64,000 bases of DNA, taken from assembly GCA_964470105.1 (NCBI GenBank), contig CAYXZI010000002.1:8644-72643 (forward strand). Direction: 5' to 3'. The position numbers and the translations under genes were made by a program. The stretch comes from an uncultured Candidatus Saccharibacteria bacterium (GTDB lineage: Bacteria; Patescibacteriota; Minisyncoccia; Phycocordibacterales; PALSA-1337). The notes beneath the pieces are model-generated. The model worked only from the letters and a program-made list of their open reading frames with translations. It was not told the DNA's origin and searched no databases. Shown here piece after piece: positions 1 through 64,000 of the stretch. Numbering within the stretch: position 1 is the first letter of the stretch; every line of letters begins with the position of its first letter.

Positions 1-1820
1 TTTAGATCAGAAGTACTCCACTTAACTCCTGTTAGAGCAGTTCTGTACTGTCCTGATGTACCCTGAGCACCTAGAGGAACTGAAACTGATAGTGTGAATG
101 TTTCTGATTCACCCTCTTCAATCATATAGTTACCTGTAGCTGTCAAAGTTGTGTCAGTGTTATTTACAAGAGCACCTGTAATTGTGTTAGATGTAGTAGC
201 TGTTCCACTCTTATCAACTGCATAAGTTAGACCTGCTGAAGTTGCTAGAGAAGAAACATAGATAGTATCACCTACCGCTGTTACCTTGTACTTGATTGTG
301 AATAGACCAACATCGTCATTTGAACTTGTACCTGTTGTAGCATCAGTAGCTGTTGAAACTAGAGATAGCTTGATTCCGTTTGTTCGGAATTCCTGAGCTT
401 CTCCAGTAGCTGTACCTGATCTCTCAGATGTTGTGTTCAATTGATCTCCTTCCTCGTTCTCAACATCAATATTGTCTCTGTTTGTTGATGTCAAAGATGC
501 TGCAAGAGTGTTACCCTCAGAGAATCCTGTGTCGATATCATTGATATCAGCTAGGACTGTGAATGTGTATGTCTTACCAGCACTTAGAGTCAAGTTAAGA
601 TTGTTGAATGTTGTTGTAGCTGAAGCAGCACTTGTGCTTACAGACTCTGTAAACTCCTTTCCATCAATCTTAAGCTTTAGAGAACCAGTAACTGCATCTA
701 CGTCAGAAGCACCTGTAACTGTAAGTGTAATTGGAAGTTCATCAACCAATAGGTCTGATGTACCTTCTACCTTGATCTTACCAACCAAGAGTGTAACATC
801 GTCTGTATTGTCTGTGTCATCAACTACTACTATACCAGCGTCTGGTCTTGAAGAATCTGTAGAAATCTTCAACTCTGTGTTTGAAGCAGATGAGAAGCTT
901 ACGAAATCAACAGGAACATTGAATGTATCACCGCCGAAGTCTGCTTCGTCAAGTGTTGTAACAACACCTGATCCATCCTCAAATCTGATATTGTCGATAT
1001 CAACTGACCATGAGTCAGAATCTATATCTCCAGAATCGAAATGATTTACTGCATCAACAGAAACATAGAACTTCTCTGTCTGATCTGCCTTAACGACTAC
1101 TCCACTACTTAGTGTAATTGTCTTTGTGTAGATATCAGAGCTGTTTCCCTTACTGAAGTCTCCAGCATCAGCTGAACCAATCTTCTTGTCTCCCATCCAT
1201 ACTGAGACTGAGTCGATATAGTCATCTAGATGATCTGAATCACTTGAGCTGTTTCCTGCTGGATCGAATGCAACCTTAACTGACTTCAACATAACGTCAC
1301 CGTCGTTTGAAGCTTCTACCTCAAATCCAACAACCTTTACATCGCTTTCGTTCTCGCCGATTTCTTCGTTATTGTATTGTGATAGCTCGTTAACATTGTC
1401 GATGTTTCCATCAGTACCCATTAGACCTGTTGATCCAACTACTGCTGCAGGCTTTGTTCCTGCAATTGGCTCACACTTGAATCCAACTGGACAATTAACT
1501 GCTACTGGTGTTGAAGGAGCACTTGTTCCGTTCAATACACCTCTTGTCAATGGACCTACGAATCCTGTGTTTGGAAGTCCTACACTAGCTTGGTAAAGCT
1601 TTACTGCTGCTTGTGTCTGAGAACCAAAGTAACCTGGCTGTGCTGCTCCTGAACTAATTGAAGGAATAGCAAAACCCTTACTAATCAACCATGACTGAAG
1701 AGCAGATACATCTGCACCAGTACTACCTACTGTAAGGTTAGTATTGAATGCTGCATTTGCTGTTGCACCTACAGCTACTATTGCCAAAGCAACGATAGCT
1801 ATTTTTAAAGATCTTTTCAT
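1..1820 (-). CDS. Large secreted surface protein, C-terminus truncated by the window edge. It has an N-terminal signal peptide, a PG_binding_1-like domain, and a long Ser/Thr/Asp-rich beta-repeat region.
   Basis: Hand translation of the minus strand from the ATG at 1818-1820 gives MKRSLKIAIVALAIVAVGATANA... with no stop codon down to position 1. The motif DVSALQSWLISKGF...GYFGSQTQAAVKLYQASVGLP matches a peptidoglycan-binding domain. It is not in the ORF track because it runs off the edge. Confidence 0.6.
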   Translation of the reverse strand, partial: MKRSLKIAIVALAIVAVGATANAAFNTNLTVGSTGADVSALQSWLISKGFAIPSISSGAAQPGYFGSQTQAAVKLYQASVGLPNTGFVGPLTRGVLNGTSAPSTPVAVNCPVGFKCEPIAGTKPAAVVGSTGLMGTDGNIDNVNELSQYNNEEIGENESDVKVVGFEVEASNDGDVMLKSVKVAFDPAGNSSSDSDHLDDYIDSVSVWMGDKKIGSADAGDFSKGNSSDIYTKTITLSSGVVVKADQTEKFYVSVDAVNHFDSGDIDSDSWSVDIDNIRFEDGSGVVTTLDEADFGGDTFNVPVDFVSFSSASNTELKISTDSSRPDAGIVVVDDTDNTDDVTLLVGKIKVEGTSDLLVDELPITLTVTGASDVDAVTGSLKLKIDGKEFTESVSTSAASATTTFNNLNLTLSAGKTYTFTVLADINDIDTGFSEGNTLAASLTSTNRDNIDVENEEGDQLNTTSERSGTATGEAQEFRTNGIKLSLVSTATDATTGTSSNDDVGLFTIKYKVTAVGDTIYVSSLATSAGLTYAVDKSGTATTSNTITGALVNNTDTTLTATGNYMIEEGESETFTLSVSVPLGAQGTSGQYRTALTGVKWSTSDL

Positions 1821-2208
1821 AATAATATTTATAATTTTAAATATCTTCTTCTCGGTTATTAATAATTTTGAGAGAAAACATTTAACAAACTGAACTAATA
1901 AACTTAACTGATAAACTATTCACCATTTCCCCCTCTTTTGTATTCGACACAAAAAAGGAAGATGAGGCTATAAGGATTCGAGACTGATTTCAACTTTTTA
2001 CTAACCGTATAGGAAAAAAGAGTGTCAGAAAATAACTTGTTTTAATCAGGGGTATTATATTGTCAAAGACCGTTGCAGACTATTATATCTTGTACGGCTG
2101 AGAATCTGCAAACTATATGTGGATAACTGGGGCTAAATTGACCCAGTACCAACAAGAGCATACTACACAAAATAGCTCCAAAAGTCAACAAAAATACCCG
2201 CCCCGTAT

Positions 2209-2880
2209 CTAAGTATTTAGTGAGTACGTACTCCATCTTCTTTCCCCAACTCTTTTTACGACACCACTTTTAACAAGTGCAATTAATTCTCTCTGGATTG
2301 TCTTTTCACTACAGTCCTTTATCACACTAGTGAAGTCCTTTATAGTTAGATTTGAACTCTGCTTTAATAGCGCCATAATTCTATCTTTTCTTATTAACTG
2401 TTTATCAGCCGATGTTTTTGTGGTAGACAAGTATTGTGTCTGAATTGTGTTATTTTCAAGCCTACCATCGAGTCCAGTTATGTCCTGTCCTTTATTGTCT
2501 TTTATATCACTATCTGTTGCAAAGAAACTTTCAGAGAGGATGTAGCCAGGAAGACCTGCTTCGCTATTATCTTTCAGTAATAATTTAGTTTGAGTTTCTA
2601 ATTCACTAATGATGATTGAGGCATTAACACCTGATATCAGGGAAATATTTGCACAAATATTCAGCAACGAAACCACCTTAAGAGAAGATATTTTTAAAAG
2701 ACTTTTTGCATGATTTTGTTCAACAGAATAAGCAGAGTCAATAAGCATTACACTTGATATCAGTGCAACGCCTTCCTCTCTAATTTCCCACTTCATAGTA
2801 TCACTGTCTTTTATGTGATTAGTGACCAAATATAGTGCAGAAACGATTTTTTGAAATTTCTGAATTATTGTCTTTTCCAT
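2209..2880 (-). CDS. Hypothetical protein with a C-terminal winged-helix/HTH-like segment
   Basis: 223 aa ORF. The C-terminus LTIKDFTSVIKDCSEKTIQRELIALVKSGVVKRVGERRWSTY resembles a wHTH DNA-binding domain. No other recognisable motif. Confidence 0.35.
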   Translation of the reverse strand: MEKTIIQKFQKIVSALYLVTNHIKDSDTMKWEIREEGVALISSVMLIDSAYSVEQNHAKSLLKISSLKVVSLLNICANISLISGVNASIIISELETQTKLLLKDNSEAGLPGYILSESFFATDSDIKDNKGQDITGLDGRLENNTIQTQYLSTTKTSADKQLIRKDRIMALLKQSSNLTIKDFTSVIKDCSEKTIQRELIALVKSGVVKRVGERRWSTYSLNT

Positions 2881-3055
2881 TGTCTTTTTGAGACCTTTTT
2901 AATGTCCCTTAACTGTCTTTTATTGAAAAAAATTATTGTCCATTATTTGTCTATTATATAAAGGACGTGGCTTAATTGCAAAGTTTATTGATGGTTATGA
3001 CACGCTATAAATATAATAACAATAGTGTGATATGATTATTGTATAAAAAAATATT

Positions 3056-5266
3056 ATGGCAACTAGAAAAAAGATTAAGGATGATGTAAAAAAACAGAAG
3101 GAGGTTGTTGTCGGTAAAGAAACGATGCAGGCAGTCTACGCAATAATTTTCTTTTTGATTGCACTACTATTCGTACTTGCCCCCTTTCATTTAGCAGATC
3201 CATTTGGTCAATATGCATATGAATTTCTTCGTACATGGTTTGGTCTGGGATATTTCCTACTTCCTATCTCTTTCATAATGATTGCCATTTCCTTTCTTAA
3301 AGGTATCGAGGCTGAATTTAAAATCTCAAAGTTTCTTGGTGTAGCATTATTCTTTCTATCAGGACTCGGTTTAATGCGTCTATTAGCAGATGAGGGTGGG
3401 CATGTAGGTAGGTGGATAACTCTACCCTTTATTAAGTTTTTTGGTGTCTATGCGACCCCCCTAATACTCATTGCTGGCATTGCTATATCTATACTTATAA
3501 CATTCGAAATTCATTTTACAGTTGATCACCTAAAATTCTGGAAATGGTTTAGTACAGATGATGAATCTGAGGATGAGGAAGTTGCTTCGGAAACACAAAT
3601 AGACAAAGCCGTCAGTGATGTTGAAAATAAGCTACAAAAGGAACAATTAAAGATAGCTGAGCAGAACCAAAATAAAGGAAAGGTGGAGAAAATACAGAAA
3701 GAAGAGGAAGGGGATATTAAGTTAGTGTCTGCATATAGTTTAAAACCTTTTGTTCCACCACCTCTTTCATTACTAGAAAAGGATCGTGGTAAGCCTGAAA
3801 CTGGAGATATCAAGGCAAATGCAAATATAATTAAGAGGACATTGGCTAATTTCGGTATAGATGTTGAAATGGATGAGATTTCTATTGGTCCATCAGTCAC
3901 TAGATACGCACTAAAACCCGCTGAAGGAGTGAAGCTTTCAAAGATAGTTGCGTTGAACAACGATCTTGCTCTAGCCTTGGCTGCGCATCCTATACGTATT
4001 GAGGCGCCAATACCCGGTAAATCACTTGTGGGTATTGAAATACCAAACACAACAAAGACAACTGTTGGTCTCGCTACTCTTCTAGGCTCAGAGGAGTATC
4101 AGAATTCAGAAAAACCACTATTAATTTCGCTTGGTAAGGGTATATCAGGAAAATCATATTTCTCAAATCTCGCCAAAGCTCCACACATGCTAATCGCTGG
4201 TGCAACCGGATCAGGTAAGTCAGTTACTATTCATGCAATTATTACCTCACTACTCTTCAGAAATTCACCTGAAAATCTTAAATTCATAATGATTGACCCG
4301 AAACGAGTAGAGTTAACTTTGTACAATAAAATTCCTCACCTCCTCACACCTGTTATAACTGATGCAAAGAAAGCGATCTTAGCGCTAAAATGGGCAGCGA
4401 AAGAAATGAGCAGGAGATACGATACGCTCGAGAAGTGTACTGTTCGTGATATTGATTCATACCACAAGACAGTTCTATCACCCGCTATCGAAAGACATAA
4501 GAAAAACAAGGATGAGGTTATGCCTGAAAGCATGCCGTATATCGTAATAGTATTAGATGAGTTGGCAGATATCATGCAGACATATCCACGTGAACTAGAG
4601 TCAGCAATAGTTAGACTAGCTCAAATGAGTCGTGCTGTTGGAATTCACCTTATCCTATCGACACAGAGACCGAGTGTTAATGTTATAACTGGATTAATCA
4701 AAGCAAATGTTCCGACAAGAGTTGCGCTACAAGTATCCGCACAGATTGATTCTCGAACCATACTTGATACTGGAGGAGCAGAAAAATTACTTGGTGCTGG
4801 AGATATGCTCTATCTTGGCGGTGAAATGTCTAAACCTCAAAGATTGCAGTCAGCTTACATAACTGAAACAGAAGTTAAAAAAGTTGTATCTCACCTAGCT
4901 GATACATATAAAGATGAAATAATGGGTGAAATTAATCTCGCTGTACCAGAAGCTGGCAAGGACTCAATTTTTGAATCTAGCTTTGATTCTGATAGTGCTG
5001 ATTTGGGTGATGAGGATGAACTACTAGGACAGGCGAGGGATATAGTAATCGAGAGCGGCAAAGCTTCTACATCTTGGCTGCAGAGAAAACTTGGTATTGG
5101 ATATTCTAGAGCAGCAAAATTAATTGATCTTCTAGAGTCAAAAGGTGTTGTTGGACCAGCTAATGGATCTAAAGCTCGTGAAGTGTACGGATCACAGGCT
5201 TCAGGTGGTGATACTACACCCTCCACCTCCCAACCAGAGACAATAACTGAAGGTAATGATCAATAG
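3056..5266 (+). CDS. ftsK: DNA translocase FtsK/SpoIIIE
   Basis: N-terminal transmembrane helices. Walker A GATGSGKSV, Walker B VIVLDELADIM, and a gamma-domain winged helix WLQRKLGIGYSRAAKLIDLLESKGVVGP. Confidence 0.95.
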   Translation: MATRKKIKDDVKKQKEVVVGKETMQAVYAIIFFLIALLFVLAPFHLADPFGQYAYEFLRTWFGLGYFLLPISFIMIAISFLKGIEAEFKISKFLGVALFFLSGLGLMRLLADEGGHVGRWITLPFIKFFGVYATPLILIAGIAISILITFEIHFTVDHLKFWKWFSTDDESEDEEVASETQIDKAVSDVENKLQKEQLKIAEQNQNKGKVEKIQKEEEGDIKLVSAYSLKPFVPPPLSLLEKDRGKPETGDIKANANIIKRTLANFGIDVEMDEISIGPSVTRYALKPAEGVKLSKIVALNNDLALALAAHPIRIEAPIPGKSLVGIEIPNTTKTTVGLATLLGSEEYQNSEKPLLISLGKGISGKSYFSNLAKAPHMLIAGATGSGKSVTIHAIITSLLFRNSPENLKFIMIDPKRVELTLYNKIPHLLTPVITDAKKAILALKWAAKEMSRRYDTLEKCTVRDIDSYHKTVLSPAIERHKKNKDEVMPESMPYIVIVLDELADIMQTYPRELESAIVRLAQMSRAVGIHLILSTQRPSVNVITGLIKANVPTRVALQVSAQIDSRTILDTGGAEKLLGAGDMLYLGGEMSKPQRLQSAYITETEVKKVVSHLADTYKDEIMGEINLAVPEAGKDSIFESSFDSDSADLGDEDELLGQARDIVIESGKASTSWLQRKLGIGYSRAAKLIDLLESKGVVGPANGSKAREVYGSQASGGDTTPSTSQPETITEGNDQ

Positions 5267-5606
5267 AGACGGAGTACAAAAAATTATAAAGATTAGTCTC
5301 TTTGTATTTATAATACTGGTTGTAACAATATACTCTGTTATCTCTTTCAAAGACTACGTGGATGGACCGCAAATTGAGGTGATGCAGCCGATTAATGGCA
5401 GCAGTATAGCTAGTTCTACCACCCTACTTAAGGGTCAAGTGAAGCGAATAAAGGACGTTAGCATAAACAATAGACCACTATTAATTGATACTCAAGGAAA
5501 CTTTACCTATAACCTACTTCTTTTAGATGGTTATAATATTTTTATAATTTCAGCAATTGATAAGTTTGGAAGAACTACTGAATACAAATTAGAACTTGTC
5601 CACTGA
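5256..5606 (+). CDS. Small membrane-anchored hypothetical protein
   Basis: 116 aa ORF that overlaps the ftsK stop by 11 nt. One N-terminal transmembrane helix followed by a beta-rich domain. Confidence 0.35.
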   Translation: MINRDGVQKIIKISLFVFIILVVTIYSVISFKDYVDGPQIEVMQPINGSSIASSTTLLKGQVKRIKDVSINNRPLLIDTQGNFTYNLLLLDGYNIFIISAIDKFGRTTEYKLELVH

Positions 5607-5672
5607 GATTATTATTGAAATATTGATATAATTCAGCGAGTACCCACTCATTATTACTTAATATACAACCGC

Positions 5673-6776
5673 ATGACAAAAAAGATAAAAAACATAAAAC
5701 AAAAAGAAGAAGAATTGGAGGAAAAAATAGAGGAAGTTGACGATGAAGGAGCTGTTAAAAACAAGAAACCGGCAAAAGAAAGTAAGAGTATAGATCCCAC
5801 CCTAAGCATTGGATCTACCCTTGATGCAATTAGATCAAAGTTTGGTGATGAGTCAATAATGAAGCTTGGAGATAAACCGAAGGTAAATGTTAATGCCATA
5901 CCAACTGGCTCTATAGGCCTTGATGCAGCACTAGGAATTGGTGGTATGCCTAGAGGTAGAATTGTTGAGATATTTGGACCAGAATCATCTGGTAAGACTA
6001 CCCTATCTCTTCATATAATCGCAGAGGCACAGAAGATTGGTGGTATTTGTGCATTCATAGATGCAGAGCATGCTATGGATCCAGAATATGCAAAGAGACT
6101 AGGAGTTAAAACTGAGGAATTACTTATTTCTCAACCAGAATCAGGCGAACAAGCACTTGGAATCGTAGAGAGTTTAGTCCATTCAGGCAAGATGGATGTT
6201 ATTGTCATAGACTCTGTCGCAGCACTAACACCAAAAGATGAAATTGAAGGTGATATGGGTGCACACCATGTAGGTAAACAGGCTCGACTTATGTCGCAAG
6301 CACTTCGAAAACTTACTAGTATAGTAGCGAAGTCAAAAACAATAGTTATATTCATAAACCAGATACGTATGCAGATCGGAGTTATGTTTGGTAATCCAGA
6401 GACCACTCCAGGTGGAAAGGCTCTTAAGTTCTACACCTCTGTTCGTCTAGATATACGTCGTATAGCTCAGATTAAAAAGGGTGAAGAGATTATGGGAGGA
6501 CGCGTAAGAGTGAAGGTTGTAAAGAATAAGGTCGCTGCCCCATTCCGCCAGACAGAGTTTGATCTTATGTATAACGAAGGTATATCACAGGAGGGAGAAA
6601 TCATAGCGCTAGGTGAAAAAATGAATATAATATCAAAATCAGGTACATCATATGCATATGGTGATGTTAAGCTTGGTCGAGGATATGATGCTACACGCCA
6701 ATTCCTAAAAGAGAATGTACCAATCAGAACAGAGATACTAGCCAAGATACGTACTCAACTTGCAGAAGTAAAATAA
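5673..6776 (+). CDS. recA: Recombinase RecA
   Basis: [39 protein letters not shown], the L1/L2 loops and [22 protein letters not shown] are all textbook RecA. Confidence 0.97.
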
Positions 6777-6796
6777 TTGTGTAAGATAGAACTATT

Positions 6797-7375
6797 ATGT
6801 CAATGTTAGAATACAATGAAATAGTTGAGAGGAAGTATATTGTGCTTGATGGTCAGCCTTATGAAGTTGTTACTTCACATGTTTTCCGCAAACAACAGCG
6901 AAAGCCAGTTAATGCGACAAAGTTGAAGAATCTTATAACTGGTAAGGTTACTGAATATTCATTCCATGTTTCTGAGAAAGTTGAGGAAGCAGAGATTGAT
7001 AAAAGAGAGATTAAATATCTTTATGAGAATAAAAGTAAAGGAGAATATTGGTTCTGTCTACCAACTGATCCAGGTAAGAGATTTAGTTTCACCAAAGATC
7101 AGGTTGGCGAATCAATAAAGTTCATCAAACCAAATACTATTATTACTCAACTTCTTTTCGGAGAAATATCTACAGGATTCAAGGTACCTAACATTGTAGA
7201 ACTAAAGGTTACAGAGGCTCCACCGAACGTTAAAGGTGACAGTGCAACTGGAGGAAGTAAGGTTATAGTCCTAGAGACTGGTGCAACGATCAACGCCCCC
7301 CTATTCGTAAATGAAGGAGATATTATAAAGGTAAATACAGAAACGGGAGAGTATAGAGAAAGAGTTGGGAAGTAA
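6797..7375 (+). CDS. efp: Translation elongation factor P
   Basis: A KOW-like N-domain followed by two OB domains, with the EF-P C-terminal signature GDIIKVNTETGEYRERV. The modification loop reads HVFRKQQRKPVNATKLKNL. Confidence 0.88.
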   Translation: MSMLEYNEIVERKYIVLDGQPYEVVTSHVFRKQQRKPVNATKLKNLITGKVTEYSFHVSEKVEEAEIDKREIKYLYENKSKGEYWFCLPTDPGKRFSFTKDQVGESIKFIKPNTIITQLLFGEISTGFKVPNIVELKVTEAPPNVKGDSATGGSKVIVLETGATINAPLFVNEGDIIKVNTETGEYRERVGK

Positions 7376-7382
7376 GCAAAAG

Positions 7383-7416
7383 AAAAACCAGTAGATTGTA
7401 CTACTGGTTTTTCTTT
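7383..7416. terminator. Bidirectional intrinsic terminator between efp (+) and rpsR (-)
   Basis: Hairpin ccagtag-attgta-ctactgg with an A-run on one side and a T-run on the other. Confidence 0.6.
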
Positions 7417-7421
7417 ATTAA

Positions 7422-7625
7422 TTATCTCGCAACGTAAGGTAGTAAACCTAGGAAACGAGCTCTCTTTACTGCGACCGAAAGCTGGCGTTGTGCCTTTGCA
7501 CTAACTCCTGACTTCTTGCGACTAATCATACGAGCATGAGGATTAAGAAATTTCTTTAAGATTTCTGTATCCTTATAGTCTATATGTCTTATATTGTTCT
7601 GTAGAAAATAACACTGTTTATTCAT
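7422..7625 (-). CDS. rpsR: 30S ribosomal protein S18
   Basis: 67 aa: CYF..IDYKDTEILKKF...AKAQRQLSVAVKRARFLGLLPY. Confidence 0.9.
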   Translation of the reverse strand: MNKQCYFLQNNIRHIDYKDTEILKKFLNPHARMISRKKSGVSAKAQRQLSVAVKRARFLGLLPYVAR

Positions 7626-7645
7626 ATTTTTATATTAGTTATTAA

Positions 7646-8104
7646 TTAAAACGGTATATCATCTGGATTAATCTCTTCTTCTGGATAGTCGATAGTATCA
7701 ACTGGTGGAACATCCTTACCTGCTGGATCTTCTGGTATAGATTTTGATGAACTTCCTGCTCCACCTGCTGCGCCTGTTGGTCTATTACCGAACTGTACTC
7801 TGTCTGCGACGATCTCAGTTCGGTATTTCTTCTGACCATCAGCAGTATCCCATGAGCGAGTCTGCATTCTTCCCTCTACTAGCACACCTGATCCCTTCTT
7901 TAGATATTGACCAGCTGTCTCTGCCTGGCGACCGAATACCACGATATTGTGATAGTCTGCAGCTTCTTGCTTTGCTCCGTTCTTGTCTTTCCAAACACGG
8001 TTTGTAGCGACTGAGAATGAACAAACCTTCGAACCCCCTGGTAATGCCTTAGTTTCTGGATCTCTTGTTAGATTACCTATGACCATTGCTCTGTTTAAAT
8101 ACAT
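7646..8104 (-). CDS. ssb: Single-stranded DNA-binding protein
   Basis: An OB-fold N-terminus, a Gly-rich linker, and an acidic C-terminal tail ending DIPF. Confidence 0.9.
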   Translation of the reverse strand: MYLNRAMVIGNLTRDPETKALPGGSKVCSFSVATNRVWKDKNGAKQEAADYHNIVVFGRQAETAGQYLKKGSGVLVEGRMQTRSWDTADGQKKYRTEIVADRVQFGNRPTGAAGGAGSSSKSIPEDPAGKDVPPVDTIDYPEEEINPDDIPF

Positions 8105-8140
8105 ATTTTTTGAGTATTAAACTAATAAGACCTAAATGAC

Positions 8141-8632
8141 TTACGCCTCTTTGACCATAGCATCAATACTTTTATCCATATCCTCAACTGAAGCAATTAC
8201 TGGCTCACCTGCTAATTCTACACCTGGTTCGACTGGTACGTCTGCAAGAACTTCAGATACAAGTACAGGAGATTTCTTTCCCAAGTATGTATTCTCTCTT
8301 ATAGTTGTTATAAGAAGCATACGAAGCATATTTGGATTTTCTTCAAACAACTTCTTTATACCCTCAATCTCCTTTGCTGGAAGCTCAAACTTAAACCAAC
8401 CAAAATAACCTTTATCGAATCGGTGATTAGTAGGACCAATCTTTTTGACCATGGTATATGCCAAAGTCCTCAATTCTGGTGCCTCTTCGCCTATAAAATC
8501 TGCTCCTTTCTTAGAAAGGATTTCCCTTAGAGTAGTTACTTCTGAAGCAACTTTCTCCTCTGGAATTGAAGATACGAGCATGTATCCTATTTCATATACC
8601 TGCATCTTCTCTTCTTTCATATTTTTCTCCAT
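8141..8632 (-). CDS. rpsF: 30S ribosomal protein S6 with a C-terminal extension
   Basis: MQVYEIGYMLVSS...RTLAYTMVKKIGP...GYFGWFKFELPAKEI matches the S6 fold. The rpsF-ssb-rpsR gene order is conserved. Confidence 0.85.
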   Translation of the reverse strand: MEKNMKEEKMQVYEIGYMLVSSIPEEKVASEVTTLREILSKKGADFIGEEAPELRTLAYTMVKKIGPTNHRFDKGYFGWFKFELPAKEIEGIKKLFEENPNMLRMLLITTIRENTYLGKKSPVLVSEVLADVPVEPGVELAGEPVIASVEDMDKSIDAMVKEA

Positions 8633-8864
8633 ATTTTATGCCTTTTCGGCAATAGTGACAGTAATTTACCCTGTGGTAAAGCGTGATCCGTGCGAATCAG
8701 GACTGTTCACATATTTAGTTGATAATTTGCACGTAAATGCAGATTATCACATAGATGGAGAAAATTCAATGTCTGCTATGGACATGGTGTAAATATATCA
8801 ACTTGTGATTAAATCCATATAAAATCCTAATAAAATTGAAATAAAATTTTTATTAATATTTTAT

Positions 8865-9635
8865 CTATAACTTAAACAGGGTTCTAGCGTTATTAAACAC
8901 ATGTTCTCTTACCATATCCATACTTTCCCCTCTAATTTCTGCTATTTTGTTTACTACTTCAATAACAAAAACTGGTTCATTTCTTTGTCCTCTATATGGT
9001 ACTGGTGCAACAAATGGTGCATCTGTCTCTGTCATAATCATGTTTAATGGAATATTCTTGATTACTTCGTCATAGTTCCTAGTAAAGGTTATTACTCCTG
9101 TAAAAGAAAGTTTAAATCCTAGTTTTATAAATTCATGTGCTTCCTCAGTATTACCGGCATAAAAATGTACATCACCATGAACTTTCGCATGTTTCTTTAG
9201 GATATCTAATGCATCAGCATATGCGCTTTCCCCTTTCATTCCATTCCTTAAATGCAACATTAGAGGCTTCTTTACTTCATTAGCTATTGCAATATGTTTT
9301 TCAAAAATATCTTGTTGGCGAGCTTTATCTGTAATTGGTCTGTGGTAGTAATCAAAACCAGTCTCACCAATACCTACGACTTTTGAATGCAAAGCTAGTT
9401 GTTTATAGAAATCAATATCAAATACTTCATTTGGATCATCTGCTGGATGGAGTCCTATAACTGCCCAGACATTATCATTTGTCTCAGCAATCTTTACTGC
9501 TTTTTCTGAACTTTCCTTATTCACTCCCACAACAATCATACCCACTTCCTTTTCTTGAGCACGCTTAATAGCTTCATCTATATCTAGATTAAAATCATTT
9601 AGATTTAGATGACAATGAATATCGATGTATTTCAT
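8865..9635 (-). CDS. TatD-family metal-dependent DNase/hydrolase
   Basis: MKYIDIHCHLN and TatD motifs. The track ORF reaches 9746, but the likely start is the ATG at 9633-9635, which overlaps the metG stop in a TAATG arrangement. Confidence 0.8.
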   Translation of the reverse strand: MKYIDIHCHLNLNDFNLDIDEAIKRAQEKEVGMIVVGVNKESSEKAVKIAETNDNVWAVIGLHPADDPNEVFDIDFYKQLALHSKVVGIGETGFDYYHRPITDKARQQDIFEKHIAIANEVKKPLMLHLRNGMKGESAYADALDILKKHAKVHGDVHFYAGNTEEAHEFIKLGFKLSFTGVITFTRNYDEVIKNIPLNMIMTETDAPFVAPVPYRGQRNEPVFVIEVVNKIAEIRGESMDMVREHVFNNARTLFKL

Positions 9636-11071
9636 TACTTCCTCATAAACAAAGGCTTCTCTGGCATTTTTCCTGACTTTATTCCCTGTTGTATCAATCT
9701 TGATGTCTCGGGCAATATCGGCTCTAAAGCGACAGCTATATGCCATATAGAAGCAAGACAGAATGAGATCTGTTGCTTACCTTTCACCTCATCAACCTTT
9801 ATTGTCTTGAATGGCTGGTTTTCCTGTATGTACCTATCTACTTCTTGAATCTTATTCCAAATATCATCACATACTTTATTTATCTCAAATGAATCGTAAT
9901 AATCATTATGCTTTTTTATATCAAGTGTCTGAGCAGACTTCTGATCTAGATCTACACCATTAGTCTCTGCCATCTTCATTACCCTACTCACCAGATTTCC
10001 AAGACCATTAGCAAGATGTGCATTATATGCATCCTTGAATCTCTCCATAGTAAAAGGACTGTCTTCGAAAGGCTGTACTTCTCGAAGAAGGAAATATCGC
10101 AAAGCATCAGTACCGTATTCGTTTACGACATCTAGTGGGTTTACAGTATTACCTAATGACTTACTCATCTTTATCCCTCCCTCTGCCGTTATGAAGCCGT
10201 TGACGACGATTTGGCGAGTATTAGGTAGTCCAGCTGCTATTAACATAGCTTGCCACATTGCACTCTGCTGACGGAGATTATCTTTACCACAGTATTGAAC
10301 TACGTTGTCTGCCCTAGTCCACCATTCATCAAAAGATTCTATATTCTCTGGCCATCCAATAGTTGAGATGTAATTTACCAATGCATCAAACCAAACATAC
10401 ATAACATGTTCATTATCATCAGGCACATCTACACCCCAAGGCATCTTACTTTTTAGACGAGATATACTGAAATCCTGTAATCCTCTCTCAACAAAGGCTT
10501 TTATTTCATTGAATCTAAAATCTGGCACAACTAGATATGGATTCTTTTTATATAGCTCAAGTAGTGGCTTTTGGAATTCAGAGAATTTGAAGAAATAGTT
10601 TTCTTCCTCTATCAAAAGAATATCCAGATTTTGGTGAATTATACATTTACCATTCTCAAGCTCAGTGTCTGTCTTCTCCAATTCGCAACCGGTACAGTAT
10701 TTAGTTTTATATAGCTTTTTATATATATAACCATTGTCCTTACATCTCTTCCAGAACTCTTGTGCTGCCTTTATATGATGTTTATCTGTAGTCCTTATGA
10801 AATGTATATCTGATATACCCAATATACCTTTTAATTCTTTGAACTTCTCTGCATAATGATCAACAAATGCTTGAGTCGATTCTCCCTGACTTAATGCTTT
10901 CTCATATATCTTTAGTCCATGCTCGTCAGTTCCAGTATTAAAGAATACGTCAAAGCCCTGTAGTCTTTTGGCACGAGCGATAGCATCAGCACGTATGATT
11001 TCCATAGCGAAGCCGACATGTGGATCTGAGTTTACATATGGGAGAGTTGTGGTTATGTAGTATTTTTTCAT
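9635..11071 (-). CDS. metG: Methionyl-tRNA synthetase, short form lacking the C-terminal tRNA-binding domain
   Basis: Class I HIGH-type motif PYVNSDPHVGFAM and KMSKSLGNTV. 478 aa. Confidence 0.93.
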   Translation of the reverse strand: MKKYYITTTLPYVNSDPHVGFAMEIIRADAIARAKRLQGFDVFFNTGTDEHGLKIYEKALSQGESTQAFVDHYAEKFKELKGILGISDIHFIRTTDKHHIKAAQEFWKRCKDNGYIYKKLYKTKYCTGCELEKTDTELENGKCIIHQNLDILLIEEENYFFKFSEFQKPLLELYKKNPYLVVPDFRFNEIKAFVERGLQDFSISRLKSKMPWGVDVPDDNEHVMYVWFDALVNYISTIGWPENIESFDEWWTRADNVVQYCGKDNLRQQSAMWQAMLIAAGLPNTRQIVVNGFITAEGGIKMSKSLGNTVNPLDVVNEYGTDALRYFLLREVQPFEDSPFTMERFKDAYNAHLANGLGNLVSRVMKMAETNGVDLDQKSAQTLDIKKHNDYYDSFEINKVCDDIWNKIQEVDRYIQENQPFKTIKVDEVKGKQQISFCLASIWHIAVALEPILPETSRLIQQGIKSGKMPEKPLFMRK

Positions 11072-12339
11072 TTTAATGTAAGGAGTTTTTGGAATCGCTC
11101 ACTATCCTTGTATGGACCAATTATAGCTAGATTTAGCTTTTCTTCAACAAAGATGAGCTTGGCAACCTCTTTTATATCTTCTACAGTTACCTTTCTAATC
11201 TTATCTATTTCTTCTTGTGGAAGCTCTATTTTACCCTTCAGTATCTGATTAATAGCTGAATATTCTGCCCTAGAATCAGAAGTCTCAAGACCAAGTACGA
11301 ATGAACCAGAGATATAGTCTTTAACCTTATTTAACTCCTCCTCTGTTATCTCTTCAGTTATTATCTTTTTACATTCATGAAGTAGTGTCTTTATAACTTC
11401 ATCTATTCTACTAGTATCTATTCCAGTTGATATGGTGAATAGACCATGATCAGTATATGTATCATGATTGGCACGTATATAATATCCAACCCCCATTTCT
11501 TCACGAAGTTTCTGGAAGAGCCTAGAACTCATACCTCCGCCTAATAATGTTGAGAGTACCGATAGACTAGCATCATATTTACTATTAGCATCAAATGATC
11601 TGAAACCTAGTACTAGATGTGCTTGATCTGTCTCTTTGAATTTCAATAGTATTTCTGGCTTTTTCTGTTCTTCTTTTACTTTTACCTTTTTGTGTTTACT
11701 TGATGTTCGAATCTTGGAGAAAGCCTTCTCAATTTTCTTTATTATATCTGCCTCATTAAATGATCCGGATACTACAACAGTAGTTGCTTCAGCAACATAA
11801 TGTTCACTTATATACTTTGCAAAGTCCTCTCTCTTAAAACTCCTTACCGTATCTTCTGTACCAGCTATATTCCATCCTGCAGGTTGATCACCATATACAA
11901 GACTCATAAAAACATCATGTACATGTCTATGTGGTAGATCTTGATACATTCTTATCTCTTCTACTATAACCCCTTTCTCCTTTTCTATTTCCTTCTCATT
12001 TAAAAGTGGGTTGAGATATACATCAGATACTACATCTAGCGCATTATCTACTTTCTCTTTACTTACTTTCGCATAGTATCCTGTATATTCTTGCCCTGTG
12101 AATGCATTGTATTGAGCACCAAGAGAATCTAGTTCTCTAGATATATCCATAGCAGTAGGACGTTTAGATGTACCTTTAAACATCATATGTTCAAGGAAAT
12201 GTGACAGCCCATTTATCTCCTTTGTTTCATACTTTGAACCAGTTTCTACCATAACTAAAACAGTTACGGCAGGATTGTCTTCCATTGGAATTGTTATGAT
12301 TTTAAGACCATTAGCTAGAGTGGTTTTATTGAATTTCAT
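11068..12339 (-). CDS. M16-family (pitrilysin/insulinase-like) zinc peptidase
   Basis: Inverted zinc motif HFLEHMMFKGT (HxxEH). Confidence 0.85.
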   Translation of the reverse strand: MKFNKTTLANGLKIITIPMEDNPAVTVLVMVETGSKYETKEINGLSHFLEHMMFKGTSKRPTAMDISRELDSLGAQYNAFTGQEYTGYYAKVSKEKVDNALDVVSDVYLNPLLNEKEIEKEKGVIVEEIRMYQDLPHRHVHDVFMSLVYGDQPAGWNIAGTEDTVRSFKREDFAKYISEHYVAEATTVVVSGSFNEADIIKKIEKAFSKIRTSSKHKKVKVKEEQKKPEILLKFKETDQAHLVLGFRSFDANSKYDASLSVLSTLLGGGMSSRLFQKLREEMGVGYYIRANHDTYTDHGLFTISTGIDTSRIDEVIKTLLHECKKIITEEITEEELNKVKDYISGSFVLGLETSDSRAEYSAINQILKGKIELPQEEIDKIRKVTVEDIKEVAKLIFVEEKLNLAIIGPYKDSERFQKLLTLK

Positions 12340-12356
12340 ATTTAATTATACAGACA

Positions 12357-13667
12357 TTATTTAATATCTAGATACTTTGTCAACTCCTCTATCTTTACCC
12401 TCTCCTGCTTTCCTGTATCTCTATTTCTCACAGTTACTCCAGCATCTTTTTCTATAGTATCAAAATCTATTGTCACACAATATGGTGTACCTATTTCATC
12501 CTGTCGGCGATATCTTTTTCCTATATTTCCATTGTCATCAAATACCACACCTGAAATATTCTTCTTTAACATCTTATAAACTTCTTGAGCCTTCTCAACC
12601 AAGACTGGTTTGTTCTTCAATAGTGGAAAAACAGCAACCTTCACTGGTGCCACCTTAGGTGAGAACTTCATATATACTCTCTTCTCTCCATCAATTTCAT
12701 CTTCTGTATATGCATCTGAAAGTACAGCAAGTACTGTTCTCTCAACTCCAAACGATGGTTCTATGCAGTGAGGAATATATCTCTCCTTTGTTTCTTCATC
12801 GTAGTATGACAAATCAACTTTGCTTGCTTCTGCATGAGCTTTCAAATCAAAATCAGTTCTGTATGCAAGACCATATAATTCCTTTTTACCAAATGGGAAA
12901 TCAAATTCAAAATCAATTGTTCGCTTTGAATAGTGGGCACGGTCACCGTCTGGTATCTCGAGCTCATGTACATGGCTCTTATCTAATCCGATATCATTTG
13001 TGAATGCATGAATTTCTTTTACAAAACTTTCAAAAGTCTGCTTCCATTCTGTTGGTTTTACGAAATATTCTATTTCCATTTGCTCAAATTCGCGAGAACG
13101 GAATACAAAATCACGTGGAGCAATTTCATTTCTAAATGCTTTACCTATCTGAGCAAGACCAAATGGTAGTGTAGGGTGGATACTGTCTAGTACATTTTTG
13201 AAGTTTACAAACATTCCTTGTGCTGTTTCAGGTCGAAGATATGTGATGGATTCATCACTCTCTATTGGACCAGCATTAGTCTTAAACATCATATTAAATT
13301 GTCTTGCTTCACCTAGTTCCCCACCACAATCTGGACATTTCTTTGGATTTTCTAGTTGATCAGTACGGAAACGATGCTTACACTTTTTACATTCAGATAA
13401 CGGATCAGAGAAACCGGCAACATGTCCGCTCGCCTTCCAGACATTCTGATTCATAAGTATTGCAGCATCTACTCCATACATATCGTCGCGATCTTCAACA
13501 AAACGCTTCCACCACAACTGCTTGATATTATTCTTCAATTGCAAACCATAGTGAGCAAAATCCCATGTACCAGCCAATCCTCCGTAAATCTCTGAACCTT
13601 GAAAAACAAATCCTCTTCTTTTACAGAGTGATATAATTTTTTCCATCTTTGTTTCTTCTTTTGCCAT
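12357..13667 (-). CDS. glyQS: Glycyl-tRNA synthetase, alpha2 class II type
   Basis: The N-terminus RRGFVFQGSEIYGGLAGTWDFAHYG and a class II core are typical of GlyRS (glyS). Confidence 0.9.
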   Translation of the reverse strand: MAKEETKMEKIISLCKRRGFVFQGSEIYGGLAGTWDFAHYGLQLKNNIKQLWWKRFVEDRDDMYGVDAAILMNQNVWKASGHVAGFSDPLSECKKCKHRFRTDQLENPKKCPDCGGELGEARQFNMMFKTNAGPIESDESITYLRPETAQGMFVNFKNVLDSIHPTLPFGLAQIGKAFRNEIAPRDFVFRSREFEQMEIEYFVKPTEWKQTFESFVKEIHAFTNDIGLDKSHVHELEIPDGDRAHYSKRTIDFEFDFPFGKKELYGLAYRTDFDLKAHAEASKVDLSYYDEETKERYIPHCIEPSFGVERTVLAVLSDAYTEDEIDGEKRVYMKFSPKVAPVKVAVFPLLKNKPVLVEKAQEVYKMLKKNISGVVFDDNGNIGKRYRRQDEIGTPYCVTIDFDTIEKDAGVTVRNRDTGKQERVKIEELTKYLDIK

Positions 13668-13671
13668 ATAT

Positions 13672-15612
13672 TTATTGTCCTACTTTATCATCTCCATCCT
13701 TATATTGAGGATCAGTACTAAATCTTGTTGTTAGTGTCCCTAGATTACTCTTTAATTCTTCACCTGTAAAGTCATCGATTGCAGTAATTACAGACTGATC
13801 TAGTATTGCTGGACTATCATTTACCTGATTTATACTTGGTGTTAAAGATACTTGGAATGCTACCTGCCTTCTCTTTGAGCTACCTGCTGTATATGTTGAG
13901 AGGCTACCGACATTCCATACTATCTGACCATGAACACTGTCGTAACTTACATCCTCACCTGCAGGACTAATCTTCCCTAACCATTTTACATATGGTGGTA
14001 ATCCAGACTGAACAACTACATTACTTACAGCATTTGCTCCATTATCAACAGTCCACAATATTGTATATGTTGTTTGTTGCTCAGACTTTGGAGGTATTGG
14101 GCCTGTATTTGTAAATGGTCCTGTTGACCTCAGTACCTGACCTCCTAATGCAATATTAGAAGATATTCTGACTTCTTTCTGTACAGTCGAAGCTATGCTT
14201 TCTGGGACATTACCCTCTGAATTTCTTTTACCCTTTATACTTATATCGAATTTTAAATTTGGATTTGTTATTGCTTTTATAGTTGTACTCTGATCACGTG
14301 GAGTTATTGTAAAACTTACCTTACCACTTCCACCAGCCTCAATACTATTCAAATCATTTGTAGTGATGCTATTCCACACAATTTCATTATCAGCAGACTT
14401 ATATAGCCCATCATCAGGAGAAACTGATGACTTATCAAGCGCTGTACCAGAGAGCTTTACATGCACCTCAGCATCGATAATTGAGGTTGGTAGATTATTG
14501 TAATATGAAATATCTACTTTTACAGGATTATTAAATGAAGCAATATATCCTTGATCACTGGAATCACCATTCAGTGCAACATCAACAGACATAAACGGTT
14601 TCCTTATAGATATCTCTTGTGTGCCAGTTATATATTCTGTACCTATGAGTTTATCGTTACCCAGCCTACCAGCACCTGCTGTAAATCTGAATACTCTTTT
14701 TTCATCATCTTGTCCTTCAAGCTTTCCCTTTATCTTTACAACCTTCTTACCACCAGGTGGCATATCACCAATCTTCCAAACGGAATTATCAGTAGTAATT
14801 GGTTTCATATCTGAAGATATATATGTGAATCCAAAAGGATATACGGCTTTTAGCACAAGATTCTTAATTACCTCTTTTGAATTTGAATTCATGGTTACCA
14901 ACATCTCAAACTCCTGACCTGAATTTACTTCTTTAAAAGATGATGCTGTTAGAGTTAATGGTGATGAAGAGATGAGAACATCAAATGTCTTTTCTTTAAC
15001 AGAAACAGCATTTGATCCTTGTACTCTGTACTCCACAGTGACCTTTATTTCCCTCTTACTATTCTCCTCACCATACAATATGGCTTTAATTGTCTTTTGC
15101 CCTACCCCACCAGGAACAATATCTGGTATTAGTTCTCTGGTATTTTTTAACTCTCTAAGACCATCACTCGGGTCTGTGGTACCTACTGGAAAGTCCACTG
15201 ACATATCTACTGTCTGAAGTTTAATATTATTATGATTTTTAACTTGTACCTCAAAGGATACAGGTTCTCCACCTGCCACAGAAATTGGACCATTGATAGT
15301 TATATCAACATTGTTAGTAGAAACTATATTTGATCCGTTAAATACTAGGTATGCACCAATACCTAAGGCTACGAGAAAGAAGATGAATGAGGTGAATAGT
15401 ATTTTTGTAAAGAATGACATAGATCTATCTTTAAATTTAGTATTTAATTTAACTTCAGGTTCTGGACTTTCTGACTCATGCTCCCAATCTGTATTAACAT
15501 CTGCTTCTTGTCCATGGAAACGTAACCTTCTTTTTGTTTTTATATCTGGAGCATTTCTAGAATATAGGGTGTTATTGAGCTCTTCGATCTTATTTTGATC
15601 CTCTCCGTTCAT
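13672..15612 (-). CDS. Large membrane-anchored extracytoplasmic protein with repeated Ig/CARDB-like beta domains
   Basis: 646 aa. Short cytoplasmic N-terminus, one transmembrane helix (FFTKILFTSFIFFLVALGIGAYLVF), then repetitive beta-rich domains. No catalytic motif. Confidence 0.4.
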   Translation of the reverse strand: MNGEDQNKIEELNNTLYSRNAPDIKTKRRLRFHGQEADVNTDWEHESESPEPEVKLNTKFKDRSMSFFTKILFTSFIFFLVALGIGAYLVFNGSNIVSTNNVDITINGPISVAGGEPVSFEVQVKNHNNIKLQTVDMSVDFPVGTTDPSDGLRELKNTRELIPDIVPGGVGQKTIKAILYGEENSKREIKVTVEYRVQGSNAVSVKEKTFDVLISSSPLTLTASSFKEVNSGQEFEMLVTMNSNSKEVIKNLVLKAVYPFGFTYISSDMKPITTDNSVWKIGDMPPGGKKVVKIKGKLEGQDDEKRVFRFTAGAGRLGNDKLIGTEYITGTQEISIRKPFMSVDVALNGDSSDQGYIASFNNPVKVDISYYNNLPTSIIDAEVHVKLSGTALDKSSVSPDDGLYKSADNEIVWNSITTNDLNSIEAGGSGKVSFTITPRDQSTTIKAITNPNLKFDISIKGKRNSEGNVPESIASTVQKEVRISSNIALGGQVLRSTGPFTNTGPIPPKSEQQTTYTILWTVDNGANAVSNVVVQSGLPPYVKWLGKISPAGEDVSYDSVHGQIVWNVGSLSTYTAGSSKRRQVAFQVSLTPSINQVNDSPAILDQSVITAIDDFTGEELKSNLGTLTTRFSTDPQYKDGDDKVGQ

Positions 15613-15634
15613 ACGTGTAATTATATCATATATA

Positions 15635-16189
15635 CTACAACTGACTCTCTTTAAGGGCTGAGTTTACAATATTTAATACTTTAGACTTAATACCAGCAAA
15701 ACTAGCTAATGTTTCCAATGTGAGAGAGTTATCTTTTAGATACGTATCTATTTCAGTATTTCCTTTAATATATCCCAATGAATCCAGTATTCTTAGTATA
15801 GTTATACACTCAACAAGACCATAGTCTTTCTCTTCTATATTTGATTGATACATTGATTCTATAATTTCAAACAATCTTTCATTCTTGTCTTCACCTTGTA
15901 AAAGACGTTTAAGTAATTTAAGGATCTTGAGGTGTAATATCGTCCCTCCATGATTTTCAATCTCATGCGCTCCAGTTAATCTCCAAACCTCCTTTCCTCT
16001 TACAATTGACACATTAGAGAAACTTGAATCTTGGATATGATATCTTAACTTTGATTGATTAAGACGTATCCCTTGCGCAACCACCCCTATCATACCGAAA
16101 TCACGGGTGAATAGCAGAAGAAATTTGCCAGCCTCGCCATGTGGACTACTATGTACTACGAAAGCAGGAGTGGTGTAGATATGGTGCAT
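15635..16189 (-). CDS. recO: RecO-like DNA repair protein, short
   Basis: An N-terminal OB-fold pattern AFVVHSSPHGEAGKFLLLFTRDFGMIGVVAQGIRLNQSKLR resembles RecO. 184 aa, shorter than the canonical length. Confidence 0.5.
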   Translation of the reverse strand: MHHIYTTPAFVVHSSPHGEAGKFLLLFTRDFGMIGVVAQGIRLNQSKLRYHIQDSSFSNVSIVRGKEVWRLTGAHEIENHGGTILHLKILKLLKRLLQGEDKNERLFEIIESMYQSNIEEKDYGLVECITILRILDSLGYIKGNTEIDTYLKDNSLTLETLASFAGIKSKVLNIVNSALKESQL

Positions 16190-16191
16190 TA

Positions 16192-19100
16192 CTACTTTTC
16201 TATATCAAGTTTAATACTGTACTCGGCTATATTTATAGCTATATTTCCTAATTCTTTGAAAATTATACCTTTTAGAAGAGTTGAGCTAACTATCAAATCT
16301 TTATTCTTCTCAACTAGACTGGAGAAGTTTTTATCTGAATCAATAACCAGAGTTACCCTATCGTTTATCGTCAGTCCCTTTTCTTTTCTTAATTCCTGAA
16401 TTGATCGTATTAATTCTCGTACAATACCCTCCTCTTTTAATTCTGGAGTTATATTCGTATCAAGCATAACTTCACTACCCAATGTCTCATCATGTACCAC
16501 CTCTTTTACATTTACTTCATCTTTAATGATATCTACTAGTGATACAGGAAATTTTTCTTTTACATAGAGCTTTGAAAGAGGTTGGCGTACTATTATTTTT
16601 GCTTTTGTACGTGCTTCCAGAGCCAGTGAAGCTATCTGTCTTATCTGTGTCATATTCTTCAATATCCTTCCATCAACTTTTGATGATCTTGGCCACGCTT
16701 CTAGATGCACACTCTCAAGTGGTCCTTTTAATCTCTGATATATATCTTCTGCTATAAATGGCATGAAGGGAGCTAGAAGTTTTGTGAAATCTATTAATAC
16801 ATTTCTTGTAGTTGAAAGTACAGCCGCCCTATCTGATTCACTCTTGAAACGATCTCGTGATCTACGTATATACCAGGTTGATAGGTCATCGATAAAATCA
16901 GCTATTGGTCTAGTTGCTTTATCGATCTGAAACTTATCCAAAGATTCGGTAATTTCTTTTATTAATTCCTTTAATCTGGTATTAATCCATATATCTAGAT
17001 GATTCTCACTCTTAATATTAGGTATATTGTCTTTTGCATACATCTCATAGAATGAGACTACATTATTTAATCTACCTATATGTTTTTTAACCACCTCATC
17101 TACTGCTCTTTCAGAAAAAGCGAGATCTTGTGAGTGTACAACAGGTGAAGACATCAAAACATAACGTAGGGCATCAGCACCATATTTATCAACAACAATC
17201 ATTAGATCAGGATAGTTTTTTAATCTCTTTGACATCTTCTGTCCATCCTCTGCTAATACTGTTCCATTAACTACAACATTCTTATATGGTGATTTACCAA
17301 ACAAAGCTACGCCAAGAACAAGCATGGAATAGAACCAGCCACGAGTTTGATCTAGTCCTTCTGCGATAAAATCTGCCGGATATCCCTTTGTTCTTCCTAG
17401 GATCTTACTAAATGGTCCTGGTTTTGGATTAAAGTCACATTTATTAAAAGGATAGTGAGATTCACCAAAAGGCATAGCTCCGGATTCGAACCAGCAATCA
17501 AATACTTCGGGTATTCTCTTCATCTTATTACCCTTTTCTGAAACTAGCTCTATATCATCAATGAATGATCGATGTAGATCTAATTCATATTCCACGTTGT
17601 GTGGTAGAGGGTGGAAATCTAGTTTGCGTGGTTTGCCATTTTTATTAAAATGATCTGCATTACCACGAGCTTCTATTGCTTCTTTTCTATTCCATCCTTG
17701 AGTAACTGCATCAAGTAGAAATAGCGGTGTATCATGAGAGATGATTAGAATATTCTTACCAGAATATTTATGATCAATATCGTAGATGAAATCCCCCATT
17801 CTCTTCTTAATATCAACATAGTTCTCTCCTCCTTCAGGTCTCTTCTCGAAACGGTCTGCGTGAGCAAAGTTTTTTACATAGTCATTAAAGCTTTTATTGT
17901 TCCAGACACCTGCATTTATCTCATGAATCCTTTCATCAACAATTATTTTACTCTTATCAAGTCTTACTCTTGATGCGATTATCTCTGCTGTTTCTTTGGT
18001 TCTAACAAATGGTGAAGTGATTATCAAATCAATCTTTTTATCAAAAAGCCACTTACCTGCTTCTTCTGCCTGTTTCTTTCCATTTTCTGTTAAGTGATGT
18101 TGATTACTTGCAATTGAACTTACAATCATCTTTACATTATTCTCCGCCTCTCCATGTCTACAAACGTAGTATGTGTTATTAGCTTTACTGTATTTTTTTA
18201 AATCCTCTACTGAACCCAATACATGACACTCATCTGTATTCTCCTCTCTCCAAACTGGTAATGGTGCACCCCAGAAACGTGATCGTGATATTGCCCAATC
18301 ACGAGCTCCCGCCAACCAATTACCGAATCTTCCTTCTCCAACTTCCTCCGGTACCCATTTAACTTTACTATTCTCCTTTACTAGCTTATCTCTGAGTGAA
18401 GTTACTTTTACAAACCATGATGAAGAGGCGTAGTTGAGAAGTGGTGTATCACAACGCCAACAATGTGGATATGAATGTATTATTTTTTCTTTTGCAAAAA
18501 GAGTTCCTTTACCAGCTAGATATTTTATTACTTCTATATCTGATCTTTGATGTGCATCTTTATCTTCAGCCGTATCTTTTGGTTTTACGGCCTGTCCAGC
18601 AAAGTCAGTGACTTCTGGTTTAAACTTTCCGTTTGTATTTACGTGTTGGACGAAAGGTAGATTGTGCTTTAGAGATAGATCATAGTCATCAGAACCGAAA
18701 GCTGGAGCAATATGTACGATACCTGTTCCACTATCGTTAGTTACAAAATCTGCACCATACACCTTCCATCCATTTTCTCTATTCTTTAGCTTTTTATCAT
18801 TTATATAATAATTAAAAACAGGTTCATATGAAAGACCAATTAATTTACTTCCTTCTATTTCTTCTATAACCTTATACTCTGATTTTATAGTTGATAGTCT
18901 TGATTGAGCTAGAATGACTTTAGTATTCTCAACTTCTATCTTTACATATTTAAATGTTGGGTTTATAGCTAGAGCAACATTTCCTGGTAAAGTCCATGGC
19001 GTTGTAGTCCAAGCTAAAAAGAATGTATCTGGACTATCTTTTAATTTAAATTTAGCATAAACAGATATATCTGTAATATCTTTATATCCCTGACTCACTT

Positions 19101-19686
19101 CAAAGTTAGAAAGTGTTGTCTCACAACGAGGACAGAGATTCATTGATTTAAATCCTTCATATATAAGACCTTTTTTATGGAGCTCAGAAAATGCCCACCA
19201 TACTGACTCAGTATATGATGCATCCATTGTTCTATAGTCATCATCCATATCCACCCACCTTCCTAGTCTAGGTATTATCCTTCTCCAATCATGCGCATAA
19301 CGCATAACACTAGCTTGTGCAGCAGCATTAAACTTACCGATACCGTAGTCAGTAATATCTTTCTTTGAGGTTAGTTTTAACTCTTTTTCTATTAGATTCT
19401 CTACAGGCAAACCATGACAGTCCCAACCCCATCTTCTTCTTACCTTATACCCCCTCATTGTCTTATATCGAGGTATTACGTCCTTTACAGTTCCTGGAAC
19501 TACGTGACCATAATGTGGCTCACCTGTAGCAAAAGGAGGTCCATCGTAGAATACATAATCACCCTTTGGTGAAGGTTTCTCTAGAGTTTTCTTGAAAATA
19601 CCCTTCTTTTCCCAGAATTCTAGTATTTTCTCCTCTGTTTCTACGGTTTTACCTTTAGTTGGTTTTTCTATGTTTTCTGCTGACAT
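16192..19686 (-). CDS. ileS: Isoleucyl-tRNA synthetase, type 2 (eukaryote-like), carrying an inserted histidine-phosphatase domain
   Basis: YDGPPFATGEPHYGH...WGWDCHGLPVE and KMSKRLKNYPD are type-2 IleRS signatures, and a CP1 editing region is present. It is 1164 aa, and residues about 506-702 form a PGM/histidine-phosphatase-like insert (see findings). Confidence 0.95.
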   Translation of the reverse strand: MSAENIEKPTKGKTVETEEKILEFWEKKGIFKKTLEKPSPKGDYVFYDGPPFATGEPHYGHVVPGTVKDVIPRYKTMRGYKVRRRWGWDCHGLPVENLIEKELKLTSKKDITDYGIGKFNAAAQASVMRYAHDWRRIIPRLGRWVDMDDDYRTMDASYTESVWWAFSELHKKGLIYEGFKSMNLCPRCETTLSNFEVSQGYKDITDISVYAKFKLKDSPDTFFLAWTTTPWTLPGNVALAINPTFKYVKIEVENTKVILAQSRLSTIKSEYKVIEEIEGSKLIGLSYEPVFNYYINDKKLKNRENGWKVYGADFVTNDSGTGIVHIAPAFGSDDYDLSLKHNLPFVQHVNTNGKFKPEVTDFAGQAVKPKDTAEDKDAHQRSDIEVIKYLAGKGTLFAKEKIIHSYPHCWRCDTPLLNYASSSWFVKVTSLRDKLVKENSKVKWVPEEVGEGRFGNWLAGARDWAISRSRFWGAPLPVWREENTDECHVLGSVEDLKKYSKANNTYYVCRHGEAENNVKMIVSSIASNQHHLTENGKKQAEEAGKWLFDKKIDLIITSPFVRTKETAEIIASRVRLDKSKIIVDERIHEINAGVWNNKSFNDYVKNFAHADRFEKRPEGGENYVDIKKRMGDFIYDIDHKYSGKNILIISHDTPLFLLDAVTQGWNRKEAIEARGNADHFNKNGKPRKLDFHPLPHNVEYELDLHRSFIDDIELVSEKGNKMKRIPEVFDCWFESGAMPFGESHYPFNKCDFNPKPGPFSKILGRTKGYPADFIAEGLDQTRGWFYSMLVLGVALFGKSPYKNVVVNGTVLAEDGQKMSKRLKNYPDLMIVVDKYGADALRYVLMSSPVVHSQDLAFSERAVDEVVKKHIGRLNNVVSFYEMYAKDNIPNIKSENHLDIWINTRLKELIKEITESLDKFQIDKATRPIADFIDDLSTWYIRRSRDRFKSESDRAAVLSTTRNVLIDFTKLLAPFMPFIAEDIYQRLKGPLESVHLEAWPRSSKVDGRILKNMTQIRQIASLALEARTKAKIIVRQPLSKLYVKEKFPVSLVDIIKDEVNVKEVVHDETLGSEVMLDTNITPELKEEGIVRELIRSIQELRKEKGLTINDRVTLVIDSDKNFSSLVEKNKDLIVSSTLLKGIIFKELGNIAINIAEYSIKLDIEK

Positions 19687-19915
19687 AGAGCTATTTTAGC
19701 ACTTTTTAGCAAAAAAACTATCTGAGAAGCTTATCAGTTTGTTGGCACTAACAAATTGATATCGCCACTAAAATAAATTGACCATTTTGTTAGTGCTAAA
19801 AATGGTTTTTATCTTTTTAATGGCTAATTTACATCAATTTGCCAGCATCGGAAAATTGATCCGCTATTTAAATACTGGTACGACTAACACAAAACTGCAA
19901 GTTTGTTTTATATCC

Positions 19916-21592
19916 TCACATCCTCTCTGGCACCTTAATTCCCAAAATCCATAACCCATTCTTCATGGTTTGCACAAAGACTTTTGTTATAAGCACCCTA
20001 TATGGTGAAAGTGCATCCTTCTCATCCAATATCTGATTATTCGCATAGTATGCATTGAAAGCTGAAGAAAGTTCTGTAAGGTATGTAACGATATAGTGTG
20101 GCGCATACTCTAGTCTTGCTCTTTCTATTATTTCTGGGAAACGTATAAGAGTTTTTTCGAAAGCACTAACGACATCTGGCAGTGTGTTAACTTCCTTATC
20201 ACTAGCCTTATTCACCACTGCCTGTGCTCTTACTGTTGCATATTGTAGATATGGACCTGAATCACCTTCGAATGATAGTGCTTTATTCGGATCATATATA
20301 ATATCTCCACCTATTGATTGGCGAAGTATTATGTATTTTAGTCCTGCTATTGCAATCTGATTATTTATTTCTCCTTTTTCCTTTGATGTAAAATCTCTAT
20401 CTTTAGTCTTATCCTCAACCAAAACCTCAAAGTCCTTTATCAATACTTCAGCCGGTACTACATTCCCTTTTCTTGATGACATCTTTCCTGAAGCTGGTCT
20501 TAAGAGACCATGACTCATGTGTTTTGTTTTCTCCCCTATATTTTTATCTATTTGTTTTAAAGCCTGTAGAACTACTCGAAAATATGCGTCCTGCTCATTT
20601 GCAGTTACGATAATCGACTCATTGAGCTTTGGATATATTTCAAATTTCTTTTTATTCAATCCCAATTCCTTCGCTTCATAAGTCGGTAATCCTTGTGAAT
20701 TGATAAATACTCGAGTATGCTCTCCATACTTCTCTCCAGGGAAAACTATAGCTCCTTCACTTTCTTCAAAGATTCCTTTCTTTAGAAATTCTTTAACAAT
20801 CCTTATACCGTCATCAGCAACTTCTGATTCAAAAAAGAAGTTATTAAATTTTGTTCCTAGCTTTTCATATACTCCATCAAAGTACTCTAGACTTAATTTT
20901 CTTCCTGCTTCATAGATTTTATTTATCTCTGGATCTGATTTTTCAAATATCTTTTTATTTATTTCTACTATCTCGACTTTTGCCTTTTCATCTTCATCAT
21001 ATTTACTTGAACCTAGTACGTACATCTCTCCCAGATATGTTATATCATCCTTATATTTACCATCTTTAACTATTGCCCAAATAGTCTTTGCTACATGCAA
21101 TCCAACATCTCCTTGATAACATGCACGAATGACTTTGGCACCAGATGCTTCCACAATTCTTGAAATTGATTCCCCTATAGTATTTGCCATTAGATGACCT
21201 ATGTGAAAAACCTTAAATGGATTTGGATCTGTGTACTCCACCATTATTTCCTTACCTTTATCCAAATCTATTTTCCCAAAGTTTTCTATATCTTTACTTA
21301 TCTTTAATATTTCATTTGTAAAATATGAATCTTTGATTTTAAAATTAATGAATCCGGGACCTGCGACTTCTATTGCCTTTATATTTTTCAAATCTCTTTC
21401 TTTGCAAAGTTCTACTATTTTCTCAGCCAAAGCTTTTGGATTCACCTTTAAGGTCTTTGCATAGACCATGGCGACGTTACAAGAGAAATCGCCATGATTC
21501 ATATCCTCAGGATGTACAAGCTCTATCTTAGCATCAGAAATACCGACTTTCTCAGTAGCTTCTATTAGTAATTTAGTTATTTCCTTAATCAT
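19916..21592 (-). CDS. argS: Arginyl-tRNA synthetase
   Basis: An N-terminal Arg_tRNA_synt_N domain, a HIGH region EYTDPNPFKVFHIGHL, and a DALR-type C-terminus. Confidence 0.93.
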   Translation of the reverse strand: MIKEITKLLIEATEKVGISDAKIELVHPEDMNHGDFSCNVAMVYAKTLKVNPKALAEKIVELCKERDLKNIKAIEVAGPGFINFKIKDSYFTNEILKISKDIENFGKIDLDKGKEIMVEYTDPNPFKVFHIGHLMANTIGESISRIVEASGAKVIRACYQGDVGLHVAKTIWAIVKDGKYKDDITYLGEMYVLGSSKYDEDEKAKVEIVEINKKIFEKSDPEINKIYEAGRKLSLEYFDGVYEKLGTKFNNFFFESEVADDGIRIVKEFLKKGIFEESEGAIVFPGEKYGEHTRVFINSQGLPTYEAKELGLNKKKFEIYPKLNESIIVTANEQDAYFRVVLQALKQIDKNIGEKTKHMSHGLLRPASGKMSSRKGNVVPAEVLIKDFEVLVEDKTKDRDFTSKEKGEINNQIAIAGLKYIILRQSIGGDIIYDPNKALSFEGDSGPYLQYATVRAQAVVNKASDKEVNTLPDVVSAFEKTLIRFPEIIERARLEYAPHYIVTYLTELSSAFNAYYANNQILDEKDALSPYRVLITKVFVQTMKNGLWILGIKVPERM

Positions 21593-21639
21593 TTATTCAT
21601 TCTAGCATCAAAGGGAGTTTTTAAAAAATATTTGATCTT

Positions 21640-21980
21640 ATCATATTAATATGGTATATTATCTGTAGTCGCTCCTCTTGTGTGTACTCGCTGCCATAGC
21701 GAGTCTTGGATCGACACGGTGATACATACCCAGTCACCGTTCGCCACCCCCTTGCGCAATTCGGCGCAAGGGGGTTTGTCGTATATATTGCATACTTTTA
21801 ATAATCGTGGTACTTTTCTATCAGCCTATCCTTGAATTGATTGTAAACAGAGGCCGGAATGAACGGGCCAACTGTACAAGGTTATAGAGGATAGCCTCAA
21901 TGGGGGTTTGCTCGGATTTGACCCACTGAGACCCTGTACCCTCTCCGCGCTTGGCGGAGAGGGCTTCTCTTTTTTATCTA
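21640..21980 (+). ncRNA. Candidate structured ncRNA locus of unassigned family
   Basis: About 340 nt with no ORF and markedly higher GC than the flanks. There are three perfect hairpins (ACUCGCU-GCCAU-AGCGAGU, ACGGUGA-11 nt-UCACCGU, and an 11-bp CCCCCUUGCGC-AAUUCG-GCGCAAGGGGG). These are followed by a ~110 nt imperfect hairpin (CCUAUCC...GGAUAG) and a strong terminator. All structure is oriented for the plus strand. Confidence 0.3.
21939..21975 (+). terminator. Rho-independent terminator
   Basis: ccctctccgc-gcttg-gcggagaggg, followed by cttctctttttt. Confidence 0.7.
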
Positions 21981-22025
21981 AAAGGATATACCCCTTACTG
22001 CGACATAGGAATGTGGCGAGGAATT

Positions 22026-23225
22026 TTATTTCCTCAAAATCTTATTGATTCTCTCCGCTATCTTTTTCATATCTTTTTCCTTCTTTCCTCTAGTGGTTTC
22101 AGCTGCAGTTCCTAGACGGATACCGGATGGATCGACAGGTGGTCTAGTATCGTAAGGTATAGCATTCTTATTCACAATAATTCCCTCTTTTTCTAATTTA
22201 TCACTAGCCACTTTACCTGATATACCCTTACCATCCATCCAGGTATCAACCAATATTAGATGACTATCTGTGCCACCAGAAATTATTCTCCATCCCATAT
22301 TAGACAACTCAGAAGCAAGAACTTTTGCATTCTTTTTTATTTGTGTTGCATATTTCTTAAAAGCTGGTGATGCTGCCTCCTTTAATGCAACTGCCACAGC
22401 AGCAACCTGATTTAAATGTGGTCCTCCTTGTAGACCTGGAAATACCGCCTTATCAATCAACTCACCTAATGTTTGTTCCTTACCATTTTTATTAACTATC
22501 TTTTTATCGTTTCGTGAGAAAATCATTGCACTACGCGGACCTCGAAGAGTTTTATGGACTGTTGTAGTAACAATATCAGCATATATAAATGGACTTGGAT
22601 ATACTCCACCCGCAACAAGACCCGCAATGTGTGACATATCTATCATTAGAAGTGCACCACAAGCATCTGCAACCTCTCTCAACTTTTTAAAATCAATCTC
22701 TCTAGGATAGGCTGTGTACCCACCAACAATTATTGCTGGTTTTTCTCTTAATGCAATTTCCTTTAATGAATCGTAGTTAAGTACCTCAGTATTCTTATCA
22801 ACTCCATATGGTACTTGCATCCAAAACTTACCTGTTGCTGAGACCTTATATCCGTGTGTTAAATGACCACCCTGATCAAGAGACATTCCCATTATCTTCC
22901 CACCTTGTGGTACGAGCGCTAGGTATACAGCAAGATTCGCGGGTGATCCTGACAAAGCCTGAACATTTACATGCCAATCATTTGACTTAAGTTTAAAAAG
23001 TTTTAGTGCTCTTTCTATAGCCAAGTTTTCAATCTTATCGACTACTTCATTGCCGCCATAATACCTATGTCCCGGATATCCTTCTGCATACTTATTTGTT
23101 AATTCAGAACCCAAAGCTTCAAGCACATCTTTTGAAACAATATTCTCAGATGCAATGAGATTTACAACTGATTTCTGTCTCTTCTTCTCTGCTTCCATTA
23201 GTTTCTTTATTTGTGTATCTTTCAT
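22026..23225 (-). CDS. glyA: Serine hydroxymethyltransferase
   Basis: VVNLIASENIVSKDVLEALGSELTNKYAEGYPGHRYYGGNEVVD, and the PLP-lysine region TTTVHKTLRGPR. Confidence 0.95.
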   Translation of the reverse strand: MKDTQIKKLMEAEKKRQKSVVNLIASENIVSKDVLEALGSELTNKYAEGYPGHRYYGGNEVVDKIENLAIERALKLFKLKSNDWHVNVQALSGSPANLAVYLALVPQGGKIMGMSLDQGGHLTHGYKVSATGKFWMQVPYGVDKNTEVLNYDSLKEIALREKPAIIVGGYTAYPREIDFKKLREVADACGALLMIDMSHIAGLVAGGVYPSPFIYADIVTTTVHKTLRGPRSAMIFSRNDKKIVNKNGKEQTLGELIDKAVFPGLQGGPHLNQVAAVAVALKEAASPAFKKYATQIKKNAKVLASELSNMGWRIISGGTDSHLILVDTWMDGKGISGKVASDKLEKEGIIVNKNAIPYDTRPPVDPSGIRLGTAAETTRGKKEKDMKKIAERINKILRK

Positions 23226-23325
23226 GGGATTATTGATTATGGGAATAATGATTAAATATTATCACTTTAGGTATATATATCAAAAAGATTTTGGGTTATG
23301 AAACAGAAAGTGATTTAGTGCAATA

Positions 23326-24057
23326 TTGCACATTGAAAATCAAGTAATACAATTAGGAATGGATGGTTCAATTTTCGAAATTATGAGCTCGAGAAAAAAG
23401 AGGGTGAGTGAATTGGACCGAATCCTCAAATTCGTTCAGTTTACAATATCCTTTCAACAGATCCAGAGGATGGTTCGGGCAACGGGCGAACATCGGTGGG
23501 AGAATGACGCTGAACACTCCTATCAATTAGCAATCGTTGCTTGGTACATCATTAACAGCAAAAACCTGTCTTTAGATTTGGGCAAAGTGCTGAAATATGC
23601 CATTGTCCACGATCTTCCGGAACTATTTGCTGGTGATGCGTGTGCTTTCATTGACAGCGCCGCGGTGATGGATGGTAAACATGCAAGAGAGATGGCTGCT
23701 ATCCAGAAACTCCGGGCTGAACTCCCTGAGTTTTCAGAACTTCACGAAGCCCTGCTCAAGTATGAAAGTAGAACTGATCCTGAGGCGAAGTTTGTTTACG
23801 CCCTAGACAAGGTACTTCCCATGTACGTCATTCTTCTTGACGAAGGAAAAACCTGGAGACAGTTCAACACAGGGTTCGACACAATGCTTGGGGAGAAGGC
23901 AGGCAAAATACGCAAATGCCCCCATAGTTCAAAGCTGCTAGATTCAATCCTGGCAGAATTGAACGCACGGCAGGGTGAACTCTTTCCACCCAAGGCGCCA
24001 CCACTTGATACGGAAGATATCATTCGTGTGCCACAGCGAGTATTCGCTGCTGCATAA
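23326..24057 (+). CDS. HD-domain phosphohydrolase (YfbR-like 5'-deoxynucleotidase)
   Basis: ENDAEHSYQLAIVAW ... AIVHDLPELFAGD (HD motif). GC is about 46%, higher than the roughly 33-35% background. Confidence 0.65.
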   Translation: MHIENQVIQLGMDGSIFEIMSSRKKRVSELDRILKFVQFTISFQQIQRMVRATGEHRWENDAEHSYQLAIVAWYIINSKNLSLDLGKVLKYAIVHDLPELFAGDACAFIDSAAVMDGKHAREMAAIQKLRAELPEFSELHEALLKYESRTDPEAKFVYALDKVLPMYVILLDEGKTWRQFNTGFDTMLGEKAGKIRKCPHSSKLLDSILAELNARQGELFPPKAPPLDTEDIIRVPQRVFAAA

Positions 24058-24087
24058 TACACTGGCCGTACCCTATCGGAGGGACGG

Positions 24088-24552
24088 CTAGATTTTTTCT
24101 ACCCTAAACCCTGGCAGCATTTTCTGATTCTCATCAAATGAGAAATATCCTTTTACCTTCTCTCCTTTTATCGCTCTTGGTAACCAATTTGGATCATCTT
24201 CCCACATTTTGTCGAATGGTAAGTTTGTCTTCTTATACCACTGTGGTTTCATCTCTTCGGACTCAGTTGGTTCCCCTTCCCACTTTGATATGAAATATAC
24301 ATTTACTTCTTGATTCCACTCTGGTTTATTTACAAAAATAAATTCTAGCATTGCAACCGTTTCCATATCTTCCTTCTTCACCTTAACCCCTATCTCTTCC
24401 TCAATCTCCCGTATTGCAGCATCCTCTACACTTTCATTTTCCTTCACTTTTCCTCCAACACCATTCCATCTACCAATACCAAATCCTCTCTTCTTCATGG
24501 CTAAAAGTATTTCATCTTCCCTTATTAAAAAGCATAAATTTGTCTTTTTCAT
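24088..24552 (-). CDS. Nudix hydrolase (MutT-like)
   Basis: Nudix box GGKVKENESVEDAAIREIEEEIGV. I chose the start at MKKTNL; the track ORF extends to 24603 and would overlap dut. Confidence 0.8.
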   Translation of the reverse strand: MKKTNLCFLIREDEILLAMKKRGFGIGRWNGVGGKVKENESVEDAAIREIEEEIGVKVKKEDMETVAMLEFIFVNKPEWNQEVNVYFISKWEGEPTESEEMKPQWYKKTNLPFDKMWEDDPNWLPRAIKGEKVKGYFSFDENQKMLPGFRVEKI

Positions 24553-24553
24553 A

Positions 24554-24979
24554 CTATTGTTTACCAGTACTACCAAATCTCCCTTCTCCTCTTGAAGAAT
24601 CACTTAATTCTTTTACTTCTTCAAACTGAGCTATGGCAACAGGGATGATTACAAGTTGTGCTAGTTTATCTCCTTTTTTTATATGATACGATTCCTGTCC
24701 GAGATTTATTAGATTCACATTATATTCCCCTCTGTATCCAGCATCAAAAACTCCTCCCATACTGTGTATGCCTGCATTCTTAGGTAGGCTTCCTTTGTCT
24801 TTAACTATGGCGGCATATCCATGATCAAACTCAAGTGCAAAACCAGTAAAGAATATTTTTCTCTCCCCTGGTTTCAGTTCATAATCCTCTAAAGAATACA
24901 TATCTAATCCCACATCTCCTGGATGTGCATAACTTGGAAGTTTTGCATCTTCTTTTAATTTCTTTATTTTTACCTTCAT
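24554..24979 (-). CDS. dut: dUTP diphosphatase
   Basis: AHPGDVGLDMYS, GLALEFDHGYAAIVKDKGS and RGEGRFGSTG are dUTPase motifs. The likely start is MKVKIKKL. Confidence 0.9.
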   Translation of the reverse strand: MKVKIKKLKEDAKLPSYAHPGDVGLDMYSLEDYELKPGERKIFFTGFALEFDHGYAAIVKDKGSLPKNAGIHSMGGVFDAGYRGEYNVNLINLGQESYHIKKGDKLAQLVIIPVAIAQFEEVKELSDSSRGEGRFGSTGKQ

Positions 24980-25004
24980 ATATCGTATATGATACAATAT
25001 TAAT

Positions 25005-25916
25005 ATGAAACCATACAATGAAAGAACACCCGATACTCAGTATCGAGATATATTAAAAAAGATATTGGATCATGGTACTAAAAGTATTACACCCCAAGGT
25101 ACTGATGCCATTAGTCTTATGGCACCAGGTTCTATGCATTTTAAGTTGAACAATGGATACCCTTTAATTACAGAAAGAAATATGGCTCCAAATATTTCAG
25201 AGAGACTACCTGTCACTATATGGCAGCAAGCTGTTGGTGAAATATTTGCATTCATAAATGGTGCAAGAACTCAGGAAGAACTATTAAAATTTGGATGTAC
25301 TTGGTGGTCATCTTGGGTCACCGAAGAGAAGTGTAAGAAGCGTGGACTTGAGACTGGAGATCTCGGCCCAGGATCATATGGAGCGGCTTTTCATGATTTC
25401 CCTACATCAGAAGGAACAACGTACAATCAATTCCAAAATATTATCGAGCAAATGAAAGAATTACCTCATCTTAAAACTCATTTCATTTCTCCTTGGATAC
25501 CACAGTATATTATTAGAGGTAAAGGTAAACAACAGAAAGTTGTTGTTGCTCCATGTCATGGTTGGTTACACTTTAGAATACTTGATAACAAGCTAACTAT
25601 GCATATGATACAGAGATCTGGTGACTTTCCTGTTGGTGTTCCATCTAATATGGCACAGTACGGGGCTTTAGCACTAGCTATTGCACAAGTTCTTGGAATC
25701 GAAGCTGATGAATATATTCATACCGTTTCTGATGCACATATATTCGTAGATCAAATACCAGCTGTTGAGACCATGCTATCACGTGAACCTAAGGCATTCC
25801 CTACCCTTACTGTAAACAAGGACAAGATGAATATATTCGATTTTAGAAAAGAAGACTTTACTCTTTCTGACTACAATCCTCATCCAGGAATTAAGGGTAT
25901 ACCAGTAGCGATATAG
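25005..25916 (+). CDS. thyA: Thymidylate synthase (ThyA type)
   Basis: Active-site segment VVAPCHGWLHFRI..QRSGDFPVGVPSNMAQYGAL and the C-terminus DYNPHPGIKGIPVAI. Confidence 0.93.
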   Translation: MKPYNERTPDTQYRDILKKILDHGTKSITPQGTDAISLMAPGSMHFKLNNGYPLITERNMAPNISERLPVTIWQQAVGEIFAFINGARTQEELLKFGCTWWSSWVTEEKCKKRGLETGDLGPGSYGAAFHDFPTSEGTTYNQFQNIIEQMKELPHLKTHFISPWIPQYIIRGKGKQQKVVVAPCHGWLHFRILDNKLTMHMIQRSGDFPVGVPSNMAQYGALALAIAQVLGIEADEYIHTVSDAHIFVDQIPAVETMLSREPKAFPTLTVNKDKMNIFDFRKEDFTLSDYNPHPGIKGIPVAI

Positions 25917-25918
25917 AT

Positions 25919-26386
25919 ATGGCAAAAGAATTTGTACATGTAGAGAATAGCAGGCAAGAATATCAGAAAAAAGTAATGCTTGAAATTGCTGCGAACAAGC
26001 ATTGTCCTTTTTGTACGGAACATTTAGAAAAGTATCACAAAAATCCAATTATTAAAAAGGGTAAATTTTGGACTCTCACAGACAATCAGTGGCCATATGA
26101 GAAAGTGAAGCATCAACTACTGGCAATATACAACACTCATATCGAACATTTAAATGATATGGATAACGAGGCAGGTGCTGAACTTATTCAAATGTTTAAA
26201 GACGAATCAATTAAAAGAAATATTCCTGGTGGTGGTATTGCAATTAGATTTGGAAGCAATCCAGAACATGGAACTTATGGTAATTCCGTATTTCATATTC
26301 ATGCGCACATGATTGAACCTGATCTAGCCAAACTTGAATCTGAGGAGTCGTGGAAATTTAGTTTTGGTAAGGGAAAGAAGAGGTAG
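25919..26386 (+). CDS. HIT-family nucleotide hydrolase
   Basis: Zinc motif HCPFC and the histidine triad FHIHAHMI. Confidence 0.8.
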   Translation: MAKEFVHVENSRQEYQKKVMLEIAANKHCPFCTEHLEKYHKNPIIKKGKFWTLTDNQWPYEKVKHQLLAIYNTHIEHLNDMDNEAGAELIQMFKDESIKRNIPGGGIAIRFGSNPEHGTYGNSVFHIHAHMIEPDLAKLESEESWKFSFGKGKKR

Positions 26387-26438
26387 ATAGTACAAATGGC
26401 GCCACGTCAGTAGCGCCATTTTGATTTCCTTTAGGGTT

Positions 26439-27056
26439 TCAGGAACTCTTAGTTACAGGCGGTGCGAGTTTGTCGCGCACCAAGTCTTGCTCCTCCGGTG
26501 TGAGTTCGTCGAAGCCGGATTCAACCCCCATGGCTGCTTCTGCATGGCGCATCTTCTCGAAGATACGGAGGATTGGGAGTTTCTTCTCAAGATCCGCTTG
26601 GGACTTGGCAATGGTCACCTCCACACGGTCGATGCCAGTGGGAACCTGATAGTTGACATGGAGGTGTGGGACGCTCTTGGCATTTCGAGCGGGGTCGCCG
26701 GAGCGGACGACGTACACTCCACCCTTGATGTCGTAGGTGCAATCAATCCACTTAATTGCCTCAAGGAGATGGACTGCCTCCATACCTTGCAAATCCCCGA
26801 AACGCTCAACGTGGCACTTGCTTGGTATGATGAACTGGTAGTCTTGGCCAGATCGCGGAGCGACCTTGTTCATCCAGACTCTCCAGCTTGGGTTCTCGAA
26901 GAGAACCTCGTTGACCGTAGGATCGATGGTGCAGAATGGACAGACTCCATTTCGAAGATCCTCGACCTTCCTGCAGTAGTATTCGTAGTTGCTGACGTTG
27001 AATAGCTGCCAGATTTGATCATCTGGCACCCTCAAGACATGGAATTCTGGGTACAT
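26439..27056 (-). CDS. HIT-like protein with a variant triad, GC-rich
   Basis: CPFCT and PHLHVNY (H-x-H-x-N). About 55% GC against the ~33% background. Confidence 0.55.
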   Translation of the reverse strand: MYPEFHVLRVPDDQIWQLFNVSNYEYYCRKVEDLRNGVCPFCTIDPTVNEVLFENPSWRVWMNKVAPRSGQDYQFIIPSKCHVERFGDLQGMEAVHLLEAIKWIDCTYDIKGGVYVVRSGDPARNAKSVPHLHVNYQVPTGIDRVEVTIAKSQADLEKKLPILRIFEKMRHAEAAMGVESGFDELTPEEQDLVRDKLAPPVTKSS

Positions 27057-27140
27057 AGCACTGAAACGTTACAGTTATTGATGTGAGGGACAAATGTCCA
27101 AACGAACATTATCATACACCCATACAAACTTCAATCATAT

Positions 27141-27980
27141 CTACTCACCTTCCACAAAGATAATCTCCACCCCCATACTCTTCAATATCCTTTCTGCATC
27201 TAGTACACCATATCCTCCACGATAATATAGTTTTTTTATGCCGGCGTATGCTATCTGCTTTGCACATGGTGGACATGGAAAAGTTGTTACATACATCGAT
27301 GTACCTTCAAGGGATATACCTTTTTGCGCAGCTTCTGCTACTAATCCAGCCTCAGAATGAAGTGCTGTAGAAAGCTCAAGGTTAACACCCTTATGAAAAT
27401 CACTTCTTGGATCCCCATCAACATAAGGCATTTGCTCTACTGGTACGTGTCTATTGTGGGCCATCAGTACAATCTTTTTATTCTTCACCACTGCAGAAGC
27501 AATACCCCTCCAGAAGTCAGCGCTCTTCTTTGCCTCCCCTTTCAACATTGAAATTATTTCCTTATCAAACTTATCTTTTGAAATCTTCTGATCTATTTCA
27601 ACTGCCTGCTCTGCTGTTGATTTATGTTTATCCCACCTTAGGAAAATTGAATCGAATTCAATCTTTTTAATTTTAGGAAAATACTCATTCTGTAATTCAT
27701 GCATTATATCCTCATCTGGCATGACAATACTCTCTTTTATTGTATTTAGATTTTTAAGAAAGTTTATATCAACGACTTCGATAGAAGAAAAGATATTCCA
27801 GGTTTCAAGAGATTTTTTAATTAATTCTACAGGTAGAGCTCGTATATCTTTTACCAAAGGCACAAACTTTTCTTTTACCTCATCGCCTAATAGCATAAGC
27901 TTTGCACCTTTGTTTTTCTCAAAAAATCTCCTATATCCTTCATGGAGAACTGGTACATAGGCTATTACCACTTTCTTCAT
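27141..27980 (-). CDS. dCMP/cytidine deaminase domain protein with an N-terminal domain of about 135 aa of unknown function
   Basis: The C-terminal half carries HSEAG...TTFPCPPCAKQIAYAGI (H-x-E ... PCxxC zinc deaminase). The N-terminal half has no recognisable motif. Confidence 0.72.
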   Translation of the reverse strand: MKKVVIAYVPVLHEGYRRFFEKNKGAKLMLLGDEVKEKFVPLVKDIRALPVELIKKSLETWNIFSSIEVVDINFLKNLNTIKESIVMPDEDIMHELQNEYFPKIKKIEFDSIFLRWDKHKSTAEQAVEIDQKISKDKFDKEIISMLKGEAKKSADFWRGIASAVVKNKKIVLMAHNRHVPVEQMPYVDGDPRSDFHKGVNLELSTALHSEAGLVAEAAQKGISLEGTSMYVTTFPCPPCAKQIAYAGIKKLYYRGGYGVLDAERILKSMGVEIIFVEGE

Positions 27981-27981
27981 A

Positions 27982-28602
27982 CTATTTTTTAGTCTTAACC
28001 CCAGTTAGGGTTTCACTTATCATATCAGTTAGTCTTGGGATTATAGCTTTCTCAAACTTCTTTGCTATTTTAAGCTGCATAAGACGGATCTTTGCACTTG
28101 TTGAAGTCGTAGCCATAGGGTTTAGTATTACCACCTTTCCACATAGCGCAGAAAGTTCTTTCATCTCTGCCTTTGTATACTTTGCGTGTATTTCTTTTGT
28201 CATTATTAAAACATCAGGTTTTACTGCCTTTATCAAATGCCACCTTGGTGCATTATGTTCTTTCAAAGTTACAATATCCACTGAGCGTAGATGAGCAACC
28301 ATTTCCAATCTCTCCTCCTGTGGCACTATTGGACGATCTGGACCCTTTCTAGCTCTCACCTTCTTATCACTATCCACTCCTACAACCAGTAGGTCACCAT
28401 GTTTTTTTGCTTCTTCAAAGTATCTTGAGTGGCCAATATGTACCATATCGTACGTTCCCTGAGTGAGTACAATTTTTAGACCCAAACCCTTACAATGTGA
28501 AATTGTTTTTTCAAGTATTTTAAAATCTTGAATGAATCTATCCTTAAAGTTTGATCCTAGACCGAAAATTCCTCCGTTTGTAATTAATCCTTTTGGTTTC
28601 AT
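27982..28602 (-). CDS. Cytidylyltransferase-like nucleotidyltransferase with the HxGH motif
   Basis: GTYDMVHIGHSRYFEEAKKHGDLLVVGVDSD (TagD/RfaE-II-like), with a C-terminal extension. Confidence 0.6.
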   Translation of the reverse strand: MKPKGLITNGGIFGLGSNFKDRFIQDFKILEKTISHCKGLGLKIVLTQGTYDMVHIGHSRYFEEAKKHGDLLVVGVDSDKKVRARKGPDRPIVPQEERLEMVAHLRSVDIVTLKEHNAPRWHLIKAVKPDVLIMTKEIHAKYTKAEMKELSALCGKVVILNPMATTSTSAKIRLMQLKIAKKFEKAIIPRLTDMISETLTGVKTKK

Positions 28603-28657
28603 AATTTTTATTATACACTCAATTTATCACTTATCAGAATATGATACAATATTGACT

Positions 28658-29182
28658 ATGATAAAAGTCTTCATTATTGCAGCAATGTCAGCAGATGGGT
28701 TTATTGCAAAGGACAGCCAGCATAGTCCTATGTATTGGAGTAGCAAGGTGGATAAAAAAAGATTTGTTGAACTTACAAAAAGAGCTGGCGTTGTAGTTAT
28801 GGGTTCTTCTACCTACAAGACCATAGGTCAACCACTTAAGGAACGGGTAAATATCGTATATTCAAAGAATCAAACTTTTGAAGGTGTTCAAATGACACAG
28901 GATAGCCCTATTGAATTGATTCAGAAACTAGAGGAAAAAGGTCACAAAGAAGTAGCTATTTGTGGCGGTACCCACATATACACAATGTTTATGAAGTCAG
29001 GACTTGTAGATACCCTCTATCTAACAATTGAACCTGTATTCTTTGGCAAAGGTATGAATCTTTTTAATGAAGACTTACACTATTCTCTCAAGCTCATATC
29101 TTCACAGACCTCAGAGGCTACAGGTACTTTATTACTTGAATACAAAGTGGACTATACTGGTACTCCGAAATTGAAGGATTAG
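28658..29182 (+). CDS. Dihydrofolate-reductase-family protein (DHFR/RibD C-terminal-like)
   Basis: MIKVFIIAAMSADGFIAK...VVVMGSSTYKTIGQPLKERVNIVYSKN. The track ORF starts at 28532, but the internal Met at 28658 fits the DHFR N-terminus. Confidence 0.68.
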   Translation: MIKVFIIAAMSADGFIAKDSQHSPMYWSSKVDKKRFVELTKRAGVVVMGSSTYKTIGQPLKERVNIVYSKNQTFEGVQMTQDSPIELIQKLEEKGHKEVAICGGTHIYTMFMKSGLVDTLYLTIEPVFFGKGMNLFNEDLHYSLKLISSQTSEATGTLLLEYKVDYTGTPKLKD

Positions 29183-29186
29183 AAAA

Positions 29187-29218
29187 AGCGAGGACATATT
29201 CCCCGCTTTTTCTATACC
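29187..29218. terminator. Bidirectional terminator-like hairpin between the DHFR-family gene and rplK
   Basis: aaaaagcgagg-acatattc-cccgcttttt, an imperfect stem flanked by an A-run and a T-run. Confidence 0.45.
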
Positions 29219-29224
29219 CTTTCT

Positions 29225-29647
29225 TTACTTTACATCCACACCCATTGATCTACATGAACCTTCTATGATCTTCATAGCGGCTTCTATAGTACTAGCATTT
29301 AGATCTGGCATCTTTCTCTCAGCAATTGCTCTTACTTGAGCCTTTGTGATTGTACCAGCTCTCTTTACCGCATGCTTGCCTGAACCCTTCTCAACACCGA
29401 TAGCCTTTAGGATTAGAGAACTTGCAGGTGGAGTCTTTAGGACAAAATCATAAGTACGATCATCATATACAGTGATAACTACTGGAATCATATCTCCCAT
29501 CATTCCCTTTGTAGCATCATTAAACTTCTTAGTGAAATCACCAATATTAACTCCTGCCTGACCTAGAGTAGGACCAAGTGGTGGAGCTGGTGTAGCTTTC
29601 CCTGCTGGAGCGATAACTTTTACCTTTTTAACTATTTTTTTAGCCAT
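29225..29647 (-). CDS. rplK: 50S ribosomal protein L11
   Basis: [28 protein letters not shown] is the L11 signature. Confidence 0.95.
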
Positions 29648-29701
29648 ATTTTATTGAATTAATTGATTTCCTCTAGAAGCATGAGGTATAGAGATACTAT
29701 A

Positions 29702-30247
29702 TTAAATCTTGCTAACTTGCAAGAAATCTAGCTCTACTGGTGTTTCTCGACCAAACATTGAAACAAGAACCTTTACCTTACCTCTTGTATCATCAACCTC
29801 ACTAACCTTACCCTCTAGATCCTTAAATGGGCCATCAACAATCTTTACATTCTCATCTTTTACTAGATCAATTGTGTGTTTTACCTCTTCCTTATTCATT
29901 CTTCCAAAGAGCGTATCAACTTCCTTCTTATCAAGTGGAACTGGGAATACTCCTGATCCTACAAAGCCCGTTACTCTTGGTGTATTACGGACCACATACC
30001 ATGAATCATCAGTCACGATCATATCTACTAGAACATATCCAGGATATATTTTCTCCTCTTCCTCTACTCTCTTTCCACCCTTTATCTTTATTTTCTTTTC
30101 AGTTGGCACAATAACATTAAATATACGGTCTTCCATTCCCAAAGATTCGATTCTTTGCTTCAAATTACGAGCAACTGCATTCTCGTATCCTGCATATGTA
30201 TGTATTGCATACCAACTTCTTTCACCTCCAATTTGTTGTTTTGACAT
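29702..30247 (-). CDS. nusG: Transcription antitermination factor NusG
   Basis: [14 protein letters not shown] (NGN domain) and a C-terminal KOW region [14 protein letters not shown]. Confidence 0.9.
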
Positions 30248-30257
30248 ATCTTTTGTA

Positions 30258-30434
30258 TTAAACGAATAGAGTTAGTAATCGAGCGAATATATAGTCAAAC
30301 AGGCCCAAAAGAAAAGCTATGAATACTGATACCGCCACCACAGCTGACGCATAGAGAAGTGCCTGTTGTCTACTTGGCCATGTTACATGTTCCATTTCAC
30401 CACGTGTATCCTTTATATATTCAGTTATTTTCAT
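30258..30434 (-). CDS. secE: Preprotein translocase subunit SecE (58 aa, below the ORF-track cut-off)
   Basis: Hand translation gives [58 protein letters not shown]. There is a single transmembrane helix, and it sits directly upstream of nusG-rplK. Confidence 0.7.
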
Positions 30435-30456
30435 AGTCTTTCTATTAATTCTTGTA

Positions 30457-30498
30457 TTAAAAAACCCCGAGGGGGTAGTAACTAAATACTACCCCCTC
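30457..30498 (-). terminator. Rho-independent terminator for the upstream minus-strand gene
   Basis: A 12-bp stem GAGGGGGUAGUA/UACUACCCCCUC, followed on the minus strand by GGGG and UUUUUU. Confidence 0.65.
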
Positions 30499-30525
30499 TT
30501 GGGCTTTATGTCAATGAATTGTAAT

Positions 30526-31314
30526 TTATCGTATTTCGTATGTGATTGATACACTTGCCATAACCTTTTGTTCTCCTGTAGGAATCTGAGGTGCTACAGC
30601 TTTTACTGACATCATGTCTGAGCTTACCATAGCTTCTCTTGCGTATGGAGCATATATCTGTTCATCACTTGAGTCATAGAAACTAGTTACCCTTACTAGC
30701 TTAACTCCCAAATCTTTAGCAATCTTCTCTGCTTTTGTCTGAGCTTTAGCAATTGCATCTGCTCTAGCTATAGCTTTTACTGAATCAATATTATCAATAG
30801 CGAATGAAAGTCCATTTACTGTCTGAACTCCTGCTTTTCCTATAGCATCAAACAGTTCCCCTGCTTTTGATAGGTCTCTGATTTTAACTTCGATAGTCTG
30901 ACTTACATCATATCCAGTTAAAACATTTCTTCCTTGTGGACAAGGTACTGTTACACAATATATCTGATTATATTCGTAATGAGGATTAATATTGTATGAA
31001 AGAGTCTTTATATCCTTCTCTGAAACACCTCCAGACTTAACAGCAGCAAGAGCTTTGTTTATCTTTTCTGTAGCCATGTCTTGTGCCTCCTTAACTGTCT
31101 TTGCAGTCTCATTTACACTAAATGAGAAGGTAGCGATATCAGGAATTGATATTGCCTCCCCTTTCCCTGTTACAGTTATATTAGTCATAGCTGGAAACTG
31201 CTTCCCAACATATGATATTGATTTAAATTCTTTAATTGAAACAACAGCAAGAAAGATTGCTAGAATAACTCCAACCCATTTTGCTATTTTCCAAACTTGT
31301 TCTTGATTACTCAT
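30526..31314 (-). CDS. SIMPL/DUF541-family periplasmic protein (YggE-like)
   Basis: A signal-anchor followed by the YggE-like pattern ITVTGKGEA.SIPDIATFSFSV... Confidence 0.65.
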   Translation of the reverse strand: MSNQEQVWKIAKWVGVILAIFLAVVSIKEFKSISYVGKQFPAMTNITVTGKGEAISIPDIATFSFSVNETAKTVKEAQDMATEKINKALAAVKSGGVSEKDIKTLSYNINPHYEYNQIYCVTVPCPQGRNVLTGYDVSQTIEVKIRDLSKAGELFDAIGKAGVQTVNGLSFAIDNIDSVKAIARADAIAKAQTKAEKIAKDLGVKLVRVTSFYDSSDEQIYAPYAREAMVSSDMMSVKAVAPQIPTGEQKVMASVSITYEIR

Positions 31315-31325
31315 TTTTTAATTAA

Positions 31326-32138
31326 TTAGTTATTAATATTTTGATTATAGCACGAATCAACAAGGTTCTCGAAAAGTGCTAGTACTGTCATCTGACCAAC
31401 ACCTCCTGGAACCGGGGTGATCATTTTAACAATATCTTTAACTTTTTCAAAGTTAACATCACCGACTAGTCTATCATCCCATCTTGTAATACCCACATCT
31501 ATCACAATCTGATCTTTTGATACATAGCTTTCATCTACATGATTAGGTTTCCCTATGGCCACAATCAGTATTTCTGAATCTTTGGCTTTTTCAGGAATAT
31601 TTTCACTCTCACTATGACATACTGTAACTATTGCTCCGTTATTGCGACACATATTAGCAATCGGTGTACCAACTAGTTTTGAACGCCCCATTACTGTTAC
31701 CTTTTTATCTTTTAATGGAATATTGTAGTAGTTTAGTAGCTCTAGTATTCCTCTAGCTGTACCAGGAGTGAACTTTGTATTTTTAGTTAGACCATCTACA
31801 TCCTTTTGAGGATCTATAGAATCAATGATAGCATCTGAATCTAGGTGCTTGGGAAGTGGTAATTGGACAATTATTCCATTTACATCACTATCAGAGTTAT
31901 ACTTTTTTATTATTCCTATCACCTCATCCTGATTAACACTCTCATCAAGATGAATATGTATTTCTTTTGATCCTATCTTTCCCGCAAAAGACTTTTTAGC
32001 TTTTATGAATGCTGTAGAATCTTCCCTATTACCTACCTGAATTATCAGCAAGCAGGGTGATTTAGATAGCTTTTTAATTCTCTCTTGAATGAGAGGTAGA
32101 TAATGCTCACGTGCCTTTCTTCCATCGATTAATATCAT
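31326..32138 (-). CDS. folD: Bifunctional methylene-THF dehydrogenase/cyclohydrolase
   Basis: IIDGRK..., VQLPLPKHLD, DVDGL and GRSKLVGTPIANM. Confidence 0.9.
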   Translation of the reverse strand: MILIDGRKAREHYLPLIQERIKKLSKSPCLLIIQVGNREDSTAFIKAKKSFAGKIGSKEIHIHLDESVNQDEVIGIIKKYNSDSDVNGIIVQLPLPKHLDSDAIIDSIDPQKDVDGLTKNTKFTPGTARGILELLNYYNIPLKDKKVTVMGRSKLVGTPIANMCRNNGAIVTVCHSESENIPEKAKDSEILIVAIGKPNHVDESYVSKDQIVIDVGITRWDDRLVGDVNFEKVKDIVKMITPVPGGVGQMTVLALFENLVDSCYNQNINN

Positions 32139-32147
32139 AGTTTTACA

Positions 32148-32813
32148 TTACCATGATTTTTGAGGAATCTCTAGGGTTACGGTTTTTCTCTCCTCTGTAG
32201 TAGCTGTAGTGAATGACAGGGAGGTTTCAGTTAGTGCTATCTTCTGATCCGGTAATCTAACTGTTGATCCATATTTACTATCCCCCACTATCGGATGTCC
32301 TATATGAGAAAGTTGTGCACGGATTTGATGATGTCTACCTGTTTTTAATTTAACTTTTAAAAGTGAGAAATTTTCTTCAGTTTTAATTAATTCAAATGAA
32401 AGTTCGGCCCTATCTGCATCTCTTTTTTCATTATCAAATACTTCTGCATAGTTTTGATTCTCATCATGCTTTAAATAGTTAACTAGGGTCTTATTCTTCT
32501 CTTTAACAATTCCCGTAACCCATGCATGATATATTTTTTCTACTGTATGTTCACGGAATTGTTCTGATACCCTACTTGCCCCTTTAGAAGTTTTAGCAAA
32601 AATCACTATACCGTCTACATTTCTATCTAGTCTGTGTATTAATCCAAGAAATACATTACCTGGTTTACTATACTTATTCTTCAAATATGACTTCACCTCC
32701 TCCATCATAGAGATATCTCCCGACTTATCACCTTGTACTAGAGTACCTGCTGGTTTATATACAGCAATGAGATGGTTGTCTTCGTAGAGGACTTTAGGAT
32801 CCATATGTAACAA
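32148..32813 (-). CDS. RluA-family pseudouridine synthase
   Basis: HRLDRNVDGIVIFAKT, where the catalytic Asp lies in the HRLD motif. Confidence 0.85.
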   Translation of the reverse strand: MLHMDPKVLYEDNHLIAVYKPAGTLVQGDKSGDISMMEEVKSYLKNKYSKPGNVFLGLIHRLDRNVDGIVIFAKTSKGASRVSEQFREHTVEKIYHAWVTGIVKEKNKTLVNYLKHDENQNYAEVFDNEKRDADRAELSFELIKTEENFSLLKVKLKTGRHHQIRAQLSHIGHPIVGDSKYGSTVRLPDQKIALTETSLSFTTATTEERKTVTLEIPQKSW

Positions 32814-32922
32814 GATATCATATTAAAAAGTCAATGTATATCTTGTAGAAAAAGACAAATTTATAGCACATTTTAAAGAAAAATTTTATTTAGATTTCAT
32901 TTCCGTTTGCTAGAATTTAGGT

Positions 32923-33315
32923 ATGAATAAAAGATACCTTCAATGGCACAGTATTAAAGAAAGGATAGAAAACCTTAATTCATCTTATATTTATTTTAAG
33001 GAAAGAGATATTTGGTGGTGTCACCTGGGTGCTAATGTTGGCATGGAACAAGATGGGAAAAGTGAGTTCTTTATCCGTCCAGTCTTAATCTTTAAAAAAC
33101 TTAGTAGAAATACTTGCCTAATTATCCCTCTCTCTACACAAGTCAAGAGTGGTAGTCACTACTTTTTCCTTCTCTCTGAGTCTAATGTTATTCGTACTGC
33201 CACATTAGCTCAGATTAGAATGATCGATATTAAACGACTTAGAGATAGAATCGACTTAATTTCTAAATTAGAATTTGGTTTTATAAAAGAAAAAGTCATC
33301 GATTTGATTCGATAA
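32923..33315 (+). CDS. MazF/PemK-family endoribonuclease toxin with no adjacent antitoxin
   Basis: RDIWWCHLG..EQDGKSEFFIRPVLIF...CLIIPLSTQ...LAQIRMIDIKRLRDRI aligns with the conserved blocks of MazF/EndoA. There is a ~25 aa N-terminal extension. Confidence 0.72.
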   Translation: MNKRYLQWHSIKERIENLNSSYIYFKERDIWWCHLGANVGMEQDGKSEFFIRPVLIFKKLSRNTCLIIPLSTQVKSGSHYFFLLSESNVIRTATLAQIRMIDIKRLRDRIDLISKLEFGFIKEKVIDLIR

Positions 33316-33450
33316 CTTTTTCTAAATCGGGGATGGTTTTATCCATCCACAAATCCTTAAAGGATCAATACTTCATATATTATCAGAAAAAGAATGAGTG
33401 TCAATCATTACTAATATATTCATAAATTATGCCGTGAAAAAATATGCAGT

Positions 33451-33479
33451 AAAAAAGCGAGCTTGTGGCTCGCTTTGTT
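33451..33479. terminator. Bidirectional intrinsic terminator
   Basis: aaaaaa-gcgagc-ttgtg-gctcgc-tttgtt. Confidence 0.65.
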
Positions 33480-33495
33480 AGCAGACAATGTCTGC

Positions 33496-35265
33496 TTACT
33501 TGATCTCTGAACCGATCAAGGTTTTGAAGAACTCATTGGTTGCTGAGAGTTCATCGTATGTCCCCTCACCGACAACTTGTCCCTTATCGAGGACAATGAT
33601 CCGATTCGCTTTTTTCACCGTACCTAAACGGTGTGCGATGATGATACCAGTACGTCCACGGAGAGCATTCTCCATTGCGACGTACACCTCTGCCTCAGTC
33701 TTGTAGTCCAAGGCGCTTGTTGCTTCATCGAAGACAATGACACTTGGATCGCCGGCCAGAACTCTAGCTATAGCGATCCTTTGGCATTGACCTCCAGAGA
33801 GCTGCGCTCCGTTTTCACCAATCAAGGTACCGAGACCATCTTTTCCGAGTCTCGCCAAGAACTCTTCTATTCTAGAGTATCTTACCACTGCATCCAGATC
33901 TCCTGGAGCAAGGTCTCGGTCTGAGCCGAATAGGATGTTCTCGCGAACACTAGCGTCCCATAGCATCGTCTGCTGAGAGACAGTCCCTATCCTCCTTCGC
34001 CAAGAATTAATAGCTATCGTTTCGATAGGTAAATCATCGACACGAATAGTACCACTCTGTGGAGCATTTGCTCGCAGTATGAGTGAGACGATCGTACTTT
34101 TTCCACTACCAGACGGGCCAACAAATGCCACGGTCTCTCCAGGTTTTATGTGGAATGATACGTTATTTAGCGCATGTGGCTTGCCGGCCTCATACGCAAA
34201 TGATACATGATCAAAAACGATATCCCCTCTGGGGTTTTCGAGTTGGATCGCATCATCGTGATCAGCACACTCAGGTTCCTGTTCAATGAAGTCTCTTAGA
34301 CGCACGACATTGATACTAGACCTCATGATCTGACGCTGAATCGTACCTATGTTACTCAGGCACATATATACACCTCCGATGAGAGAGATGATAATTGCAA
34401 TGTCACCGGTGCTGATACTTCCACCCTTAACCAGGGTGAAGATCAGCAGAAGGATTGGTGCGTAGAGAAAATACTGAAATGGCATGTTTCTTAACAAACC
34501 AACAGCGATGTTGTATGCGCACCAAACTTTCTTCCCCTCACGAAAAGCCGTGTCTTGCCTTTGCAAGAAACTTCTAAGTGTCTTTTCATGTGCGGCCATG
34601 CTGATGACAAGTTTGAGATTCTTCACGATTTCCCAGAACTTTGTCTCAGTATCCGACTCTAACTTCCTAGCTTCTTTAACTCTGTCGACGTAGTAGTTGT
34701 TTGTGACAATACTCGCAACGGCGAAACAGATGGAAGCAGAAAGAATGCAAATCGCCACGATCCAATTGACATAGAACAAGAGACTAATCGAAATCAGTAT
34801 CCTTATGACAGTTGGAATGACATGCTCGAAGATTAGACTCATGAGATCAGTGACCGCTGATGAACCCTTCTGCAGAGTATCCATCTTTAGTCCTGTATTT
34901 TCACGAGTGATCTGACCCGGCGAAAGCTTAAATAGCTTGCCGAATGAATAGAGTCTTAAGTGCCCTTCCACATCAAAAGCTATATTGTTAATATGGAAGA
35001 CTGACTCTATAATGTGTCCGAGACAGATTAACACTGATATCACCGCAATCAGTACAGTAATGCCGCCAAGCGACATGAAGTCACTTGAACCGACTATGAT
35101 ATCAACCCCTCTTCCAACCAAGAACGACTGGCTGATCGACATCATCTGTATTGCGAGAATCATTAGGGTGTACAGGTAGTACCTCCGATGAAGTACGACT
35201 GTAATCTTCCAAACGTACGAGATAGCATCTAGTGCTATCTCCATACGGTTTTTCTTTTCTTTCAC
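33496..35265 (-). CDS. ABC exporter, fused TMD-NBD type (MsbA-like)
   Basis: Six predicted transmembrane helices. Walker A GPSGSGKST, signature LSGGQCQRIAIARVL, Walker B VIVFDEATSALD. GC is about 48%. Confidence 0.9.
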   Translation of the reverse strand: MKEKKNRMEIALDAISYVWKITVVLHRRYYLYTLMILAIQMMSISQSFLVGRGVDIIVGSSDFMSLGGITVLIAVISVLICLGHIIESVFHINNIAFDVEGHLRLYSFGKLFKLSPGQITRENTGLKMDTLQKGSSAVTDLMSLIFEHVIPTVIRILISISLLFYVNWIVAICILSASICFAVASIVTNNYYVDRVKEARKLESDTETKFWEIVKNLKLVISMAAHEKTLRSFLQRQDTAFREGKKVWCAYNIAVGLLRNMPFQYFLYAPILLLIFTLVKGGSISTGDIAIIISLIGGVYMCLSNIGTIQRQIMRSSINVVRLRDFIEQEPECADHDDAIQLENPRGDIVFDHVSFAYEAGKPHALNNVSFHIKPGETVAFVGPSGSGKSTIVSLILRANAPQSGTIRVDDLPIETIAINSWRRRIGTVSQQTMLWDASVRENILFGSDRDLAPGDLDAVVRYSRIEEFLARLGKDGLGTLIGENGAQLSGGQCQRIAIARVLAGDPSVIVFDEATSALDYKTEAEVYVAMENALRGRTGIIIAHRLGTVKKANRIIVLDKGQVVGEGTYDELSATNEFFKTLIGSEIK

Positions 35266-35336
35266 ATAACCTCCTTGCTAATTGTTGTCAAAGCAGTTAT
35301 CTTTATAACACAAAATGTAATAAAAAGCAAGGCCTT

Positions 35337-36179
35337 CTACCTACTCCATCTAGCAAAAATACCACAAGGAAGAAGTCTGTTTGTTCGAGATTCAGGTAAT
35401 GTTAATTCCCCTATTTCTATACTCCCACCAAATTTATCAACCAAAACACTCAAAACATTTCTATATGCTATAGCTGAATATCCTGCTGAATATCCATTTA
35501 TTAGAAAGAATAGTGGCTTATCTTTCAATAGCTTTATGCAATCCTCAACTAAAGTTAAGAAATTTTCCTCAATCTTCCACACTTCCTTATTAGCCCCATG
35601 ACCGAACGCTGGTGGATCCATTATTATTCCATCATACATATTTCCTCTCTTTATCTCTCTTCCAACAAAAACACGTGCATCTTCTAGAATCCATCGTATT
35701 GGTTTATCAGCTAGACCAGAGAGTTCTGCATTTTCTCTTGCCCAAGTTATAGCAGACTTTGACCCATCTACATGAACAACCTTTGCACCAGCTTGTGCGC
35801 AAGCCAGAGATGCACCGCCAGTATATCCGAAGAGATTAAGAACATCCGCACCAACATTATCTTTTAGTATATTCCTCATCCAATTCCAATTCACATATTG
35901 TTCTGGAAAAAGTCCTGTATGTTTAAAAGCTGTTGGCTTAATCCAAAGCTTTAGACCACCAAAATTAATTGACCACTTATCAAGTTTCTCCTTTTTATAT
36001 GTCCATTCTGCTGAAACCTCTGATCTAGAGAAACTTGCATCAGCAACCTTCCAATCCTTATCTTTTAAATTCTTTCTCCACAGTGCTTGCGGATCCGGGC
36101 GAGATAGAACAAAATTACCAAATCTTTCGAGTTTTTCACCTTCTCCAGAATCTAGAAGTTCATAGTCTTTTTCATTCAT
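35337..36179 (-). CDS. Class I SAM-dependent RNA methyltransferase (RlmI/m5C-like)
   Basis: FGYTGGASLACAQAGAKVVHVD and DGIIMDPPAFG. Confidence 0.7.
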   Translation of the reverse strand: MNEKDYELLDSGEGEKLERFGNFVLSRPDPQALWRKNLKDKDWKVADASFSRSEVSAEWTYKKEKLDKWSINFGGLKLWIKPTAFKHTGLFPEQYVNWNWMRNILKDNVGADVLNLFGYTGGASLACAQAGAKVVHVDGSKSAITWARENAELSGLADKPIRWILEDARVFVGREIKRGNMYDGIIMDPPAFGHGANKEVWKIEENFLTLVEDCIKLLKDKPLFFLINGYSAGYSAIAYRNVLSVLVDKFGGSIEIGELTLPESRTNRLLPCGIFARWSR

Positions 36180-36697
36180 AATACGTCTTGATTAGTCTTT
36201 ATACCTAAATACACTATATGGAAAGCAAAAATAGCTATAAATATTGTGATTACATCAGAGACCATACAATATATACATATTGCATGCAGTACAAAAAGCA
36301 TTATGAAGATAAAACCAAGAGCACCGAGTAGACCAAGTAGTGCTAATATAGAGACAATTTTTATGCAGATATCTTTCACAAAAGAACTCTTTGAATCGTA
36401 ATATGCAAATATTGATATTAGTAGGAAGAGATAGAATATTAAACCTAATAGAGCTACTGGTATACCGAGAATCTCAGAATAGCTACTTGAAAGCACCTGT
36501 TCACATCCAGAAATTGCACAAGGAGGTATGATACCTTGATAATGTTTTACAGTCAGATATGTTGCATCAGCAAAACCAACGAGTGATAGCACTAATATTA
36601 CTATAGGTATCCACTTAGGAAGCTGTTGTAGTTGCAGTGGCTTCGTCAATAAGAGTTTTAAATTGTTCATAACTTTGTGCATTAATTTTCTTACCAT
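36176..36697 (-). CDS. Vitamin K epoxide reductase (VKOR)-family membrane oxidoreductase
   Basis: A loop Cys pair PPCAISGC and the active-site CIYC in a transmembrane helix. The 5' end overlaps the upstream DsbA-like gene, so the true start may be an internal Met. Confidence 0.72.
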   Translation of the reverse strand: MVRKLMHKVMNNLKLLLTKPLQLQQLPKWIPIVILVLSLVGFADATYLTVKHYQGIIPPCAISGCEQVLSSSYSEILGIPVALLGLIFYLFLLISIFAYYDSKSSFVKDICIKIVSILALLGLLGALGFIFIMLFVLHAICIYCMVSDVITIFIAIFAFHIVYLGIKTNQDVL

Positions 36698-37268
36698 TTA
36701 AATAAAATGTTGGTGTACTATTAACCCCCGCCTTCAGTCCACTTTTTACATGTGACTCTATTTTTGCTTTTATCTCAGGTAGTTCATAGTCAGTAGCAAA
36801 TTTATCTACATCAAGACCCAACTTATTAGCATAATCAATAAAGACAGGTTTTGGTATGCTCTGATTCTCCCATGATTTCTGATTCTCAAAAATCATTGAG
36901 TACATCTCCCAGAATTTTCCTTGTATACCTGCCGCTTCTGCTGCTTGTGCTGCAGGTATAGCATTTAGGTGTTGTGATAGAGGGAAATGACGATATACAA
37001 ACTGATAGTGTGTATTATATTTAGTATACAACTCTTCAACTATCGGGAAATATAGTCCACATGCCGGACACTGAAAATCACTATACTCAACTATAGTAAC
37101 AGTCGACGATGCAGAACCCCTAACCCAATCTTCAGATGTAACTTTATCAACTGGTGCAACATTATTGTTAATCTTTTCTGCCTTATTAGCAGCCGCAATC
37201 ATACCCCAGATAATCAGACCAATAACGATAATAAATGAGCCCCAACTCAGTATTCTTTTTGTATTCAT
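36615..37268 (-). CDS. DsbA-like thioredoxin-fold thiol:disulfide oxidoreductase
   Basis: A signal-anchor and the motif YSDFQCPACGLY (CxxC). It is adjacent to VKOR. Confidence 0.75.
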   Translation of the reverse strand: MNTKRILSWGSFIIVIGLIIWGMIAAANKAEKINNNVAPVDKVTSEDWVRGSASSTVTIVEYSDFQCPACGLYFPIVEELYTKYNTHYQFVYRHFPLSQHLNAIPAAQAAEAAGIQGKFWEMYSMIFENQKSWENQSIPKPVFIDYANKLGLDVDKFATDYELPEIKAKIESHVKSGLKAGVNSTPTFYLNGKKINAQSYEQFKTLIDEATATTTAS

Positions 37269-37286
37269 GCGGGCATTATATCACTT

Positions 37287-37853
37287 TTATAATAAATGAG
37301 AAAATTGGATAAGGAGATATATTCCTAGCATATTCATAACCAGAGCAATAGGTATTAGAATAACAGTTTTAACCTTTGACATACCAAGAAGAGTTAGCCC
37401 GAACTCATCTGGCAGTGGTGATGCAATTATTAATGCGCCAATCACTGGTGACAGCCATCTCATAAAACCGAAATGTAGGGACTTTAAAAAATACCTGGCA
37501 GTTTTTGATCCAATAGCCTTTTTGAGATCTTCAGCGAAATGATCTTTTATAAAAAGGAAAAGTACTAGATCTCCAACCATAGCACCTAGACCTCCCCAAA
37601 GAACCACACTTGTCGATGGTGAATCTTGAGCAATATGTACTAGAGTTACAGACGCAGGCGCGATAGTAAACACAGAAGTAAAAAAGAGTCCTGCTATAAA
37701 GCTGGCTACCATATAGTAGTCCTTAAAAAAGAAAATTATTCTATCAATAAAACCTATTTTAGAAAGTATAAGCGCTATAACAATACCGATAGCTATCATA
37801 ACTACATCCCTAACTAGTGCATGAGCATTTTTCTTATCTTTTATTTTCTTCAT
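37287..37853 (-). CDS. Hypothetical polytopic membrane protein
   Basis: 188 aa with 5-6 predicted transmembrane helices. No recognisable motif. Confidence 0.35.
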   Translation of the reverse strand: MKKIKDKKNAHALVRDVVMIAIGIVIALILSKIGFIDRIIFFFKDYYMVASFIAGLFFTSVFTIAPASVTLVHIAQDSPSTSVVLWGGLGAMVGDLVLFLFIKDHFAEDLKKAIGSKTARYFLKSLHFGFMRWLSPVIGALIIASPLPDEFGLTLLGMSKVKTVILIPIALVMNMLGIYLLIQFSHLL

Positions 37854-37862
37854 TTTCTTTAA

Positions 37863-39485
37863 TTATATTATATCAAAGAAAGACATGAATTTTGCTGGAT
37901 CGATTGAAATGCCGCCAATCTTAATACTTAAATGAAGATGTGCTGCATCAGCATAACCTGTCCTACCACTTAAACCTATTATATCTCCAGTTTTAACAGT
38001 ATCCCCCTCTTTTACTTTTAACTCTGATAGGTGCATATATAAAGTACTCAATCCAAGACCATGATCTATAATTACCGTATTACCATATACGGTATATAGT
38101 CTAGAGACTCTGATAATGCCATCATTCATAGCCATAACTGGAGTACCGATTGAAGCTCTGAAGTCTGTTCCTTTATGAGCTATTAAAAAACCGACAGTAT
38201 CTCTATTGTAGCCATAATCATCTGTTACAAATATTGATTCTAATGGCTTACCAAAAGCGTCAGTCCATAAACTGGTAGTTGCAGTTTTTATATTGTTGAT
38301 ACTTGCATTTTCTTTAGTCAGATTATCGACAAGAGTCTTTCCAGCTTCTTTGGTATTACCTCCGAGTTTCTCTGGAATACCTAATGGCTTTTCAATTTTC
38401 TCACGTGGGGTTAACGTTAACGGTTCATTAATAACCATGCCATTATTCAGGGTTACTTTTATTGAATGTTCCATTTTTGTCTCCTCAAATGGAATGGCAA
38501 TGAAAGCAACTTTCTTGCCTTTATATGTAAGCGTTTGAATCTGTTTGGTGTCATACATAACACTTGATATTGTAGAGCTGGCACTAATGGTAACCATTAC
38601 TGGATCACCTGGATATACATTCTTAGGTTTTATATTTACAACTGGAGCTACAACATTATTTTCTATCACCACCTTAGTATTAGGAATGACCTTATTCGGC
38701 ATTGAAAGTGATATAAGAATTATTATTGCAATTAGTATTCTATAGTATCCAAAGGCGGTAAGAGATATCTTATTCAAATGTTTCTTTAGAAAAAGAATCA
38801 CTAGAAATGCTACGAGAAGTGAGACTACAAATCCTAAAATTAGACCGTCCCAGGAATGCAATTTTAGTAAAATGTCCTTTGACTTATATGCATCATATAT
38901 CACCGCTGCACCTAGTGTTGGTAATGCTAGTAGAAATGTATATTCAATAATTGTAGATTTCTTTATCTTCCTTAAGATACCGGCAATAATTGTTGCACCT
39001 GATCTCGATACTCCAGGAACAATAGCGATAGCTTGTGCAATACCTATTACAAATGCATCAAGCATTGAGATTTCTTCTTTACCAAACTTTTCTAGATCCC
39101 TACCTACTATCTTCCGCATAAATACTTTTTCTAAATATATAAATATTATTCCACCTATTGCCATAGTTATAGCTATTAGGATCATATTCCCTTCCAATAG
39201 CTGTTTGAATAGTTTATAAAATATAAAACCGATAATAGCACTTGGAATGAAACTAATGCATAGATTTATAAAAATCTTTCTATCAGAGAAGATTTTTTTT
39301 ATGTATATAATCAAACCCGCAGACAAGGCGCCAAACTGGATGAAGAGTATGTAGAACTTTATGTATGCATCAGTCGTATCTACGTGCAAAAATTTAGATA
39401 GCAAGATGAGGTGAGCAGTTGATGAAACTGGCAGAAATTCAGTAAAACCCTCTAGTGCAGATAGAATTATTAAGTATATATTCAT
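37863..39485 (-). CDS. uppP: Undecaprenyl-diphosphatase (UppP/BacA) fused to a C-terminal M23 (LytM) peptidase domain
   Basis: The N-terminus has EGFTEFLPVSSTAHL and PGVSRSGATIIAGIL (BacA motifs). The C-terminus has HKGTDFRA...GNTVIIDHG...YMHLS...GRTGYADAAHLH (M23 HxxxD/HxH motifs). Confidence 0.85.
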   Translation of the reverse strand: MNIYLIILSALEGFTEFLPVSSTAHLILLSKFLHVDTTDAYIKFYILFIQFGALSAGLIIYIKKIFSDRKIFINLCISFIPSAIIGFIFYKLFKQLLEGNMILIAITMAIGGIIFIYLEKVFMRKIVGRDLEKFGKEEISMLDAFVIGIAQAIAIVPGVSRSGATIIAGILRKIKKSTIIEYTFLLALPTLGAAVIYDAYKSKDILLKLHSWDGLILGFVVSLLVAFLVILFLKKHLNKISLTAFGYYRILIAIIILISLSMPNKVIPNTKVVIENNVVAPVVNIKPKNVYPGDPVMVTISASSTISSVMYDTKQIQTLTYKGKKVAFIAIPFEETKMEHSIKVTLNNGMVINEPLTLTPREKIEKPLGIPEKLGGNTKEAGKTLVDNLTKENASINNIKTATTSLWTDAFGKPLESIFVTDDYGYNRDTVGFLIAHKGTDFRASIGTPVMAMNDGIIRVSRLYTVYGNTVIIDHGLGLSTLYMHLSELKVKEGDTVKTGDIIGLSGRTGYADAAHLHLSIKIGGISIDPAKFMSFFDII

Positions 39486-39871
39486 TTATATATAATATCT
39501 TGAATCTTCAAGGAAAGATATCCGAGTATTCCCAATTGGAGTGTTGGTGTTAGACCGATACCCAATATTGGAATAATTGGCATGTATTCATTGTATGCCC
39601 ATCTACCTGTAGATAAAGCAGCCCACTCTATACTAATAGCAACAATGAGACCAATAATAGTGATCATCCAGTACTTATCCTTAAACCATGGTAGGAAAAG
39701 AAATGGTAAGTAGAAAATTGTAATCATCACTGCATCACCAAGTGTTGCGCGTAAAAGTATGAATTCTGTTATCTTCCCTCCCATATAGTGAGAGTACAAT
39801 AGGGAGTGAATATTCTCCCATATGAAATTTAGTATAAAAGAAACTACAAATACAATAGTGATTCTTTTCAT
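39482..39871 (-). CDS. Hypothetical membrane protein
   Basis: 129 aa with 4 predicted transmembrane helices. Confidence 0.35.
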   Translation of the reverse strand: MKRITIVFVVSFILNFIWENIHSLLYSHYMGGKITEFILLRATLGDAVMITIFYLPFLFLPWFKDKYWMITIIGLIVAISIEWAALSTGRWAYNEYMPIIPILGIGLTPTLQLGILGYLSLKIQDIIYK

Positions 39872-40339
39872 TTATCCCTGCTTACCGTTATATACCACTA
39901 TCTCAGTATGAGTCTCTTCTGCTTCATCTTTTCCGTGTCTTAGGTGAAAATCATAGTGTGGGTTTGAGATTATAGCCAAACTTATCGAAGTACATAGAAT
40001 ACACACGTTTCGAAATATGATATTCATAGTATGAAAATCCGTAATAAATATACCGAACATTAATCCTGCTGCAGCAATACTTGGTAGAAAAATCTTTTTA
40101 CCGGATAGCAGCCATAGACCAATAACTAACTCTGCCCCACCCCAAGTTATGAGAAGAATGTCATCAATTTTCCAATCTCTCATAAAATCTGGAAAATATG
40201 CTAGCCACGGTATTGGATTAATAAAAGCAGAAATGGAGGCGTAGAGAAATACAAAAGCTACTCCAAATCTTAATAGAAACCACACTATTTTAATTTGTCT
40301 TGGTGTCATGTTTTGATCCATACAAGTATTATACACCAA
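39872..40339 (-). CDS. DoxX-like membrane protein
   Basis: LLRFGVAFVFLYASISAFINP... matches the DoxX pattern. Confidence 0.5.
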   Translation of the reverse strand: MVYNTCMDQNMTPRQIKIVWFLLRFGVAFVFLYASISAFINPIPWLAYFPDFMRDWKIDDILLITWGGAELVIGLWLLSGKKIFLPSIAAAGLMFGIFITDFHTMNIIFRNVCILCTSISLAIISNPHYDFHLRHGKDEAEETHTEIVVYNGKQG

Positions 40340-40416
40340 ATGGGTTTAGGGGATAAAAAAAACAATCCCCGGTGTGAGCCGAGGACTTGAAATCAAAACT
40401 TTGAGGGGTGTGTGAA

Positions 40417-40827
40417 TCACTCCTTAATGGTCAGAGAAATCTCTTGACCAAAATCCTCAGGAGGAAGGACTGAACGGATCCAGAGTCCTCGTTCTGTTGA
40501 AGTGGCTTCTGCCATAAATAGAGAGAAGATGAATTCCAGCGGGATGTCTGGTACAGCAGGCCCAGATGATGTTGGTTGTAGCGATAACAGCGTAACTCTT
40601 ATCGCACCTCCTGAAAGTGGAATATACTCCACCATATTTATCACCCCGGAGTATTCAATACCCTGGAATGTGAATCTGGCGGTACCGCCCGACAACCTCT
40701 GAATATCCTCCAAGTTGTCGAATCTCAGTGGTTGTATCTGTCTCTTTCTGCCGAGCAGTTTGATGAGGAGGACGCCGACAGGCAGGATGACGAGGAGGAT
40801 CAGAATAACAATTGCAGATGTCTTCAT
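40417..40827 (-). CDS. Hypothetical membrane-anchored protein within a GC-rich island
   Basis: 136 aa with an N-terminal transmembrane helix. About 50% GC. Confidence 0.4.
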   Translation of the reverse strand: MKTSAIVILILLVILPVGVLLIKLLGRKRQIQPLRFDNLEDIQRLSGGTARFTFQGIEYSGVINMVEYIPLSGGAIRVTLLSLQPTSSGPAVPDIPLEFIFSLFMAEATSTERGLWIRSVLPPEDFGQEISLTIKE

Positions 40828-40975
40828 GTTTTGGTGAGTTGGTTGTGCTTGGTTTACCCAGACTTCAAGTTATATTATTCTATGGAAAAGTCAATTTAAT
40901 ATTTTTAACATAAAAGGCAGACCGCAGATGTTACTCTGCGGTTGTTTGAATTCGATTTCGAAATAGGTGCTGGTC

Positions 40976-41629
40976 CTATACAGCCCCTTGTACCAAGATA
41001 AGATCCGATGAAGCAGATGAGACCGCTGTTCCCGTGTTCCAGGTACGAAGTATCTCACTCAGCCAGTCTTGTCCATGCGCAGTCTGCGACTGGAAGAACA
41101 CACCTGTATCCAGATTATTATGGGATGCTGCGTAAAAACGCAAATAATAGCCAGACTTGTAGTTTTCTTTGATGTACTCCCTGATCTCAGGTAGACACAG
41201 AATGAGTTGGCTGGGATCGGCCATGTTGAGCCCATAACGCGCCATGACTTGACGGAAAACTGAGAGTTTACTACCGCGCGCCACACGGAAAAGTGTGTAG
41301 TGTCCGGCACAGGAGTATTGGACTGGAAGTGCCTTAAGAACTGAATCGCGTTTACCTATGTCACCGATCTCATCGCCGACCGGTACCGTATTTACGAGAT
41401 CGAGAAGCTGGTTTGCTCCTTTGGGTGCAACTTCAATCGTTGCCACTCGCACGAATAGGCTTCTGACCATCAATTTTGCAACCTCATCGGCCAACCTCTC
41501 CTCTGAGAGCAGACGGAGCAAGTCGTCATCGGCTTCACCACCAGCATCCTGAATTGCCTCCGCGAGTCTTTGGATGATTTGCAGATTTTTGTCACCCTGC
41601 CTAACAAGGACTGATTTGAGTTTCTTCAC
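40976..41629 (-). CDS. Hypothetical protein within a GC-rich island
   Basis: 217 aa with no recognisable motif. About 50% GC. Confidence 0.4.
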   Translation of the reverse strand: MKKLKSVLVRQGDKNLQIIQRLAEAIQDAGGEADDDLLRLLSEERLADEVAKLMVRSLFVRVATIEVAPKGANQLLDLVNTVPVGDEIGDIGKRDSVLKALPVQYSCAGHYTLFRVARGSKLSVFRQVMARYGLNMADPSQLILCLPEIREYIKENYKSGYYLRFYAASHNNLDTGVFFQSQTAHGQDWLSEILRTWNTGTAVSSASSDLILVQGAV

Positions 41630-41731
41630 AATGAACCTTTTGTTTCATGGCCTACCCACACTGAATTTGTATCAGTAAAGCCTACCATGTTCAAATAATA
41701 CAATACTTTGTTTATACTGAAATGTCAACTC

Positions 41732-41806
41732 TGGGTGGCTATCGGGAGTCGAACCCGAACTAAGAGTTCCACAAACTCTGGTGCTAACCGCTACACCATA
41801 GCCACC
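41732..41806 (-). tRNA. tRNA-His (anticodon GUG) with an encoded G-1
   Basis: Hand-folded cloverleaf. G-1 pairs with the discriminator C73. Anticodon loop UUGUGGA. T-arm UCGGG-UUCGACU-CCCGA. Confidence 0.85.
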
Positions 41807-41888
41807 ATAAACTAACTTTATCTTTATACCAGATTTAGCACTTTATAGCCAATCACAAGCATCCACAATACTTGCCTGAAATGCTATA

Positions 41889-42737
41889 ATGTATGTCATG
41901 AAAATCGGTTTTATCGGACAAGGCTGGATCGGAAAACACTATGCTGATGACTTTGAAAACAGAGGTTATGATGTTGTTAGGTATTCTAAAGAACCTCAGT
42001 ATGAGATGAATAGGGATAAAATTGGTCTGTGTAAGATAGTATTTATAGCTGTCCCTACTCCTACCACTCCTAAGGGATACGATTCAAGTATAATCGAAAA
42101 GGTTGTGTCACTTGTATCTCCAAAGTCTATTGCAGTAATTAAATCCACCATACTACCTGGAGTAGCAAGACGTATACAGAAAAAATATCCTGACAGAATA
42201 GTTATGCATTCACCAGAATTTCTGAGTGAAGCAACGGCAGCAAAAGATGCTAAGGAGCCTTTTATGAATATTGTTGGTATTGATACCAAATCAAATCAAC
42301 ATAAGATTGCTGCTAAATTGGTTCACTCTGTACTGCCTAAAGCTCCACATAGCAAAACTATATCTTACGAAGAAGCTGAACTAATTAAATATGCACATAA
42401 TTGTAGTGGATATACCCAAATAATTTTCTTTAATTTAATATATGATGCTGCTAAAAAAGTTGGTGCAAATTGGAGTGAAATTGAGCCGATTCTGAAAGCC
42501 GACCCTCTTATACCTAATAGATATGCATCACCAATACATAAAAGTGGAAGAGGTGCTGGAGGTAATTGTTTTATAAAAGACTTTGAAGCTTTTAGAAACT
42601 TTTACGACAAGACTGTAAAAGATTCACTTGGAAGCAAGGTTCTAGCATCAATGAAAAGCAAGAATATTGATCTATTGGTTAAATCTAAAAAAGATATTGA
42701 TCTATTAAAAGGAGTTTACGGTAAGAAGATTAAATAG
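41889..42737 (+). CDS. UDP-glucose/GDP-mannose dehydrogenase-family protein lacking the C-terminal nucleotide-sugar-binding domain
   Basis: GFIGQGWIGKHYA (Rossmann fold), FIAVPTPT, SPEFLSEATAAKD, AELIKYAHN and the catalytic-Cys region GGNCFIKD. It is only 282 aa. Confidence 0.55.
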   Translation: MYVMKIGFIGQGWIGKHYADDFENRGYDVVRYSKEPQYEMNRDKIGLCKIVFIAVPTPTTPKGYDSSIIEKVVSLVSPKSIAVIKSTILPGVARRIQKKYPDRIVMHSPEFLSEATAAKDAKEPFMNIVGIDTKSNQHKIAAKLVHSVLPKAPHSKTISYEEAELIKYAHNCSGYTQIIFFNLIYDAAKKVGANWSEIEPILKADPLIPNRYASPIHKSGRGAGGNCFIKDFEAFRNFYDKTVKDSLGSKVLASMKSKNIDLLVKSKKDIDLLKGVYGKKIK

Positions 42738-43056
42738 TTATCCTATCAATCTTTGCTGCAACGATGAAATCATTCTCTGTTAGACCACCAACTTCATGGG
42801 TCATGATCTCAATATCGACTTTATTGTAGTATATATGAATATCAGGATGATGCCCCTCTCCTTCTGCTATATCTGCTACTTTATTAACAAAAACCATCGA
42901 TTCTTTAAAATCCTTAAACTGGAAATTTCTTGATATCTTCTTATCTTCCATCACTTTCCATTTTGTAAGATCTTTAGAGAAGATAGCTATAGATTTAGCA
43001 TCCACTGGCGTTCCACCAACTTCACAAGGTATACATTTTTTATTTGAAAGGTCCAT
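42730..43056 (-). CDS. Pterin-4a-carbinolamine dehydratase
   Basis: The EGHHPDI signature. Confidence 0.85.
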   Translation of the reverse strand: MDLSNKKCIPCEVGGTPVDAKSIAIFSKDLTKWKVMEDKKISRNFQFKDFKESMVFVNKVADIAEGEGHHPDIHIYYNKVDIEIMTHEVGGLTENDFIVAAKIDRITI

Positions 43057-43060
43057 ATAT

Positions 43061-43930
43061 TTATTTTTTTGAAATTATTATTGGGTAAGAGTATCTAATT
43101 AGAACTCTTCCTTCACCAGTATCTATAATACCCAGATATTCCTTACCATATTTATTACTGTATTCATCAATTAATCCGTATGCCTTTTGAAGATAGATAC
43201 TCTTTCGGTCTTCGATTTTATTCAAATCATTCTGATTATTATTTTTAAGTACCTTTTGGACTATATCAGAATTAAACCTATCCCACTGCTCCTCTGGTGA
43301 CCACTCATTTGATTTGGTATATCCTACATGAGTAATTTCTTTAAAGCCTACTTCTTTTAGAATTTGAAAATAGTCATCTTCACAAATCCAATGATAATTT
43401 CCAGATCCTGCGCGACCCAGTTCTGGTATATTAGAAATAGCAGAACGCAAATCACAATTTTCTTTGTTTCCTGAACTATTTTGGTGGACTAAATGACCAT
43501 TAGTTTTTAAGGAATTGAGAATATTTTTCAAAATTAACCTTTGGTCTTTAGGGGCATTATAGTGAAGAACTGCTCTCATGGTAACCAAGTCAAGATTCGA
43601 AAAAGAAACTTCTTCCAAATTACATAGTTGAATTTCTAACCCTTTTTCTTCTGAATCTTTCAGATAATCTTCGTTTGCATCTACTACAACTGTTCTAATT
43701 TTACGTCCTGAATTTTCTAAATACTTTTTTACGCCTACAGCTAGATGACCTTGCCCTCCACCAAAATCAACATATGTCATTTCCATTGGAAAATGATTGA
43801 ATATGGGTTGTATACCGAGCTCAATAAACCTTGCTATGTTTTTAGGGTCTGAAAAATAACCCTTATACACCTTAGAAATGTCGACCCTTGCCATCTTGTC
43901 TGCATTTGTTCCGATAGACTTTATATCCAT
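43061..43930 (-). CDS. Class I SAM-dependent methyltransferase
   Basis: VDFGGGQGHLAVGV (motif I). Confidence 0.6.
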   Translation of the reverse strand: MDIKSIGTNADKMARVDISKVYKGYFSDPKNIARFIELGIQPIFNHFPMEMTYVDFGGGQGHLAVGVKKYLENSGRKIRTVVVDANEDYLKDSEEKGLEIQLCNLEEVSFSNLDLVTMRAVLHYNAPKDQRLILKNILNSLKTNGHLVHQNSSGNKENCDLRSAISNIPELGRAGSGNYHWICEDDYFQILKEVGFKEITHVGYTKSNEWSPEEQWDRFNSDIVQKVLKNNNQNDLNKIEDRKSIYLQKAYGLIDEYSNKYGKEYLGIIDTGEGRVLIRYSYPIIISKK

Positions 43931-43969
43931 AGTTTTATTTTAACATTGATCCGACAAAATAATTATGTG

Positions 43970-44054
43970 TGCCCAGGAGAGGATTCGAACCTCCATACCC
44001 GTGAGGGCGCTACCACCTCAAGGTAGTGCGTCTAGCCAGTTTCGCCACCTGGGC
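43970..44054 (-). tRNA. tRNA-Leu (anticodon GAG), type II with a long variable arm
   Basis: Acceptor GCCCAGG/CCUGGGC. Anticodon stem-loop CUACC-UUGAGGU-GGUAG. T-loop UUCGAAU. Confidence 0.9.
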
Positions 44055-44127
44055 ATGCATGAACTATATCGAATTAAGTTAATATTTTCAACAAAAGAAA
44101 AACTCGATTTCTCGAGTTTTTCTTTCA

Positions 44128-44565
44128 TTATGCTTTTACCTCTTCTTTTTTCTCTTCAGCTAGCTCCTTTGCATTGTGCTTTGTGTCTGTGTTCTGATCC
44201 TTGTCGATAGCAAGCATTCTTCTCATCTGTCTTCGGATTTCCTTTGCTGCCTTCTCTCTTACGAAATATAGTTTTGCTCGTCTAACCTTTGAACGTCTTA
44301 ATAGATCTATCTTATCTATCATTGGAGTATATAGTGGAAAGATCTTTTCAACACCTACAGAGTCTATAACCTTTCTAACGGTGAATGTGGCACCTGCCTC
44401 TGTACCATGCTTACGAGCTAGCACAAGTCCCTCAAAAGCCTGTAGGCGTGTCTTACCCTTTTCCTGTATCTTCTGCCAAACCTTTACTGTATCACCAGGA
44501 CGAATATCGAGTTTCTTTCGCTCTTCGATGTTTACTGCTGAAATAATATTAGTATTTGATGCCAT
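44128..44565 (-). CDS. rplS: 50S ribosomal protein L19 with a Lys-rich C-terminal tail
   Basis: IRPGDTVKVWQKIQEKGKTRLQAFEGLVLARKHG. The likely start is MASNTN. Confidence 0.9.
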   Translation of the reverse strand: MASNTNIISAVNIEERKKLDIRPGDTVKVWQKIQEKGKTRLQAFEGLVLARKHGTEAGATFTVRKVIDSVGVEKIFPLYTPMIDKIDLLRRSKVRRAKLYFVREKAAKEIRRQMRRMLAIDKDQNTDTKHNAKELAEEKKEEVKA

Positions 44566-44591
44566 ATATTCTTGTATAAGTAAGAACAAAT

Positions 44592-45350
44592 CTAACACAG
44601 ACCTTCCTTTTTCGCAACCTCTTGTATACCTAACTCCTCAATAGCATTGATGAAATCCTCTGGTATTGACGCTTTTACCATTATTTTCTTGCCTGCACAG
44701 TTAGTAAACTCAATTGAATATGCATGAAGTGCATTCCTATTAAAACCCAGTGCATTAGGCCTTTCTATGATCTTTTCTGGTGCATATAGCCCATCACAGA
44801 CAACTGGGTGGTTAAGTGCCTTAAAATGAACTCTGATCTGATGAGTTCTACCTGTCTTTGGTTCAACCTCGAGAAAAGAATACCCTGCTCTGTATGATAG
44901 GAGTGTATACCATGTCTCAGCATCACGAAGCTCACCCCTTGCACCTCGTGTAGCTGACCATCTTCTAAAATCATTTGGGCTTCTACCAATTGGTCTTTTA
45001 ATAATTCCAAATCTATCCTTGATTTCGCCATAGACAAAAGTCAAATATTTCTTTGTAAGTGTCCTATCTTGAAACTGTGTCTTTAAACACTCATGTCCTG
45101 CCTTAGTCTTAGCAATCAAGATCACACCTGTAGTGTCTCTGTCTAATCTATGAACTATGCCTGGGCGATCTATGATACCAAAATCTGTTGTTTCTAGCGG
45201 TTCACCAACACTCTTTGTTTTTGGATAGTTTTTTAATATCCAATCAGTTAGAAATGGCCCTCTTGAGCGTCCATCTGGGTGTACCACAATACCCGCTGGC
45301 TTATTAACAGCAACAATATCTTTGTCTTCGTATATGATATCTATCTTCAT
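44592..45350 (-). CDS. RluA/RluD-family pseudouridine synthase
   Basis: HRLDRDTTGVILIAKT. Confidence 0.85.
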   Translation of the reverse strand: MKIDIIYEDKDIVAVNKPAGIVVHPDGRSRGPFLTDWILKNYPKTKSVGEPLETTDFGIIDRPGIVHRLDRDTTGVILIAKTKAGHECLKTQFQDRTLTKKYLTFVYGEIKDRFGIIKRPIGRSPNDFRRWSATRGARGELRDAETWYTLLSYRAGYSFLEVEPKTGRTHQIRVHFKALNHPVVCDGLYAPEKIIERPNALGFNRNALHAYSIEFTNCAGKKIMVKASIPEDFINAIEELGIQEVAKKEGLC

Positions 45351-45416
45351 AAAAATGATTAGCTCTTGATAATAACAACAATATACGATAATCTAACATA
45401 TGTCTATTTAATACAT

Positions 45417-45489
45417 GCGCGATTAGCTCAGTTGGTAGAGCAACCCGTTTACACCGGGTAGGTCGCAAGTTCGAGTCTTGCATCGCGCA
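45417..45489 (+). tRNA. tRNA-Val (anticodon UAC)
   Basis: Acceptor GCGCGAU/AUCGCGC. Anticodon stem-loop ACCCG-UUUACAC-CGGGU. Confidence 0.9.
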
Positions 45490-45495
45490 CAGATA

Positions 45496-45528
45496 AAACA
45501 AAAACCACCATATGGTGGTTTTTGTTTT
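45496..45528. terminator. Bidirectional intrinsic terminator
   Basis: aaaaaaaa-ccacc-atat-ggtgg-tttttgtttt. Confidence 0.65.
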
Positions 45529-45545
45529 AGTTACTTCCCAATCAA

Positions 45546-45761
45546 TTACATTGCTGTATTACCAGAAGCTACGCAATCTGAGCAAGACTTCTTATGTGTA
45601 ACAACAAGGTATATTGCTGATAGACCTACTAGGATATAGACGATCTTCTCAACAATAGTTCCTAGATATGTTACGACGTTAAGATCGAACAAACCAACTA
45701 GCAACCAATTCAAACTTCCTACGATAACTAATATAAATGCAATTACATGTAGTGCTTTCAT
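45546..45761 (-). CDS. DUF378-like small membrane protein
   Basis: IVGSLNWLLVGLFDLNVV...ILVGLSAIYLV. Confidence 0.55.
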   Translation of the reverse strand: MKALHVIAFILVIVGSLNWLLVGLFDLNVVTYLGTIVEKIVYILVGLSAIYLVVTHKKSCSDCVASGNTAM

Positions 45762-45844
45762 TTTTTTATAAATTAATTATTAATAAATTCCTTCCTTAAT
45801 TATACCCTATTTAGCACTTACTAAGTACTTTATTATCCACATTT

Positions 45845-45916
45845 GTGCCCCCGGTTGGAATCGAACCAACAATAACGGCTTAGAAGTCCGTAGTTATATC
45901 CATTTAACTACAGGGG
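45845..45916 (-). tRNA. tRNA-Arg (anticodon UCU)
   Basis: Acceptor GCCCCUG/CGGGGGC. Anticodon loop CUUCUAA, with an A31·G39 mismatch. T-arm GUUGG-UUCGAUU-CCAAC. Confidence 0.78.
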
Positions 45917-46240
45917 CATTGTTTTACCAAAACCTTTTAATTGTTTGTAGGTCTTTCTCCTATGACAATTAGCACAACGTATATCACATTTTTTAATCTC
46001 CTCCATTACCGACATCCAAGAATAATGTCCTGACAACATTTTATTGATTGTCTTAAACTTAGAAGACTGATTCCTATGATCAAAGTCCAGAACTATTGGG
46101 TCATCTTCTCCACAATCTATACACTTTTTATTACGTAAAAAGTCGAGTAGTTGTGATCTTACTTTTATACGATGTCTTTTTTGTGCTTTATATAAATCCT
46201 CCTTGTTTTTATAAGGCATATAAGGATTATACCACATCAC
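45908..46240 (-). CDS. HNH endonuclease
   Basis: CIDCGEDDPIVLDFDH...N...CANCH. Its 3' end overlaps the 5' end of tRNA-Arg by 9 nt. Confidence 0.7.
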   Translation of the reverse strand: MMWYNPYMPYKNKEDLYKAQKRHRIKVRSQLLDFLRNKKCIDCGEDDPIVLDFDHRNQSSKFKTINKMLSGHYSWMSVMEEIKKCDIRCANCHRRKTYKQLKGFGKTMPL

Positions 46241-46289
46241 TCTAACCCATACACGCTTCTATAGAAGAATATAACAGAAAAAGTGAAAA

Positions 46290-46622
46290 TTACAAAGAGG
46301 GATCAGACACTCCTCTATACCCTGACTTTGCTTGAGTACTATTATCCTGCTTACCTTTAAAGCGATCTATTATCGTATCAAGATCTTTTTCATTGAAAAT
46401 CTTATTATTTGTACCACTTACTGTTTCTTGAGTTGTGTAGTTACCTGTGGATATTTGCCAATATAGATAGAAACCAAAGAGTATGACAAGGGTGGTTAGT
46501 ACAATGTTAATAATTAGTATTATCAACCAATCTACAAAAGCATTTCTTCCTATTTCCCTAAACATCACAGAAAATGATGTGCTTGGTACCTTCATGAATT
46601 TTTTCTTAAAAAGATTTGGCAT
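46290..46622 (-). CDS. Hypothetical membrane protein, possibly a pilus-assembly accessory
   Basis: 110 aa with one transmembrane helix. It lies downstream of the pilMNO-like genes. Confidence 0.3.
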   Translation of the reverse strand: MPNLFKKKFMKVPSTSFSVMFREIGRNAFVDWLIILIINIVLTTLVILFGFYLYWQISTGNYTTQETVSGTNNKIFNEKDLDTIIDRFKGKQDNSTQAKSGYRGVSDPSL

Positions 46623-46627
46623 ATATA

Positions 46628-47146
46628 TTATTGTATCGCTAAAACTTCAATTTCAAGCATTAGGTTCCAAATATGCTGTCCTTTTGCTTGATCACCGGAG
46701 ACATCAAGTCTAACATTCTTAAGATTCGCGCTAAGTGGTAAATTCTCCAAAAGAGCTAGAGCGGTTATTACCCCGGACCAACTTCCCTTTGCGCTTATCT
46801 TGGCTTTGACCATTCCTTGTGAATTAGATATTGATGAAAGCTCTAAATCTGTTTTTGAATAGTCTCCAATACTCTCTACCTGCTCAATGAAATCAACTAC
46901 TTTGTCCCCTACTATGAAGAATGATTTTAATTTGGATCTAGACTCGGTAGTTGAATTAAATCTTTTTACCAATTCCCTCTCACTCTTTCTCCTTTCATCT
47001 TCATTTTCTACTTCCTTACTAGATAACACATAATGATCTGCCTGCATGGTAGTTTTCTTGTATATAAATACATAGACCAATAGCGAAAAGACTAGGCTAA
47101 CGATTGAAAATAGTATGAGGATGTAGTGTCTATGATTAATTTTCAT
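46628..47146 (-). CDS. pilO: PilO-like type IV pilus assembly protein
   Basis: A signal-anchor plus a periplasmic domain, positioned after the PilM/PilN-like genes. Confidence 0.4.
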   Translation of the reverse strand: MKINHRHYILILFSIVSLVFSLLVYVFIYKKTTMQADHYVLSSKEVENEDERRKSERELVKRFNSTTESRSKLKSFFIVGDKVVDFIEQVESIGDYSKTDLELSSISNSQGMVKAKISAKGSWSGVITALALLENLPLSANLKNVRLDVSGDQAKGQHIWNLMLEIEVLAIQ

Positions 47147-47703
47147 ATATTTGGAATTATAGATATCTTAATTGAATATGAAATATTCTTGCTCTTCGCT
47201 AGATCCGAAACTGGTAATTCAACATTAGAAATCATAGGGTCAGTCTCAAGCATATCCTTAAACTGAATTAGTGATTCACGAGTTGTGGATTTTCCCTGTA
47301 TTACCACAGATACAGTTGTAGTTGCTGCATTATCCATATTTGTAATAGCAAATGATGATACATTGATACCCGAGTTTTTATATCCAATTATTTTAGAAAT
47401 TAATTTTGAATATGCAGGAGTTTCCTTGTGAGACTTTATCTGCTTCATTAAATCGTTACTAACTGACAACTCTTTTAGAACATCATTAAAGCCACTTGTC
47501 TGTCTACCGTTTTGTAGCTCAGCTAATCTAGCAAGTGATATCTTTTCTTGTGAATATGAGAAATAGTATGCAGGTATTAGAGCGATAACGCCAGTTAAGA
47601 TTGAACAAGAGACAAAGAAAAGCATAAAAATTACTAACCTAATTCTATACTCTTTTTTAAGAGATCTAATTTCTTTTTCTGGTAATAGAGTGTAATGAAT
47701 CAT
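47143..47703 (-). CDS. pilN: PilN-like type IV pilus assembly protein
   Basis: A short cytoplasmic N-terminus and one transmembrane helix, positioned right after PilM. Confidence 0.45.
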   Translation of the reverse strand: MIHYTLLPEKEIRSLKKEYRIRLVIFMLFFVSCSILTGVIALIPAYYFSYSQEKISLARLAELQNGRQTSGFNDVLKELSVSNDLMKQIKSHKETPAYSKLISKIIGYKNSGINVSSFAITNMDNAATTTVSVVIQGKSTTRESLIQFKDMLETDPMISNVELPVSDLAKSKNISYSIKISIIPNI

Positions 47704-47712
47704 ATTGATATA

Positions 47713-48675
47713 TTATGGTAAGGCTAAACCAGCTGCAGTAGCGTAGTCTAGAGAATCTTCAAAAGAAATCTTCGGAATATAGTGGTTAACAGAGAAAGCA
47801 TTTCGCCAAACATCTGCTATTGATAAATTTATATTACTATCTGGTGATATATGTGATATCTGACTTATCGTAACAGCATCTCGCCCCGAAACTATAATTG
47901 ATTTTATATTTCTACCTTCGCCATACTGTTGCCAGTATGCATGAACCTTTTCAATTTCTTTCTTTAGGTTAAAAATTACATCTGGTATATCAGCCAAATT
48001 CTTTCCTCTCACAAGCTCACCTCCCCATGGAATTGTTGATGTAAAACAAATAACACCAGCCGAAACTATGTATAGTCCTGTCTTTTTATTCATCACATGG
48101 ATTATCATCACTGTATCTTTTGATTCGTGTGACACCACAGCTCTAGCTATAGCCTTTGCCTGAATTTCAAAAGATATAGTTGTTAATCCTGATTCTTTTA
48201 GAACATTTAGATAACTATTTACCAAATCTCTTGGGCTGACTGAAACACTGGCATGCAATTTACCACTACCCTCTATCTCTGGTAACTTATCAAAAAAGAA
48301 TACTGCATCTGAAGCCGGTAGAGGAACATTCTCCTCAAGTTTAAATTCTATATTTTGTCTTATCTGATCCTCATCTACACCCAGAACTTCAGTCTTAAAC
48401 AAATACATTCTCTCTTCTGGAAGAGAGGCTTTGACTATACTAATCTTTAGTTCCTTTGCTAAAGCCGATATTTCTTGTACTAGAGCTTTCTCATCTTTTA
48501 TATATCCAGAATCAATAATTCCTGGTCTAAGTGGTCTAGTACCATATTTAGATAGAGTATACCCATGATGCCCTTCTGAATATTCTATACATCTGATTGC
48601 ATCATCAGAAATATCTAATCCGGTATATGGGATATTTAAATATTTTGGTGGGGGAAATATTTTAAAGAAATTCAC
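47713..48675 (-). CDS. pilM: Type IV pilus assembly ATPase-fold protein PilM
   Basis: GLDISDDAIRCIEY... shows an actin-like fold pattern. Confidence 0.65.
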   Translation of the reverse strand: MNFFKIFPPPKYLNIPYTGLDISDDAIRCIEYSEGHHGYTLSKYGTRPLRPGIIDSGYIKDEKALVQEISALAKELKISIVKASLPEERMYLFKTEVLGVDEDQIRQNIEFKLEENVPLPASDAVFFFDKLPEIEGSGKLHASVSVSPRDLVNSYLNVLKESGLTTISFEIQAKAIARAVVSHESKDTVMIIHVMNKKTGLYIVSAGVICFTSTIPWGGELVRGKNLADIPDVIFNLKKEIEKVHAYWQQYGEGRNIKSIIVSGRDAVTISQISHISPDSNINLSIADVWRNAFSVNHYIPKISFEDSLDYATAAGLALP

Positions 48676-48682
48676 TCTTTAA

Positions 48683-49288
48683 TTATACCACCTTTTGTTT
48701 TTGTTTAAAGAATTCATACACAGCAGGGATAAATGAGATGACTATAATTACTATAATTATAAGTGAGAGGTACTTTTCTGCATTAGGAATTATATTACCT
48801 AGTATATATCCTGTACCCAGCATCCCCCATGTCCAAACAAAACCTCCGATAATATTGAACCTGAAGAAAGTCTTATACTCCATGCCCGCTACTCCAGCAA
48901 CTATTGGCACAAAAGTTCTTATAATTGGTATGAATCTAGCGAGAAATATAGTTTTTTTACCATATTTATTATAAAAATCTTGAGCTCTATTTATATGTTT
49001 TTTATGAAAGAAGAGTGAGTCTTCTTTATTGAAAATCATTGGACCCACCTTCTTACCAAAGAAATATCCAACATTATCACCAATTACGGCAGCAATGAAA
49101 CAGAGTATGAGAAGCCAGGTAATAGATATCAAACCTTGTGAGGCCAGGAAGCCTGCTGTAAAAAGAAGTGAATCACCAGGTAGAAAAAAACCGAAGAAGA
49201 GTCCAGATTCAGCAAACACTATTGCAACCACACCAATCAAACCAAGTGTTTTAATTATAATCAATGGATCAAGTAGTGTATGCAACAT
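48683..49288 (-). CDS. DedA-family membrane protein
   Basis: VAIVFAESGLFFGFFLPGDSLLF. Confidence 0.8.
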   Translation of the reverse strand: MLHTLLDPLIIIKTLGLIGVVAIVFAESGLFFGFFLPGDSLLFTAGFLASQGLISITWLLILCFIAAVIGDNVGYFFGKKVGPMIFNKEDSLFFHKKHINRAQDFYNKYGKKTIFLARFIPIIRTFVPIVAGVAGMEYKTFFRFNIIGGFVWTWGMLGTGYILGNIIPNAEKYLSLIIIVIIVISFIPAVYEFFKQKQKVV

Positions 49289-49665
49289 TATTTTGCTTTA
49301 GTACCAACTGGAATACTTGAGTTTGGTTCTAATAGTGAGAAATTACCTTCATTTGTAGATAGAGCGAATAGCATACCATTACTTTCATGTCCTTTTATCA
49401 TCCTTGGTTCAAGATTTGTTACAAACATACACACCTTCCCTATCAATGTACTTGGTTCTGGAAAGTACATTGATATACCAGATACAATCTGTCTTGGTTT
49501 ATCTTCTCCAAAATCAACTGATAACTTTAGTAACTTATCTGTATCAGGAATCTTTTCGGCTGAAAGTATTTTGCCTGCTTTTATCTCAACCTTGGCAAAA
49601 TCATCATATGAGATCTTGGGATTTACACTAGGTACTGGCACGACTGGTTGTTGATTTTCATTCAT
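49288..49665 (-). CDS. Stand-alone tRNA-binding domain protein (CsaA/Trbp111-like)
   Basis: DFAKVEIKAGKILSAEKIPDTDKLLKLSVDFGE.KPRQIVSGI...VTNLEPRMIKGHESNGML. Confidence 0.75.
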   Translation of the reverse strand: MNENQQPVVPVPSVNPKISYDDFAKVEIKAGKILSAEKIPDTDKLLKLSVDFGEDKPRQIVSGISMYFPEPSTLIGKVCMFVTNLEPRMIKGHESNGMLFALSTNEGNFSLLEPNSSIPVGTKAK

Positions 49666-49674
49666 AATTTTATA

Positions 49675-50061
49675 TTACCTCTTTGAATTAGCTTTATCAA
49701 GAAAACTTTGTAGTATTAAAGCTGCTGCTGAAGCATCGAGCATATCATTCTTCCCCTGAAATCTTTCTGCATTCACACTAGTCATAAACTCTGGTTCAAA
49801 GTGAACATTGTATCCCTGAGCCTCCAAATCCATCTTAAAATTCTTACTTTCTGGAAGAATCGTATTTGCTTCTCCCTTATAGTTTTTTGATTCACCTAAA
49901 ACTATTTCTGATATACCCTTATCTTTTAGTATTTTTACAACATCATTTAATATATTTTTTGAATTATTTAATACAATCAAAGGCATAGCGAACTCAGCAT
50001 TCTCATCAGAAAGTGCTAGACCTACCCTCTTTGATCCGTAGTCAATTCCAAGATATCTCAT
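49675..50061 (-). CDS. ruvX: Holliday-junction resolvase-like YqgF/RuvX
   Basis: MRYLGIDYGSKRVGLALSD. Confidence 0.85.
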   Translation of the reverse strand: MRYLGIDYGSKRVGLALSDENAEFAMPLIVLNNSKNILNDVVKILKDKGISEIVLGESKNYKGEANTILPESKNFKMDLEAQGYNVHFEPEFMTSVNAERFQGKNDMLDASAAALILQSFLDKANSKR

Positions 50062-50106
50062 AGGACATGATTGTAGCTTAAATACATAAATGTTAAAATA
50101 GGATGT

Positions 50107-51126
50107 ATGATTGAGCTGTCTAAATACAAAGATACAGATAGAGTTATTTTCCCCTTAAATAAACAGAGGGAGTTTTTTATAGATGTTAAAAATAGGACCG
50201 GGGTCAGTTGGGTAGATTTTTCCAAGATGTTGAATATACAACCACGGATACTTTTGAATTATAGAAATGAAAAATACTCTATAACATTTAAGATACTGAG
50301 AATGATCATTAACAATCTAAAAGTAAAATTACCGAAAGGAATACGCATTGAGGATCAATTTTGGCATAACAAAACCGCAGGAAAACTAGGTGGCGAAGCA
50401 GTTATGAGGAAATATGGAAAAGTTGGTGGTAGTGAAAAGTATAGAAAAGAACAGTGGAAAAAATGGTGGGAACTAAATGGTAAAAGGAATCCGAGTCTCA
50501 TAACTACAAGGAGGAAAGTGAAATTACCACCATATTCATCCTCTCTTGCAGAACTATTTGGGATCTTGATTGGAGATGGGGGTATCACTAAATACCAGAT
50601 GATAATTACATTGAATGGAGAGACGGATAAAGATTATTCTAAATTTATTATACTTTTATTAAAAAAGTTATTTAATGAGAATCCTAAAATATATAAAATT
50701 AAGGATACCAAAGCTATTAGTGTAGTTATTTCAAGAAGTAGCCTGGTAGATTTTTTAGTAAAAAATGGTTTAAAAATTGGCCACAAGATAAATCAGAATG
50801 TATCGATACCAGAATGGATCATGGAATCAAAAAAATATAGAATATCATGTCTACGTGGCCTAGTTGATACTGATGGGTGTGTAGTTCATGAGACACACAA
50901 TATTCGAAATAAAACATACATGTATCCTCGCCTAAATTTCACAAGCGCTTCACCTAATTTAGTTCAACAGGTTATCTCTATATTTTCAGATCTAGGCTTT
51001 AAAACAAAACTCCGAAGAGGTGGCAGATCAGTACAACTTGAAAATCTAAGAGAAATATGCCAATATTTCAACATTGTTGGTTCCAGCAATCCTAAGCACT
51101 TAAGAAGGATTGATAGATGGTACTAA
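50107..51126 (+). CDS. Free-standing double-motif LAGLIDADG homing endonuclease with an N-terminal extension of about 150 aa
   Basis: Two LAGLIDADG motifs: LAELFGILIGDGG and LRGLVDTDGCV. Confidence 0.72.
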   Translation: MIELSKYKDTDRVIFPLNKQREFFIDVKNRTGVSWVDFSKMLNIQPRILLNYRNEKYSITFKILRMIINNLKVKLPKGIRIEDQFWHNKTAGKLGGEAVMRKYGKVGGSEKYRKEQWKKWWELNGKRNPSLITTRRKVKLPPYSSSLAELFGILIGDGGITKYQMIITLNGETDKDYSKFIILLLKKLFNENPKIYKIKDTKAISVVISRSSLVDFLVKNGLKIGHKINQNVSIPEWIMESKKYRISCLRGLVDTDGCVVHETHNIRNKTYMYPRLNFTSASPNLVQQVISIFSDLGFKTKLRRGGRSVQLENLREICQYFNIVGSSNPKHLRRIDRWY

Positions 51127-51135
51127 TAGAATGAT

Positions 51136-51223
51136 GGAAGCGTGGCTCGAGTGGTTGAAGGCACCGCTCTTGAAAAGCGGAACCCGGGCAACTGGGTCGT
51201 GAGTTCGAATCTCACCGCTTCCG
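51136..51223 (+). tRNA. tRNA-Ser (anticodon UGA)
   Basis: Acceptor GGAAGCG/CGCUUCC. Anticodon stem-loop CCGCU-CUUGAAA-AGCGG. Long variable arm. T-loop UUCGAAU. Confidence 0.9.
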
Positions 51224-51235
51224 CAGAAAATAAAC

Positions 51236-51514
51236 ATGGAAAAAATATCAAGAACAGGTTTGTTTTTATCAGGCGCATATATCATTGTACTTATCTTTTT
51301 GGGTCTTTGGTATTTAACTTGTAAGGCTGATTCTTGCGCTATAGGTATAGGAATTTCACTTGTCTTATTAAGTTTTCCATTTGGATTTTTACTAAAATCA
51401 TTGTTTTTAGGTTATGTAGTAAATACTTCACTCCTATATTTTTTAGGTAAATTATTAGGAAAAATTCATACTCGCTTTCTTGTTAATTCAAATTCTTTTA
51501 AACTAACAAAATAG
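51236..51514 (+). CDS. Small hypothetical membrane protein
   Basis: 92 aa with 2-3 predicted transmembrane helices. Confidence 0.3.
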   Translation: MEKISRTGLFLSGAYIIVLIFLGLWYLTCKADSCAIGIGISLVLLSFPFGFLLKSLFLGYVVNTSLLYFLGKLLGKIHTRFLVNSNSFKLTK

Positions 51515-51600
51515 ATTCGCTATAATAAGGAATTGAAAAGTATTGTTTCCTATCTACCAATAAACTGATTCCAACAGCGTACCAAACTGCCAGCAAAAAT

Positions 51601-52320
51601 TTATTTATTTAATATTTGCCTAGTAACTGGTCCAAAATACCCTACTGCTGGCACTATTCCATTTGCCTCTTGATATTCAGCGAGAGCTTTTCTTGTGAGT
51701 TGTCCGAAGAAACCCTTAGCAGTGCCTTGAGGTATTTTGAGATATCCTAAAGATTCCAGTTTGGTTTGAAGTTCAATAACATCTTCTCCTGAATAACCGA
51801 CTGTTAGATTTCTATTAAACTTAAAAGTTACTGGTGTAGGAGTAACTACTGTCGTTTCTATTGGATCATATCCTTTTCCTAACTCTTTTAAGATTTTCTT
51901 ATCAACAGTACTAATATCTGAAAAACCCACATTAAAAATATTTCCCATACCAGTTCCATAAACAATGATATCCTTACCATTAATCTTCTCACCGAAAACT
52001 GGTCCACACGAAAACCCTGGAATGTTGCTGCTTTTAATTGTTATATTCTTTCCCACATTCCCTTTCCAATATGTTTTTATATTTAACTTTGCAGTGTTAT
52101 CTATAGCCAGGTCACCGTTACTATTAGTTGAAGTTGCGGATATAAATTCTACTACTGTTCCCCTAGCGACAATAGTTGAGGAAGCAAACGATTCTTCTGG
52201 CGTTCTAATTATTGGAGAACAAGCATTTACAAATTGAGTTTCTAGGATAAACATTTGAACCAGAACTATTAACAATATACTTACTAAAATTAGTTTTTTC
52301 ATATTTCTATTTAACCACAA
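51601..52320 (-). CDS. Secreted protein with a C-terminal PG_binding_1 domain
   Basis: A signal peptide and the C-terminus GEDVIELQTKLESLGYL...FGQLTRKALAEYQEANGI. Confidence 0.6.
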   Translation of the reverse strand: MWLNRNMKKLILVSILLIVLVQMFILETQFVNACSPIIRTPEESFASSTIVARGTVVEFISATSTNSNGDLAIDNTAKLNIKTYWKGNVGKNITIKSSNIPGFSCGPVFGEKINGKDIIVYGTGMGNIFNVGFSDISTVDKKILKELGKGYDPIETTVVTPTPVTFKFNRNLTVGYSGEDVIELQTKLESLGYLKIPQGTAKGFFGQLTRKALAEYQEANGIVPAVGYFGPVTRQILNK

Positions 52321-52429
52321 ATATTAAGATTATGGAATACAGATAGATTTACCTTATTCTCTGTCTAATCAACAGTCCTAAAAGGACCTAACCAATCCTG
52401 CAGATTAATTTTAATGTTATAATTTCTTC

Positions 52430-52960
52430 ATGAGAGTTATCATTGGTTCTATAAGTCCCGTAAAAGAAGAGGCTGTAAAACGAGGATTTAAAACCCTGTT
52501 TCCTGAGGTTAATTTTGTATTTGAATGCGTTAAAGCTAGCTCGGGAATTAGCGATCAGCCGATGTCGAATGATGAGATAAGAAGTGGTGCACTTGGTAGG
52601 ATTAAACACGCAAGAGAACTTTCACCGGAGGGAGATTTTTATGTTGGACTTGAAGGAGGGACTGAGGAAATGTACGGGGATTTGTATAATTATGGTTGGG
52701 TTATTATTGAATCTAAAAATAATAAACAAGGGTATGGAAGAACATTCAGCTTTGCTCTTCCTCCTGCTATAAGAAATTTAATCATTCACGAAGGAATGGA
52801 GCAGAGTCATGCAACTGATAAGGTTCTGCAGAAGTCAGGGACCAAAACAGGTACAGGCACTATTGGTCCCCTTACAAATGACACACTTACATACACTGAT
52901 TGGTATACCCCAGCTGTCATTGGAGCATTAGTTCCTTTCTTGAAAGAAGATTTATACTAG
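52430..52960 (+). CDS. YjjX-like inosine/xanthosine triphosphatase
   Basis: SISPVKEEAV...SGISDQPMSNDEIRSGALGRIKHAREL..DFYVGLEGG aligns with the E. coli YjjX blocks. Confidence 0.72.
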   Translation: MRVIIGSISPVKEEAVKRGFKTLFPEVNFVFECVKASSGISDQPMSNDEIRSGALGRIKHARELSPEGDFYVGLEGGTEEMYGDLYNYGWVIIESKNNKQGYGRTFSFALPPAIRNLIIHEGMEQSHATDKVLQKSGTKTGTGTIGPLTNDTLTYTDWYTPAVIGALVPFLKEDLY

Positions 52961-52984
52961 ATAAAGTTTAGAATTAAACAAGAT

Positions 52985-53503
52985 ATGGAAGAACTTGAAT
53001 TAACATACCTAGTAAAAAAGTTACCTGAGGGCGCTCTATCATCGCCATCAAAGGAGCTAATTGATATTTATATACCAACCGAATCAAATCATCCTGTATT
53101 ACGTATTAGAAAAGCAGGCAATAAATATGAAATTACAAAAAAGCAACCTATTAAAAATGGAGACGCTTCTCGACAACTTGAAACTACAATTCCACTAACG
53201 GAAGCCGAATTCAGAGAATTAAGTACTCTTAAAGGAAAACGGGTAAATAAAACACGCTTTTATTACAAAGAAAATGAGGTGACATATGAAATTGATGTAT
53301 TCCGTGGTGCTCTTTCTGGTCTAATCCTAGCTGACGTAGAGTTTAACTCAATTAAAGAGAAGTCAGATTTTGTAATGCCTTCATGGTGTTTGATTGATGT
53401 GACCCAAGAAGAGTTTATTGCGGGAGGTATGATTTGCGGAAAATCGTATAGTGATATTTCTGATAATCTTAAGAAATTTAAATATAAACAGATAATAGTC
53501 TAG
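52985..53503 (+). CDS. CYTH-domain (triphosphate-tunnel metalloenzyme / CyaB-like) protein
   Basis: An ExExK-like N-terminal strand EELELTYLVKK and the beta-barrel pattern. Confidence 0.6.
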   Translation: MEELELTYLVKKLPEGALSSPSKELIDIYIPTESNHPVLRIRKAGNKYEITKKQPIKNGDASRQLETTIPLTEAEFRELSTLKGKRVNKTRFYYKENEVTYEIDVFRGALSGLILADVEFNSIKEKSDFVMPSWCLIDVTQEEFIAGGMICGKSYSDISDNLKKFKYKQIIV

Positions 53504-53516
53504 TGGGACAAGCCTA

Positions 53517-53981
53517 GTGATTATTTTACATGCTATAATTAATAACATGTTAAAAGAAAAATATTTAATTTCATCTTTACGATTATCAATAGGTTTTATA
53601 TTTATTTGGGCATTTTTAGATAAAACATTTGGTTTAGGATTTGCTACAACATCAGCAAAAGCATGGATAAATGGTGGATCACCTACAACTGGCTTTCTAT
53701 CATTTGCCGTTAAAGGTCCTTTCGCTGATATATTTCATAGTCTAGCTGGAGTAGCACTTGTAGATTGGTTGTTTATGCTAGGATTACTATTTGTTGGTGT
53801 CACACTACTTACAAAGAAATTAGTGGAGTATGGATGTATGGCTGGTATATTGATGCTTTTACTCATGTACCTTGCCCTAGTTTTACCTGAGAATAATCCG
53901 ATAGTTGATGAGCATATCGTCTACATAATAGTTCTATTGCTAGTTGCAATAAAAAGTGAGGACAAAATAAATACTGTTTAG
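53517..53981 (+). CDS. DoxX-like membrane protein
   Basis: 4 predicted transmembrane helices, including LRLSIGFIFIWAFLDK. Confidence 0.45.
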   Translation: MIILHAIINNMLKEKYLISSLRLSIGFIFIWAFLDKTFGLGFATTSAKAWINGGSPTTGFLSFAVKGPFADIFHSLAGVALVDWLFMLGLLFVGVTLLTKKLVEYGCMAGILMLLLMYLALVLPENNPIVDEHIVYIIVLLLVAIKSEDKINTV

Positions 53982-54016
53982 TATTAACGTATTTCTACTA
54001 TGCTATAATAATATCC

Positions 54017-54475
54017 ATGAAACCGCTCATCTCATGGGATGCACCCGAACATGTTCACACAGAGAAAAATAATGACTGGTATTGGGCAATTGGTATTATA
54101 ACCATAACTATTGCTGCGCTATCAATTATATTTAATAATATTATTTTTGCTCTTTTTATTATAGTTGCTGCCTTTGCCCTAGTTGTTCATGCATCAAAAA
54201 AACCTAGAATGGTTCATTATGAAATTAATGATCGTGGGGTTGTTGTGAATGATACCCTCTACCCTTTTCTCACCCTGGATTCATTCTGGATTGAAGCCAA
54301 TGCAAATCCTGCAAAATTAATCATTAAGTCCCATAAAACTTTCATGCCTTTTCTTATGATATATATTGAGGAGGTTGATCCTGAGCAAGTTCGTGATATC
54401 TTGCTTAACTACATTTCTGAAACTGAGCACCATGAACCAATTTCACAGAAAATATTTGAAATGTTTGGTTTCTAA
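54017..54475 (+). CDS. Hypothetical membrane protein
   Basis: 152 aa with 2 predicted transmembrane helices. Confidence 0.35.
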   Translation: MKPLISWDAPEHVHTEKNNDWYWAIGIITITIAALSIIFNNIIFALFIIVAAFALVVHASKKPRMVHYEINDRGVVVNDTLYPFLTLDSFWIEANANPAKLIIKSHKTFMPFLMIYIEEVDPEQVRDILLNYISETEHHEPISQKIFEMFGF

Positions 54476-54519
54476 AGAAAACATGTTAGTCTATTAATCA
54501 TCACATATATTGATGATAT

Positions 54520-54591
54520 GCCCTTGTCGTTCAATGGATAGGACACAACTTTGCGGAAGTTGTGATGTAGGTTCGATTCCTACCAGGGGCA
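54520..54591 (+). tRNA. tRNA-Arg (anticodon read as GCG)
   Basis: Acceptor GCCCUUG/CAGGGGC. Anticodon stem-loop CAACU-UUGCGGA-AGUUG. T-arm GUAGG-UUCGAUU-CCUAC. Confidence 0.72.
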
Positions 54592-54727
54592 CAAAAAAGT
54601 AAGCCCAGTATCCTTGCGGATCCTGAGCCCCCTGTGATCGGTATGGCTACCAATCGGTAGGCCACACAGCTGTGTCGTTCTCCCCAGAGAGTCCACTGCA
54701 TGCATGACTTGCCGTGATAATACCAAA
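54592..54727 (+). ncRNA. GC-rich structured segment between tRNA-Arg and a terminator; candidate small RNA of unknown family
   Basis: About 135 nt at roughly 55% GC with no ORF. Nested helices: CUGUG...CACAG enclosing GGCUACC-AAUC-GGUAGGCC. Confidence 0.2.
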
Positions 54728-54759
54728 CAAAAAAGACCTGTCAAGGTCTATTTGTTTTT
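54727..54759. terminator. Bidirectional intrinsic terminator
   Basis: aaaaaa-agacct-gtca-aggtct-atttgttttt. Confidence 0.6.
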
Positions 54760-54761
54760 AT

Positions 54762-55025
54762 TTATCCTAGCTTCTTTGCTGCTGCCATTATTCTAGACTT
54801 GTACCTAGCAGCTGTATTTTTCTTAATATACTTTCTTTTTGCTGCTTTATCTAGGGCTTTGTAAAGAGTTGGGATTAATTCTTTAGCCTCCTTTGCCTTT
54901 TTCTCAACTATTAATTTTCTAAACTTCTTTAGAGGAACGTCGATAGCAGCCTTAGTACGTAGGTTGAATACTCTTTTCTTCTCCCCTGCTCTTAATGCCT
55001 TTTTTGCTGATGAAGTAATTGCCAT
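54762..55025 (-). CDS. rpsT: 30S ribosomal protein S20
   Basis: MAITSSAKKALRAGEKKRVFNLRTKAA... The likely start is the internal Met; the track ORF extends to 55070. Confidence 0.85.
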   Translation of the reverse strand: MAITSSAKKALRAGEKKRVFNLRTKAAIDVPLKKFRKLIVEKKAKEAKELIPTLYKALDKAAKRKYIKKNTAARYKSRIMAAAKKLG

Positions 55026-55091
55026 ATATGTTTGTACAACAAAACTAACATATACCTTTAAAAAATACAAGGTTCAGGCTATGATAGATGC

Positions 55092-55670
55092 ATGATATCG
55101 AGATTAACAGGCACAATTGCTCATATAGACCCTAAGTACGTAGTTTTAGACGTTAGTGGTGTTGGATACAAGATATATACCACTGTGGATATTATGATGA
55201 AATTAGGTAAGGAGAAGGAAGAAACTACCCTTTGGACATATCTAGCGGTTAGAGAGAATGCTCTGGACCTATATGGCTTTTCTTCAATCCAGGAGCTAAA
55301 CTTTTTTGAACTCTTGATTACAATATCTGGTATTGGCCCCAAAACAGCTCTGGGTATACTTAATTCTGCATCAGTGGAAGCACTACAAACTGCTGTACAG
55401 ACAGATGATACCTCTAGTTTAATTAAAGTATCAGGAATTGGTAAGAAGGTGGCTGAGAAAATAGTTATGGAACTGAAAGACAAAGTTGATAAGTTTACAC
55501 ACACAGAAGAAGCGAAGTCTTCTATGCGTGGTGATGCTGATGCACTTGAAGCACTCAAATCTCTTGGATACAGCCAGAATGAAGCAAGGGATGCATTGAA
55601 AGAATTACCTAAGGATATAACAAAGACAAATGAGAAAGTTCGAGAAGCACTTAAGATTTTAGGAAAATAG
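55092..55670 (+). CDS. ruvA: Holliday junction DNA helicase subunit RuvA
   Basis: MISRLTGTI..VVLDVSGVGYKIY, an HhH pair GIGPKTALGIL / VSGIGKKVAEKI, and domain III. Confidence 0.9.
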   Translation: MISRLTGTIAHIDPKYVVLDVSGVGYKIYTTVDIMMKLGKEKEETTLWTYLAVRENALDLYGFSSIQELNFFELLITISGIGPKTALGILNSASVEALQTAVQTDDTSSLIKVSGIGKKVAEKIVMELKDKVDKFTHTEEAKSSMRGDADALEALKSLGYSQNEARDALKELPKDITKTNEKVREALKILGK

Positions 55671-55671
55671 T

Positions 55672-56880
55672 ATGATAGATAATATATTCAACAAAATTAA
55701 GCAGATTTTACCCAACAGAGTTTTTAGAATATTTAACCCTGTATATCATTATGCTCTAGCAGTGTTTGGTGCAGTATTTTATAGATTCCCATCGAAGAGA
55801 ATTAAAGTAATTGCAGTTACAGGAACAAAAGGTAAAAGTACTACAACTGAGATTATAAACTCAATATTGGAAGAAGCTGGTTTTAAGACAGCGGTATCAA
55901 ATACAATCCGTTTTAAAGTTGGTGATGAATCTAGGCCTAATATGTATAAGATGTCTATGCCAGGTAGATGTTTCATTCATAAGTTAATTAGAGAGGCGGT
56001 CGATCATGATTGTGAATATATGGTATTGGAAATGACATCACAGGGTGTATTAAATTACAGACATAAATTTATCGACCTTGATGCATTAGTCTTTACAAAC
56101 CTATCTCCTGAACATATAGAATCTCATGGATCATATGAGAACTATCGAGATTCTAAGTTAGAGATAGCTAAACTACTTTCAAATTCAAATAAGAGACCAC
56201 GCATCATTGTTGTAAATGAGGATGATAAAGAAAGTGAGAAGTTCTTGGCTTTTGATATGGATGAAAAAGTGAAGTATGGAATGAGAAATGATATTAACAC
56301 TCCCCTTTTAGGAGATTTCAATAAGTATAATGTGTCTGGCTCATATGCTGTATGTAAAGCGTTGGGTATTGATGAAAAAATAATTAAACATGCTATTTCT
56401 AATTTTAAAGATGTACCAGGACGTGTTCAGTTTGTAAATGAAGGACAGGATTTTAATGTGGTTGTAGATTATGCTCATACATCAGATTCTTTGGAGAAGT
56501 TCTATGGTGTATTTAAAAATTCTAGAAATATCTGCATATTAGGAGGTACTGGTGGTGGTAGAGATACAGGTAAAAGACGAGAGATGGGTATGATTGCCGA
56601 TAGATATTGTAGTGAAATCATTTTAACCAATGAAGATCCATATGATGAGGATCCTGATCAGATAGTTAATCATGTTGCTCAAGGGATACAAAAAAAGAAA
56701 CCAAGGATAATAATGGATCGAAGAGAAGCTATTCGTGAAGCCATAAAAATTGCAAAAACTGGAGATAATGTACTTATAACTGGAAAAGGTACTGATCCAT
56801 ACATCATGGGACCAAATGGCTCTAAGATTCCATGGAGTGATTCGAGAATTGCTAGTGAAGAATTAAGGACTCTTAAATAA
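55672..56880 (+). CDS. murE: Mur-ligase-family protein, MurE-like, lacking the usual N-terminal domain
   Basis: P-loop AVTGTKGKSTT and the DYAHTSDSL motif (MurE-type DYAHxPD). 402 aa. Confidence 0.75.
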   Translation: MIDNIFNKIKQILPNRVFRIFNPVYHYALAVFGAVFYRFPSKRIKVIAVTGTKGKSTTTEIINSILEEAGFKTAVSNTIRFKVGDESRPNMYKMSMPGRCFIHKLIREAVDHDCEYMVLEMTSQGVLNYRHKFIDLDALVFTNLSPEHIESHGSYENYRDSKLEIAKLLSNSNKRPRIIVVNEDDKESEKFLAFDMDEKVKYGMRNDINTPLLGDFNKYNVSGSYAVCKALGIDEKIIKHAISNFKDVPGRVQFVNEGQDFNVVVDYAHTSDSLEKFYGVFKNSRNICILGGTGGGRDTGKRREMGMIADRYCSEIILTNEDPYDEDPDQIVNHVAQGIQKKKPRIIMDRREAIREAIKIAKTGDNVLITGKGTDPYIMGPNGSKIPWSDSRIASEELRTLK

Positions 56881-58197
56881 CTATCTTATCTGTACTGAAT
56901 ATAGATCATTTAGTATCTTTTTGGTTTCCTCACCTATCTTATTTGTTTCGTTCTTAATTCCATATTTATCTTGAAAAGTATTTAATGCTGCTTGTGTACA
57001 TGGACCAAATCTTCCTGTTCTAGGACAATCATTTTTATTCCTATCCCTTGGCGGATATACTCCCTCAAGCATAAGTGCACTCTGCAAAGCCAATACTTCA
57101 CCTTTATCCATATTTTCTTTTGAAGATATATCCTTCCAAGCATGAGGAAGCATTAGTGTGTCATATGCCAAAGAAACATCATTACCACTACCAAAGAAAT
57201 CTTGTATACCGATATATGTTTGAAAAGCTAAATCCTTTAATGTTGATTCTTTAACTTCAGGATCTTGGAATTGAGGTTCGTATATATAGCCGTATTCAAT
57301 GAGCATACTTGGCACATCCAAAGTATTATATGAGCCTATAGCAATTAAATCCTGCTCCTCAACTACACCATTGTCTTCTTTTGGTAAATTACTTACTGCA
57401 TTGTACTTTGAAAGTCTTTTAAAGATTGAGTTAGCTATAACTCTAGTGGTACTACTATTTGAATACTGCTCCTCAGGAACATATATTGCAAACCCTGAAT
57501 ATTGACCAGGTGTGTTTTGATTTCTTCTTATATAGTCATTGAAATGTATATGTATAGCTATATCTACCTTATTCTCATTATTCCACTTATTAATACCAAA
57601 CAACCTTAGAGCTACATCCTTAGGTGCATTTGAATGTGGCACACCATCAACCACCTTATGAACAAGTCCGTTGTTAATTAAACGAATCATTTGCTCCTTA
57701 TTATCATTTACAAAAGCTTTAATCTCCTCTGCCCTTTCATCAAAATACATTTTAATGTCAGGATTCCATCCTTGTTCAGTTCTAGACATAACAACCTCAT
57801 AATGTGAATTGTTTTCCAAGAATCCTTTTAGATTATTAGCTAATTCGAGCGCAATATCTCTTTCGAGTACTCCACCATACGAAGCTCCTCCAAAGTTTGG
57901 CTCATGTCCAGCAACTATCATCACCCTTATTTTTGGTTGATTCCTCTTGGAGACTAGATCATATTTCTTTTGTAGTTGTTTTGCTGTTATCCCTTGCTGA
58001 AAAAATACTGCTGTATAGTTATTACCGACATATGAAAAAATATTATCAACAAAGCGTGTACTAGCTGGATATCTTGATATTAACCAAGGTGTCCCAAATA
58101 TTGTTAGAGCAAAAAATGCGATTATAAAATACTTATAGTGTTTCATTTTGTAAAAGTATGATATAAGAATTGTATGCCAGAATTGCCAGAAGTACAA
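56881..58197 (-). CDS. N-acetylmuramoyl-L-alanine amidase (Amidase_3) with a C-terminal PG_binding_1 domain
   Basis: A signal-anchor, MIVAGHEPNFGGASYGGVLERDIALELA, and a C-terminal LQSALMLEGVYPP...TQAALNTFQDKYGI. Confidence 0.8.
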   Translation of the reverse strand: MYFWQFWHTILISYFYKMKHYKYFIIAFFALTIFGTPWLISRYPASTRFVDNIFSYVGNNYTAVFFQQGITAKQLQKKYDLVSKRNQPKIRVMIVAGHEPNFGGASYGGVLERDIALELANNLKGFLENNSHYEVVMSRTEQGWNPDIKMYFDERAEEIKAFVNDNKEQMIRLINNGLVHKVVDGVPHSNAPKDVALRLFGINKWNNENKVDIAIHIHFNDYIRRNQNTPGQYSGFAIYVPEEQYSNSSTTRVIANSIFKRLSKYNAVSNLPKEDNGVVEEQDLIAIGSYNTLDVPSMLIEYGYIYEPQFQDPEVKESTLKDLAFQTYIGIQDFFGSGNDVSLAYDTLMLPHAWKDISSKENMDKGEVLALQSALMLEGVYPPRDRNKNDCPRTGRFGPCTQAALNTFQDKYGIKNETNKIGEETKKILNDLYSVQIR

Positions 58198-59043
58198 ACC
58201 ACAGTTTCCGGATTAAACCGATCCGTAAGTGGATTACGTATAGATGATGTGTGGACTGAATACAATAGTCCATATTTTCATGGTGGTGATACCATCAAGG
58301 ACCCAGAGTATTTTAAATATTTTAAGAAGAATGTTACAGGAGCAAAAATCAAGAATGTGACTAGACGAGCCAAAAATATACTCATCCATCTTTCGAATGA
58401 TTTTACTATCCTCATTCATATGAAAATGACAGGTCATGTGATGTATGGGAATTATAACCGTAAGGATCCTTTCAACAGATTTATTAGACTCATCTTCTAT
58501 CTATCAAATGGGAAAACAATGGAATTGTGTGATACAAGGAAGTTCGCAAAGGTTACCCTGCTCCCAAGCAAGACTATGCATGAGACGGTTCACTTGAAAG
58601 GTATCGGCCCAGAGCCATTGGAAAAAGAATTTACTTTTAAAGTTTTCAAGAAACAATTGAATATTAGACCTCAATACAAAATTAAATTAGCACTACTAGA
58701 TCAGACTCTAATAGCTGGTATTGGGAATATATACTCTGATGAAAGCCTTTGGCGTGCAGGTGTACATCCAGAGACTTTAGTAAAAAGAGTTAGTGATTTG
58801 AAACTTAAAGAGCTTTACAAGGCTATCCGTACTACCCTATCCATGGGTATAGATTTTGGTGGTGATTCGATGTCGGATTATAGGAATATAGATGGTGAGA
58901 GAGGAAAGTTTCAAGAAAAGCATATGGCATATAAACGTAAGGGAGAGAAATGTTTAAAGAAAGGATGTAAAGGAAAGATAGTGAGAATAGTTGTGGGAGG
59001 TAGAGGCACACATTATTGTGATATGCATCAGATCAAAGCATAG
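58174..59043 (+). CDS. mutM: Formamidopyrimidine-DNA glycosylase
   Basis: MPELPEVQTT, H2TH, and a C-terminal zinc finger CLKKGC...YCDMHQ. Confidence 0.9.
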   Translation: MPELPEVQTTVSGLNRSVSGLRIDDVWTEYNSPYFHGGDTIKDPEYFKYFKKNVTGAKIKNVTRRAKNILIHLSNDFTILIHMKMTGHVMYGNYNRKDPFNRFIRLIFYLSNGKTMELCDTRKFAKVTLLPSKTMHETVHLKGIGPEPLEKEFTFKVFKKQLNIRPQYKIKLALLDQTLIAGIGNIYSDESLWRAGVHPETLVKRVSDLKLKELYKAIRTTLSMGIDFGGDSMSDYRNIDGERGKFQEKHMAYKRKGEKCLKKGCKGKIVRIVVGGRGTHYCDMHQIKA

Positions 59044-59495
59044 AGCACAATCCCAGTCGCCACAGAAACATTGAGTGACTCCTTTTTGCCTAGCATTGGT
59101 ATTTCTAGTATATGATCACAGAGATCAAGAGTTTCTCTATCTATACCATCAACCTCATTACCCATGATTACAAGTACATTGCCTTTTACTTTTGATTTTC
59201 TAAAATCGATTGATCTTTTGTCTTGTTCTACCCCGACTATACCAAACTTTTCTTTCTTAAGACTTTTTATTAACTTCTTAACATCACTAATATTCTCCCA
59301 TTCAACTGTCTTCTCTGCTCCTAGCGAAGCTTTGGATATATCACTTCTAGTACGTCCAAACCTATCTATCGGTGCTGGAGTATATCCTGATATGTATATT
59401 TTCTTTACACCCACCGCATCTGCTGTGCGGAAAATGGCCCCAACGTTATGGGTGCTTCTTATATTATGGAGTAGCAGATGGATTTGTGATACCAT
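59028..59495 (-). CDS. SpoU/TrmH-family RNA 2'-O-methyltransferase (TrmL-sized)
   Basis: HNVGAIFRTADAVG...MGNEVDGI...SLNVSVATGIVLY. Confidence 0.8.
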   Translation of the reverse strand: MVSQIHLLLHNIRSTHNVGAIFRTADAVGVKKIYISGYTPAPIDRFGRTRSDISKASLGAEKTVEWENISDVKKLIKSLKKEKFGIVGVEQDKRSIDFRKSKVKGNVLVIMGNEVDGIDRETLDLCDHILEIPMLGKKESLNVSVATGIVLYALI

Positions 59496-59530
59496 ATCAA
59501 TACTCTATATTAAATTAATCAAATATCAAC

Positions 59531-59875
59531 ATGTTTTCAATTTTTCCACCATTATTGTCTTTCTCAAGCCTAGCTCCCCTTCTACTTAGAATCACCCTAG
59601 GTTTGGTTTTTATATTTTGGTCGATAAATAAGTTTAAAAATGAGAAAGTGGTATCTATACTAGAAGGTATTATAGGTGCTACTCTTTTTATTGGTTTTGC
59701 CACACAATTGGTTGCTTTAATTGCTGCAATTATATTAGGTTACAAGTTGGTAAGGAAAATATTAGCAAAATCTTTCTTTACTGATGGAGTTAATTACTAT
59801 TTCATTCTCTTTATTATCTCTGTTAGTCTAATTGTGACGGGTGCAGGATTTATTGCCTTCGACCTTCCACTTTAA
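59531..59875 (+). CDS. Small DoxX-like membrane protein
   Basis: 3 predicted transmembrane helices, including LLLRITLGLVFIFWSINKF. Confidence 0.4.
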   Translation: MFSIFPPLLSFSSLAPLLLRITLGLVFIFWSINKFKNEKVVSILEGIIGATLFIGFATQLVALIAAIILGYKLVRKILAKSFFTDGVNYYFILFIISVSLIVTGAGFIAFDLPL

Positions 59876-59901
59876 GTAAAATATGTTATAGTTTCCGAAA
59901 T

Positions 59902-59974
59902 GCGCCTATAGCTCAGTCGGTAGAGCATCTCCCTTTTAAGGAGTGGGTCGTTGGTTCGATTCCAACTAGGCGCA
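59902..59974 (+). tRNA. tRNA-Lys (anticodon UUU)
   Basis: Acceptor GCGCCUA/UAGGCGC. Anticodon loop CUUUUAA. T-arm GUUGG-UUCGAUU-CCAAC. Confidence 0.88.
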
Positions 59975-59982
59975 CAGTTAAA

Positions 59983-60897
59983 CTAGATCTTATTTAGCCA
60001 CCCGTCAGTTATTTTTACTTCCCCCAACCTTACCTTTGCATATATATCTGCTATCTCTTTTGTCATAGCATTCTTTGATATCTTCTTTCCATCTACACTT
60101 CTTACAGAAATTATATTTGCTGAACTTCCAGAAAGGAATATTTCATCTGCATTGTATAGCTCATCTTTAGTGACTTTCTTTTCTATACACTCTATACCCT
60201 TCATCCTTGATATTTCCTTTACTGTGTCACGAGTAATCCCTTCCAAGATATCACTGTCAGTATCTGGTGTATATATTTTCCCATCTTTTACAAGAAATAT
60301 GTTTGCAACTGTCGCTTCAGATACATATCCCTTACTATTTATCGCTATAGCTTCGTCAAAACCATTCATTAAAGCTTCATTCTTCATTAGACAAGCATTT
60401 GCATAGCTACCATTAACCTTGGCTCTAGGAGGTATCATATTATCTGCCACACGTATCCAACTTGATATACATGTATCTATCTCTTCTTTTCCGTAGAAAG
60501 ATTTCATAGGAAGAATATATGCTGACATCCCTGTCTTCAATCCATTTATCTTTGTTCCAGAAGCATTCGCATCGATAAAGTATGCGACTCTGACAAGTGC
60601 ATTTTCTTTAACATTATTTCTCTTTAAAAGTTCTTTCATCGTATCTTCGAACTTTTCAAAAGAAATGAACTTAGTAAATGGAAACATTCCCATTATTTCA
60701 CTCGATCTACATAGTCTTTTATAGTGATCCTTTAATCTGAAGGAATACAGTGAATCATCTTTGTATATAACATTAAAGACAGTATATACGCTCATTCCAT
60801 ACAATACGGATGAACTTGCAATGCTGAGATTTGCTTCTTTAAATGGGACGTAATTACCACGTAGATATGAGATTGTATTTTCGAGTTCAATGGACAT
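59983..60897 (-). CDS. Class IV PLP aminotransferase (branched-chain or D-amino-acid aminotransferase)
   Basis: Fold-type IV blocks including EAIAINSKGYVSEATVANIFLVKDGKIYTP. Confidence 0.8.
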   Translation of the reverse strand: MSIELENTISYLRGNYVPFKEANLSIASSSVLYGMSVYTVFNVIYKDDSLYSFRLKDHYKRLCRSSEIMGMFPFTKFISFEKFEDTMKELLKRNNVKENALVRVAYFIDANASGTKINGLKTGMSAYILPMKSFYGKEEIDTCISSWIRVADNMIPPRAKVNGSYANACLMKNEALMNGFDEAIAINSKGYVSEATVANIFLVKDGKIYTPDTDSDILEGITRDTVKEISRMKGIECIEKKVTKDELYNADEIFLSGSSANIISVRSVDGKKISKNAMTKEIADIYAKVRLGEVKITDGWLNKI

Positions 60898-60990
60898 GGA
60901 ACTAGTTTAACAAAGAATATCTTACTGTCCAAATATATTCATATCTGATAGACTAATTTTGTTATATATTAATAAATTAAAACTAATTTT

Positions 60991-61854
60991 ATGGAAAAAT
61001 ATGCTGGGTTTTGGATTAGGTTTGTGGCAGCAATAATTGACGGTATCGTTGTAGCTATTCCAGAATGGATATTGATGTTTATATTGAGCATTATTTTAAC
61101 GATCATTAAAACACCAAGTACAGTGACAATGGTAATAGTTAACTTAATATCAATTGTAGCAACCTTTGCATATTACATATTAATGACACACTACAAAGGA
61201 GCGACTCTTGGAAAAATGTTGGTTGGGATTAGGGTTAAATCAGCCAATGAAATTCCTCTGACTATCGGTAGGGTGGCACTTAGAGAGACAATTGGAAAAA
61301 TAATATCTTCTATCATATTTGGTATTGGATATTTAATGGCTGCTTTTACTGGAAGGAAGCAAGGTCTTCACGATGTGATCGCAAAAACAGTGGTTGTATA
61401 CAATGATCCTAGTAAACCTATGGGTGCTGGAGCAATTATAGCTATAGTTATTACTTGTATCGTACCTGCACTAGCTATTATGGGCGTGCTCGCTTCTGTT
61501 GTTCTTGTAAGTCTGAATACAGCGCGTACTAAGGCAGATGATGCAAAAACTATGTCCTTAATACATGGAGTAATTCCTTTCTTGGAAATGCACCTAGAGA
61601 AAAATGGTTCTTACGCAAAAGCTCAAAACTGTAATTCTGGTGTATTTCTAGATCAAAATATACAGCAGATTTTTTCTTCAATGAAAAACAAGAATGTAAC
61701 TTGTGTTGCTGAAAATAATAGTTATGCCATTTCAGCAAAACTAAATAATAATCGAAATTATTGTTTATCTCGCGATACGGATAGTGATATGGCAGAAGCT
61801 GTAATCGAAAATGGAATGGCTTTATGTAAAAGTATACCGTCTAGTTCTTTCTAA
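60991..61854 (+). CDS. RDD-family membrane domain fused to a pilin-like Cys-rich C-terminal domain
   Basis: The N-terminus FWIRFVAAIIDGIVV matches RDD. After a hydrophobic helix, VVLVSLNTARTKADDAK is followed by 4 Cys, which is pilin/pseudopilin-like. Confidence 0.45.
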   Translation: MEKYAGFWIRFVAAIIDGIVVAIPEWILMFILSIILTIIKTPSTVTMVIVNLISIVATFAYYILMTHYKGATLGKMLVGIRVKSANEIPLTIGRVALRETIGKIISSIIFGIGYLMAAFTGRKQGLHDVIAKTVVVYNDPSKPMGAGAIIAIVITCIVPALAIMGVLASVVLVSLNTARTKADDAKTMSLIHGVIPFLEMHLEKNGSYAKAQNCNSGVFLDQNIQQIFSSMKNKNVTCVAENNSYAISAKLNNNRNYCLSRDTDSDMAEAVIENGMALCKSIPSSSF

Positions 61855-61859
61855 TTTAC

Positions 61860-62108
61860 TTGCATAATATCAATCATATGAAAATAATAGAATTAATCAT
61901 ACCAATAATAATATCTCTTTTAGTCATACTGGAGATAGTTGGATTACCATTATCCATTGTCTTAGCAATTATTGCGGCAAATAAACAGGATTCTTTGGAG
62001 AAAAAGAAGCTTAATAGGATAGCACTTTGGAGTCTTTTTGGACCACCACTATTGATGATCATAACATTAACTATTTGGGCTCTGATAAAACTCACCACCC
62101 AAATTTAA
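61860..62108 (+). CDS. Small hypothetical membrane protein
   Basis: 82 aa with 2 predicted transmembrane helices. Confidence 0.3.
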   Translation: MHNINHMKIIELIIPIIISLLVILEIVGLPLSIVLAIIAANKQDSLEKKKLNRIALWSLFGPPLLMIITLTIWALIKLTTQI

Positions 62109-62112
62109 CTTT

Positions 62113-62769
62113 TTAAATTTCCAATAGACACGCCTCCAGTCCAGTCTCCAGTTCATGTTTCCCTCTTCTTGAATCGTGATATAGAACTACTAAATCATCT
62201 AGCATTTTCATTAATTCCTCTCTCTTCCAATTACCTAAAAATCCTGAAAGGATAATTGTTTTTATCTTCCAAAATATCATTCCGTGTAATGCTTCAGGTG
62301 CTTCACCTACATCAATAGCTTTTCTGTATAGCATCCATGCCTCCTTCTTATTCCTCTTCCCTACAGCGTCTGCTAGAGCGAAAGCATTGTATACAGGTTT
62401 CTCTTCTACTTCATCCAGGGTGAAGTTTATAAACTTCTCAGATTTCTTTTCGATCTTACCAGAGGTAGCTTTGTCGAGTTTACCTTCAAGGATAATAAAT
62501 ATATTTTCTGATTCTGAGATATCTTTTAGTAGATCAACAAACTCTTCTTTTGTCTCTTTTTTCTCTGATAGTCGATCTAAAAAAACTATATATTTTGACG
62601 CAAATAGTCCTTGGCTACCTGTATACTCTTGAATCTTAGCTGTATCAAATGTCTCAGAATCAATTTTAAAGAATGCAGCGTCAGGCTTTTTCTTAAGCAG
62701 AGAGTCTATGAGCTCATGAGCCTTTGTTCTAGCTTTGTCTATGTCGGTGCCGTGGTAAAAATAGATCAT
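62113..62769 (-). CDS. holA: DNA polymerase III delta-subunit-like (HolA-like), short
   Basis: The C-terminal pattern NAFALADAVGKRNKKEAWMLYRKAIDVGEAPEALHGMIFWKIKTI resembles delta domain III. Confidence 0.5.
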   Translation of the reverse strand: MIYFYHGTDIDKARTKAHELIDSLLKKKPDAAFFKIDSETFDTAKIQEYTGSQGLFASKYIVFLDRLSEKKETKEEFVDLLKDISESENIFIILEGKLDKATSGKIEKKSEKFINFTLDEVEEKPVYNAFALADAVGKRNKKEAWMLYRKAIDVGEAPEALHGMIFWKIKTIILSGFLGNWKREELMKMLDDLVVLYHDSRRGKHELETGLEACLLEI

Positions 62770-62796
62770 AGGTATAGTATATGGTAAATGAGCTCA

Positions 62797-62835
62797 TATA
62801 AAAAGACTCAGCCAGCACCTCGGTGCTGGCTGGTT
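62797..62835. terminator. Intrinsic terminator hairpin
   Basis: agccagcac-ctcg-gtgctggct, flanked by A-rich and T-rich stretches. Confidence 0.55.
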
Positions 62836-62842
62836 TGCGAGT

Positions 62843-63109
62843 CTACTCACCCTTCACCCGATGAAGGGTAATGGTGATGTTGGGTGTTGTTGTTTTCATC
62901 GCCTTTATTACCCTATATACAACTTCATTGTTGACGATCACTGCATCGCGAGAGTGCATGCACACCACCAGTGCAACAATACCGTAACCCTCTGGGACGT
63001 GCGGGAGGTTGTCTGGTAATCTAGATGCGCAAATTACATTGTCTGAATTGCAAACGCTTGGCTCAAGATGAGTTGCCATACCAAATGGTCTAACTCCAAT
63101 TTTCATCAT
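62843..63109 (-). CDS. Hypothetical 88-aa protein
   Basis: An ORF with moderately raised GC and no motif recognised. Confidence 0.3.
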   Translation of the reverse strand: MMKIGVRPFGMATHLEPSVCNSDNVICASRLPDNLPHVPEGYGIVALVVCMHSRDAVIVNNEVVYRVIKAMKTTTPNITITLHRVKGE

Positions 63110-63179
63110 AGTTGGATTTGATTATTTCGTGGAGCTTTTTAGCTTACAGAACTCTAACACCAGAATATACAAACATCAA

Positions 63180-64000
63180 CTATTTCAAATCCCCCCAACT
63201 TTTCCCTACAGCATAATTAGCAACCAATTTAATACCCTGTATATCTTTTGGATCTACTATTGTCTCCATTATCTTCTGTATTTCTTCTGCTATCGACTCT
63301 GCCTTTTCTGTTTTTATCTCATAAACCAATTCATCATGTACCTGTAGTATCAGATATGCGTCACTATCTAATCCCTTTGAAATCAAATAATCATCAACTC
63401 TCTTCATTGCTATCTTTACTATATCCGCATTAGTTCCCTGAATAGGTGCATTGATAGCCATTCTTTCTGCCATAGCTCTTATGAAAGGCAATTTCGAATC
63501 TATTCCCTCAAAATATCTTCGCCTTCCAAAGAAAGTTTCTGTATATCCTTTTCTCTTTGTCTCTGCTTTTACATTATCTAGGTATTGAGCTAAACCAGAG
63601 AACTTAGTGAAGTAGTCATTATAGAATTTCTGTGCTTCAGCTCGATCTGTTCCCTCTCCTAGATTCTGACGTAGTGCATTTACTCCCATTCCGTATAGTA
63701 TTCCAAAGTTAATAACCTTAGCTTTACGACGCATTTCTTTATCAACTTTTTCTAAAGGAACTTCGAAGACTTCTGAAGCAACAGCATTGTGTACATCAAC
63801 TCCATTCTTAAAGATCTCTATCAGTTTTTTATCACCTGATAGAAAAGCTGCGATACGTAATTCTACTTGAGAATAGTCGAGAGACACTATACTGAAACCT
63901 TTTTCAGCAATAAATGCTTTACGTATTGCTCTACCTAATTCAGTCTTAATTGGAATATTCTGTAATCCTGGACCCTTTGAAGCCATTCTTCCTGTAGTAG
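63180..64000 (-). CDS. polA: DNA polymerase I, C-terminal polymerase domain only; the gene continues beyond the window end
   Basis: RRKAKVINFGILYGMG (motif B) and LQVHDELVYE (motif C). Upstream of the Met in the ORF track, the reading frame stays open (TTGRMASKGPGLQNIP), so the listed Met is internal. Confidence 0.9.
   Translation of the reverse strand, partial: TTGRMASKGPGLQNIPIKTELGRAIRKAFIAEKGFSIVSLDYSQVELRIAAFLSGDKKLIEIFKNGVDVHNAVASEVFEVPLEKVDKEMRRKAKVINFGILYGMGVNALRQNLGEGTDRAEAQKFYNDYFTKFSGLAQYLDNVKAETKRKGYTETFFGRRRYFEGIDSKLPFIRAMAERMAINAPIQGTNADIVKIAMKRVDDYLISKGLDSDAYLILQVHDELVYEIKTEKAESIAEEIQKIMETIVDPKDIQGIKLVANYAVGKSWGDLK

What the first reader, a model, noticed from the sequence alone, without database searches (positions are those of the whole stretch)
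17581..18171. Histidine-phosphatase (phosphoglycerate-mutase family) domain inserted inside isoleucyl-tRNA synthetase
The ileS product is a clear type-2 IleRS. Between the conserved block WAISRSRFWGAPLPVW...SVEDLKKY and the block LDLHRSFIDD...VFDCWFESG there are about 190 extra residues. The two flanking blocks sit roughly 30 aa apart in canonical type-2 IleRS. The insert reads YYVCRHGEAENN ... HHLTENGKKQAEEAG ... IITSPFVRTKETAEII ... RIHEINAGVWN ... PEGGENYVD ... LIISHDTPL. This matches the histidine-phosphatase clade 1 signature block by block: catalytic RHG, the second Arg, the SHxxxl His, and block-wise alignment with GpmB/PhoE/CobC. The reading frame is continuous, so it is a genuine in-frame domain insertion in an essential enzyme and not a neighbouring gene. 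I am not aware of a catalytically equipped phosphatase domain embedded in the catalytic core of an aminoacyl-tRNA synthetase. Possible roles include dephosphorylating a nucleotide or tRNA-end substrate, proofreading, or regulation.
Basis: partly seen in the sequence, partly recalled or inferred. Interest (0 to 1): 0.8.

Follow-up and report, generated by a model that had tools for sequence, protein, structure and literature searches.

The report
Phosphatase enzyme nested inside isoleucyl-tRNA synthetase
An essential protein-synthesis enzyme (isoleucyl-tRNA synthetase) of a Patescibacteria bacterium carries a complete histidine phosphatase with all its catalytic residues in a surface loop of its catalytic half; the arrangement is real, is kept in at least 80 species, comes from a gene that otherwise lies just upstream of ileS, and I found no paper that describes or explains it.

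Summary
The ORF at 16192-19686 (-) encodes a 1164-aa type-2 IleRS (TIGR00392, 874 bits). Residues 501-694 (nt 17605-18186) are a complete His_Phos_1 domain (Pfam E=5e-30). It lies exactly between residues 478 and 479 of Priestia IleRS2, inside subdomain CP3.

It is not an assembly artefact. All 80 species-representative genomes retrieved encode one continuous ORF with the same insert. The catalytic Arg, His, Asn, Arg, Glu and His are invariant in 63 homologues. dN/dS is 0.042 for the insert and 0.034 for the rest of the gene.

New findings:
- In sister lineages the same phosphatase is a free-standing ~188-aa gene in a tight argS-hisP-ileS-recO operon.
- The free and nested forms interconverted at least twice at the same site.
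- Other IleRS carry two to four such domains at other loops, and every full-length copy has the full catalytic set.

The recurrent association suggests a phosphatase that works with IleRS, but no substrate can be named. A metabolic phosphatase or mutase that is merely tethered to IleRS remains a strong rival. No paper describing the architecture was found. I rate it a new variant of known kinds, interest about 0.7.

The parts
16192..19686 (-). ileS: 1164-aa type-2 isoleucyl-tRNA synthetase with a nested phosphatase domain
   Evidence: ORF. TIGR00392 873.9 bits against a cut-off of 621.4. Pfam tRNA-synt_1, Anticodon_1, DUF5915 and His_Phos_1. Foldseek best matches are PmIleRS2 8c8v/8c9d, E about 1e-77.
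18187..19686 (-). IleRS residues 1-500: first Rossmann half (HYGH, residues 58-61), CP core, CP1 editing domain, CP2, the WAISRSRFWG linker and the N-terminal half of CP3 (beta hairpin plus helix VEDLKKY)
   Evidence: Aligns to 8c8v residues 9-478. Secondary structure from the AF2 model. Domain names follow ScIleRS and CaIleRS.
17605..18186 (-). Nested His_Phos_1 domain, residues 501-694; it corresponds to residues 2-186 of the free-standing homologue, so essentially a whole gene product
   Evidence: Pfam PF00300 E=5.2e-30. 49% identity to the free-standing P0050 from its residue 2. AF2 model of the domain alone has pLDDT 93.6 and pTM 0.91. Foldseek TM 0.75-0.82 to PspA, CobC, PhoE, GpgP and a mycobacterial hydrolase.
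18151..18159 (-). RHG motif (R510, H511 as the presumed nucleophile, G512)
   Evidence: Translation check. Invariant in 63 fused homologues and in 55 sequences dominated by free-standing homologues.
18001..18003 (-). R562, the second phosphate-binding Arg (SPFVRT motif)
17920..17922 (-). E589, the presumed proton donor (HEINAG motif)
17734..17736 (-). H651, the second catalytic His (IISHDTP motif)
17506..17604 (-). Conserved C-terminal linker (PHNVEYE) and the C-terminal half of CP3 (LDLHRSFIDD...KRIPE)
   Evidence: Mean column identity is 0.81 for residues 688-703, against 0.65 for the insert as a whole. F691 and P695 are invariant; H696, N697, Y700 and E701 are at least 90% conserved.
16192..17505 (-). 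IleRS residues 728-1164: second Rossmann half (VFDCWFESG, KMSKR at 817-821), stem-contact fold, anticodon-binding domain and type-2 C-terminal domain
   Evidence: Aligns to 8c8v residues 479-1009. Pfam Anticodon_1 and DUF5915.
19687..19915 (-). argS-ileS spacer: the position where sister lineages carry the free-standing phosphatase gene; it is empty here
   Evidence: 229 nt, stop codons in all three frames, no remnant of a gene. The free-standing gene occupies this position in L081, L085, L093, L096, L101 and L104-L107.
19916..21592 (-). argS, the upstream member of the conserved argS-(hisP)-ileS-recO cluster
   Evidence: Pfam Arg_tRNA_synt_N, tRNA-synt_1d and DALR_1.
15635..16189 (-). recO, the downstream member of the conserved cluster
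   Evidence: Pfam RecO_N. Same gene order in L081 and L104-L107.

Best explanation
What it is (shown, about 0.97). A complete branch-1 histidine phosphatase with all its catalytic residues is nested in the loop between the two helices of CP3 of a type-2 IleRS. The organism belongs to Patescibacteria (Paceibacteria; its closest relatives are labelled Taylorbacteria).

Where it came from (shown to the level of neighbour-joining trees). In sister lineages the same phosphatase is a separate ~188-aa cistron packed between argS and ileS, often overlapping the ileS start codon. The whole coding sequence, from residue 2 to the last residue, now sits inside ileS and the upstream copy is gone.

How it most likely works (inferred, about 0.45). 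The phosphatase is a dedicated partner of IleRS and not a passenger. It is made in fixed proportion with IleRS, either by translational coupling or by nesting. It is held by short conserved linkers on the rim of the second Rossmann half. There it hydrolyses a phosphomonoester on something that IleRS binds or produces.

My ranking of candidate substrates, none of them tested:
(i) a small phosphorylated metabolite or nucleotide whose removal or sensing tunes aminoacylation;
(ii) a phosphate- or pyrophosphate-blocked tRNA acceptor end;
(iii) phospho-IleRS itself.

The IleRS synthetic and editing sites look intact, so the protein should still be a working synthetase.
For: Identity: Pfam and NCBIfam hits, a clean insertion point, and confident models (insert blocks pLDDT 88-96 in the full-length model; domain alone 93.6) with a His_Phos fold.

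Selection: R510, H511, N517, R562, E589 and H651 are invariant in 63 fused homologues of 61-86% identity. dN/dS against L001 is 0.042 for the insert and 0.034 for the rest of the gene.

Breadth: all of the 120 best full-length hits carry PF00300. All 80 GTDB species representatives have one continuous ORF.

Linkage:
- 7 of 8 free-standing relatives that I looked up lie immediately upstream of an insert-less ileS, and so do 7 of 10 in metagenome loci. Overlaps or gaps range from -7 to +24 nt.
- This holds in front of two divergent IleRS lineages, with motifs DCWFESG and GNPWLDAG.
- No fused locus has a second free copy.

Recurrence:
- The nested domains of L097 and L099 group with the free L091 gene in 96.5% of 200 NJ bootstraps. 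They share 60% identity with it and at most 45% with the main nested clade.
- Their IleRS cores are also nearest neighbours. This implies at least two transitions at the same site.
- Other IleRS (P0442, P0489, P0450, P0415, P0389, P0478) carry 2-4 His_Phos_1 domains at three or four different loops. Every full-length copy has the full catalytic set.
- One of these proteins is found on contigs up to 1.06 Mb in a different genomic context.

The linker at residues 688-703 is more conserved than the domain itself.
Against: - No substrate, interaction or geometry was tested.
- CP3 is variable among IleRS and the structural papers I read do not report it contacting tRNA or ligands. It may simply be a permissive loop.
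- The nearest structural and sequence neighbours are ordinary ~200-aa small-molecule phosphatases.
- Conserved gene order in compact genomes is weak evidence of shared function, and adjacency itself raises the chance of local rearrangement into ileS.
- Some free-standing copies are not next to ileS. P0090 lies beside a glycerate-kinase-like gene. In L092 a methylase and an AbiU2 gene follow.
- The trees are neighbour-joining only, on about 190 columns.
Confidence: 0.45

Rival explanations
1. Passenger model. The domain is an autonomous housekeeping enzyme: a PhoE/GpmB-like phosphatase, or the phosphoglycerate mutase reported as missing in some Parcubacteria. It was first a neighbour of ileS. 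Local rearrangement then placed it in a permissive surface loop. It is retained because it is the only copy, and it plays no part in aminoacylation.
For: - The nested segment equals the whole free-standing protein and needs no IleRS-specific features.
- The best structural matches are small-molecule phosphatases and a monomeric PGM of about 200 aa.
- The best NCBIfam hit is the archaeal dPGM model.
- One free copy lies next to a DUF4147/MOFRL glycerate-kinase-like gene and POR genes.
- CP3 is a variable subdomain with no reported ligand contact.
- Insert composition equals that of the host gene.
Against: - It does not explain why the same domain family is found again and again in IleRS. The observations are at least two transitions at CP3, two to four copies at other loops in other lineages, and adjacency kept in front of two divergent IleRS types.
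- Residues that define classical dPGM are absent by my reading of the sequence: EINAG in place of ERHYG, and SHDTP in place of HGNSLR.
- All specific NCBIfam models score far below their cut-offs.
- The linker is conserved more strongly than the domain.
Confidence: 0.35
2. Regulatory or protective module. The domain acts on IleRS itself, either as a cis protein phosphatase that removes inhibitory phosphorylation (of the kind HipA-type kinases put on other synthetases) or as a phosphometabolite sensor whose occupancy modulates aminoacylation.
For: - Stoichiometric co-expression or covalent tethering fits an intramolecular role.
- The attachment points (site A in CP3, site B after WFESG, site C after the KMSKS segment) all flank the second Rossmann half, which carries KMSKS.
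- The superfamily includes protein phosphatases such as SixA, PGAM5 and Sts. This is my own knowledge; the SixA model hits at E=1.5e-11 but below its cut-off.
Against: - No kinase partner, phosphosite or defence association was found. PADLOC gave no hit.
- The structural neighbours are small-molecule enzymes, not SixA or PGAM5.
- A pure sensor would not need an invariant nucleophile and proton donor.
Confidence: 0.12
3. Catalytically silent structural or tRNA-binding appendage: a former enzyme reused as a scaffold.
For: Class I synthetases often gain lineage-specific idiosyncratic insertions. The pocket binds phosphate and could in principle hold a tRNA phosphate.
Against: All six catalytic residues are invariant in 63 fused homologues and are kept in every full-length copy of the multi-domain variants. 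Purifying selection on the insert equals that on the synthetase. Pseudo-enzymes normally lose the nucleophile or the general acid.
Confidence: 0.05
4. Artefact: an assembly chimera, a frameshift merger of two genes, or a pseudogene.
For: None found. Many database entries are fragments of 200-570 aa, which at first sight could suggest broken genes.
Against: - The identical 1164-aa protein occurs on 3 contigs, the longest 95 kb.
- 80 of 80 species representatives, from independent studies and assemblers, have one continuous ORF with the same junctions.
- Composition shows no break (GC 0.349 against 0.357).
- dN/dS is 0.04.
- The fragments lie mostly on contigs of 1-2 kb, although several are short gene calls on long contigs.
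Confidence: 0.01

Closest known systems
Type-2 (eukaryote-like, mupirocin-resistant type) isoleucyl-tRNA synthetase, e.g. Priestia megaterium IleRS2 (PDB 8C8V) and yeast IleRS (8WND)
   Same: Same domain order, HIGH and KMSKS motifs, CP1 editing domain and type-2 C-terminal domains. Foldseek E about 1e-77 and TM 0.78 normalised to the target. phmmer E=4e-223. Passes the ileS equivalog model.
   Different: It has 194 extra residues between PmIleRS2 residues 478 and 479, inside CP3. The CP3 zinc knuckle (CxxC...CxC), which is present in relatives such as L042, L072 and L097, is lost in the window protein.
Small branch-1 histidine phosphatases: PhoE (1H2E/1EBB), PspA phosphoserine phosphatase (4IJ5), CobC alpha-ribazole phosphatase (6NRU, 6E4B), GpgP Rv2419c (4QIH)
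   Same: Same fold (TM 0.75-0.82, rmsd 2.3-3.5 A). Same catalytic Arg-His-Asn...Arg...Glu...His set. Same size, about 190-210 aa.
   Different: Only 20-28% identity. Every specific NCBIfam model scores far below its cut-off, so the substrate cannot be transferred. Those enzymes are free-standing proteins, whereas this one is nested in another enzyme.
Free-standing CPR phosphatase 'hisP' (my working name), e.g. P0050, P0282, P0299, P0329; annotated by sources as 'histidine phosphatase family protein' or 'PhoE'
   Same: 37-49% identical over the whole length and collinear from residue 2 to the C-terminus. Same catalytic set. Same genomic neighbourhood: argS on one side, ileS and recO on the other.
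   Different: It is a separate cistron upstream of an insert-less ileS of 931-1018 aa. It carries a near-invariant WPE motif after the RHGE...N loop, which the main nested clade has replaced.
Bifunctional RNase H / CobC-like acid phosphatase (M. tuberculosis Rv2228c type, NCBIfam NF005567)
   Same: A His_Phos_1 domain fused to a nucleic-acid enzyme, with no explanation for the coupling. It is the second-best NCBIfam hit for the insert (E=2.5e-22).
   Different: That is an end-to-end fusion, not a nested domain. The score is 79.7 bits against a cut-off of 326, so this protein is not a member.
IleRS with an embedded N-acetyltransferase domain (NCBIfam NF040702, ileS_w_GNAT)
   Same: Another curated case of an extra catalytic domain carried by IleRS. 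In P0477 a GNAT domain sits at site B of an IleRS that also has His_Phos_1 at site A.
   Different: The guest fold and chemistry differ. The window protein scores 317 bits against a cut-off of 1999 and has no GNAT domain.
CP1 editing domain of class Ia synthetases; PFK-2/FBPase-2
   Same: CP1 is the classical precedent for a hydrolytic domain nested in the Rossmann fold of IleRS. PFK-2/FBPase-2 is the classical precedent for a His_Phos_1 domain fused to a partner enzyme that acts on the same metabolite (own knowledge; FBPase-2 hits).
   Different: CP1 is universal in IleRS and hydrolyses aminoacyl esters. FBPase-2 is a C-terminal fusion with a known shared substrate. Here the shared substrate, if there is one, is unknown.

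Membership tests
Isoleucyl-tRNA synthetase, type 2 | Passes the curated ileS equivalog model | tested here: met
   TIGR00392 873.9 bits against a cut-off of 621.4.
Isoleucyl-tRNA synthetase, type 2 | Class I signature motifs HIGH and KMSKS present | tested here: met
   HYGH at residues 58-61 and KMSKR at 817-821; invariant H58, G60, H61, K817 and K820.
Isoleucyl-tRNA synthetase, type 2 | CP1 editing domain and type-2 C-terminal domain (DUF5915), with an overall fold like solved IleRS2 | tested here: met
   Pfam DUF5915 E=2e-21. The invariant block W226-N236 (WTTTPWTLPGN) and the conserved G320-G331 block (GTGIVHIAPAFG; 10 of 12 positions invariant, T321 and I326 at least 90%) are present. Foldseek top hits are PmIleRS2 and ScIleRS.
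Isoleucyl-tRNA synthetase, type 2 | Charges tRNA-Ile with isoleucine | not testable with these tools
   Needs an enzyme assay.
Histidine phosphatase superfamily, branch 1 (PF00300) | Passes the Pfam gathering threshold | tested here: met
   105 bits against 21.7, E=5.2e-30, residues 507-659.
Histidine phosphatase superfamily, branch 1 (PF00300) | Catalytic core: RHG nucleophile His, two Arg, second His, acidic proton donor | tested here: met
   R510, H511, N517, R562, E589 and H651 are present and invariant in 63 homologues. They align with the catalytic residues of PhoE and PspA.
Histidine phosphatase superfamily, branch 1 (PF00300) | The alpha/beta fold of the superfamily | tested here: met
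   Domain model with pLDDT 93.6. TM 0.75-0.82 to PspA, CobC, PhoE and GpgP.
Histidine phosphatase superfamily, branch 1 (PF00300) | Phosphatase or mutase activity through a phospho-His intermediate | not testable with these tools
   Needs a biochemical assay.
2,3-BPG-dependent phosphoglycerate mutase (GpmA / archaeal dPGM) | Passes the curated models | tested here: not met
   TIGR01258 17.9 bits against 81.7; NF038349 dPGM_arch 93.7 against 225.
2,3-BPG-dependent phosphoglycerate mutase (GpmA / archaeal dPGM) | dPGM-specific substrate residues (ERHYG, WRR, HGNSLR blocks of E. coli GpmA; recalled from memory) | tested here: inconclusive
   The sequence reads HEINAG, DRF and SHDTPL at the corresponding places. 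I made this comparison by eye from memory of GpmA, not against a curated alignment.
CobC alpha-ribazole phosphatase | Passes TIGR03162 or PRK15004 | tested here: not met
   78.7 bits against 162.9; 63.1 against 250.
PspA-type phosphoserine phosphatase | Passes NF045917 | tested here: not met
   62.8 bits against 350.
SixA phosphohistidine phosphatase | Passes TIGR00249 | tested here: not met
   44.3 bits against 74.5. SixA-type structures are not among the top structural matches.
GpmB / PhoE broad-specificity phosphatase | Passes PRK03482 (GpmB) | tested here: not met
   54.2 bits against 261. PhoE 1H2E is the best PDB sequence hit, but only at E=3e-12 and 28% identity.
IleRS with GNAT domain (NF040702) | Passes the model and has a GNAT domain | tested here: not met
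   316.7 bits against 1999; no acetyltransferase Pfam hit.

The most novel reading that the evidence does not exclude
The nested phosphatase is a previously unknown second hydrolytic activity of IleRS, alongside CP1 editing. It would act in cis on the aminoacylation machinery, for example by removing a blocking 2'/3'-phosphate or pyrophosphate from the tRNA acceptor end, or an inhibitory phosphate from the synthetase itself. In that reading it is a built-in repair or antidote function, and its value explains why histidine-phosphatase domains were captured by IleRS repeatedly, at up to four different loops and in up to four copies.
Probability: 0.2. Interest if true: 0.9.

Novelty: new variant of a known kind. 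Interest (0 to 1): 0.72.

Why it matters
Aminoacyl-tRNA synthetases are among the most studied enzymes. Apart from the editing domains, extra catalytic domains nested in their catalytic half are very rare, and I found no description of a phosphatase among them. The architecture defines the IleRS of a large part of the Paceibacteria: at least 80 species representatives, and all of the 120 best database hits.

Three observations point to an unrecognised functional link between phosphate-ester hydrolysis and isoleucine charging. It has a two-gene operon counterpart in sister lineages. The free and nested forms appear to have interconverted more than once at the same site. In other bacteria it is elaborated to two to four copies.

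If the link is real, it adds a new accessory activity to a core translation enzyme of organisms with minimal genomes. If it is not, the case still matters in two ways. It shows a whole upstream gene being relocated into an essential enzyme. It also offers a possible explanation for phosphoglycerate mutase being reported as missing in metabolic reconstructions of Parcubacteria, because a domain hidden inside ileS is easily overlooked. In both cases the protein is easy to express and assay.

Tried and rejected
- Assembly chimera or frameshift: rejected.
- Merger with a neighbouring gene: rejected. IleRS sequence continues on both sides of the insert and aligns to consecutive PDB residues.
- Remnant of the free-standing gene in the argS-ileS spacer: none found.
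- Second His_Phos gene in the window: none.
- Assignment to dPGM, CobC, PspA, SixA or GpmB: all below the curated cut-offs.
- Defence-system link: no PADLOC hit.
- RNA elements: Rfam finds only seven tRNAs in the window. The promoter and terminator scans give nothing above expectation.
- Literature: six full-text searches combining IleRS or aaRS with histidine phosphatase, PGM, CPR, Patescibacteria, fusion or GNAT found no description. A 2026 preprint that annotated domain architectures of 96,219 IleRS mentions neither phosphatase nor Patescibacteria.
- The Biopython bootstrap timed out. I replaced it with a numpy neighbour-joining bootstrap.
- My automatic site classifier mislabelled many site-A proteins through an off-by-one at the junction. 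I used only the multi-site cases that I had verified by hand.
- Taxonomic identity of the multi-domain IleRS hosts: not resolved.
- Glycolytic genes in the window, to test the hidden-PGM idea: none among the ORFs scanned. 64 kb is too little sequence to judge.
Full report
**1. Observation**

The window carries one ORF at 16192-19686 on the minus strand.

- Pfam finds tRNA-synt_1 (E=2e-134), Anticodon_1 and DUF5915. It also finds His_Phos_1 at residues 507-659, with E=5.2e-30 and 105 bits against a gathering score of 21.7.
- NCBIfam's ileS equivalog is passed: 873.9 bits against a cut-off of 621.4.
- Against solved structures the best match is Priestia megaterium IleRS2. The alignment breaks cleanly: query residue 500 pairs with chain residue 478, and query residue 695 with chain residue 479.
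- The extra segment is therefore residues 501-694, nt 17605-18186. It adds 194 residues and replaces none.
- HYGH (residues 58-61) and KMSKR (817-821) are present. The conserved editing-domain blocks are present too.

**2. Not an artefact**

- The identical protein is on record from three contigs, the longest 95 kb.
- All of the 120 best full-length database hits (57-100% identity, 917-1281 aa) carry PF00300 as well.
- A scan of one genome per species returned the maximum of 80 loci. The record titles include Taylorbacteria, Lloydbacteria, Nomurabacteria, Paceibacterota and Parcubacteria. Many are generic 'uncultured Saccharibacteria' labels from bulk MAG projects.
- In all 80 loci I found IleRS N-part, insert and C-part in one continuous reading frame.
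- GC and GC3 of the insert equal those of the rest of the gene (0.349/0.263 against 0.357/0.238).
- Against the closest relative (L001), dN/dS is 0.042 for the insert and 0.034 for the rest of the gene.

**3. Anatomy**

The insertion point lies about 28 residues after the WAISRSRFWG segment. In yeast IleRS that segment is the CP2-CP3 linker and lines the tRNA/reveromycin pocket. CP3 is ScIleRS residues 459-526.

CP3 of the Candida enzyme has beta-beta-alpha-alpha topology and sits opposite CP2. It is structurally variable among IleRS, with a zinc knuckle in Thermus only.

In the AF2 model of the window protein (mean pLDDT 82, pTM 0.67) the order of elements is:
- a hairpin (strands 478-481 and 487-489);
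- a helix at 493-499;
- the phosphatase domain, whose ten-residue blocks have pLDDT 88-96;
- a helix at 706-709.

The guest domain therefore sits between the two CP3 helices. Relatives keep CxxC...CxC around the insert, but the window protein has lost these cysteines.

Modelled alone, the domain gives pLDDT 93.6 and pTM 0.91. It superposes on PspA, CobC, PhoE, GpgP and a mycobacterial hydrolase at TM 0.75-0.82.

R510, H511, G512, N517, R562, E589 and H651 are invariant in 63 fused homologues. The linker after the domain (F691, P695, H696, N697, Y700, E701) is more conserved than the domain itself: 0.81 against 0.65 mean column identity.

No specific phosphatase or mutase model is passed. dPGM_arch scores 93.7 against 225, CobC 78.7 against 162.9, PspA 62.8 against 350, GpmB 54.2 against 261 and SixA 44.3 against 74.5. 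This is a distinct subfamily with unknown substrate.

**4. Origin**

The closest non-IleRS relatives are free-standing proteins of about 180-210 aa from Patescibacteria. They are 37-49% identical to the insert and collinear from their residue 2 to their C-terminus.

Seven of the eight I looked up lie directly upstream of an insert-less ileS of 931-993 aa. The order is argS - phosphatase - ileS - recO - DUF11/CLIPPER protein, which is the order in the window minus the phosphatase gene. Overlaps or gaps to ileS range from -7 to +24 nt.

In a metagenome scan, seven of ten free-standing copies were immediately upstream of ileS. The exceptions:
- L098 has an inverted ileS downstream.
- In L092 an EcoRI-type methylase and an AbiU2 gene follow the phosphatase gene.
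- L094 has no ileS in the 1.7 kb that remain downstream.
- P0090 lies after metK, beside a DUF4147/MOFRL gene.

The free gene precedes two divergent IleRS lineages, with motifs DCWFESG and GNPWLDAG. They are about 40% identical and both pass TIGR00392.

In the nested lineages:
- argS lies within 600 nt upstream in 41 loci, and further upstream in about 13 more.
- recO follows in 45 loci.
- None has a second free copy.
- The window's 229-nt argS-ileS spacer holds no remnant.

**5. Recurrence**

In a neighbour-joining tree of the phosphatase domains, the nested domains of L097 and L099 group with the free gene of L091. This split appears in 96.5% of 200 bootstraps. They share 60% identity with L091 and at most 45% with the main nested clade. 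The free copies plus L097, L099 and L076 separate from the main nested clade in 80% of bootstraps.

The insert-less IleRS of L091 is also closest to L100 (insert-less, 71%) and next to L097/L099 (60%). It is about 49% identical to the main clade.

The IleRS-core tree places the insert-less L081 and L098 inside the nested group.

The simplest reading is at least two, and perhaps three, independent changes between 'upstream gene' and 'nested in CP3', always at the same site. The caveats are neighbour-joining only, short alignments, and the possibility of gene conversion or allele transfer.

**6. Wider pattern**

An exhaustive search of 1.84 billion cluster representatives with the insert gave 33 hits at E<=1e-30 and 1141 at E<=1e-10. 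The best 150 are a mixture of free-standing proteins and IleRS. Six IleRS among them have more than one His_Phos_1 domain:

| Protein | Length | Position of the His_Phos_1 domains |
|---|---|---|
| P0442 | 1419 aa | site B (after WFESG, window residues ~742-769) and site C (between the KMSKS/stem-contact segment and the anticodon domain, ~884-893) |
| P0489 | 1379 aa | sites B and C |
| P0450 | 1419 aa | site A (CP3) and site C |
| P0415 | 1087 aa, truncated | sites A, B and C |
| P0389 | 1161 aa, truncated | four copies, one of them before the WxISR segment |
| P0478 | 1056 aa, truncated | two copies in tandem |

Every full-length copy keeps Arg, His, Arg, Glu and His. All but one also keep the Asn (Ala in one P0389 copy). 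Two copies cut off by the end of their contig could not be fully scored. The copies are only 19-48% identical to one another, apart from one 71% value that rests on a 35-residue fragment.

P0442 has six cluster members of identical length, on contigs up to 1.06 Mb. Its neighbourhood (purA, DAHP synthase, SufBD, an SLH protein; 48.5% GC) is unlike the CPR cluster. So the association of His_Phos_1 with IleRS is not confined to one lineage or one loop.

**7. Interpretation**

Shown:
- a real IleRS with an intact catalytic set and a nested His_Phos_1 domain under strong purifying selection;
- a two-gene counterpart in sister lineages;
- recurrence.

Inferred (about 0.45): the phosphatase is a functional partner of IleRS, not a passenger. 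The grounds are translational coupling or nesting, retention in front of two IleRS types, repeated capture at several loops, and conserved linkers.

The substrate is unknown. The nearest folds are small-molecule phosphatases. For that reason I rank a small phosphorylated ligand above a blocked tRNA end or phospho-IleRS. None of these was testable here, because coordinates of the model were not available for geometric analysis.

The main rival (about 0.35) is an autonomous metabolic phosphatase or mutase that is merely tethered to IleRS. In its favour:
- one free copy sits beside a glycerate-kinase-like gene;
- CP3 is a variable loop with no reported ligand contact.

Lesser rivals are a regulatory or self-protective module (about 0.12), a silent structural appendage (about 0.05) and an artefact (about 0.01).

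**8. Comparison with what is known, and novelty**

The host is a member of type-2 IleRS and the guest is a member of PF00300. Membership of dPGM, CobC, PspA, SixA and GpmB was tested and not met.

Known analogies:
- the CP1 editing domain, a nested hydrolase in the same enzyme;
- PFK-2/FBPase-2 and the Rv2228c RNase H/acid phosphatase, which are His_Phos_1 fusions;
- NCBI's curated 'IleRS with GNAT domain' family.

Six full-text searches found no paper that describes a histidine phosphatase in or next to IleRS. A 2026 preprint on the domain architectures of 96,219 IleRS mentions neither phosphatase nor Patescibacteria. The sequences themselves are public, usually labelled 'class I tRNA ligase family protein' or 'histidine phosphatase family protein, partial'.

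Verdict: a real and widespread domain architecture that I found described nowhere. It is a new variant of known kinds. The function is unresolved but directly testable. Interest is about 0.7.

Noticed in passing
P0442, P0489, P0450, P0415, P0389, P0478 (representative proteins); loci L108-L110: IleRS variants carry two to four His_Phos_1 domains at different loops: CP3, after WFESG, after the KMSKS/stem-contact segment, and one before WxISR. Every full-length copy keeps the catalytic set. P0442 occurs on contigs up to 1.06 Mb, in a neighbourhood that is not CPR-like and has 48.5% GC.
   Followed up: partly
P0477 (1066 aa, JGI, 11-kb contig): This IleRS has a REP-associated tyrosine transposase-like domain (NF047646, 81.3 bits against a cut-off of 80) inside the editing domain, His_Phos_1 in CP3, and a GNAT acetyltransferase at site B, where the ORF ends. 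It may be a decaying or split ileS paralogue, or a further nested architecture.
   Followed up: no
L082, L083, L095, L096, L101 compared with L081, L098: The free-standing phosphatase gene precedes two divergent IleRS lineages (motif DVGNPWLDAG against DVLDCWFESG, about 40% identity). Either ileS was replaced in situ while the upstream gene stayed, or the adjacency arose twice.
   Followed up: partly
L088-L090 (P0090): One free-standing relative is not near ileS. It follows metK and lies two genes before a DUF4147/MOFRL (glycerate-kinase-like) gene, near pyruvate:ferredoxin oxidoreductase genes. This hints at a phosphoglycerate-related role.
   Followed up: no
L092 4621-6326: Where ileS does not follow the phosphatase gene, an EcoRI-type adenine methylase and an AbiU2 (HEPN) gene sit there instead. 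It looks like a defence island inserted into the cluster.
   Followed up: no
window 18187-18267 and 17506-17604: The window IleRS has lost the CP3 zinc knuckle. It reads EENTDECH...VSEKGNK where relatives read CxxC...CxCG on either side of the insert.
   Followed up: partly
window 9635-21592: Four aminoacyl-tRNA synthetase genes lie within 12 kb on one strand: metG at 9635-11071, a class II synthetase at 12357-13667, then ileS and argS. An M16 peptidase, a DUF11 surface protein and recO are interleaved among them.
   Followed up: no
window 37863-39485 (-): A 540-aa protein fuses BacA (undecaprenyl-diphosphate phosphatase, residues 6-255) to a C-terminal Peptidase_M23 domain (437-530). This is an unusual pairing of two cell-wall enzymes.
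   Followed up: no
window 50107-51126 (+) and tRNA at 51136-51223 (+): A 339-aa ORF with a LAGLIDADG_3 domain ends 10 nt before an 88-nt tRNA gene.
   Followed up: no
P0250, P0276 (189-aa free-standing phosphatases): JGI names these small phosphatases 'isoleucyl-tRNA synthetase', presumably through best-hit transfer from the nested proteins. This is an annotation error that the fusion propagates.
   Followed up: no
alignment A2; window residues 523-531: Free-standing copies and the L097/L099 nested copies keep a near-invariant WPE(K) motif after the RHGE...N loop. The main nested clade, which includes the window, has SS...N(P/Q)HH there. This may reflect a shift in specificity or an interface.
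   Followed up: no
L001 compared with window 19687-19915: The closest relative (95% identical in the region compared) has about 900 nt between argS and the ileS reading frame, where the window has 229 nt.
   Followed up: no
P0082 (480 aa, 1440-bp contig, labelled Rectinemataceae): A fragment of the nested IleRS is attributed to a spirochaete MAG. On so short a contig this is probably a binning error and not evidence of wider distribution.
   Followed up: no

Follow-up and report, generated by a model that had tools for sequence, protein, structure and literature searches.

How hydrolases are coordinated with synthesis in the bacterial cell wall is a long-standing open question, and C55-PP is a by-product of every glycan-polymerisation step. 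In a 64,000-nucleotide stretch of DNA (the window) from an uncultured Candidatus Saccharibacteria bacterium, an undecaprenyl-diphosphatase (UppP/BacA) had been predicted to continue in frame into an M23 peptidase. Is this fusion genuine, how did it arise, and does it join lipid-carrier recycling to wall cutting?

Fusion gene and operon

The gene is a single uninterrupted 540-aa ORF on the minus strand. The original prediction left the strand unstated; the plus-strand frame over the same interval is riddled with stops.

37863..39485, minus strand, whole fusion gene, 540 codons and stop

Pfam placed a BacA/UppP domain at residues 6–255 (E 4e-58) and a Peptidase_M23 domain at residues 437–530 (E 5e-29). 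BacA (PF02673) scored 197.6 bits against a curated cutoff of 33.4 and covered profile positions 2–257 of 257. Peptidase_M23 (PF01551) scored 100.8 bits against a cutoff of 28.7 and covered positions 3–96 of 96. The domain search thus bore out the predicted in-frame fusion, and all the motifs quoted for it were found (EGFTEFLPVSSTAHL, PGVSRSGATI, HKGTD, DHG, YMHLS, and HLHLS). The AF2 model of the whole protein had a pLDDT of 94.4, with disorder confined to residues 262–281 and an uncertain relative orientation of the domains (pTM 0.64). The fusion is confirmed as genuine, with catalytic residues kept in both halves, and it combines known enzymes in a domain architecture that is new. It is very rare, with one full-length representative among 1.84 billion, and no earlier description of a UppP/BacA-M23 fusion was found in the literature searched.

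The surrounding genes form a compact block.

39872..40339, minus strand, DoxX/MauE-like 155-aa membrane ORF
39482..39871, minus strand, 129-aa membrane ORF directly upstream, translationally coupled to the fusion (ATGA)
37287..37853, minus strand, conserved 188-aa polytopic membrane protein, family unassigned (neighbourhood comparison)
36615..37268, minus strand, DsbA-like thioredoxin-fold protein, conserved downstream block
36176..36697, minus strand, VKOR-family protein, conserved downstream block

The 155-aa ORF is likely the first gene of the operon, and a terminator-like hairpin (40387–40364) lies just upstream of it. The fusion ATG overlaps the TGA of the 129-aa ORF, which was found only in the nearest relative, L008. 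The gene for the 188-aa protein begins 9 nt past the fusion stop. Every close relative also has it downstream of this M23 gene, either next to it or with one or two genes in between. Two motifs, GAMVGDLVLFLF and ASPLPDEFG, raised the idea of a cryptic DedA-like protein here, which was not supported: BLASTP aligned 40 residues to the DedA domain of P0305 at E 0.043, Pfam VTT_dom matched one of nine orthologs (E 0.26), and hhalign against DedA/VTT gave a probability of 0.14%. The single-sequence AF2 model of this protein (pLDDT 60.6) was too poor for a structure search.

UppP/BacA half and membrane topology

38703..39485, minus strand, UppP/BacA domain, residues 1–261 (Pfam, phmmer to 5oon/6cb2, AF2, Foldseek)
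39411..39452, minus strand, UppP motif 1, EGFTEFLPVSSTAH (alignment to E. coli BacA)
38988..39017, minus strand, UppP motif 2, PGVSRSGATI, residues 157–166 (alignment to E. coli BacA)
38739..38741, minus strand, R249 in the last helix, equivalent to E. coli R261 (alignment to E. coli BacA)

The UppP domain was modelled mostly at pLDDT >90. It has six transmembrane helices and two re-entrant helix pairs, which is the BacA fold, rather than the roughly eight transmembrane helices first counted. Foldseek aligned it to BacA (5oon/6fmt) with a TM-score of 0.82–0.84 and an rmsd of 2.8–3.0. The stretch EGFTEFLPVSSTAHL spans residues 12–26, and E12, E16, S22, and H25 align to E. coli E17, E21, S27, and H30; residue roles in this motif were taken from the BacA structure paper (PMC5852022). 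S160/R161 match E. coli S173/R174, kink prolines P80 and P187 align to P101 and P202, and R249 corresponds to the arginine that locks the two BacA domains together in E. coli (PMC5852022). All nine of these catalytic and structural residues match.

Compared with E. coli BacA/UppP (5OON, 6CB2), the fusion shares the fold, both signature motifs, and every residue implicated in catalysis and domain locking, and its predicted N-out/C-out topology and outward-opening pocket match those assigned there. It is only about 28–29% identical, and it adds a 280-residue extracytoplasmic C-terminal extension, whereas E. coli BacA stops directly after helix 10. UppP halves of the fusions are 55–67% identical to standalone Patescibacteria UppPs. 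Both motifs are conserved in ten closely related aligned fusions (P0001–P0010), and the divergent P0012 differs only at single motif positions outside the catalytic residues. The NCBIfam equivalog cutoffs were missed (best 188.4 bits versus 262 for NF001389; 163 versus 217.5 for TIGR00753). The sequence is divergent, and its putative UppP function is not certified by these models. Judged by its sequence, the segment 1–261 is probably an undecaprenyl-diphosphate phosphatase.

In the BacA crystal structure both termini lie on one side of the membrane, which its authors assigned by the positive-inside rule to the periplasm, where the pocket opens (PMC5852022). Predicted loops of the fusion carry 16 lysines and arginines on the inner side versus 2 on the outer. 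Homology to E. coli BacA and the positive-inside rule point to an N-out/C-out topology. The topology check proposed with the original prediction agreed with it: the peptidase is predicted to lie outside the membrane, facing the same side as the opening of the UppP active-site pocket.

Linker and M23 peptidase half

38643..38702, minus strand, flexible linker, residues 262–281 (MPNKVIPNTKVVIENNVVAP), the fusion junction (pLDDT, junction alignment)
38385..38642, minus strand, N-terminal beta domain, residues 282–367, equivalent to the Pgp3 NTD (AF2, Foldseek, Pgp3 comparison)
38229..38384, minus strand, inter-domain segment, residues 368–419, with conserved GIPEKLGGNT motif and helix 379–397 (alignment, AF2)
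37866..38228, minus strand, LytM/M23 catalytic domain, residues 420–540 (Pfam, PDB matches, Foldseek)
38163..38177, minus strand, HxxxD zinc-ligand motif HKGTD, residues 437–441 (H437, D441) (alignment)
38031..38033, minus strand, catalytic His485, equivalent to Pgp3 His216 (PDB matches, alignment)
37932..37940, minus strand, HxH motif HLH, with H516 catalytic (Pgp3 His247) and H518 the third zinc ligand (PDB matches, alignment)

The linker was originally put at about 130 aa. It is in fact about 20 aa (262–281), the only low-confidence stretch of the AF2 model (pLDDT <50 at 268–276), and the rest belongs to a Pgp3-type peptidase. The beta domain and helix 379–397 are conserved in standalone M23 relatives. 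Further motif positions in the catalytic domain are DHG (474–476), YMHLS (483–487), and HLHLS (516–520). Zinc ligands H437, D441, and H518, whose conservation the original prediction had left to be inspected, and catalytic H485 and H516 are invariant in 20 of 20 aligned fused and standalone relatives. Membership in the degenerate EnvC/NlpD/Csd2-type LytM group was rejected, as neither a zinc ligand nor a catalytic histidine is lost.

Foldseek aligned residues 282–540 to full-length Pgp3 (6jmy) with a TM-score of 0.79 over about 255 residues. The NCBIfam Pgp3 model (NF052530) aligned residues 278–537 to model positions 9–267 of 270, scoring 156.7 bits versus a curated cutoff of 300. This region is a complete two-domain Pgp3-type peptidase by architecture, but not a Pgp3 ortholog. 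Pgp3 of Campylobacter jejuni is a proven DD-endo/carboxypeptidase (PMC6978369). This M23-family enzyme (6JMX/6JMY) has the same layout of beta domain, linker/helix, and LytM domain, and its zinc ligands and the equivalents of His216 and His247 are conserved in the fusion. Identity is 27–29%, and in the pairwise alignment the substrate-contacting Arg195 and Tyr215 of Pgp3 have no conserved counterpart. Pgp3 is also soluble and periplasmic, in a helical Gram-negative species, whereas the module described here is joined by a covalent tether to a membrane enzyme that is itself polytopic.

Origin and distribution of the fusion

Eleven further clusters, at 44–79% identity, share the UppP-M23 architecture, so the fusion is kept in related sequences, as a proposed ortholog check had asked. 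Close unfused relatives (L013, L014, and L015/16) carry uppP directly upstream of the M23 gene, and the two genes often overlap by 4 bp. In another subclade, uppP lies immediately downstream. Adjacent genes for standalone Patescibacteria M23 peptidases (P0014, P0022, and P0023) and UppPs (P0148, P0176, and P0239) encode products 50–67% identical to the respective halves, and the pair has the same downstream block as the fusion: a membrane protein of about 190 aa, DsbA, and VKOR. The pair makes two polypeptides, and its peptidase has its own Lys-rich N-terminus and transmembrane signal anchor, both absent from the fusion. Alignment at the junction showed that exactly this anchor (~25 aa) is missing from the fusions, and the linker occupies its place. 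These comparisons show that the fusion derived from an adjacent uppP→M23 gene pair through loss of the peptidase's signal-anchor helix; adjacent standalone uppP and M23 genes are its direct evolutionary precursors.

The event took place in a subclade of Paceibacteria-type Patescibacteria with uppP directly upstream of M23, where an in-frame deletion removed the stop codon together with the N-terminal signal-anchor helix. With that helix deleted, the last UppP helix now anchors the peptidase. Locus L050 illustrates another state: uppP and M23 share one frame with a single stop between them and the anchor is retained, so simple read-through would misplace the peptidase. P0012 represents a separate fusion event, and both halves of P0010 group with an unfused pair. 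The UppP-M23 fusion arose at least twice, and among close relatives fused and unfused forms are intermixed.

Adjacency of uppP and M23 was rejected as a general feature of the peptidase family, since uppP was nearby in 1 of 80 metagenomic loci, the distant L050. It is confined to particular subclades, and half of the close unfused relatives have no uppP nearby. With uppP absent from these and from the other 79 metagenomic loci, any coupling is dispensable. The slot beside the M23 gene in relatives is filled variously by uppP, a polysaccharide deacetylase, or a PG_binding protein.

In a separate clade, the same type of peptidase is fused to a DedA-family domain, and PAP2-family genes lie close by. 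The DedA family includes C55-P translocases; these DedA modules scored 44–75 bits against NCBIfam UptA models with cutoffs of 250–300, too low to assign them as such translocases. Exactly one in-to-out helix was deleted in the UppP fusions and kept in the DedA fusions. This supports, on independent evolutionary grounds, the N-out/C-out topology that the positive-inside rule had suggested for BacA. UppP is also fused to a polysaccharide deacetylase (P0351) and an alpha/beta hydrolase (P0119), which suggests a general capacity of UppP to serve as a C-out anchor.

Fusions of lipid-carrier-recycling modules were described by Sit et al. 2022 (DUF368-BacA, DUF368-PAP2, and DedA-PAP2; PMC9876793). 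These resemble UppP-M23 as Rosetta-stone-type fusions: they involve BacA or another C55-P(P) recycling module, and functional links were inferred from them. They pair two carrier-handling membrane modules, whereas UppP-M23 pairs a carrier phosphatase with a peptidoglycan hydrolase, and an M23 architecture was not found in that paper's text or in the supplementary material searched. In the Csd1-Csd2-Csd7 complex of Helicobacter pylori, a polytopic membrane protein holds an M23 endopeptidase, which is thereby coupled to CcmA-Csd5-MurF, a synthesis complex (10.1101/2025.08.29.672660). Like the fusion, it anchors an M23 DD-endopeptidase via a polytopic membrane protein tied to peptidoglycan-precursor machinery. 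The link there is a non-covalent complex, and the membrane partner is no known enzyme and has no homology to UppP.

Alternative explanations

Merging of adjacent genes by a frameshift or lost stop codon during sequencing or assembly is barely conceivable. Close relatives do carry adjacent, overlapping uppP and M23 genes, yet the identical 540-aa protein is encoded by three contigs, each assembled independently from a different sequencing run (SRA), and in an NCBI assembly, orthologs of 44–79% identity from NCBI, JGI, ENA, and Logan are likewise single-frame and of similar length, and a frameshift would not remove a signal anchor of roughly 25 aa. A catalytically dead LytM-type regulator that activates another hydrolase, in the manner of EnvC, NlpD, or Csd2, is also very improbable. 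The original prediction had offered such a non-catalytic activator as its alternative, and the M23 module does show weak NCBIfam similarity to EnvC, NlpD, and ActS models, as any LytM domain would. The invariance of its three zinc ligands and both catalytic histidines speaks against this, and its best matches are the active enzymes Pgp3, ShyA, MepM, and lysostaphin. That the UppP half is instead a degenerate pseudo-enzyme serving only as a membrane scaffold would agree with the equivalog scores below cutoff and with the lack of a second visible UppP within the 64-kb window. We consider it highly unlikely, given that the fusion keeps all catalytic and structural residues singled out in the BacA structure, that both motifs persist across P0001–P0010 and in P0012 vary only outside the catalytic residues, and that standalone Patescibacteria UppPs, at 55–67% identity, are presumably functional.

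A neutral exchange of anchors is a tenable, if somewhat doubtful, possibility. Here the halves would work independently, UppP having merely replaced a single-pass anchor after a small deletion between overlapping genes of a compact operon, and the tether would have no mechanistic meaning. Ancestral genes overlapping by 4 bp are easily fused by small deletions, and the lability of the fused state among close relatives, the varied envelope genes in the slot by M23, the joining of UppP to a deacetylase and a hydrolase, and the 79 of 80 surveyed loci without uppP nearby all fit. Against such an exchange stand the repeated independent juxtaposition of uppP and M23 (two gene orders and the distant pair L050), at least two fusions with phylogenetically distant UppPs, and a second fusion clade that uses a DedA-family domain, from a family that includes C55-P translocases. 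Each fusion also needed a topology-preserving deletion, not mere read-through.

Proposed function and significance

The best overall explanation, which we hold to be probable, is a bifunctional membrane-embedded cell-envelope enzyme derived from an adjacent gene pair. Its M23 zinc peptidase, a complete Pgp3-type module, would sit outside the membrane, held close to it by the tether of about 20 residues. If it works as C. jejuni Pgp3 does, the module would cleave peptidoglycan DD-cross-links and/or trim terminal D-Ala. Tethering would force 1:1 co-localisation of C55-PP dephosphorylation with a peptidoglycan peptidase within a few nanometres of the membrane. Whether this co-localisation is the selected benefit, with wall peptides cut or trimmed where lipid II is consumed and C55-PP released, appears evenly balanced. 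The fusion hints at coordination between carrier recycling and wall cutting. The original prediction had suggested that it could target the hydrolase to sites of peptidoglycan-precursor flipping; the evidence consists of tethering and repeated genomic association, and a mere replacement of the peptidase's anchor by UppP fits it equally well. The stronger proposal, that in these minimal-genome bacteria M23 peptidases are wired to carrier recycling (through UppP here and, elsewhere, a DedA-family domain beside PAP2-family genes) and act only where lipid II is consumed and C55-PP released, seems unlikely.

Even if the exchange of anchors was neutral, the locus clearly illustrates how genes fuse within a compact envelope operon, here in uncultivated Patescibacteria. 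The covalent fusion also serves as a "Rosetta stone", pointing to a specific partnership of lipid-carrier recycling proteins with M23 endopeptidases that can be tested. Were the wiring true, wall hydrolysis would be spatially coupled to synthesis by the very build of the protein, and non-covalent coupling of UppP or DedA to endopeptidases might exist in model bacteria.

Fusion gene and predicted structure

A single 540-codon open reading frame (ORF) at 37863..39485 on the minus strand runs without interruption; the same interval read on the plus strand contains many stops. Pfam searches place BacA (PF02673, E 4e-58, 197.6 bits) at residues 6–255 and Peptidase_M23 (PF01551, E 4.8e-29, 100.8 bits) at residues 437–530. 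The intact ORF and both domains bear out the in-frame fusion of an undecaprenyl-diphosphatase (UppP/BacA) to an M23 peptidase proposed in the original prediction, and all motifs named there were found in the claimed order and spacing. Source annotations of the protein say only "undecaprenyl-diphosphatase."

An AlphaFold2 model built from an alignment of 87 fused and standalone relatives has a mean pLDDT of 94.4, and its sole poorly defined stretch is residues ~262–281 (pLDDT <50 at 268–276). Residues 1–261 fold as in BacA, with six transmembrane helices plus two re-entrant pairs, and superpose on E. coli BacA (5oon/6fmt) with TM 0.82–0.84 and rmsd ~3 Å. The count of about eight transmembrane helices is better replaced by this fold. 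Residues 282–540 superpose as one unit on the full-length C. jejuni M23 peptidase Pgp3 (6jmy; TM 0.79, ~255 columns), and positions 9–267 of the 270-position NCBIfam Pgp3 model align to residues 278–537. What was described as a linker of about 130 residues therefore consists of three segments, the last two belonging to the peptidase module:

Residues ~262–281, flexible tether of ~20 residues, low pLDDT
Residues 282–367, folded beta domain, kept in standalone relatives
Residues 368–419, inter-domain segment with a helix, kept in standalone relatives

All residues highlighted by the E. coli BacA structure paper (PMC5852022) are conserved in the UppP half (E17 as E12, E21 as E16, S27 as S22, H30 as H25, S173/R174 as S160/R161, R261 as R249, P101 as P80, and P202 as P187), and a dead UppP is judged very improbable. 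Peptidase zinc ligands H437, D441, and H518 and catalytic H485 and H516, which correspond to Pgp3 His216 and His247, do not vary among the 20 relatives aligned, fused and standalone alike. The alternative of a non-catalytic LytM-type activator was rejected on this evidence as highly unlikely. Pgp3 has experimentally shown DD-endopeptidase and DD-carboxypeptidase activities (PMC6978369). In pairwise alignment its substrate contacts Arg195 and Tyr215 are not conserved in the fusion, and both halves fall below NCBIfam function-level cutoffs (UppP, 188 versus 262 bits; Pgp3, 157 versus 300 bits), so exact substrate specificity may differ.

The BacA structure has both termini at the same membrane face, which its authors propose from the positive-inside rule to be periplasmic, the face to which the active-site pocket opens (PMC5852022). 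With the model helices mapped onto this topology, the fusion loops carry 16 Lys+Arg on the predicted cytoplasmic side versus 2 on the outer side. Homology and composition thus predict a peptidase module outside the cytoplasm, on the side where the UppP pocket opens.

Distribution

Contigs of three separate sequencing runs and one NCBI assembly encode the identical protein, and an artefact is considered a slim possibility. Eleven further 90%-identity clusters from NCBI, JGI, ENA, and Logan carry both Pfam domains (498–552 aa, 44–79% identical). This architecture is rare, with one full-length match (P0009) when 1.84 billion representatives at 50% identity were searched exhaustively with HMMER. 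Standalone relatives of both halves are numerous in Patescibacteria (UppP, 254–266 aa, 55–67% identical; M23, ~300 aa, 40–65% identical).

Four fused loci are from species-representative metagenome-assembled genomes (MAGs) labelled Paceibacteria or "Saccharibacteria." Among fusion-bearing MAGs, L008, L010, and L011 (TPA assemblies) are labelled Candidatus Saccharibacteria and L009 Candidatus Paceibacteria. The names of homologs suggest Paceibacterota, Parcubacteria, and Taylorbacteria, and the Saccharibacteria labels look unreliable.

Genomic neighborhood

The fusion lies in a tight minus-strand run of a DoxX-like ORF, a 129-aa ORF, the fusion, a 188-aa protein, DsbA-like, VKOR, and methyltransferase genes, with a terminator-like hairpin directly upstream of the first gene. 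The fusion ATG shares an ATGA overlap with the TGA of the 129-aa ORF, and its stop is 9 nt from the next start. The 64-kb window holds no other UppP and no other Pgp3-type M23. Two of its membrane protein genes are:

37287..37853 (-), 188-aa polytopic membrane protein, no Pfam family
48683..49288 (-), standalone DedA-family gene, VTT_dom 77 bits

The 188-aa protein is 62–95% identical among relatives, exceeding the conservation of the adjacent M23, and always lies 3′ of this M23 gene and 5′ of DsbA-VKOR. Its invariant motifs are GAMxGDLxLFxF and ASPxPDEFG; tests for a relationship to DedA gave no support. The DedA-family gene is ~9 kb from the fusion, adjoins PilM-like and tRNA-binding-domain genes, and scores 155 bits to DedA NF008102 (cutoff 236) and 67–75 bits to UptA models, far below their cutoffs.

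The longest DsbA-like and VKOR ORFs share 83 nt (36615..36697). VKOR is called with a later start (164 aa) on identical contigs, and the mechanical 173-aa ORF is probably too long at its 5′ end. A GC-rich island at ~40400..41700 (GC 0.44–0.49 versus 0.32–0.38 in the flanks) lies beside tRNA-His (41733..41805, -). It contains minus-strand ORFs 40417..40827 and 40976..41629, neither with a Pfam match, has terminator-like hairpins on its flanks, and is also present on independent contig L001; horizontal acquisition of this tRNA-adjacent DNA is possible. Farther away, the FolD, SIMPL, NusG, and L11 order is that of the unfused relative L013. A PemK/MazF-type toxin ORF (32923..33315, +) and an ABC transporter (33496..35265, -; GC 0.43–0.45) split a methyltransferase/pseudouridine synthase order conserved in L013, and this region looks like an insertion.

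Origin and recurrence

In three close unfused loci (L013, L014, and L015/L016), uppP lies directly upstream of the M23 gene, with a 37-bp gap in L013 and a 4-bp overlap in the others, and the downstream genes match those of the window (~190-aa membrane protein, DsbA-like, VKOR, methyltransferase). Aligned with these pairs, standalone UppP stops directly past helix 10, and the standalone peptidase has a Lys-rich segment and one transmembrane helix at its N-terminus. Fusions lack exactly this signal anchor, and helix 10 leads directly into the peptidase linker. Lengths are consistent (255 + 300–306 aa standalone versus 528–552 aa fused). The best-supported reading of these alignments is that two neighboring genes fused through deletion of the peptidase anchor. 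The distant L050 pair has uppP and M23 in one frame with a single stop codon between them and the anchor kept; plain read-through there would introduce an extra transmembrane pass and leave the peptidase out of place. The deletion creating the fusion keeps topology, and therefore supports the N-out/C-out model of BacA. In the unfused M23 protein P0014 (L013:2516-3418), which follows the 37-nt gap, the hydrophobic stretch at the N-terminus (MTTIVIFYCSFFLN) is unusually short and may reflect a wrongly called start or an intermediate en route to fusion.

Neighbor-joining trees were built for each half separately (60 bootstraps each). Fused protein P0012 is an independent fusion: its UppP half is excluded from the Paceibacteria-type UppP clade (60/60), its peptidase half belongs to another subclade, and its genomic surroundings are different. 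Fused protein P0010 clusters with the unfused L014 pair in both halves (58/60 and 60/60), and fusions are monophyletic in 0/60 bootstraps. The fused state thus is evolutionarily labile, with at least two origins.

The reverse order, M23 before uppP, is found in two close unfused loci (the P0026 contig and L101). Five others examined (L004/5, L006/7, L021, L022, and L102) lack uppP and have a PG_binding protein, a polysaccharide deacetylase, or nothing beside the peptidase. The slot immediately 3′ of M23 holds the deacetylase in L102 (3751-4488) and a ~300-aa protein with a weak PG_binding_1 match in L006 (6911-7810); its L004 counterpart (6935-7852) has no such match. The position appears to collect varied cell-wall genes. 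Across the wider M23 family, uppP lies near M23 in only 1 (L050) of 80 metagenomic loci surveyed. The association recurs (both gene orders, two or more fusions, and the distant L050 pair), and it is limited to particular subclades and clearly dispensable.

Related two-module proteins

The search of 50%-identity representatives also found P0305, a VTT/DedA-family membrane domain joined to the same Pgp3-type peptidase. This architecture forms three clusters (P0305/P0386/P0387; 70–100% identity, independent sources) in a separate Patescibacteria clade, at loci L018, L019:1625-3154, and L020:1611-3140, and keeps the Lys-rich segment and transmembrane anchor. PAP2_C and S11 DD-carboxypeptidase genes come after the fusion gene in L019/L020, with a VTT+PAP2 fusion gene nearby. 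The C55-P translocase UptA is a DedA-family member, and DedA-PAP2 and DUF368-BacA fusions were taken by Sit et al. as evidence for a carrier-recycling role (PMC9876793). The DedA domain of the M23 fusion is far below the NCBIfam UptA cutoff (44 versus 250 bits), and the parallel as a carrier-recycling link is no more than suggestive.

UppP is also fused to a polysaccharide deacetylase (P0351, 524 aa) and an alpha/beta hydrolase (P0119, 499 aa), and can therefore be a general C-out anchor for exo-enzymes. The UppP half of P0351 clusters with that of P0012 (53/60 bootstraps). P0279 (477 aa) joins M23 to a GDSL esterase.

Interpretation

Sequence and model are best read as a bifunctional envelope enzyme, in which an outward-facing C55-PP phosphatase would be covalently joined through ~20 residues to an active extracytoplasmic Pgp3-type DD-peptidase, the adjacent pair having fused through anchor loss. 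The tether would force 1:1 co-localization of both activities near the membrane. That this co-localization is the selected function, with wall peptides trimmed or cut at sites of lipid II consumption and C55-PP release, is about an even call. A neutral anchor swap within a compact envelope operon is a less probable though serious alternative, with the small remainder left to other readings.

Each half belongs to a well-known family, and the combination, not found in the literature searched, is a new domain architecture. Conceptually, it comes closest to the carrier-recycling fusions of Sit et al. (PMC9876793) and to H. pylori Csd7-Csd1, in which polytopic Csd7 anchors the M23 endopeptidase Csd1 non-covalently, rather than covalently as here, with coupling to a precursor-synthesis complex (bioRxiv 10.1101/2025.08.29.672660). 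Rare, lineage-restricted, and dispensable, the UppP-M23 fusion is a Rosetta-stone hint at hydrolase-synthesis coordination.

Follow-up and report, generated by a model that had tools for sequence, protein, structure and literature searches.

Two adjacent hypothetical genes on the minus strand of a contig from an uncultured Patescibacteria bacterium differ sharply in composition from the surrounding DNA, and lie directly 3' of a tRNA-His gene. Genomic islands inserted at tRNA genes by tyrosine recombinases form a class that is catalogued by tools such as Islander, and a first-pass annotation of this locus had read the two genes as candidate horizontally acquired cargo in the classic geometry of such an integration. 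We asked whether the locus is an island of this kind, whether its two genes belong together, and how each of them came to be there. Throughout, "the window" refers to the whole 64,000 nt stretch of the contig that was analysed. The features of the locus are as follows:

40356 to 40387, minus strand: intrinsic terminator of p136, from a terminator scan (9-bp stem at 40364-40387, then U8 at 40356-40363)
40417 to 40827, minus strand: p136, an open reading frame of 136 aa with a predicted N-terminal transmembrane anchor and six-stranded beta domain (AlphaFold pLDDT 72.7)
40857 to 40897, minus strand: conserved promoter and 5'-UTR block of p136, AATTGAC(T/A)...TATAA(C/G)TTGA(A/G)GTCT, from a four-genome comparison
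40920 to 40943, both strands: terminator-like hairpin between the two genes, from a two-strand terminator scan
40976 to 41629, minus strand: p217, an open reading frame of 217 aa, predicted cytosolic, with a GTG start, an AAAGG Shine-Dalgarno sequence and GC3 of 0.50
41646 to 41689, minus strand: 44-nt leader upstream of p217 with a putative conserved structure, from folding and comparison with contig L041
41700 to 41728, minus strand: promoter-like site of p217 (TTGACA, 17 nt, TATTGT; 10/12 matches in a consensus scan)
41733 to 41805, minus strand: tRNA-His, anticodon GTG (ARAGORN; Rfam RF00005, 58.6 bits), with its 3' end at 41733 facing the two genes

Composition and integrity of the locus

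Both open reading frames were present as first described, and gene calls made independently on Logan contigs agree with them. The position immediately 3' of tRNA-His, in the same orientation as the tRNA, was confirmed by ARAGORN and Rfam. The segment from 40340 to 41732 is the highest 1.4-kb GC peak of the window, at 0.459 against 0.365 for the window overall (sliding 1.4-kb windows: mean 0.365, standard deviation 0.029, maximum 0.464). Coding GC is 0.474 for p136 and 0.494 for p217, close to the 50% first reported, although the background is 0.365 rather than about 33%. GC3 is 0.49 for p136 and 0.50 for p217, far beyond the host range (median 0.28 for 72 ORFs of the window), so the excess does not arise from amino-acid composition. 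The excess is restricted to the two coding sequences; GC is 0.365 in the spacer between the genes and 0.33 in the leader. Two more GC-rich genes lie elsewhere in the window, at 26.4-27.1 kb and 33.5-35.3 kb, neither of them beside a tRNA gene.

Because the contig belongs to a metagenome-assembled genome and its composition changes abruptly, the segment might be GC-rich DNA of a foreign organism that was fused into a low-GC contig during assembly or binning. However, the junctions on both sides are spanned by four separately assembled Logan contigs from different sequencing runs (L001 to L004, with L001 covering the UDP-glucose-dehydrogenase-like gene through the VKOR gene), and hence are not assembly artefacts. 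Moreover, the GC shift tracks the boundaries of the coding sequences, with low-GC promoters between them, and the orthologous p136 junction is seen again in two related contigs, L005 and L038. We consider a chimera to be extremely improbable.

A variable interval between a DoxX-family gene and tRNA-His

The host was identified as a Paceibacteria or Zambryskibacteria-like bacterium. Our comparison of synteny rests on L005, the closest relative and the only one that spans the entire interval between the DoxX-family gene and tRNA-His; the other relatives with parts of it are two short contigs, and approximately 30 other loci share just the UDP-glucose-dehydrogenase-like gene. The flanks of L005 are 82-92% identical to the window at the DNA level, and the flanking proteins are 97% (DoxX-family) and 98% (UDP-glucose-dehydrogenase-like) identical. 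Nevertheless, the interval measures 1.55 kb in the window versus 8.7 kb in L005, and the genes are different. The L005 interval has 5.2 kb of approximately 50% GC cargo that is missing from the window, encoding a P-loop kinase, an ABC-F ATPase, an MTAP-like protein and a radical SAM/SPASM protein. This large insert, which has no flanking repeats, is located between p136 and the DoxX-family gene. At the position of p217, L005 has genes for a 209-aa membrane protein and a methyltransferase, and the gene adjacent to the tRNA is low in GC. Across the tRNA, on its other side, L005 has two HNH genes. Since so close a relative has 8.7 kb of other, GC-rich cargo in this interval, it is best described as a putative variable hotspot, of which we see two full-length states and two short contigs.

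No empty site was found among the related genomes, and p136 is present in both L005 and L038. We considered whether a GC-rich ABC exporter in the window corresponds to the ABC-F ATPase of L005, but rejected this: the two are similar only in the ATPase domain, with 28% identity. The T-arm of tRNA-His is canonical in the window, unlike that of the L005 copy. A further contig, L006, ends exactly at tRNA-His.

p136 has been in this lineage for longer

The proposal that both genes are horizontally acquired cargo was to be abandoned if they occurred in the same context, with similar GC, across related genomes, and the two genes part company here. p136 has the homologues P0003 (79% identity) and P0004 (56%), in addition to the L005 orthologue, and is found in three related Paceibacteria assemblies. 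In L005 it lies in the same DoxX-to-tRNA-His interval with the same raised GC3, and in L038 it adjoins the DoxX gene. When the window is compared with L005, p136 has a dS of 0.365, similar to the values of 0.57 and 0.40 for the flanking core genes, indicating that p136 was present before these lineages split. By contrast, its dN/dS is 0.385, as compared with 0.02-0.03 for the flanking genes. By these measures p136 is ancestral to this genome group, presumably inherited vertically since and evolving fast, and the claim of acquired cargo does not extend to it. p217 is missing from L005, and for this gene the claim is plausible.

The expression signals of p136 are conserved with it. Its promoter block is near-invariant in the window, L005, L038 and the divergent L039. 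The strong intrinsic terminator that had been placed at around 40356-40400 consists of the 9-bp stem followed by U8, and is kept in L005 and L038 apart from a U-G to C-G change in its stem. In L039 another hairpin occupies the site, such that the position of the terminator is conserved in all four genomes. GC3 of the p136 orthologues is 0.44-0.49 in the four genomes, and stays at approximately 0.45 even in comparison with L039, for which synonymous sites are saturated (pS 0.8). We note that a GC3 maintained in this way is not what simple old acquisition followed by amelioration predicts.

The first-pass annotation described the p136 product as membrane-anchored with an extracytoplasmic domain. 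AlphaFold places an N-terminal transmembrane helix at residues 2-25, in agreement with the anchor, whereas the distribution of charge speaks against the external topology. In all three homologues the helix is followed directly by four to five Lys/Arg residues and preceded by just one, which by the positive-inside rule favours a cytoplasmic C-terminal domain. This suggests that the beta domain faces the cytoplasm. As first noted, neither p136 nor p217 has a recognisable motif, and searches of Pfam, PHROGs, NCBIfam, PADLOC and PDB sequences were all without a match. A Foldseek search with the p136 model had no match with E <= 0.001 in PDB or BFVD; sliding-clamp and Sm-like folds were considered and rejected, with TM scores of only 0.15-0.3.

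p217 is found in this strain and in one distant host

A word-indexed search of a 5.8-billion-sequence protein database with p217 returned only the protein itself. An exhaustive search of 1.84 billion representatives found a single true homologue, P0005, with 39% identity (E 2e-26). Two further candidates, P0006 and P0007, proved to be tandem-repeat artefacts when their sequences were read, and a profile search found no members beyond the two. Because the closest related genome lacks p217, this gene is plausibly a strain-specific, horizontal acquisition. Its homologue is on a 24-kb contig of 52-62% GC (about 57%), L041, and has a GC3 of 0.76, compared with 0.50 in p217 and 0.28 in the host of p217.

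The two family members are 84% identical over their N-terminal 31 residues and approximately 31% identical over the remaining protein. Scanning the N-terminal 71 residues separately yielded nothing usable, and the AlphaFold model of p217 (pLDDT 38) is unusable for fold comparison. The similarity between the two loci extends upstream of the gene: the -35 and -10 boxes of p217 align with TTGACG and TATTTT upstream of the L041 homologue, and from the promoter boxes through the leader and Shine-Dalgarno sequence to the start codon, the window and L041 are collinear. We tentatively picture p217 as an accessory protein of the cytosol, with the conserved leader governing its expression.

An alternative possibility is that high GC is native to both genes, a selected property reflecting mRNA structure or codon choice, with no transfer involved. 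The GC3 of the p136 orthologues, which looks maintained rather than decaying even in the saturated comparison, would fit such selection. Nonetheless, GC3 of both kinds of gene is far off the host range, L005 has its own 5.2 kb of GC-rich cargo that the window is missing, and p217 is absent from the closest relative while its only homologue is in an organism of 57% GC. For p217, the native-GC reading is refuted by this distribution; as an account of the locus as a whole, we judge it improbable.

Two cassettes rather than one island

p136 and p217 are adjacent, on the same strand and similar in GC3, and one product is predicted to be membrane-anchored and the other soluble. They might thus be one functional pair that was acquired together, such as a toxin-antitoxin, defence or membrane signalling system. 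However, a terminator-like hairpin and the separate conserved promoter of p136 lie between them; this hairpin is the predicted end of the p217 transcription unit, and it is absent in L005, which has another hairpin there. In addition, the genes do not occur together elsewhere. p136 occurs with three different upstream neighbours; in place of p217, L005 has the 209-aa membrane protein and L039 an NlpC/P60-like protein. In L041, none of the genes beside the p217 homologue resembles p136. Neither protein has a PADLOC match. Given this lack of co-occurrence, the idea of a two-gene system is by now largely refuted, and we give it very little credence. The description of the locus as a single two-gene island is likewise not upheld. 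Rather, the comparison indicates that p136 and p217 are separate cassettes, each with its own putative promoter and terminator, and with different histories.

Integration at tRNA-His

The segment shares several properties with tRNA-associated islands: it has atypical GC and hypothetical cargo, and lies directly 3' of the tRNA in the same orientation. The locus could therefore be the remnant of a classic island, inserted by a recombinase at the 3' end of tRNA-His, with a two-gene cargo, and an integrase and distal att site that have since decayed. The promoter-like site of p217 begins only 4 nt past the 3' end of the tRNA, and the contig break of L006 falls exactly at tRNA-His. Furthermore, the sole p217 homologue is located approximately 0.8 kb downstream of a tRNA-Trp gene, also in the same orientation. 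Both family members being downstream of a tRNA could reflect tRNA-linked mobility, with later loss of the integrase and att site.

On the other hand, the hallmarks of such an integration were not detected. The 3' segment of tRNA-His is not repeated in 39800-42000, a range that includes the place near 40.35 kb where a copy was to be sought, and probes of 19 nt and 15 nt from the tRNA 3' end, with 3 mismatches allowed, matched only the tRNA itself in the whole 64-kb window. A search for integrase or recombinase domains was negative for p136, p217 and their Pfam-annotated neighbours in the window and L001-L004, L005 or L041 (one 188-aa product of L001 is without a Pfam entry). With neither an att repeat nor an integrase domain, the classic mechanism proposed for this locus has left no signature here. 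tblastn searches with p136 and p217 against phages and plasmids found nothing, and there is no relative of either protein on IMG/VR viral contigs.

The arrangement of the genes also argues against a tRNA-targeting island. The distal gene, p136, appears to have come down by vertical descent, and its own promoter is low in GC and native-looking; only the p217 cassette, approximately 0.8 kb, is strain-specific. The GC-rich insert of L005 is on the DoxX side of p136, away from the low-GC gene that adjoins the tRNA, and the two other GC-rich genes of the window are not near tRNAs. In view of these differences we regard a decayed tRNA island as unlikely, if somewhat less so than a native origin of the high GC.

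We favour, as the probable explanation, that the segment is a small part of the flexible genome, situated at a variable hotspot and made up of two independent single-gene cassettes that were acquired at different times. The hotspot would lie in a Paceibacteria (Patescibacteria/CPR) chromosome, bounded by the conserved DoxX-family gene on one side and the conserved pair of tRNA-His and UDP-glucose-dehydrogenase-like gene on the other. p136 would be the older cassette, with its own promoter block and terminator, already present in the common ancestor with the three related assemblies, and encoding a small protein whose beta domain is anchored at the membrane through an N-terminal helix. p217 would be a recent, strain-specific gain directly 3' of tRNA-His, having come from a GC-richer lineage as a full expression unit that ran from promoter and leader to Shine-Dalgarno sequence and GTG start. 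Turnover at the hotspot most likely proceeds by recombination without a resident integrase, either by homologous exchange via the conserved flanks after DNA uptake, or by illegitimate insertion; integration at a tRNA att site is a less likely route.

Integrase-free chromosomal hotspots, in which genes turn over between conserved core genes, are an established concept in comparative genomics. The locus resembles them in that its flanks are conserved, its cargo differs between close relatives, its composition is atypical and it has no recognisable mobile-element genes; here the lineage is an uncultivated one of the CPR, and the pattern is seen in two full-length states and some fragments. As an island it is ordinary, a small integrase-free patch of ORFans. 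Such patches have already been reported in Patescibacteria: groundwater members of this group have hundreds of genomic islands, most transfers are among Patescibacteria, and up to 13% of genome length is attributed to horizontal gene transfer (PMC12455944). The groundwater genomes are likewise streamlined CPR genomes with islands and single transferred genes, but those islands are computationally predicted, with an emphasis on restriction-modification and translation genes, whereas the locus described here has two ORFans, one of them with a conserved, putatively structured leader. It is also a clean example of two general points, namely that GC-rich DNA beside a tRNA is not in itself a sign of integration at an att site, and that GC-rich neighbours can differ greatly in age.

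A putative structured leader upstream of p217

The 44-nt leader is predicted to fold into two 5-bp helices, an outer stem and an inner hairpin capped by the loop UACAAAU, with internal loops between them that have (G)GUAGGC on either side. Its 38-nt core is identical to that of L041 at 34 of 38 positions, and both sequences fold into the same two helices. All ten pairs are kept, with three double compensatory changes and one wobble change; a Monte Carlo null gave an equally good result in 12 of 300,000 trials, both figures being drawn from two sequences only. The stems thus appear to covary while the loops are near-invariant, between a host of 36% GC and one of 57% GC.

We searched for further copies of the leader. 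Rfam has only four matches on 41560-41760, far below gathering scores (E 0.036-5.2), and at gathering score the window has no non-tRNA match. The motif has no match in viral contigs, plasmids or phages. A pattern-based scan of metagenomes gave at least nine matches, with no further convincing member among them. These nine were set aside as chance matches, since none precedes a p217-like gene or has the CUGA/UCAG hairpin; four of them are copies of a single repeat, all from the same study and lying in DNA that has no good ORFs.

The leader may represent a new class of cis-regulatory RNA that moves with the p217 family between distant hosts, a suggestion that we put forward tentatively and consider rather less likely than not to hold. 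In that case it might be bound by the N-terminal 31 residues of p217, forming an autoregulatory cassette, or it might be a ligand-binding orphan riboswitch. If it is a real regulatory RNA, it is a new motif on a near-unique protein family, although with two copies known there is no basis for generalisation. The leader differs from known small cis-regulatory 5'-leader RNAs in having no Rfam family and only two instances, and in showing no obvious expression platform, whether a terminator or a Shine-Dalgarno-sequestering structure. It resembles them in its position between promoter and Shine-Dalgarno sequence, and its apparently covarying stems and near-invariant loops, in hosts of very different GC content, recall orphan riboswitch candidates and protein-binding autoregulatory leaders such as those of ribosomal proteins.

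A GC-rich islet beside tRNA-His

The stretch directly downstream of the tRNA-His gene is a small, integrase-free islet of the flexible genome, located in a variable hotspot beside this tRNA gene in a Patescibacteria genome. Of its two genes, one is older, conserved in the lineage and codes for a membrane-anchored protein (p136); the other is a recent, near-unique ORFan cassette (p217). Such islands have been reported previously in Patescibacteria (PMC12455944); the only feature here that could be new is a portable leader together with a conserved N-terminal peptide of p217. The position of both genes relative to the tRNA 3' end, as described in the first-pass annotation, was recovered with ARAGORN and Rfam; independent gene calls on public contigs gave the same two products, and a terminator scan found the distal terminator that had been proposed.

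Features of the tRNA-His locus
41733-41805 (-): tRNA-His(GTG), ARAGORN with Rfam in agreement; 3' end toward lower coordinates
40976-41629 (-): p217 ORF, 217 aa, GTG start, directly 3' of tRNA-His
40417-40827 (-): p136 ORF, 136 aa, after the p217 ORF
40364-40387 (-): distal terminator of p136, 9-bp stem followed by U8, conserved in relatives

In 300-nt windows, GC content is 0.46-0.52 over 40350-41700 versus 0.33-0.36 on both sides, and 40340-41732 is the top 1.4-kb GC peak within the window. Both genes are indeed close to 50% GC (p136, 0.474; p217, 0.494), but the background, 0.365 for the whole window, is slightly higher than the ~33% noted initially. GC3 is 0.49 for p136 and 0.50 for p217 versus a median of 0.28 across 72 ORFs, so the excess does not come from amino-acid composition. 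It is restricted to coding sequence, with GC content of 0.365 in the p136-p217 spacer and 0.33 upstream of p217. An assembly chimera is an unlikely explanation for the GC-rich stretch, since separate assemblies of different sequencing runs yielded four contigs with identical junctions. As first reported, neither protein has recognisable motifs: Pfam, PHROGs, NCBIfam, PADLOC and PDB sequences gave no match to either. Four more genes in the window are GC3 outliers, none of them adjoining a tRNA gene; single foreign-looking genes are dispersed across this genome.

Other GC3-outlier genes in the window
23326-24057 (+): HD_3-domain protein, GC3 0.46
26439-27056 (-): 205-aa protein without a Pfam match, GC3 0.65
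33496-35265 (-): ABC exporter, GC3 0.48
62843-63109 (-): 88-aa ORF, GC3 0.46

A variable interval between near-identical flanks

We scanned species-representative genomes using the adjacent UDP-glucose-dehydrogenase-like gene, which led to Paceibacteria/Zambryskibacteria-type Patescibacteria MAGs. The sole close match was contig L005, with 98% amino-acid identity on the dehydrogenase-like gene. A blastn comparison of the window with L005 revealed three common blocks; the remainder of the interval differs.

Blocks common to the window and L005 (blastn identity)
39127-40362 (L005 53-1288), 82%: genes for a BacA-M23 fusion, a 129-aa protein and a DoxX-family protein
40357-40916 (L005 6499-7052), 83%: p136 gene, terminator and promoter
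41898-43070 (L005 10001-11173), 92%

Between its DoxX gene and p136, L005 has 5.2 kb of DNA at ~50% GC (1331-6200) that the window is without; it encodes a P-loop kinase, an ABC-F ATPase, an MTAP-like phosphorylase and a radical SAM/SPASM enzyme with an adjacent 71-aa ORF, and resembles a peptide-modification (RiPP-like) cluster. The position of p217 is occupied in L005 by genes for a 209-aa membrane protein and a low-GC methyltransferase, and two HNH-endonuclease-like paralogues lie between tRNA-His and the dehydrogenase-like gene. The interval thus measures 1.55 kb in the window versus 8.7 kb in L005, with flanking proteins 97-98% identical; such differences in size and content between near-identical flanks are typical of a variable hotspot. 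The contig of the next relative (71%) ends exactly at tRNA-His, and synteny is gone beyond these two loci.

The L005 tRNA-His gene, at 8541-8613 (-), is itself only ~70% identical to the window copy at 41733-41805 (-), with flanking DNA at 82-92%. Its T-arm is aberrant (loop AGCAUAA, not UUCGA) and its D-loop lacks GG; it may have been replaced or be decaying. The low-GC HNH-like paralogues, of 166 and 167 aa, are inserted directly 5' of it. On the other side of the interval, the 540-aa protein encoded at 37863-39485 (-) carries both a BacA (undecaprenyl-diphosphatase) and an M23 peptidase domain, a fusion that pairs cell-envelope functions in an unusual way; DsbA-like and VKOR genes come next.

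p136 is an older, self-contained unit

Comparison with relatives, suggested in the first-pass annotation as a check on the island, separates the two genes: p217 is absent from L005, but p136 is present there with flank-like dS. Between the window and L005, dS is 0.365 for p136, 0.57 for the DoxX-family gene and 0.40 for the dehydrogenase-like gene, indicating that p136 and its flanks have been inherited together since those genomes split. With a dN/dS of 0.385 (flanks, 0.02-0.03), p136 is fast-evolving and under weak purifying selection. Homologues of p136 are encoded on contig L038 (P0003, 79%), again adjoining a DoxX gene, and on contigs L039 and L040 (P0004, 56%). In a four-way alignment, a near-invariant block, AATTGAC(T/A)...TATAA(C/G)TTGA(A/G)GTCT, precedes p136 and the terminator position is conserved, with a different hairpin there in L039; p136 therefore forms a transcription unit of its own. 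What lies upstream of it varies by lineage: p217 in the window, the gene for the 209-aa membrane protein in L005, and in L039 one for an NlpC/P60-like protein. The GC-rich two-gene stretch stands as an observation, but its genes are separate units with different histories. They do not form one system: between them lie the conserved promoter of p136 and, at 40920-40943, a hairpin resembling a terminator, and the two genes are not found together elsewhere.

GC3 of p136 is 0.44-0.49 in four low-GC genomes (window, L005, L038 and L039). Synonymous sites are saturated relative to L039 (pS ~0.8), yet GC3 stays high; simple amelioration following an old transfer would not yield such steady values.

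In an AlphaFold model of p136 (three-sequence alignment, pLDDT 72.7), residues 2-25 form a transmembrane helix at the N terminus and six beta strands come after it; Foldseek returned no match to the model at E <= 0.001 in PDB or BFVD. All three homologues have 4-5 Lys/Arg right after the helix and one Lys before it. Applying the well-established positive-inside rule, we infer that this would place the beta domain on the cytoplasmic side of the membrane. The membrane anchor claimed initially is consistent with this model, but the charge bias argues against the extracytoplasmic domain.

p217 is a near-unique gene

A 5.8-billion-sequence protein database returned only p217 itself, and every contig carrying the gene represents the same genome. 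In an exhaustive HMMER search of 1.84 billion representatives, P0005 (229 aa, 39% identity, E 2e-26) was the single true homologue; two other matches were tandem-repeat artefacts, and a search with the two-sequence profile found nothing further. Its gene is on L041, a 24-kb contig of 52-62% GC from an organism with 57% GC, where it follows tRNA-Trp at a distance of ~0.8 kb among neighbours that look core, e.g. TrpRS and an ABC exporter. GC3 is 0.76 for the P0005 gene, 0.50 for p217 and 0.28 for the host, a gradient that fits acquisition of p217 either from a lineage of higher GC, followed by partial amelioration, or from an intermediate-GC donor. No transmembrane segment is present in p217, and the AlphaFold model was too poor to use (pLDDT 38). 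Residues 1-31 are identical to P0005 at 26 of 31 positions, versus ~31% identity over the remainder. The codon is also shared for just 6 of 25 identical residues within this segment, so conservation works at the protein level.

The position of the genes fits the integration geometry proposed initially, and both p217-family members follow a co-oriented tRNA gene. Given this one hint, we retain the model of a decayed classic tRNA island, but consider it improbable. The predicted direct repeat of the tRNA-His 3' segment was found neither near 40.35 kb nor anywhere else in the window with three mismatches allowed; no recombinase domain was found in p136, p217 or Pfam-annotated neighbours (window, L005 and L041); no repeats surround the L005 insert; and neither protein has relatives in phage, plasmid or viral-contig collections. 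Moreover, the big GC-rich insert of L005 lies between the DoxX gene and p136 rather than at the tRNA, and the GC3 outliers at 26439-27056 and 33496-35265 adjoin no tRNA gene. An integrase-free islet remains our preferred reading.

A candidate structured leader upstream of p217

Aligning the sequence upstream of p217 with that of its L041 homologue shows the same order of elements in both: -35 box, -10 box, 44-nt block, Shine-Dalgarno sequence and CATTGTG start. The spacers between them have diverged.

41646-41689 (-); L041 9941-9984 (+): 44-nt candidate structured leader, between promoter and Shine-Dalgarno sequence

The 38-nt core, GGTAGGCTTTACTGATACAAATTCAGTGTGGGTAGGCC (41649-41686 (-)), is identical at 34 of 38 positions and occurs once in the window. 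Folded independently, the two leaders are predicted to form the same two helices. The outer stem is CAUGG/CCAUG for the window and UGCGG/CCGCG for L041; the inner hairpin is ACUGA-UACAAAU-UCAGU and CCUGA-UACAACU-UCAGG, respectively. All 10 pairs are kept, with three double (compensatory) changes and one change to wobble; seven of the nine substitutions fall within stems, and 22 of 24 unpaired nucleotides are identical. Under a simple null of nine random substitutions, 12 of 300000 trials kept all pairs with at least three double changes, for a covariation signal that comes from two sequences. The leader begins at approximately the predicted transcription start; it has no Rfam match, and we saw no terminator or Shine-Dalgarno-sequestering expression platform. 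Given that start, and because two GGTAGGC direct repeats, 30 bp apart, flank a palindrome within it, the leader could also serve as a DNA operator; covariation points instead toward an RNA or a hairpin.

A pattern scan of metagenome contigs for the leader gave nine chance-like matches, leaving two known copies. Four contigs from one study (L043 123-160, L046 1330-1367, L048 996-1033 and L049 1896-1932) share the sequence GGTAGGCC-UAAAGC-loop(UACAAAU)-GCUUU-GGUAGGCC, which has a leader-like layout of direct repeats around a similar-loop hairpin. The surrounding DNA has no convincing ORFs, and the shared sequence is probably a chance match or an unrelated repeat.
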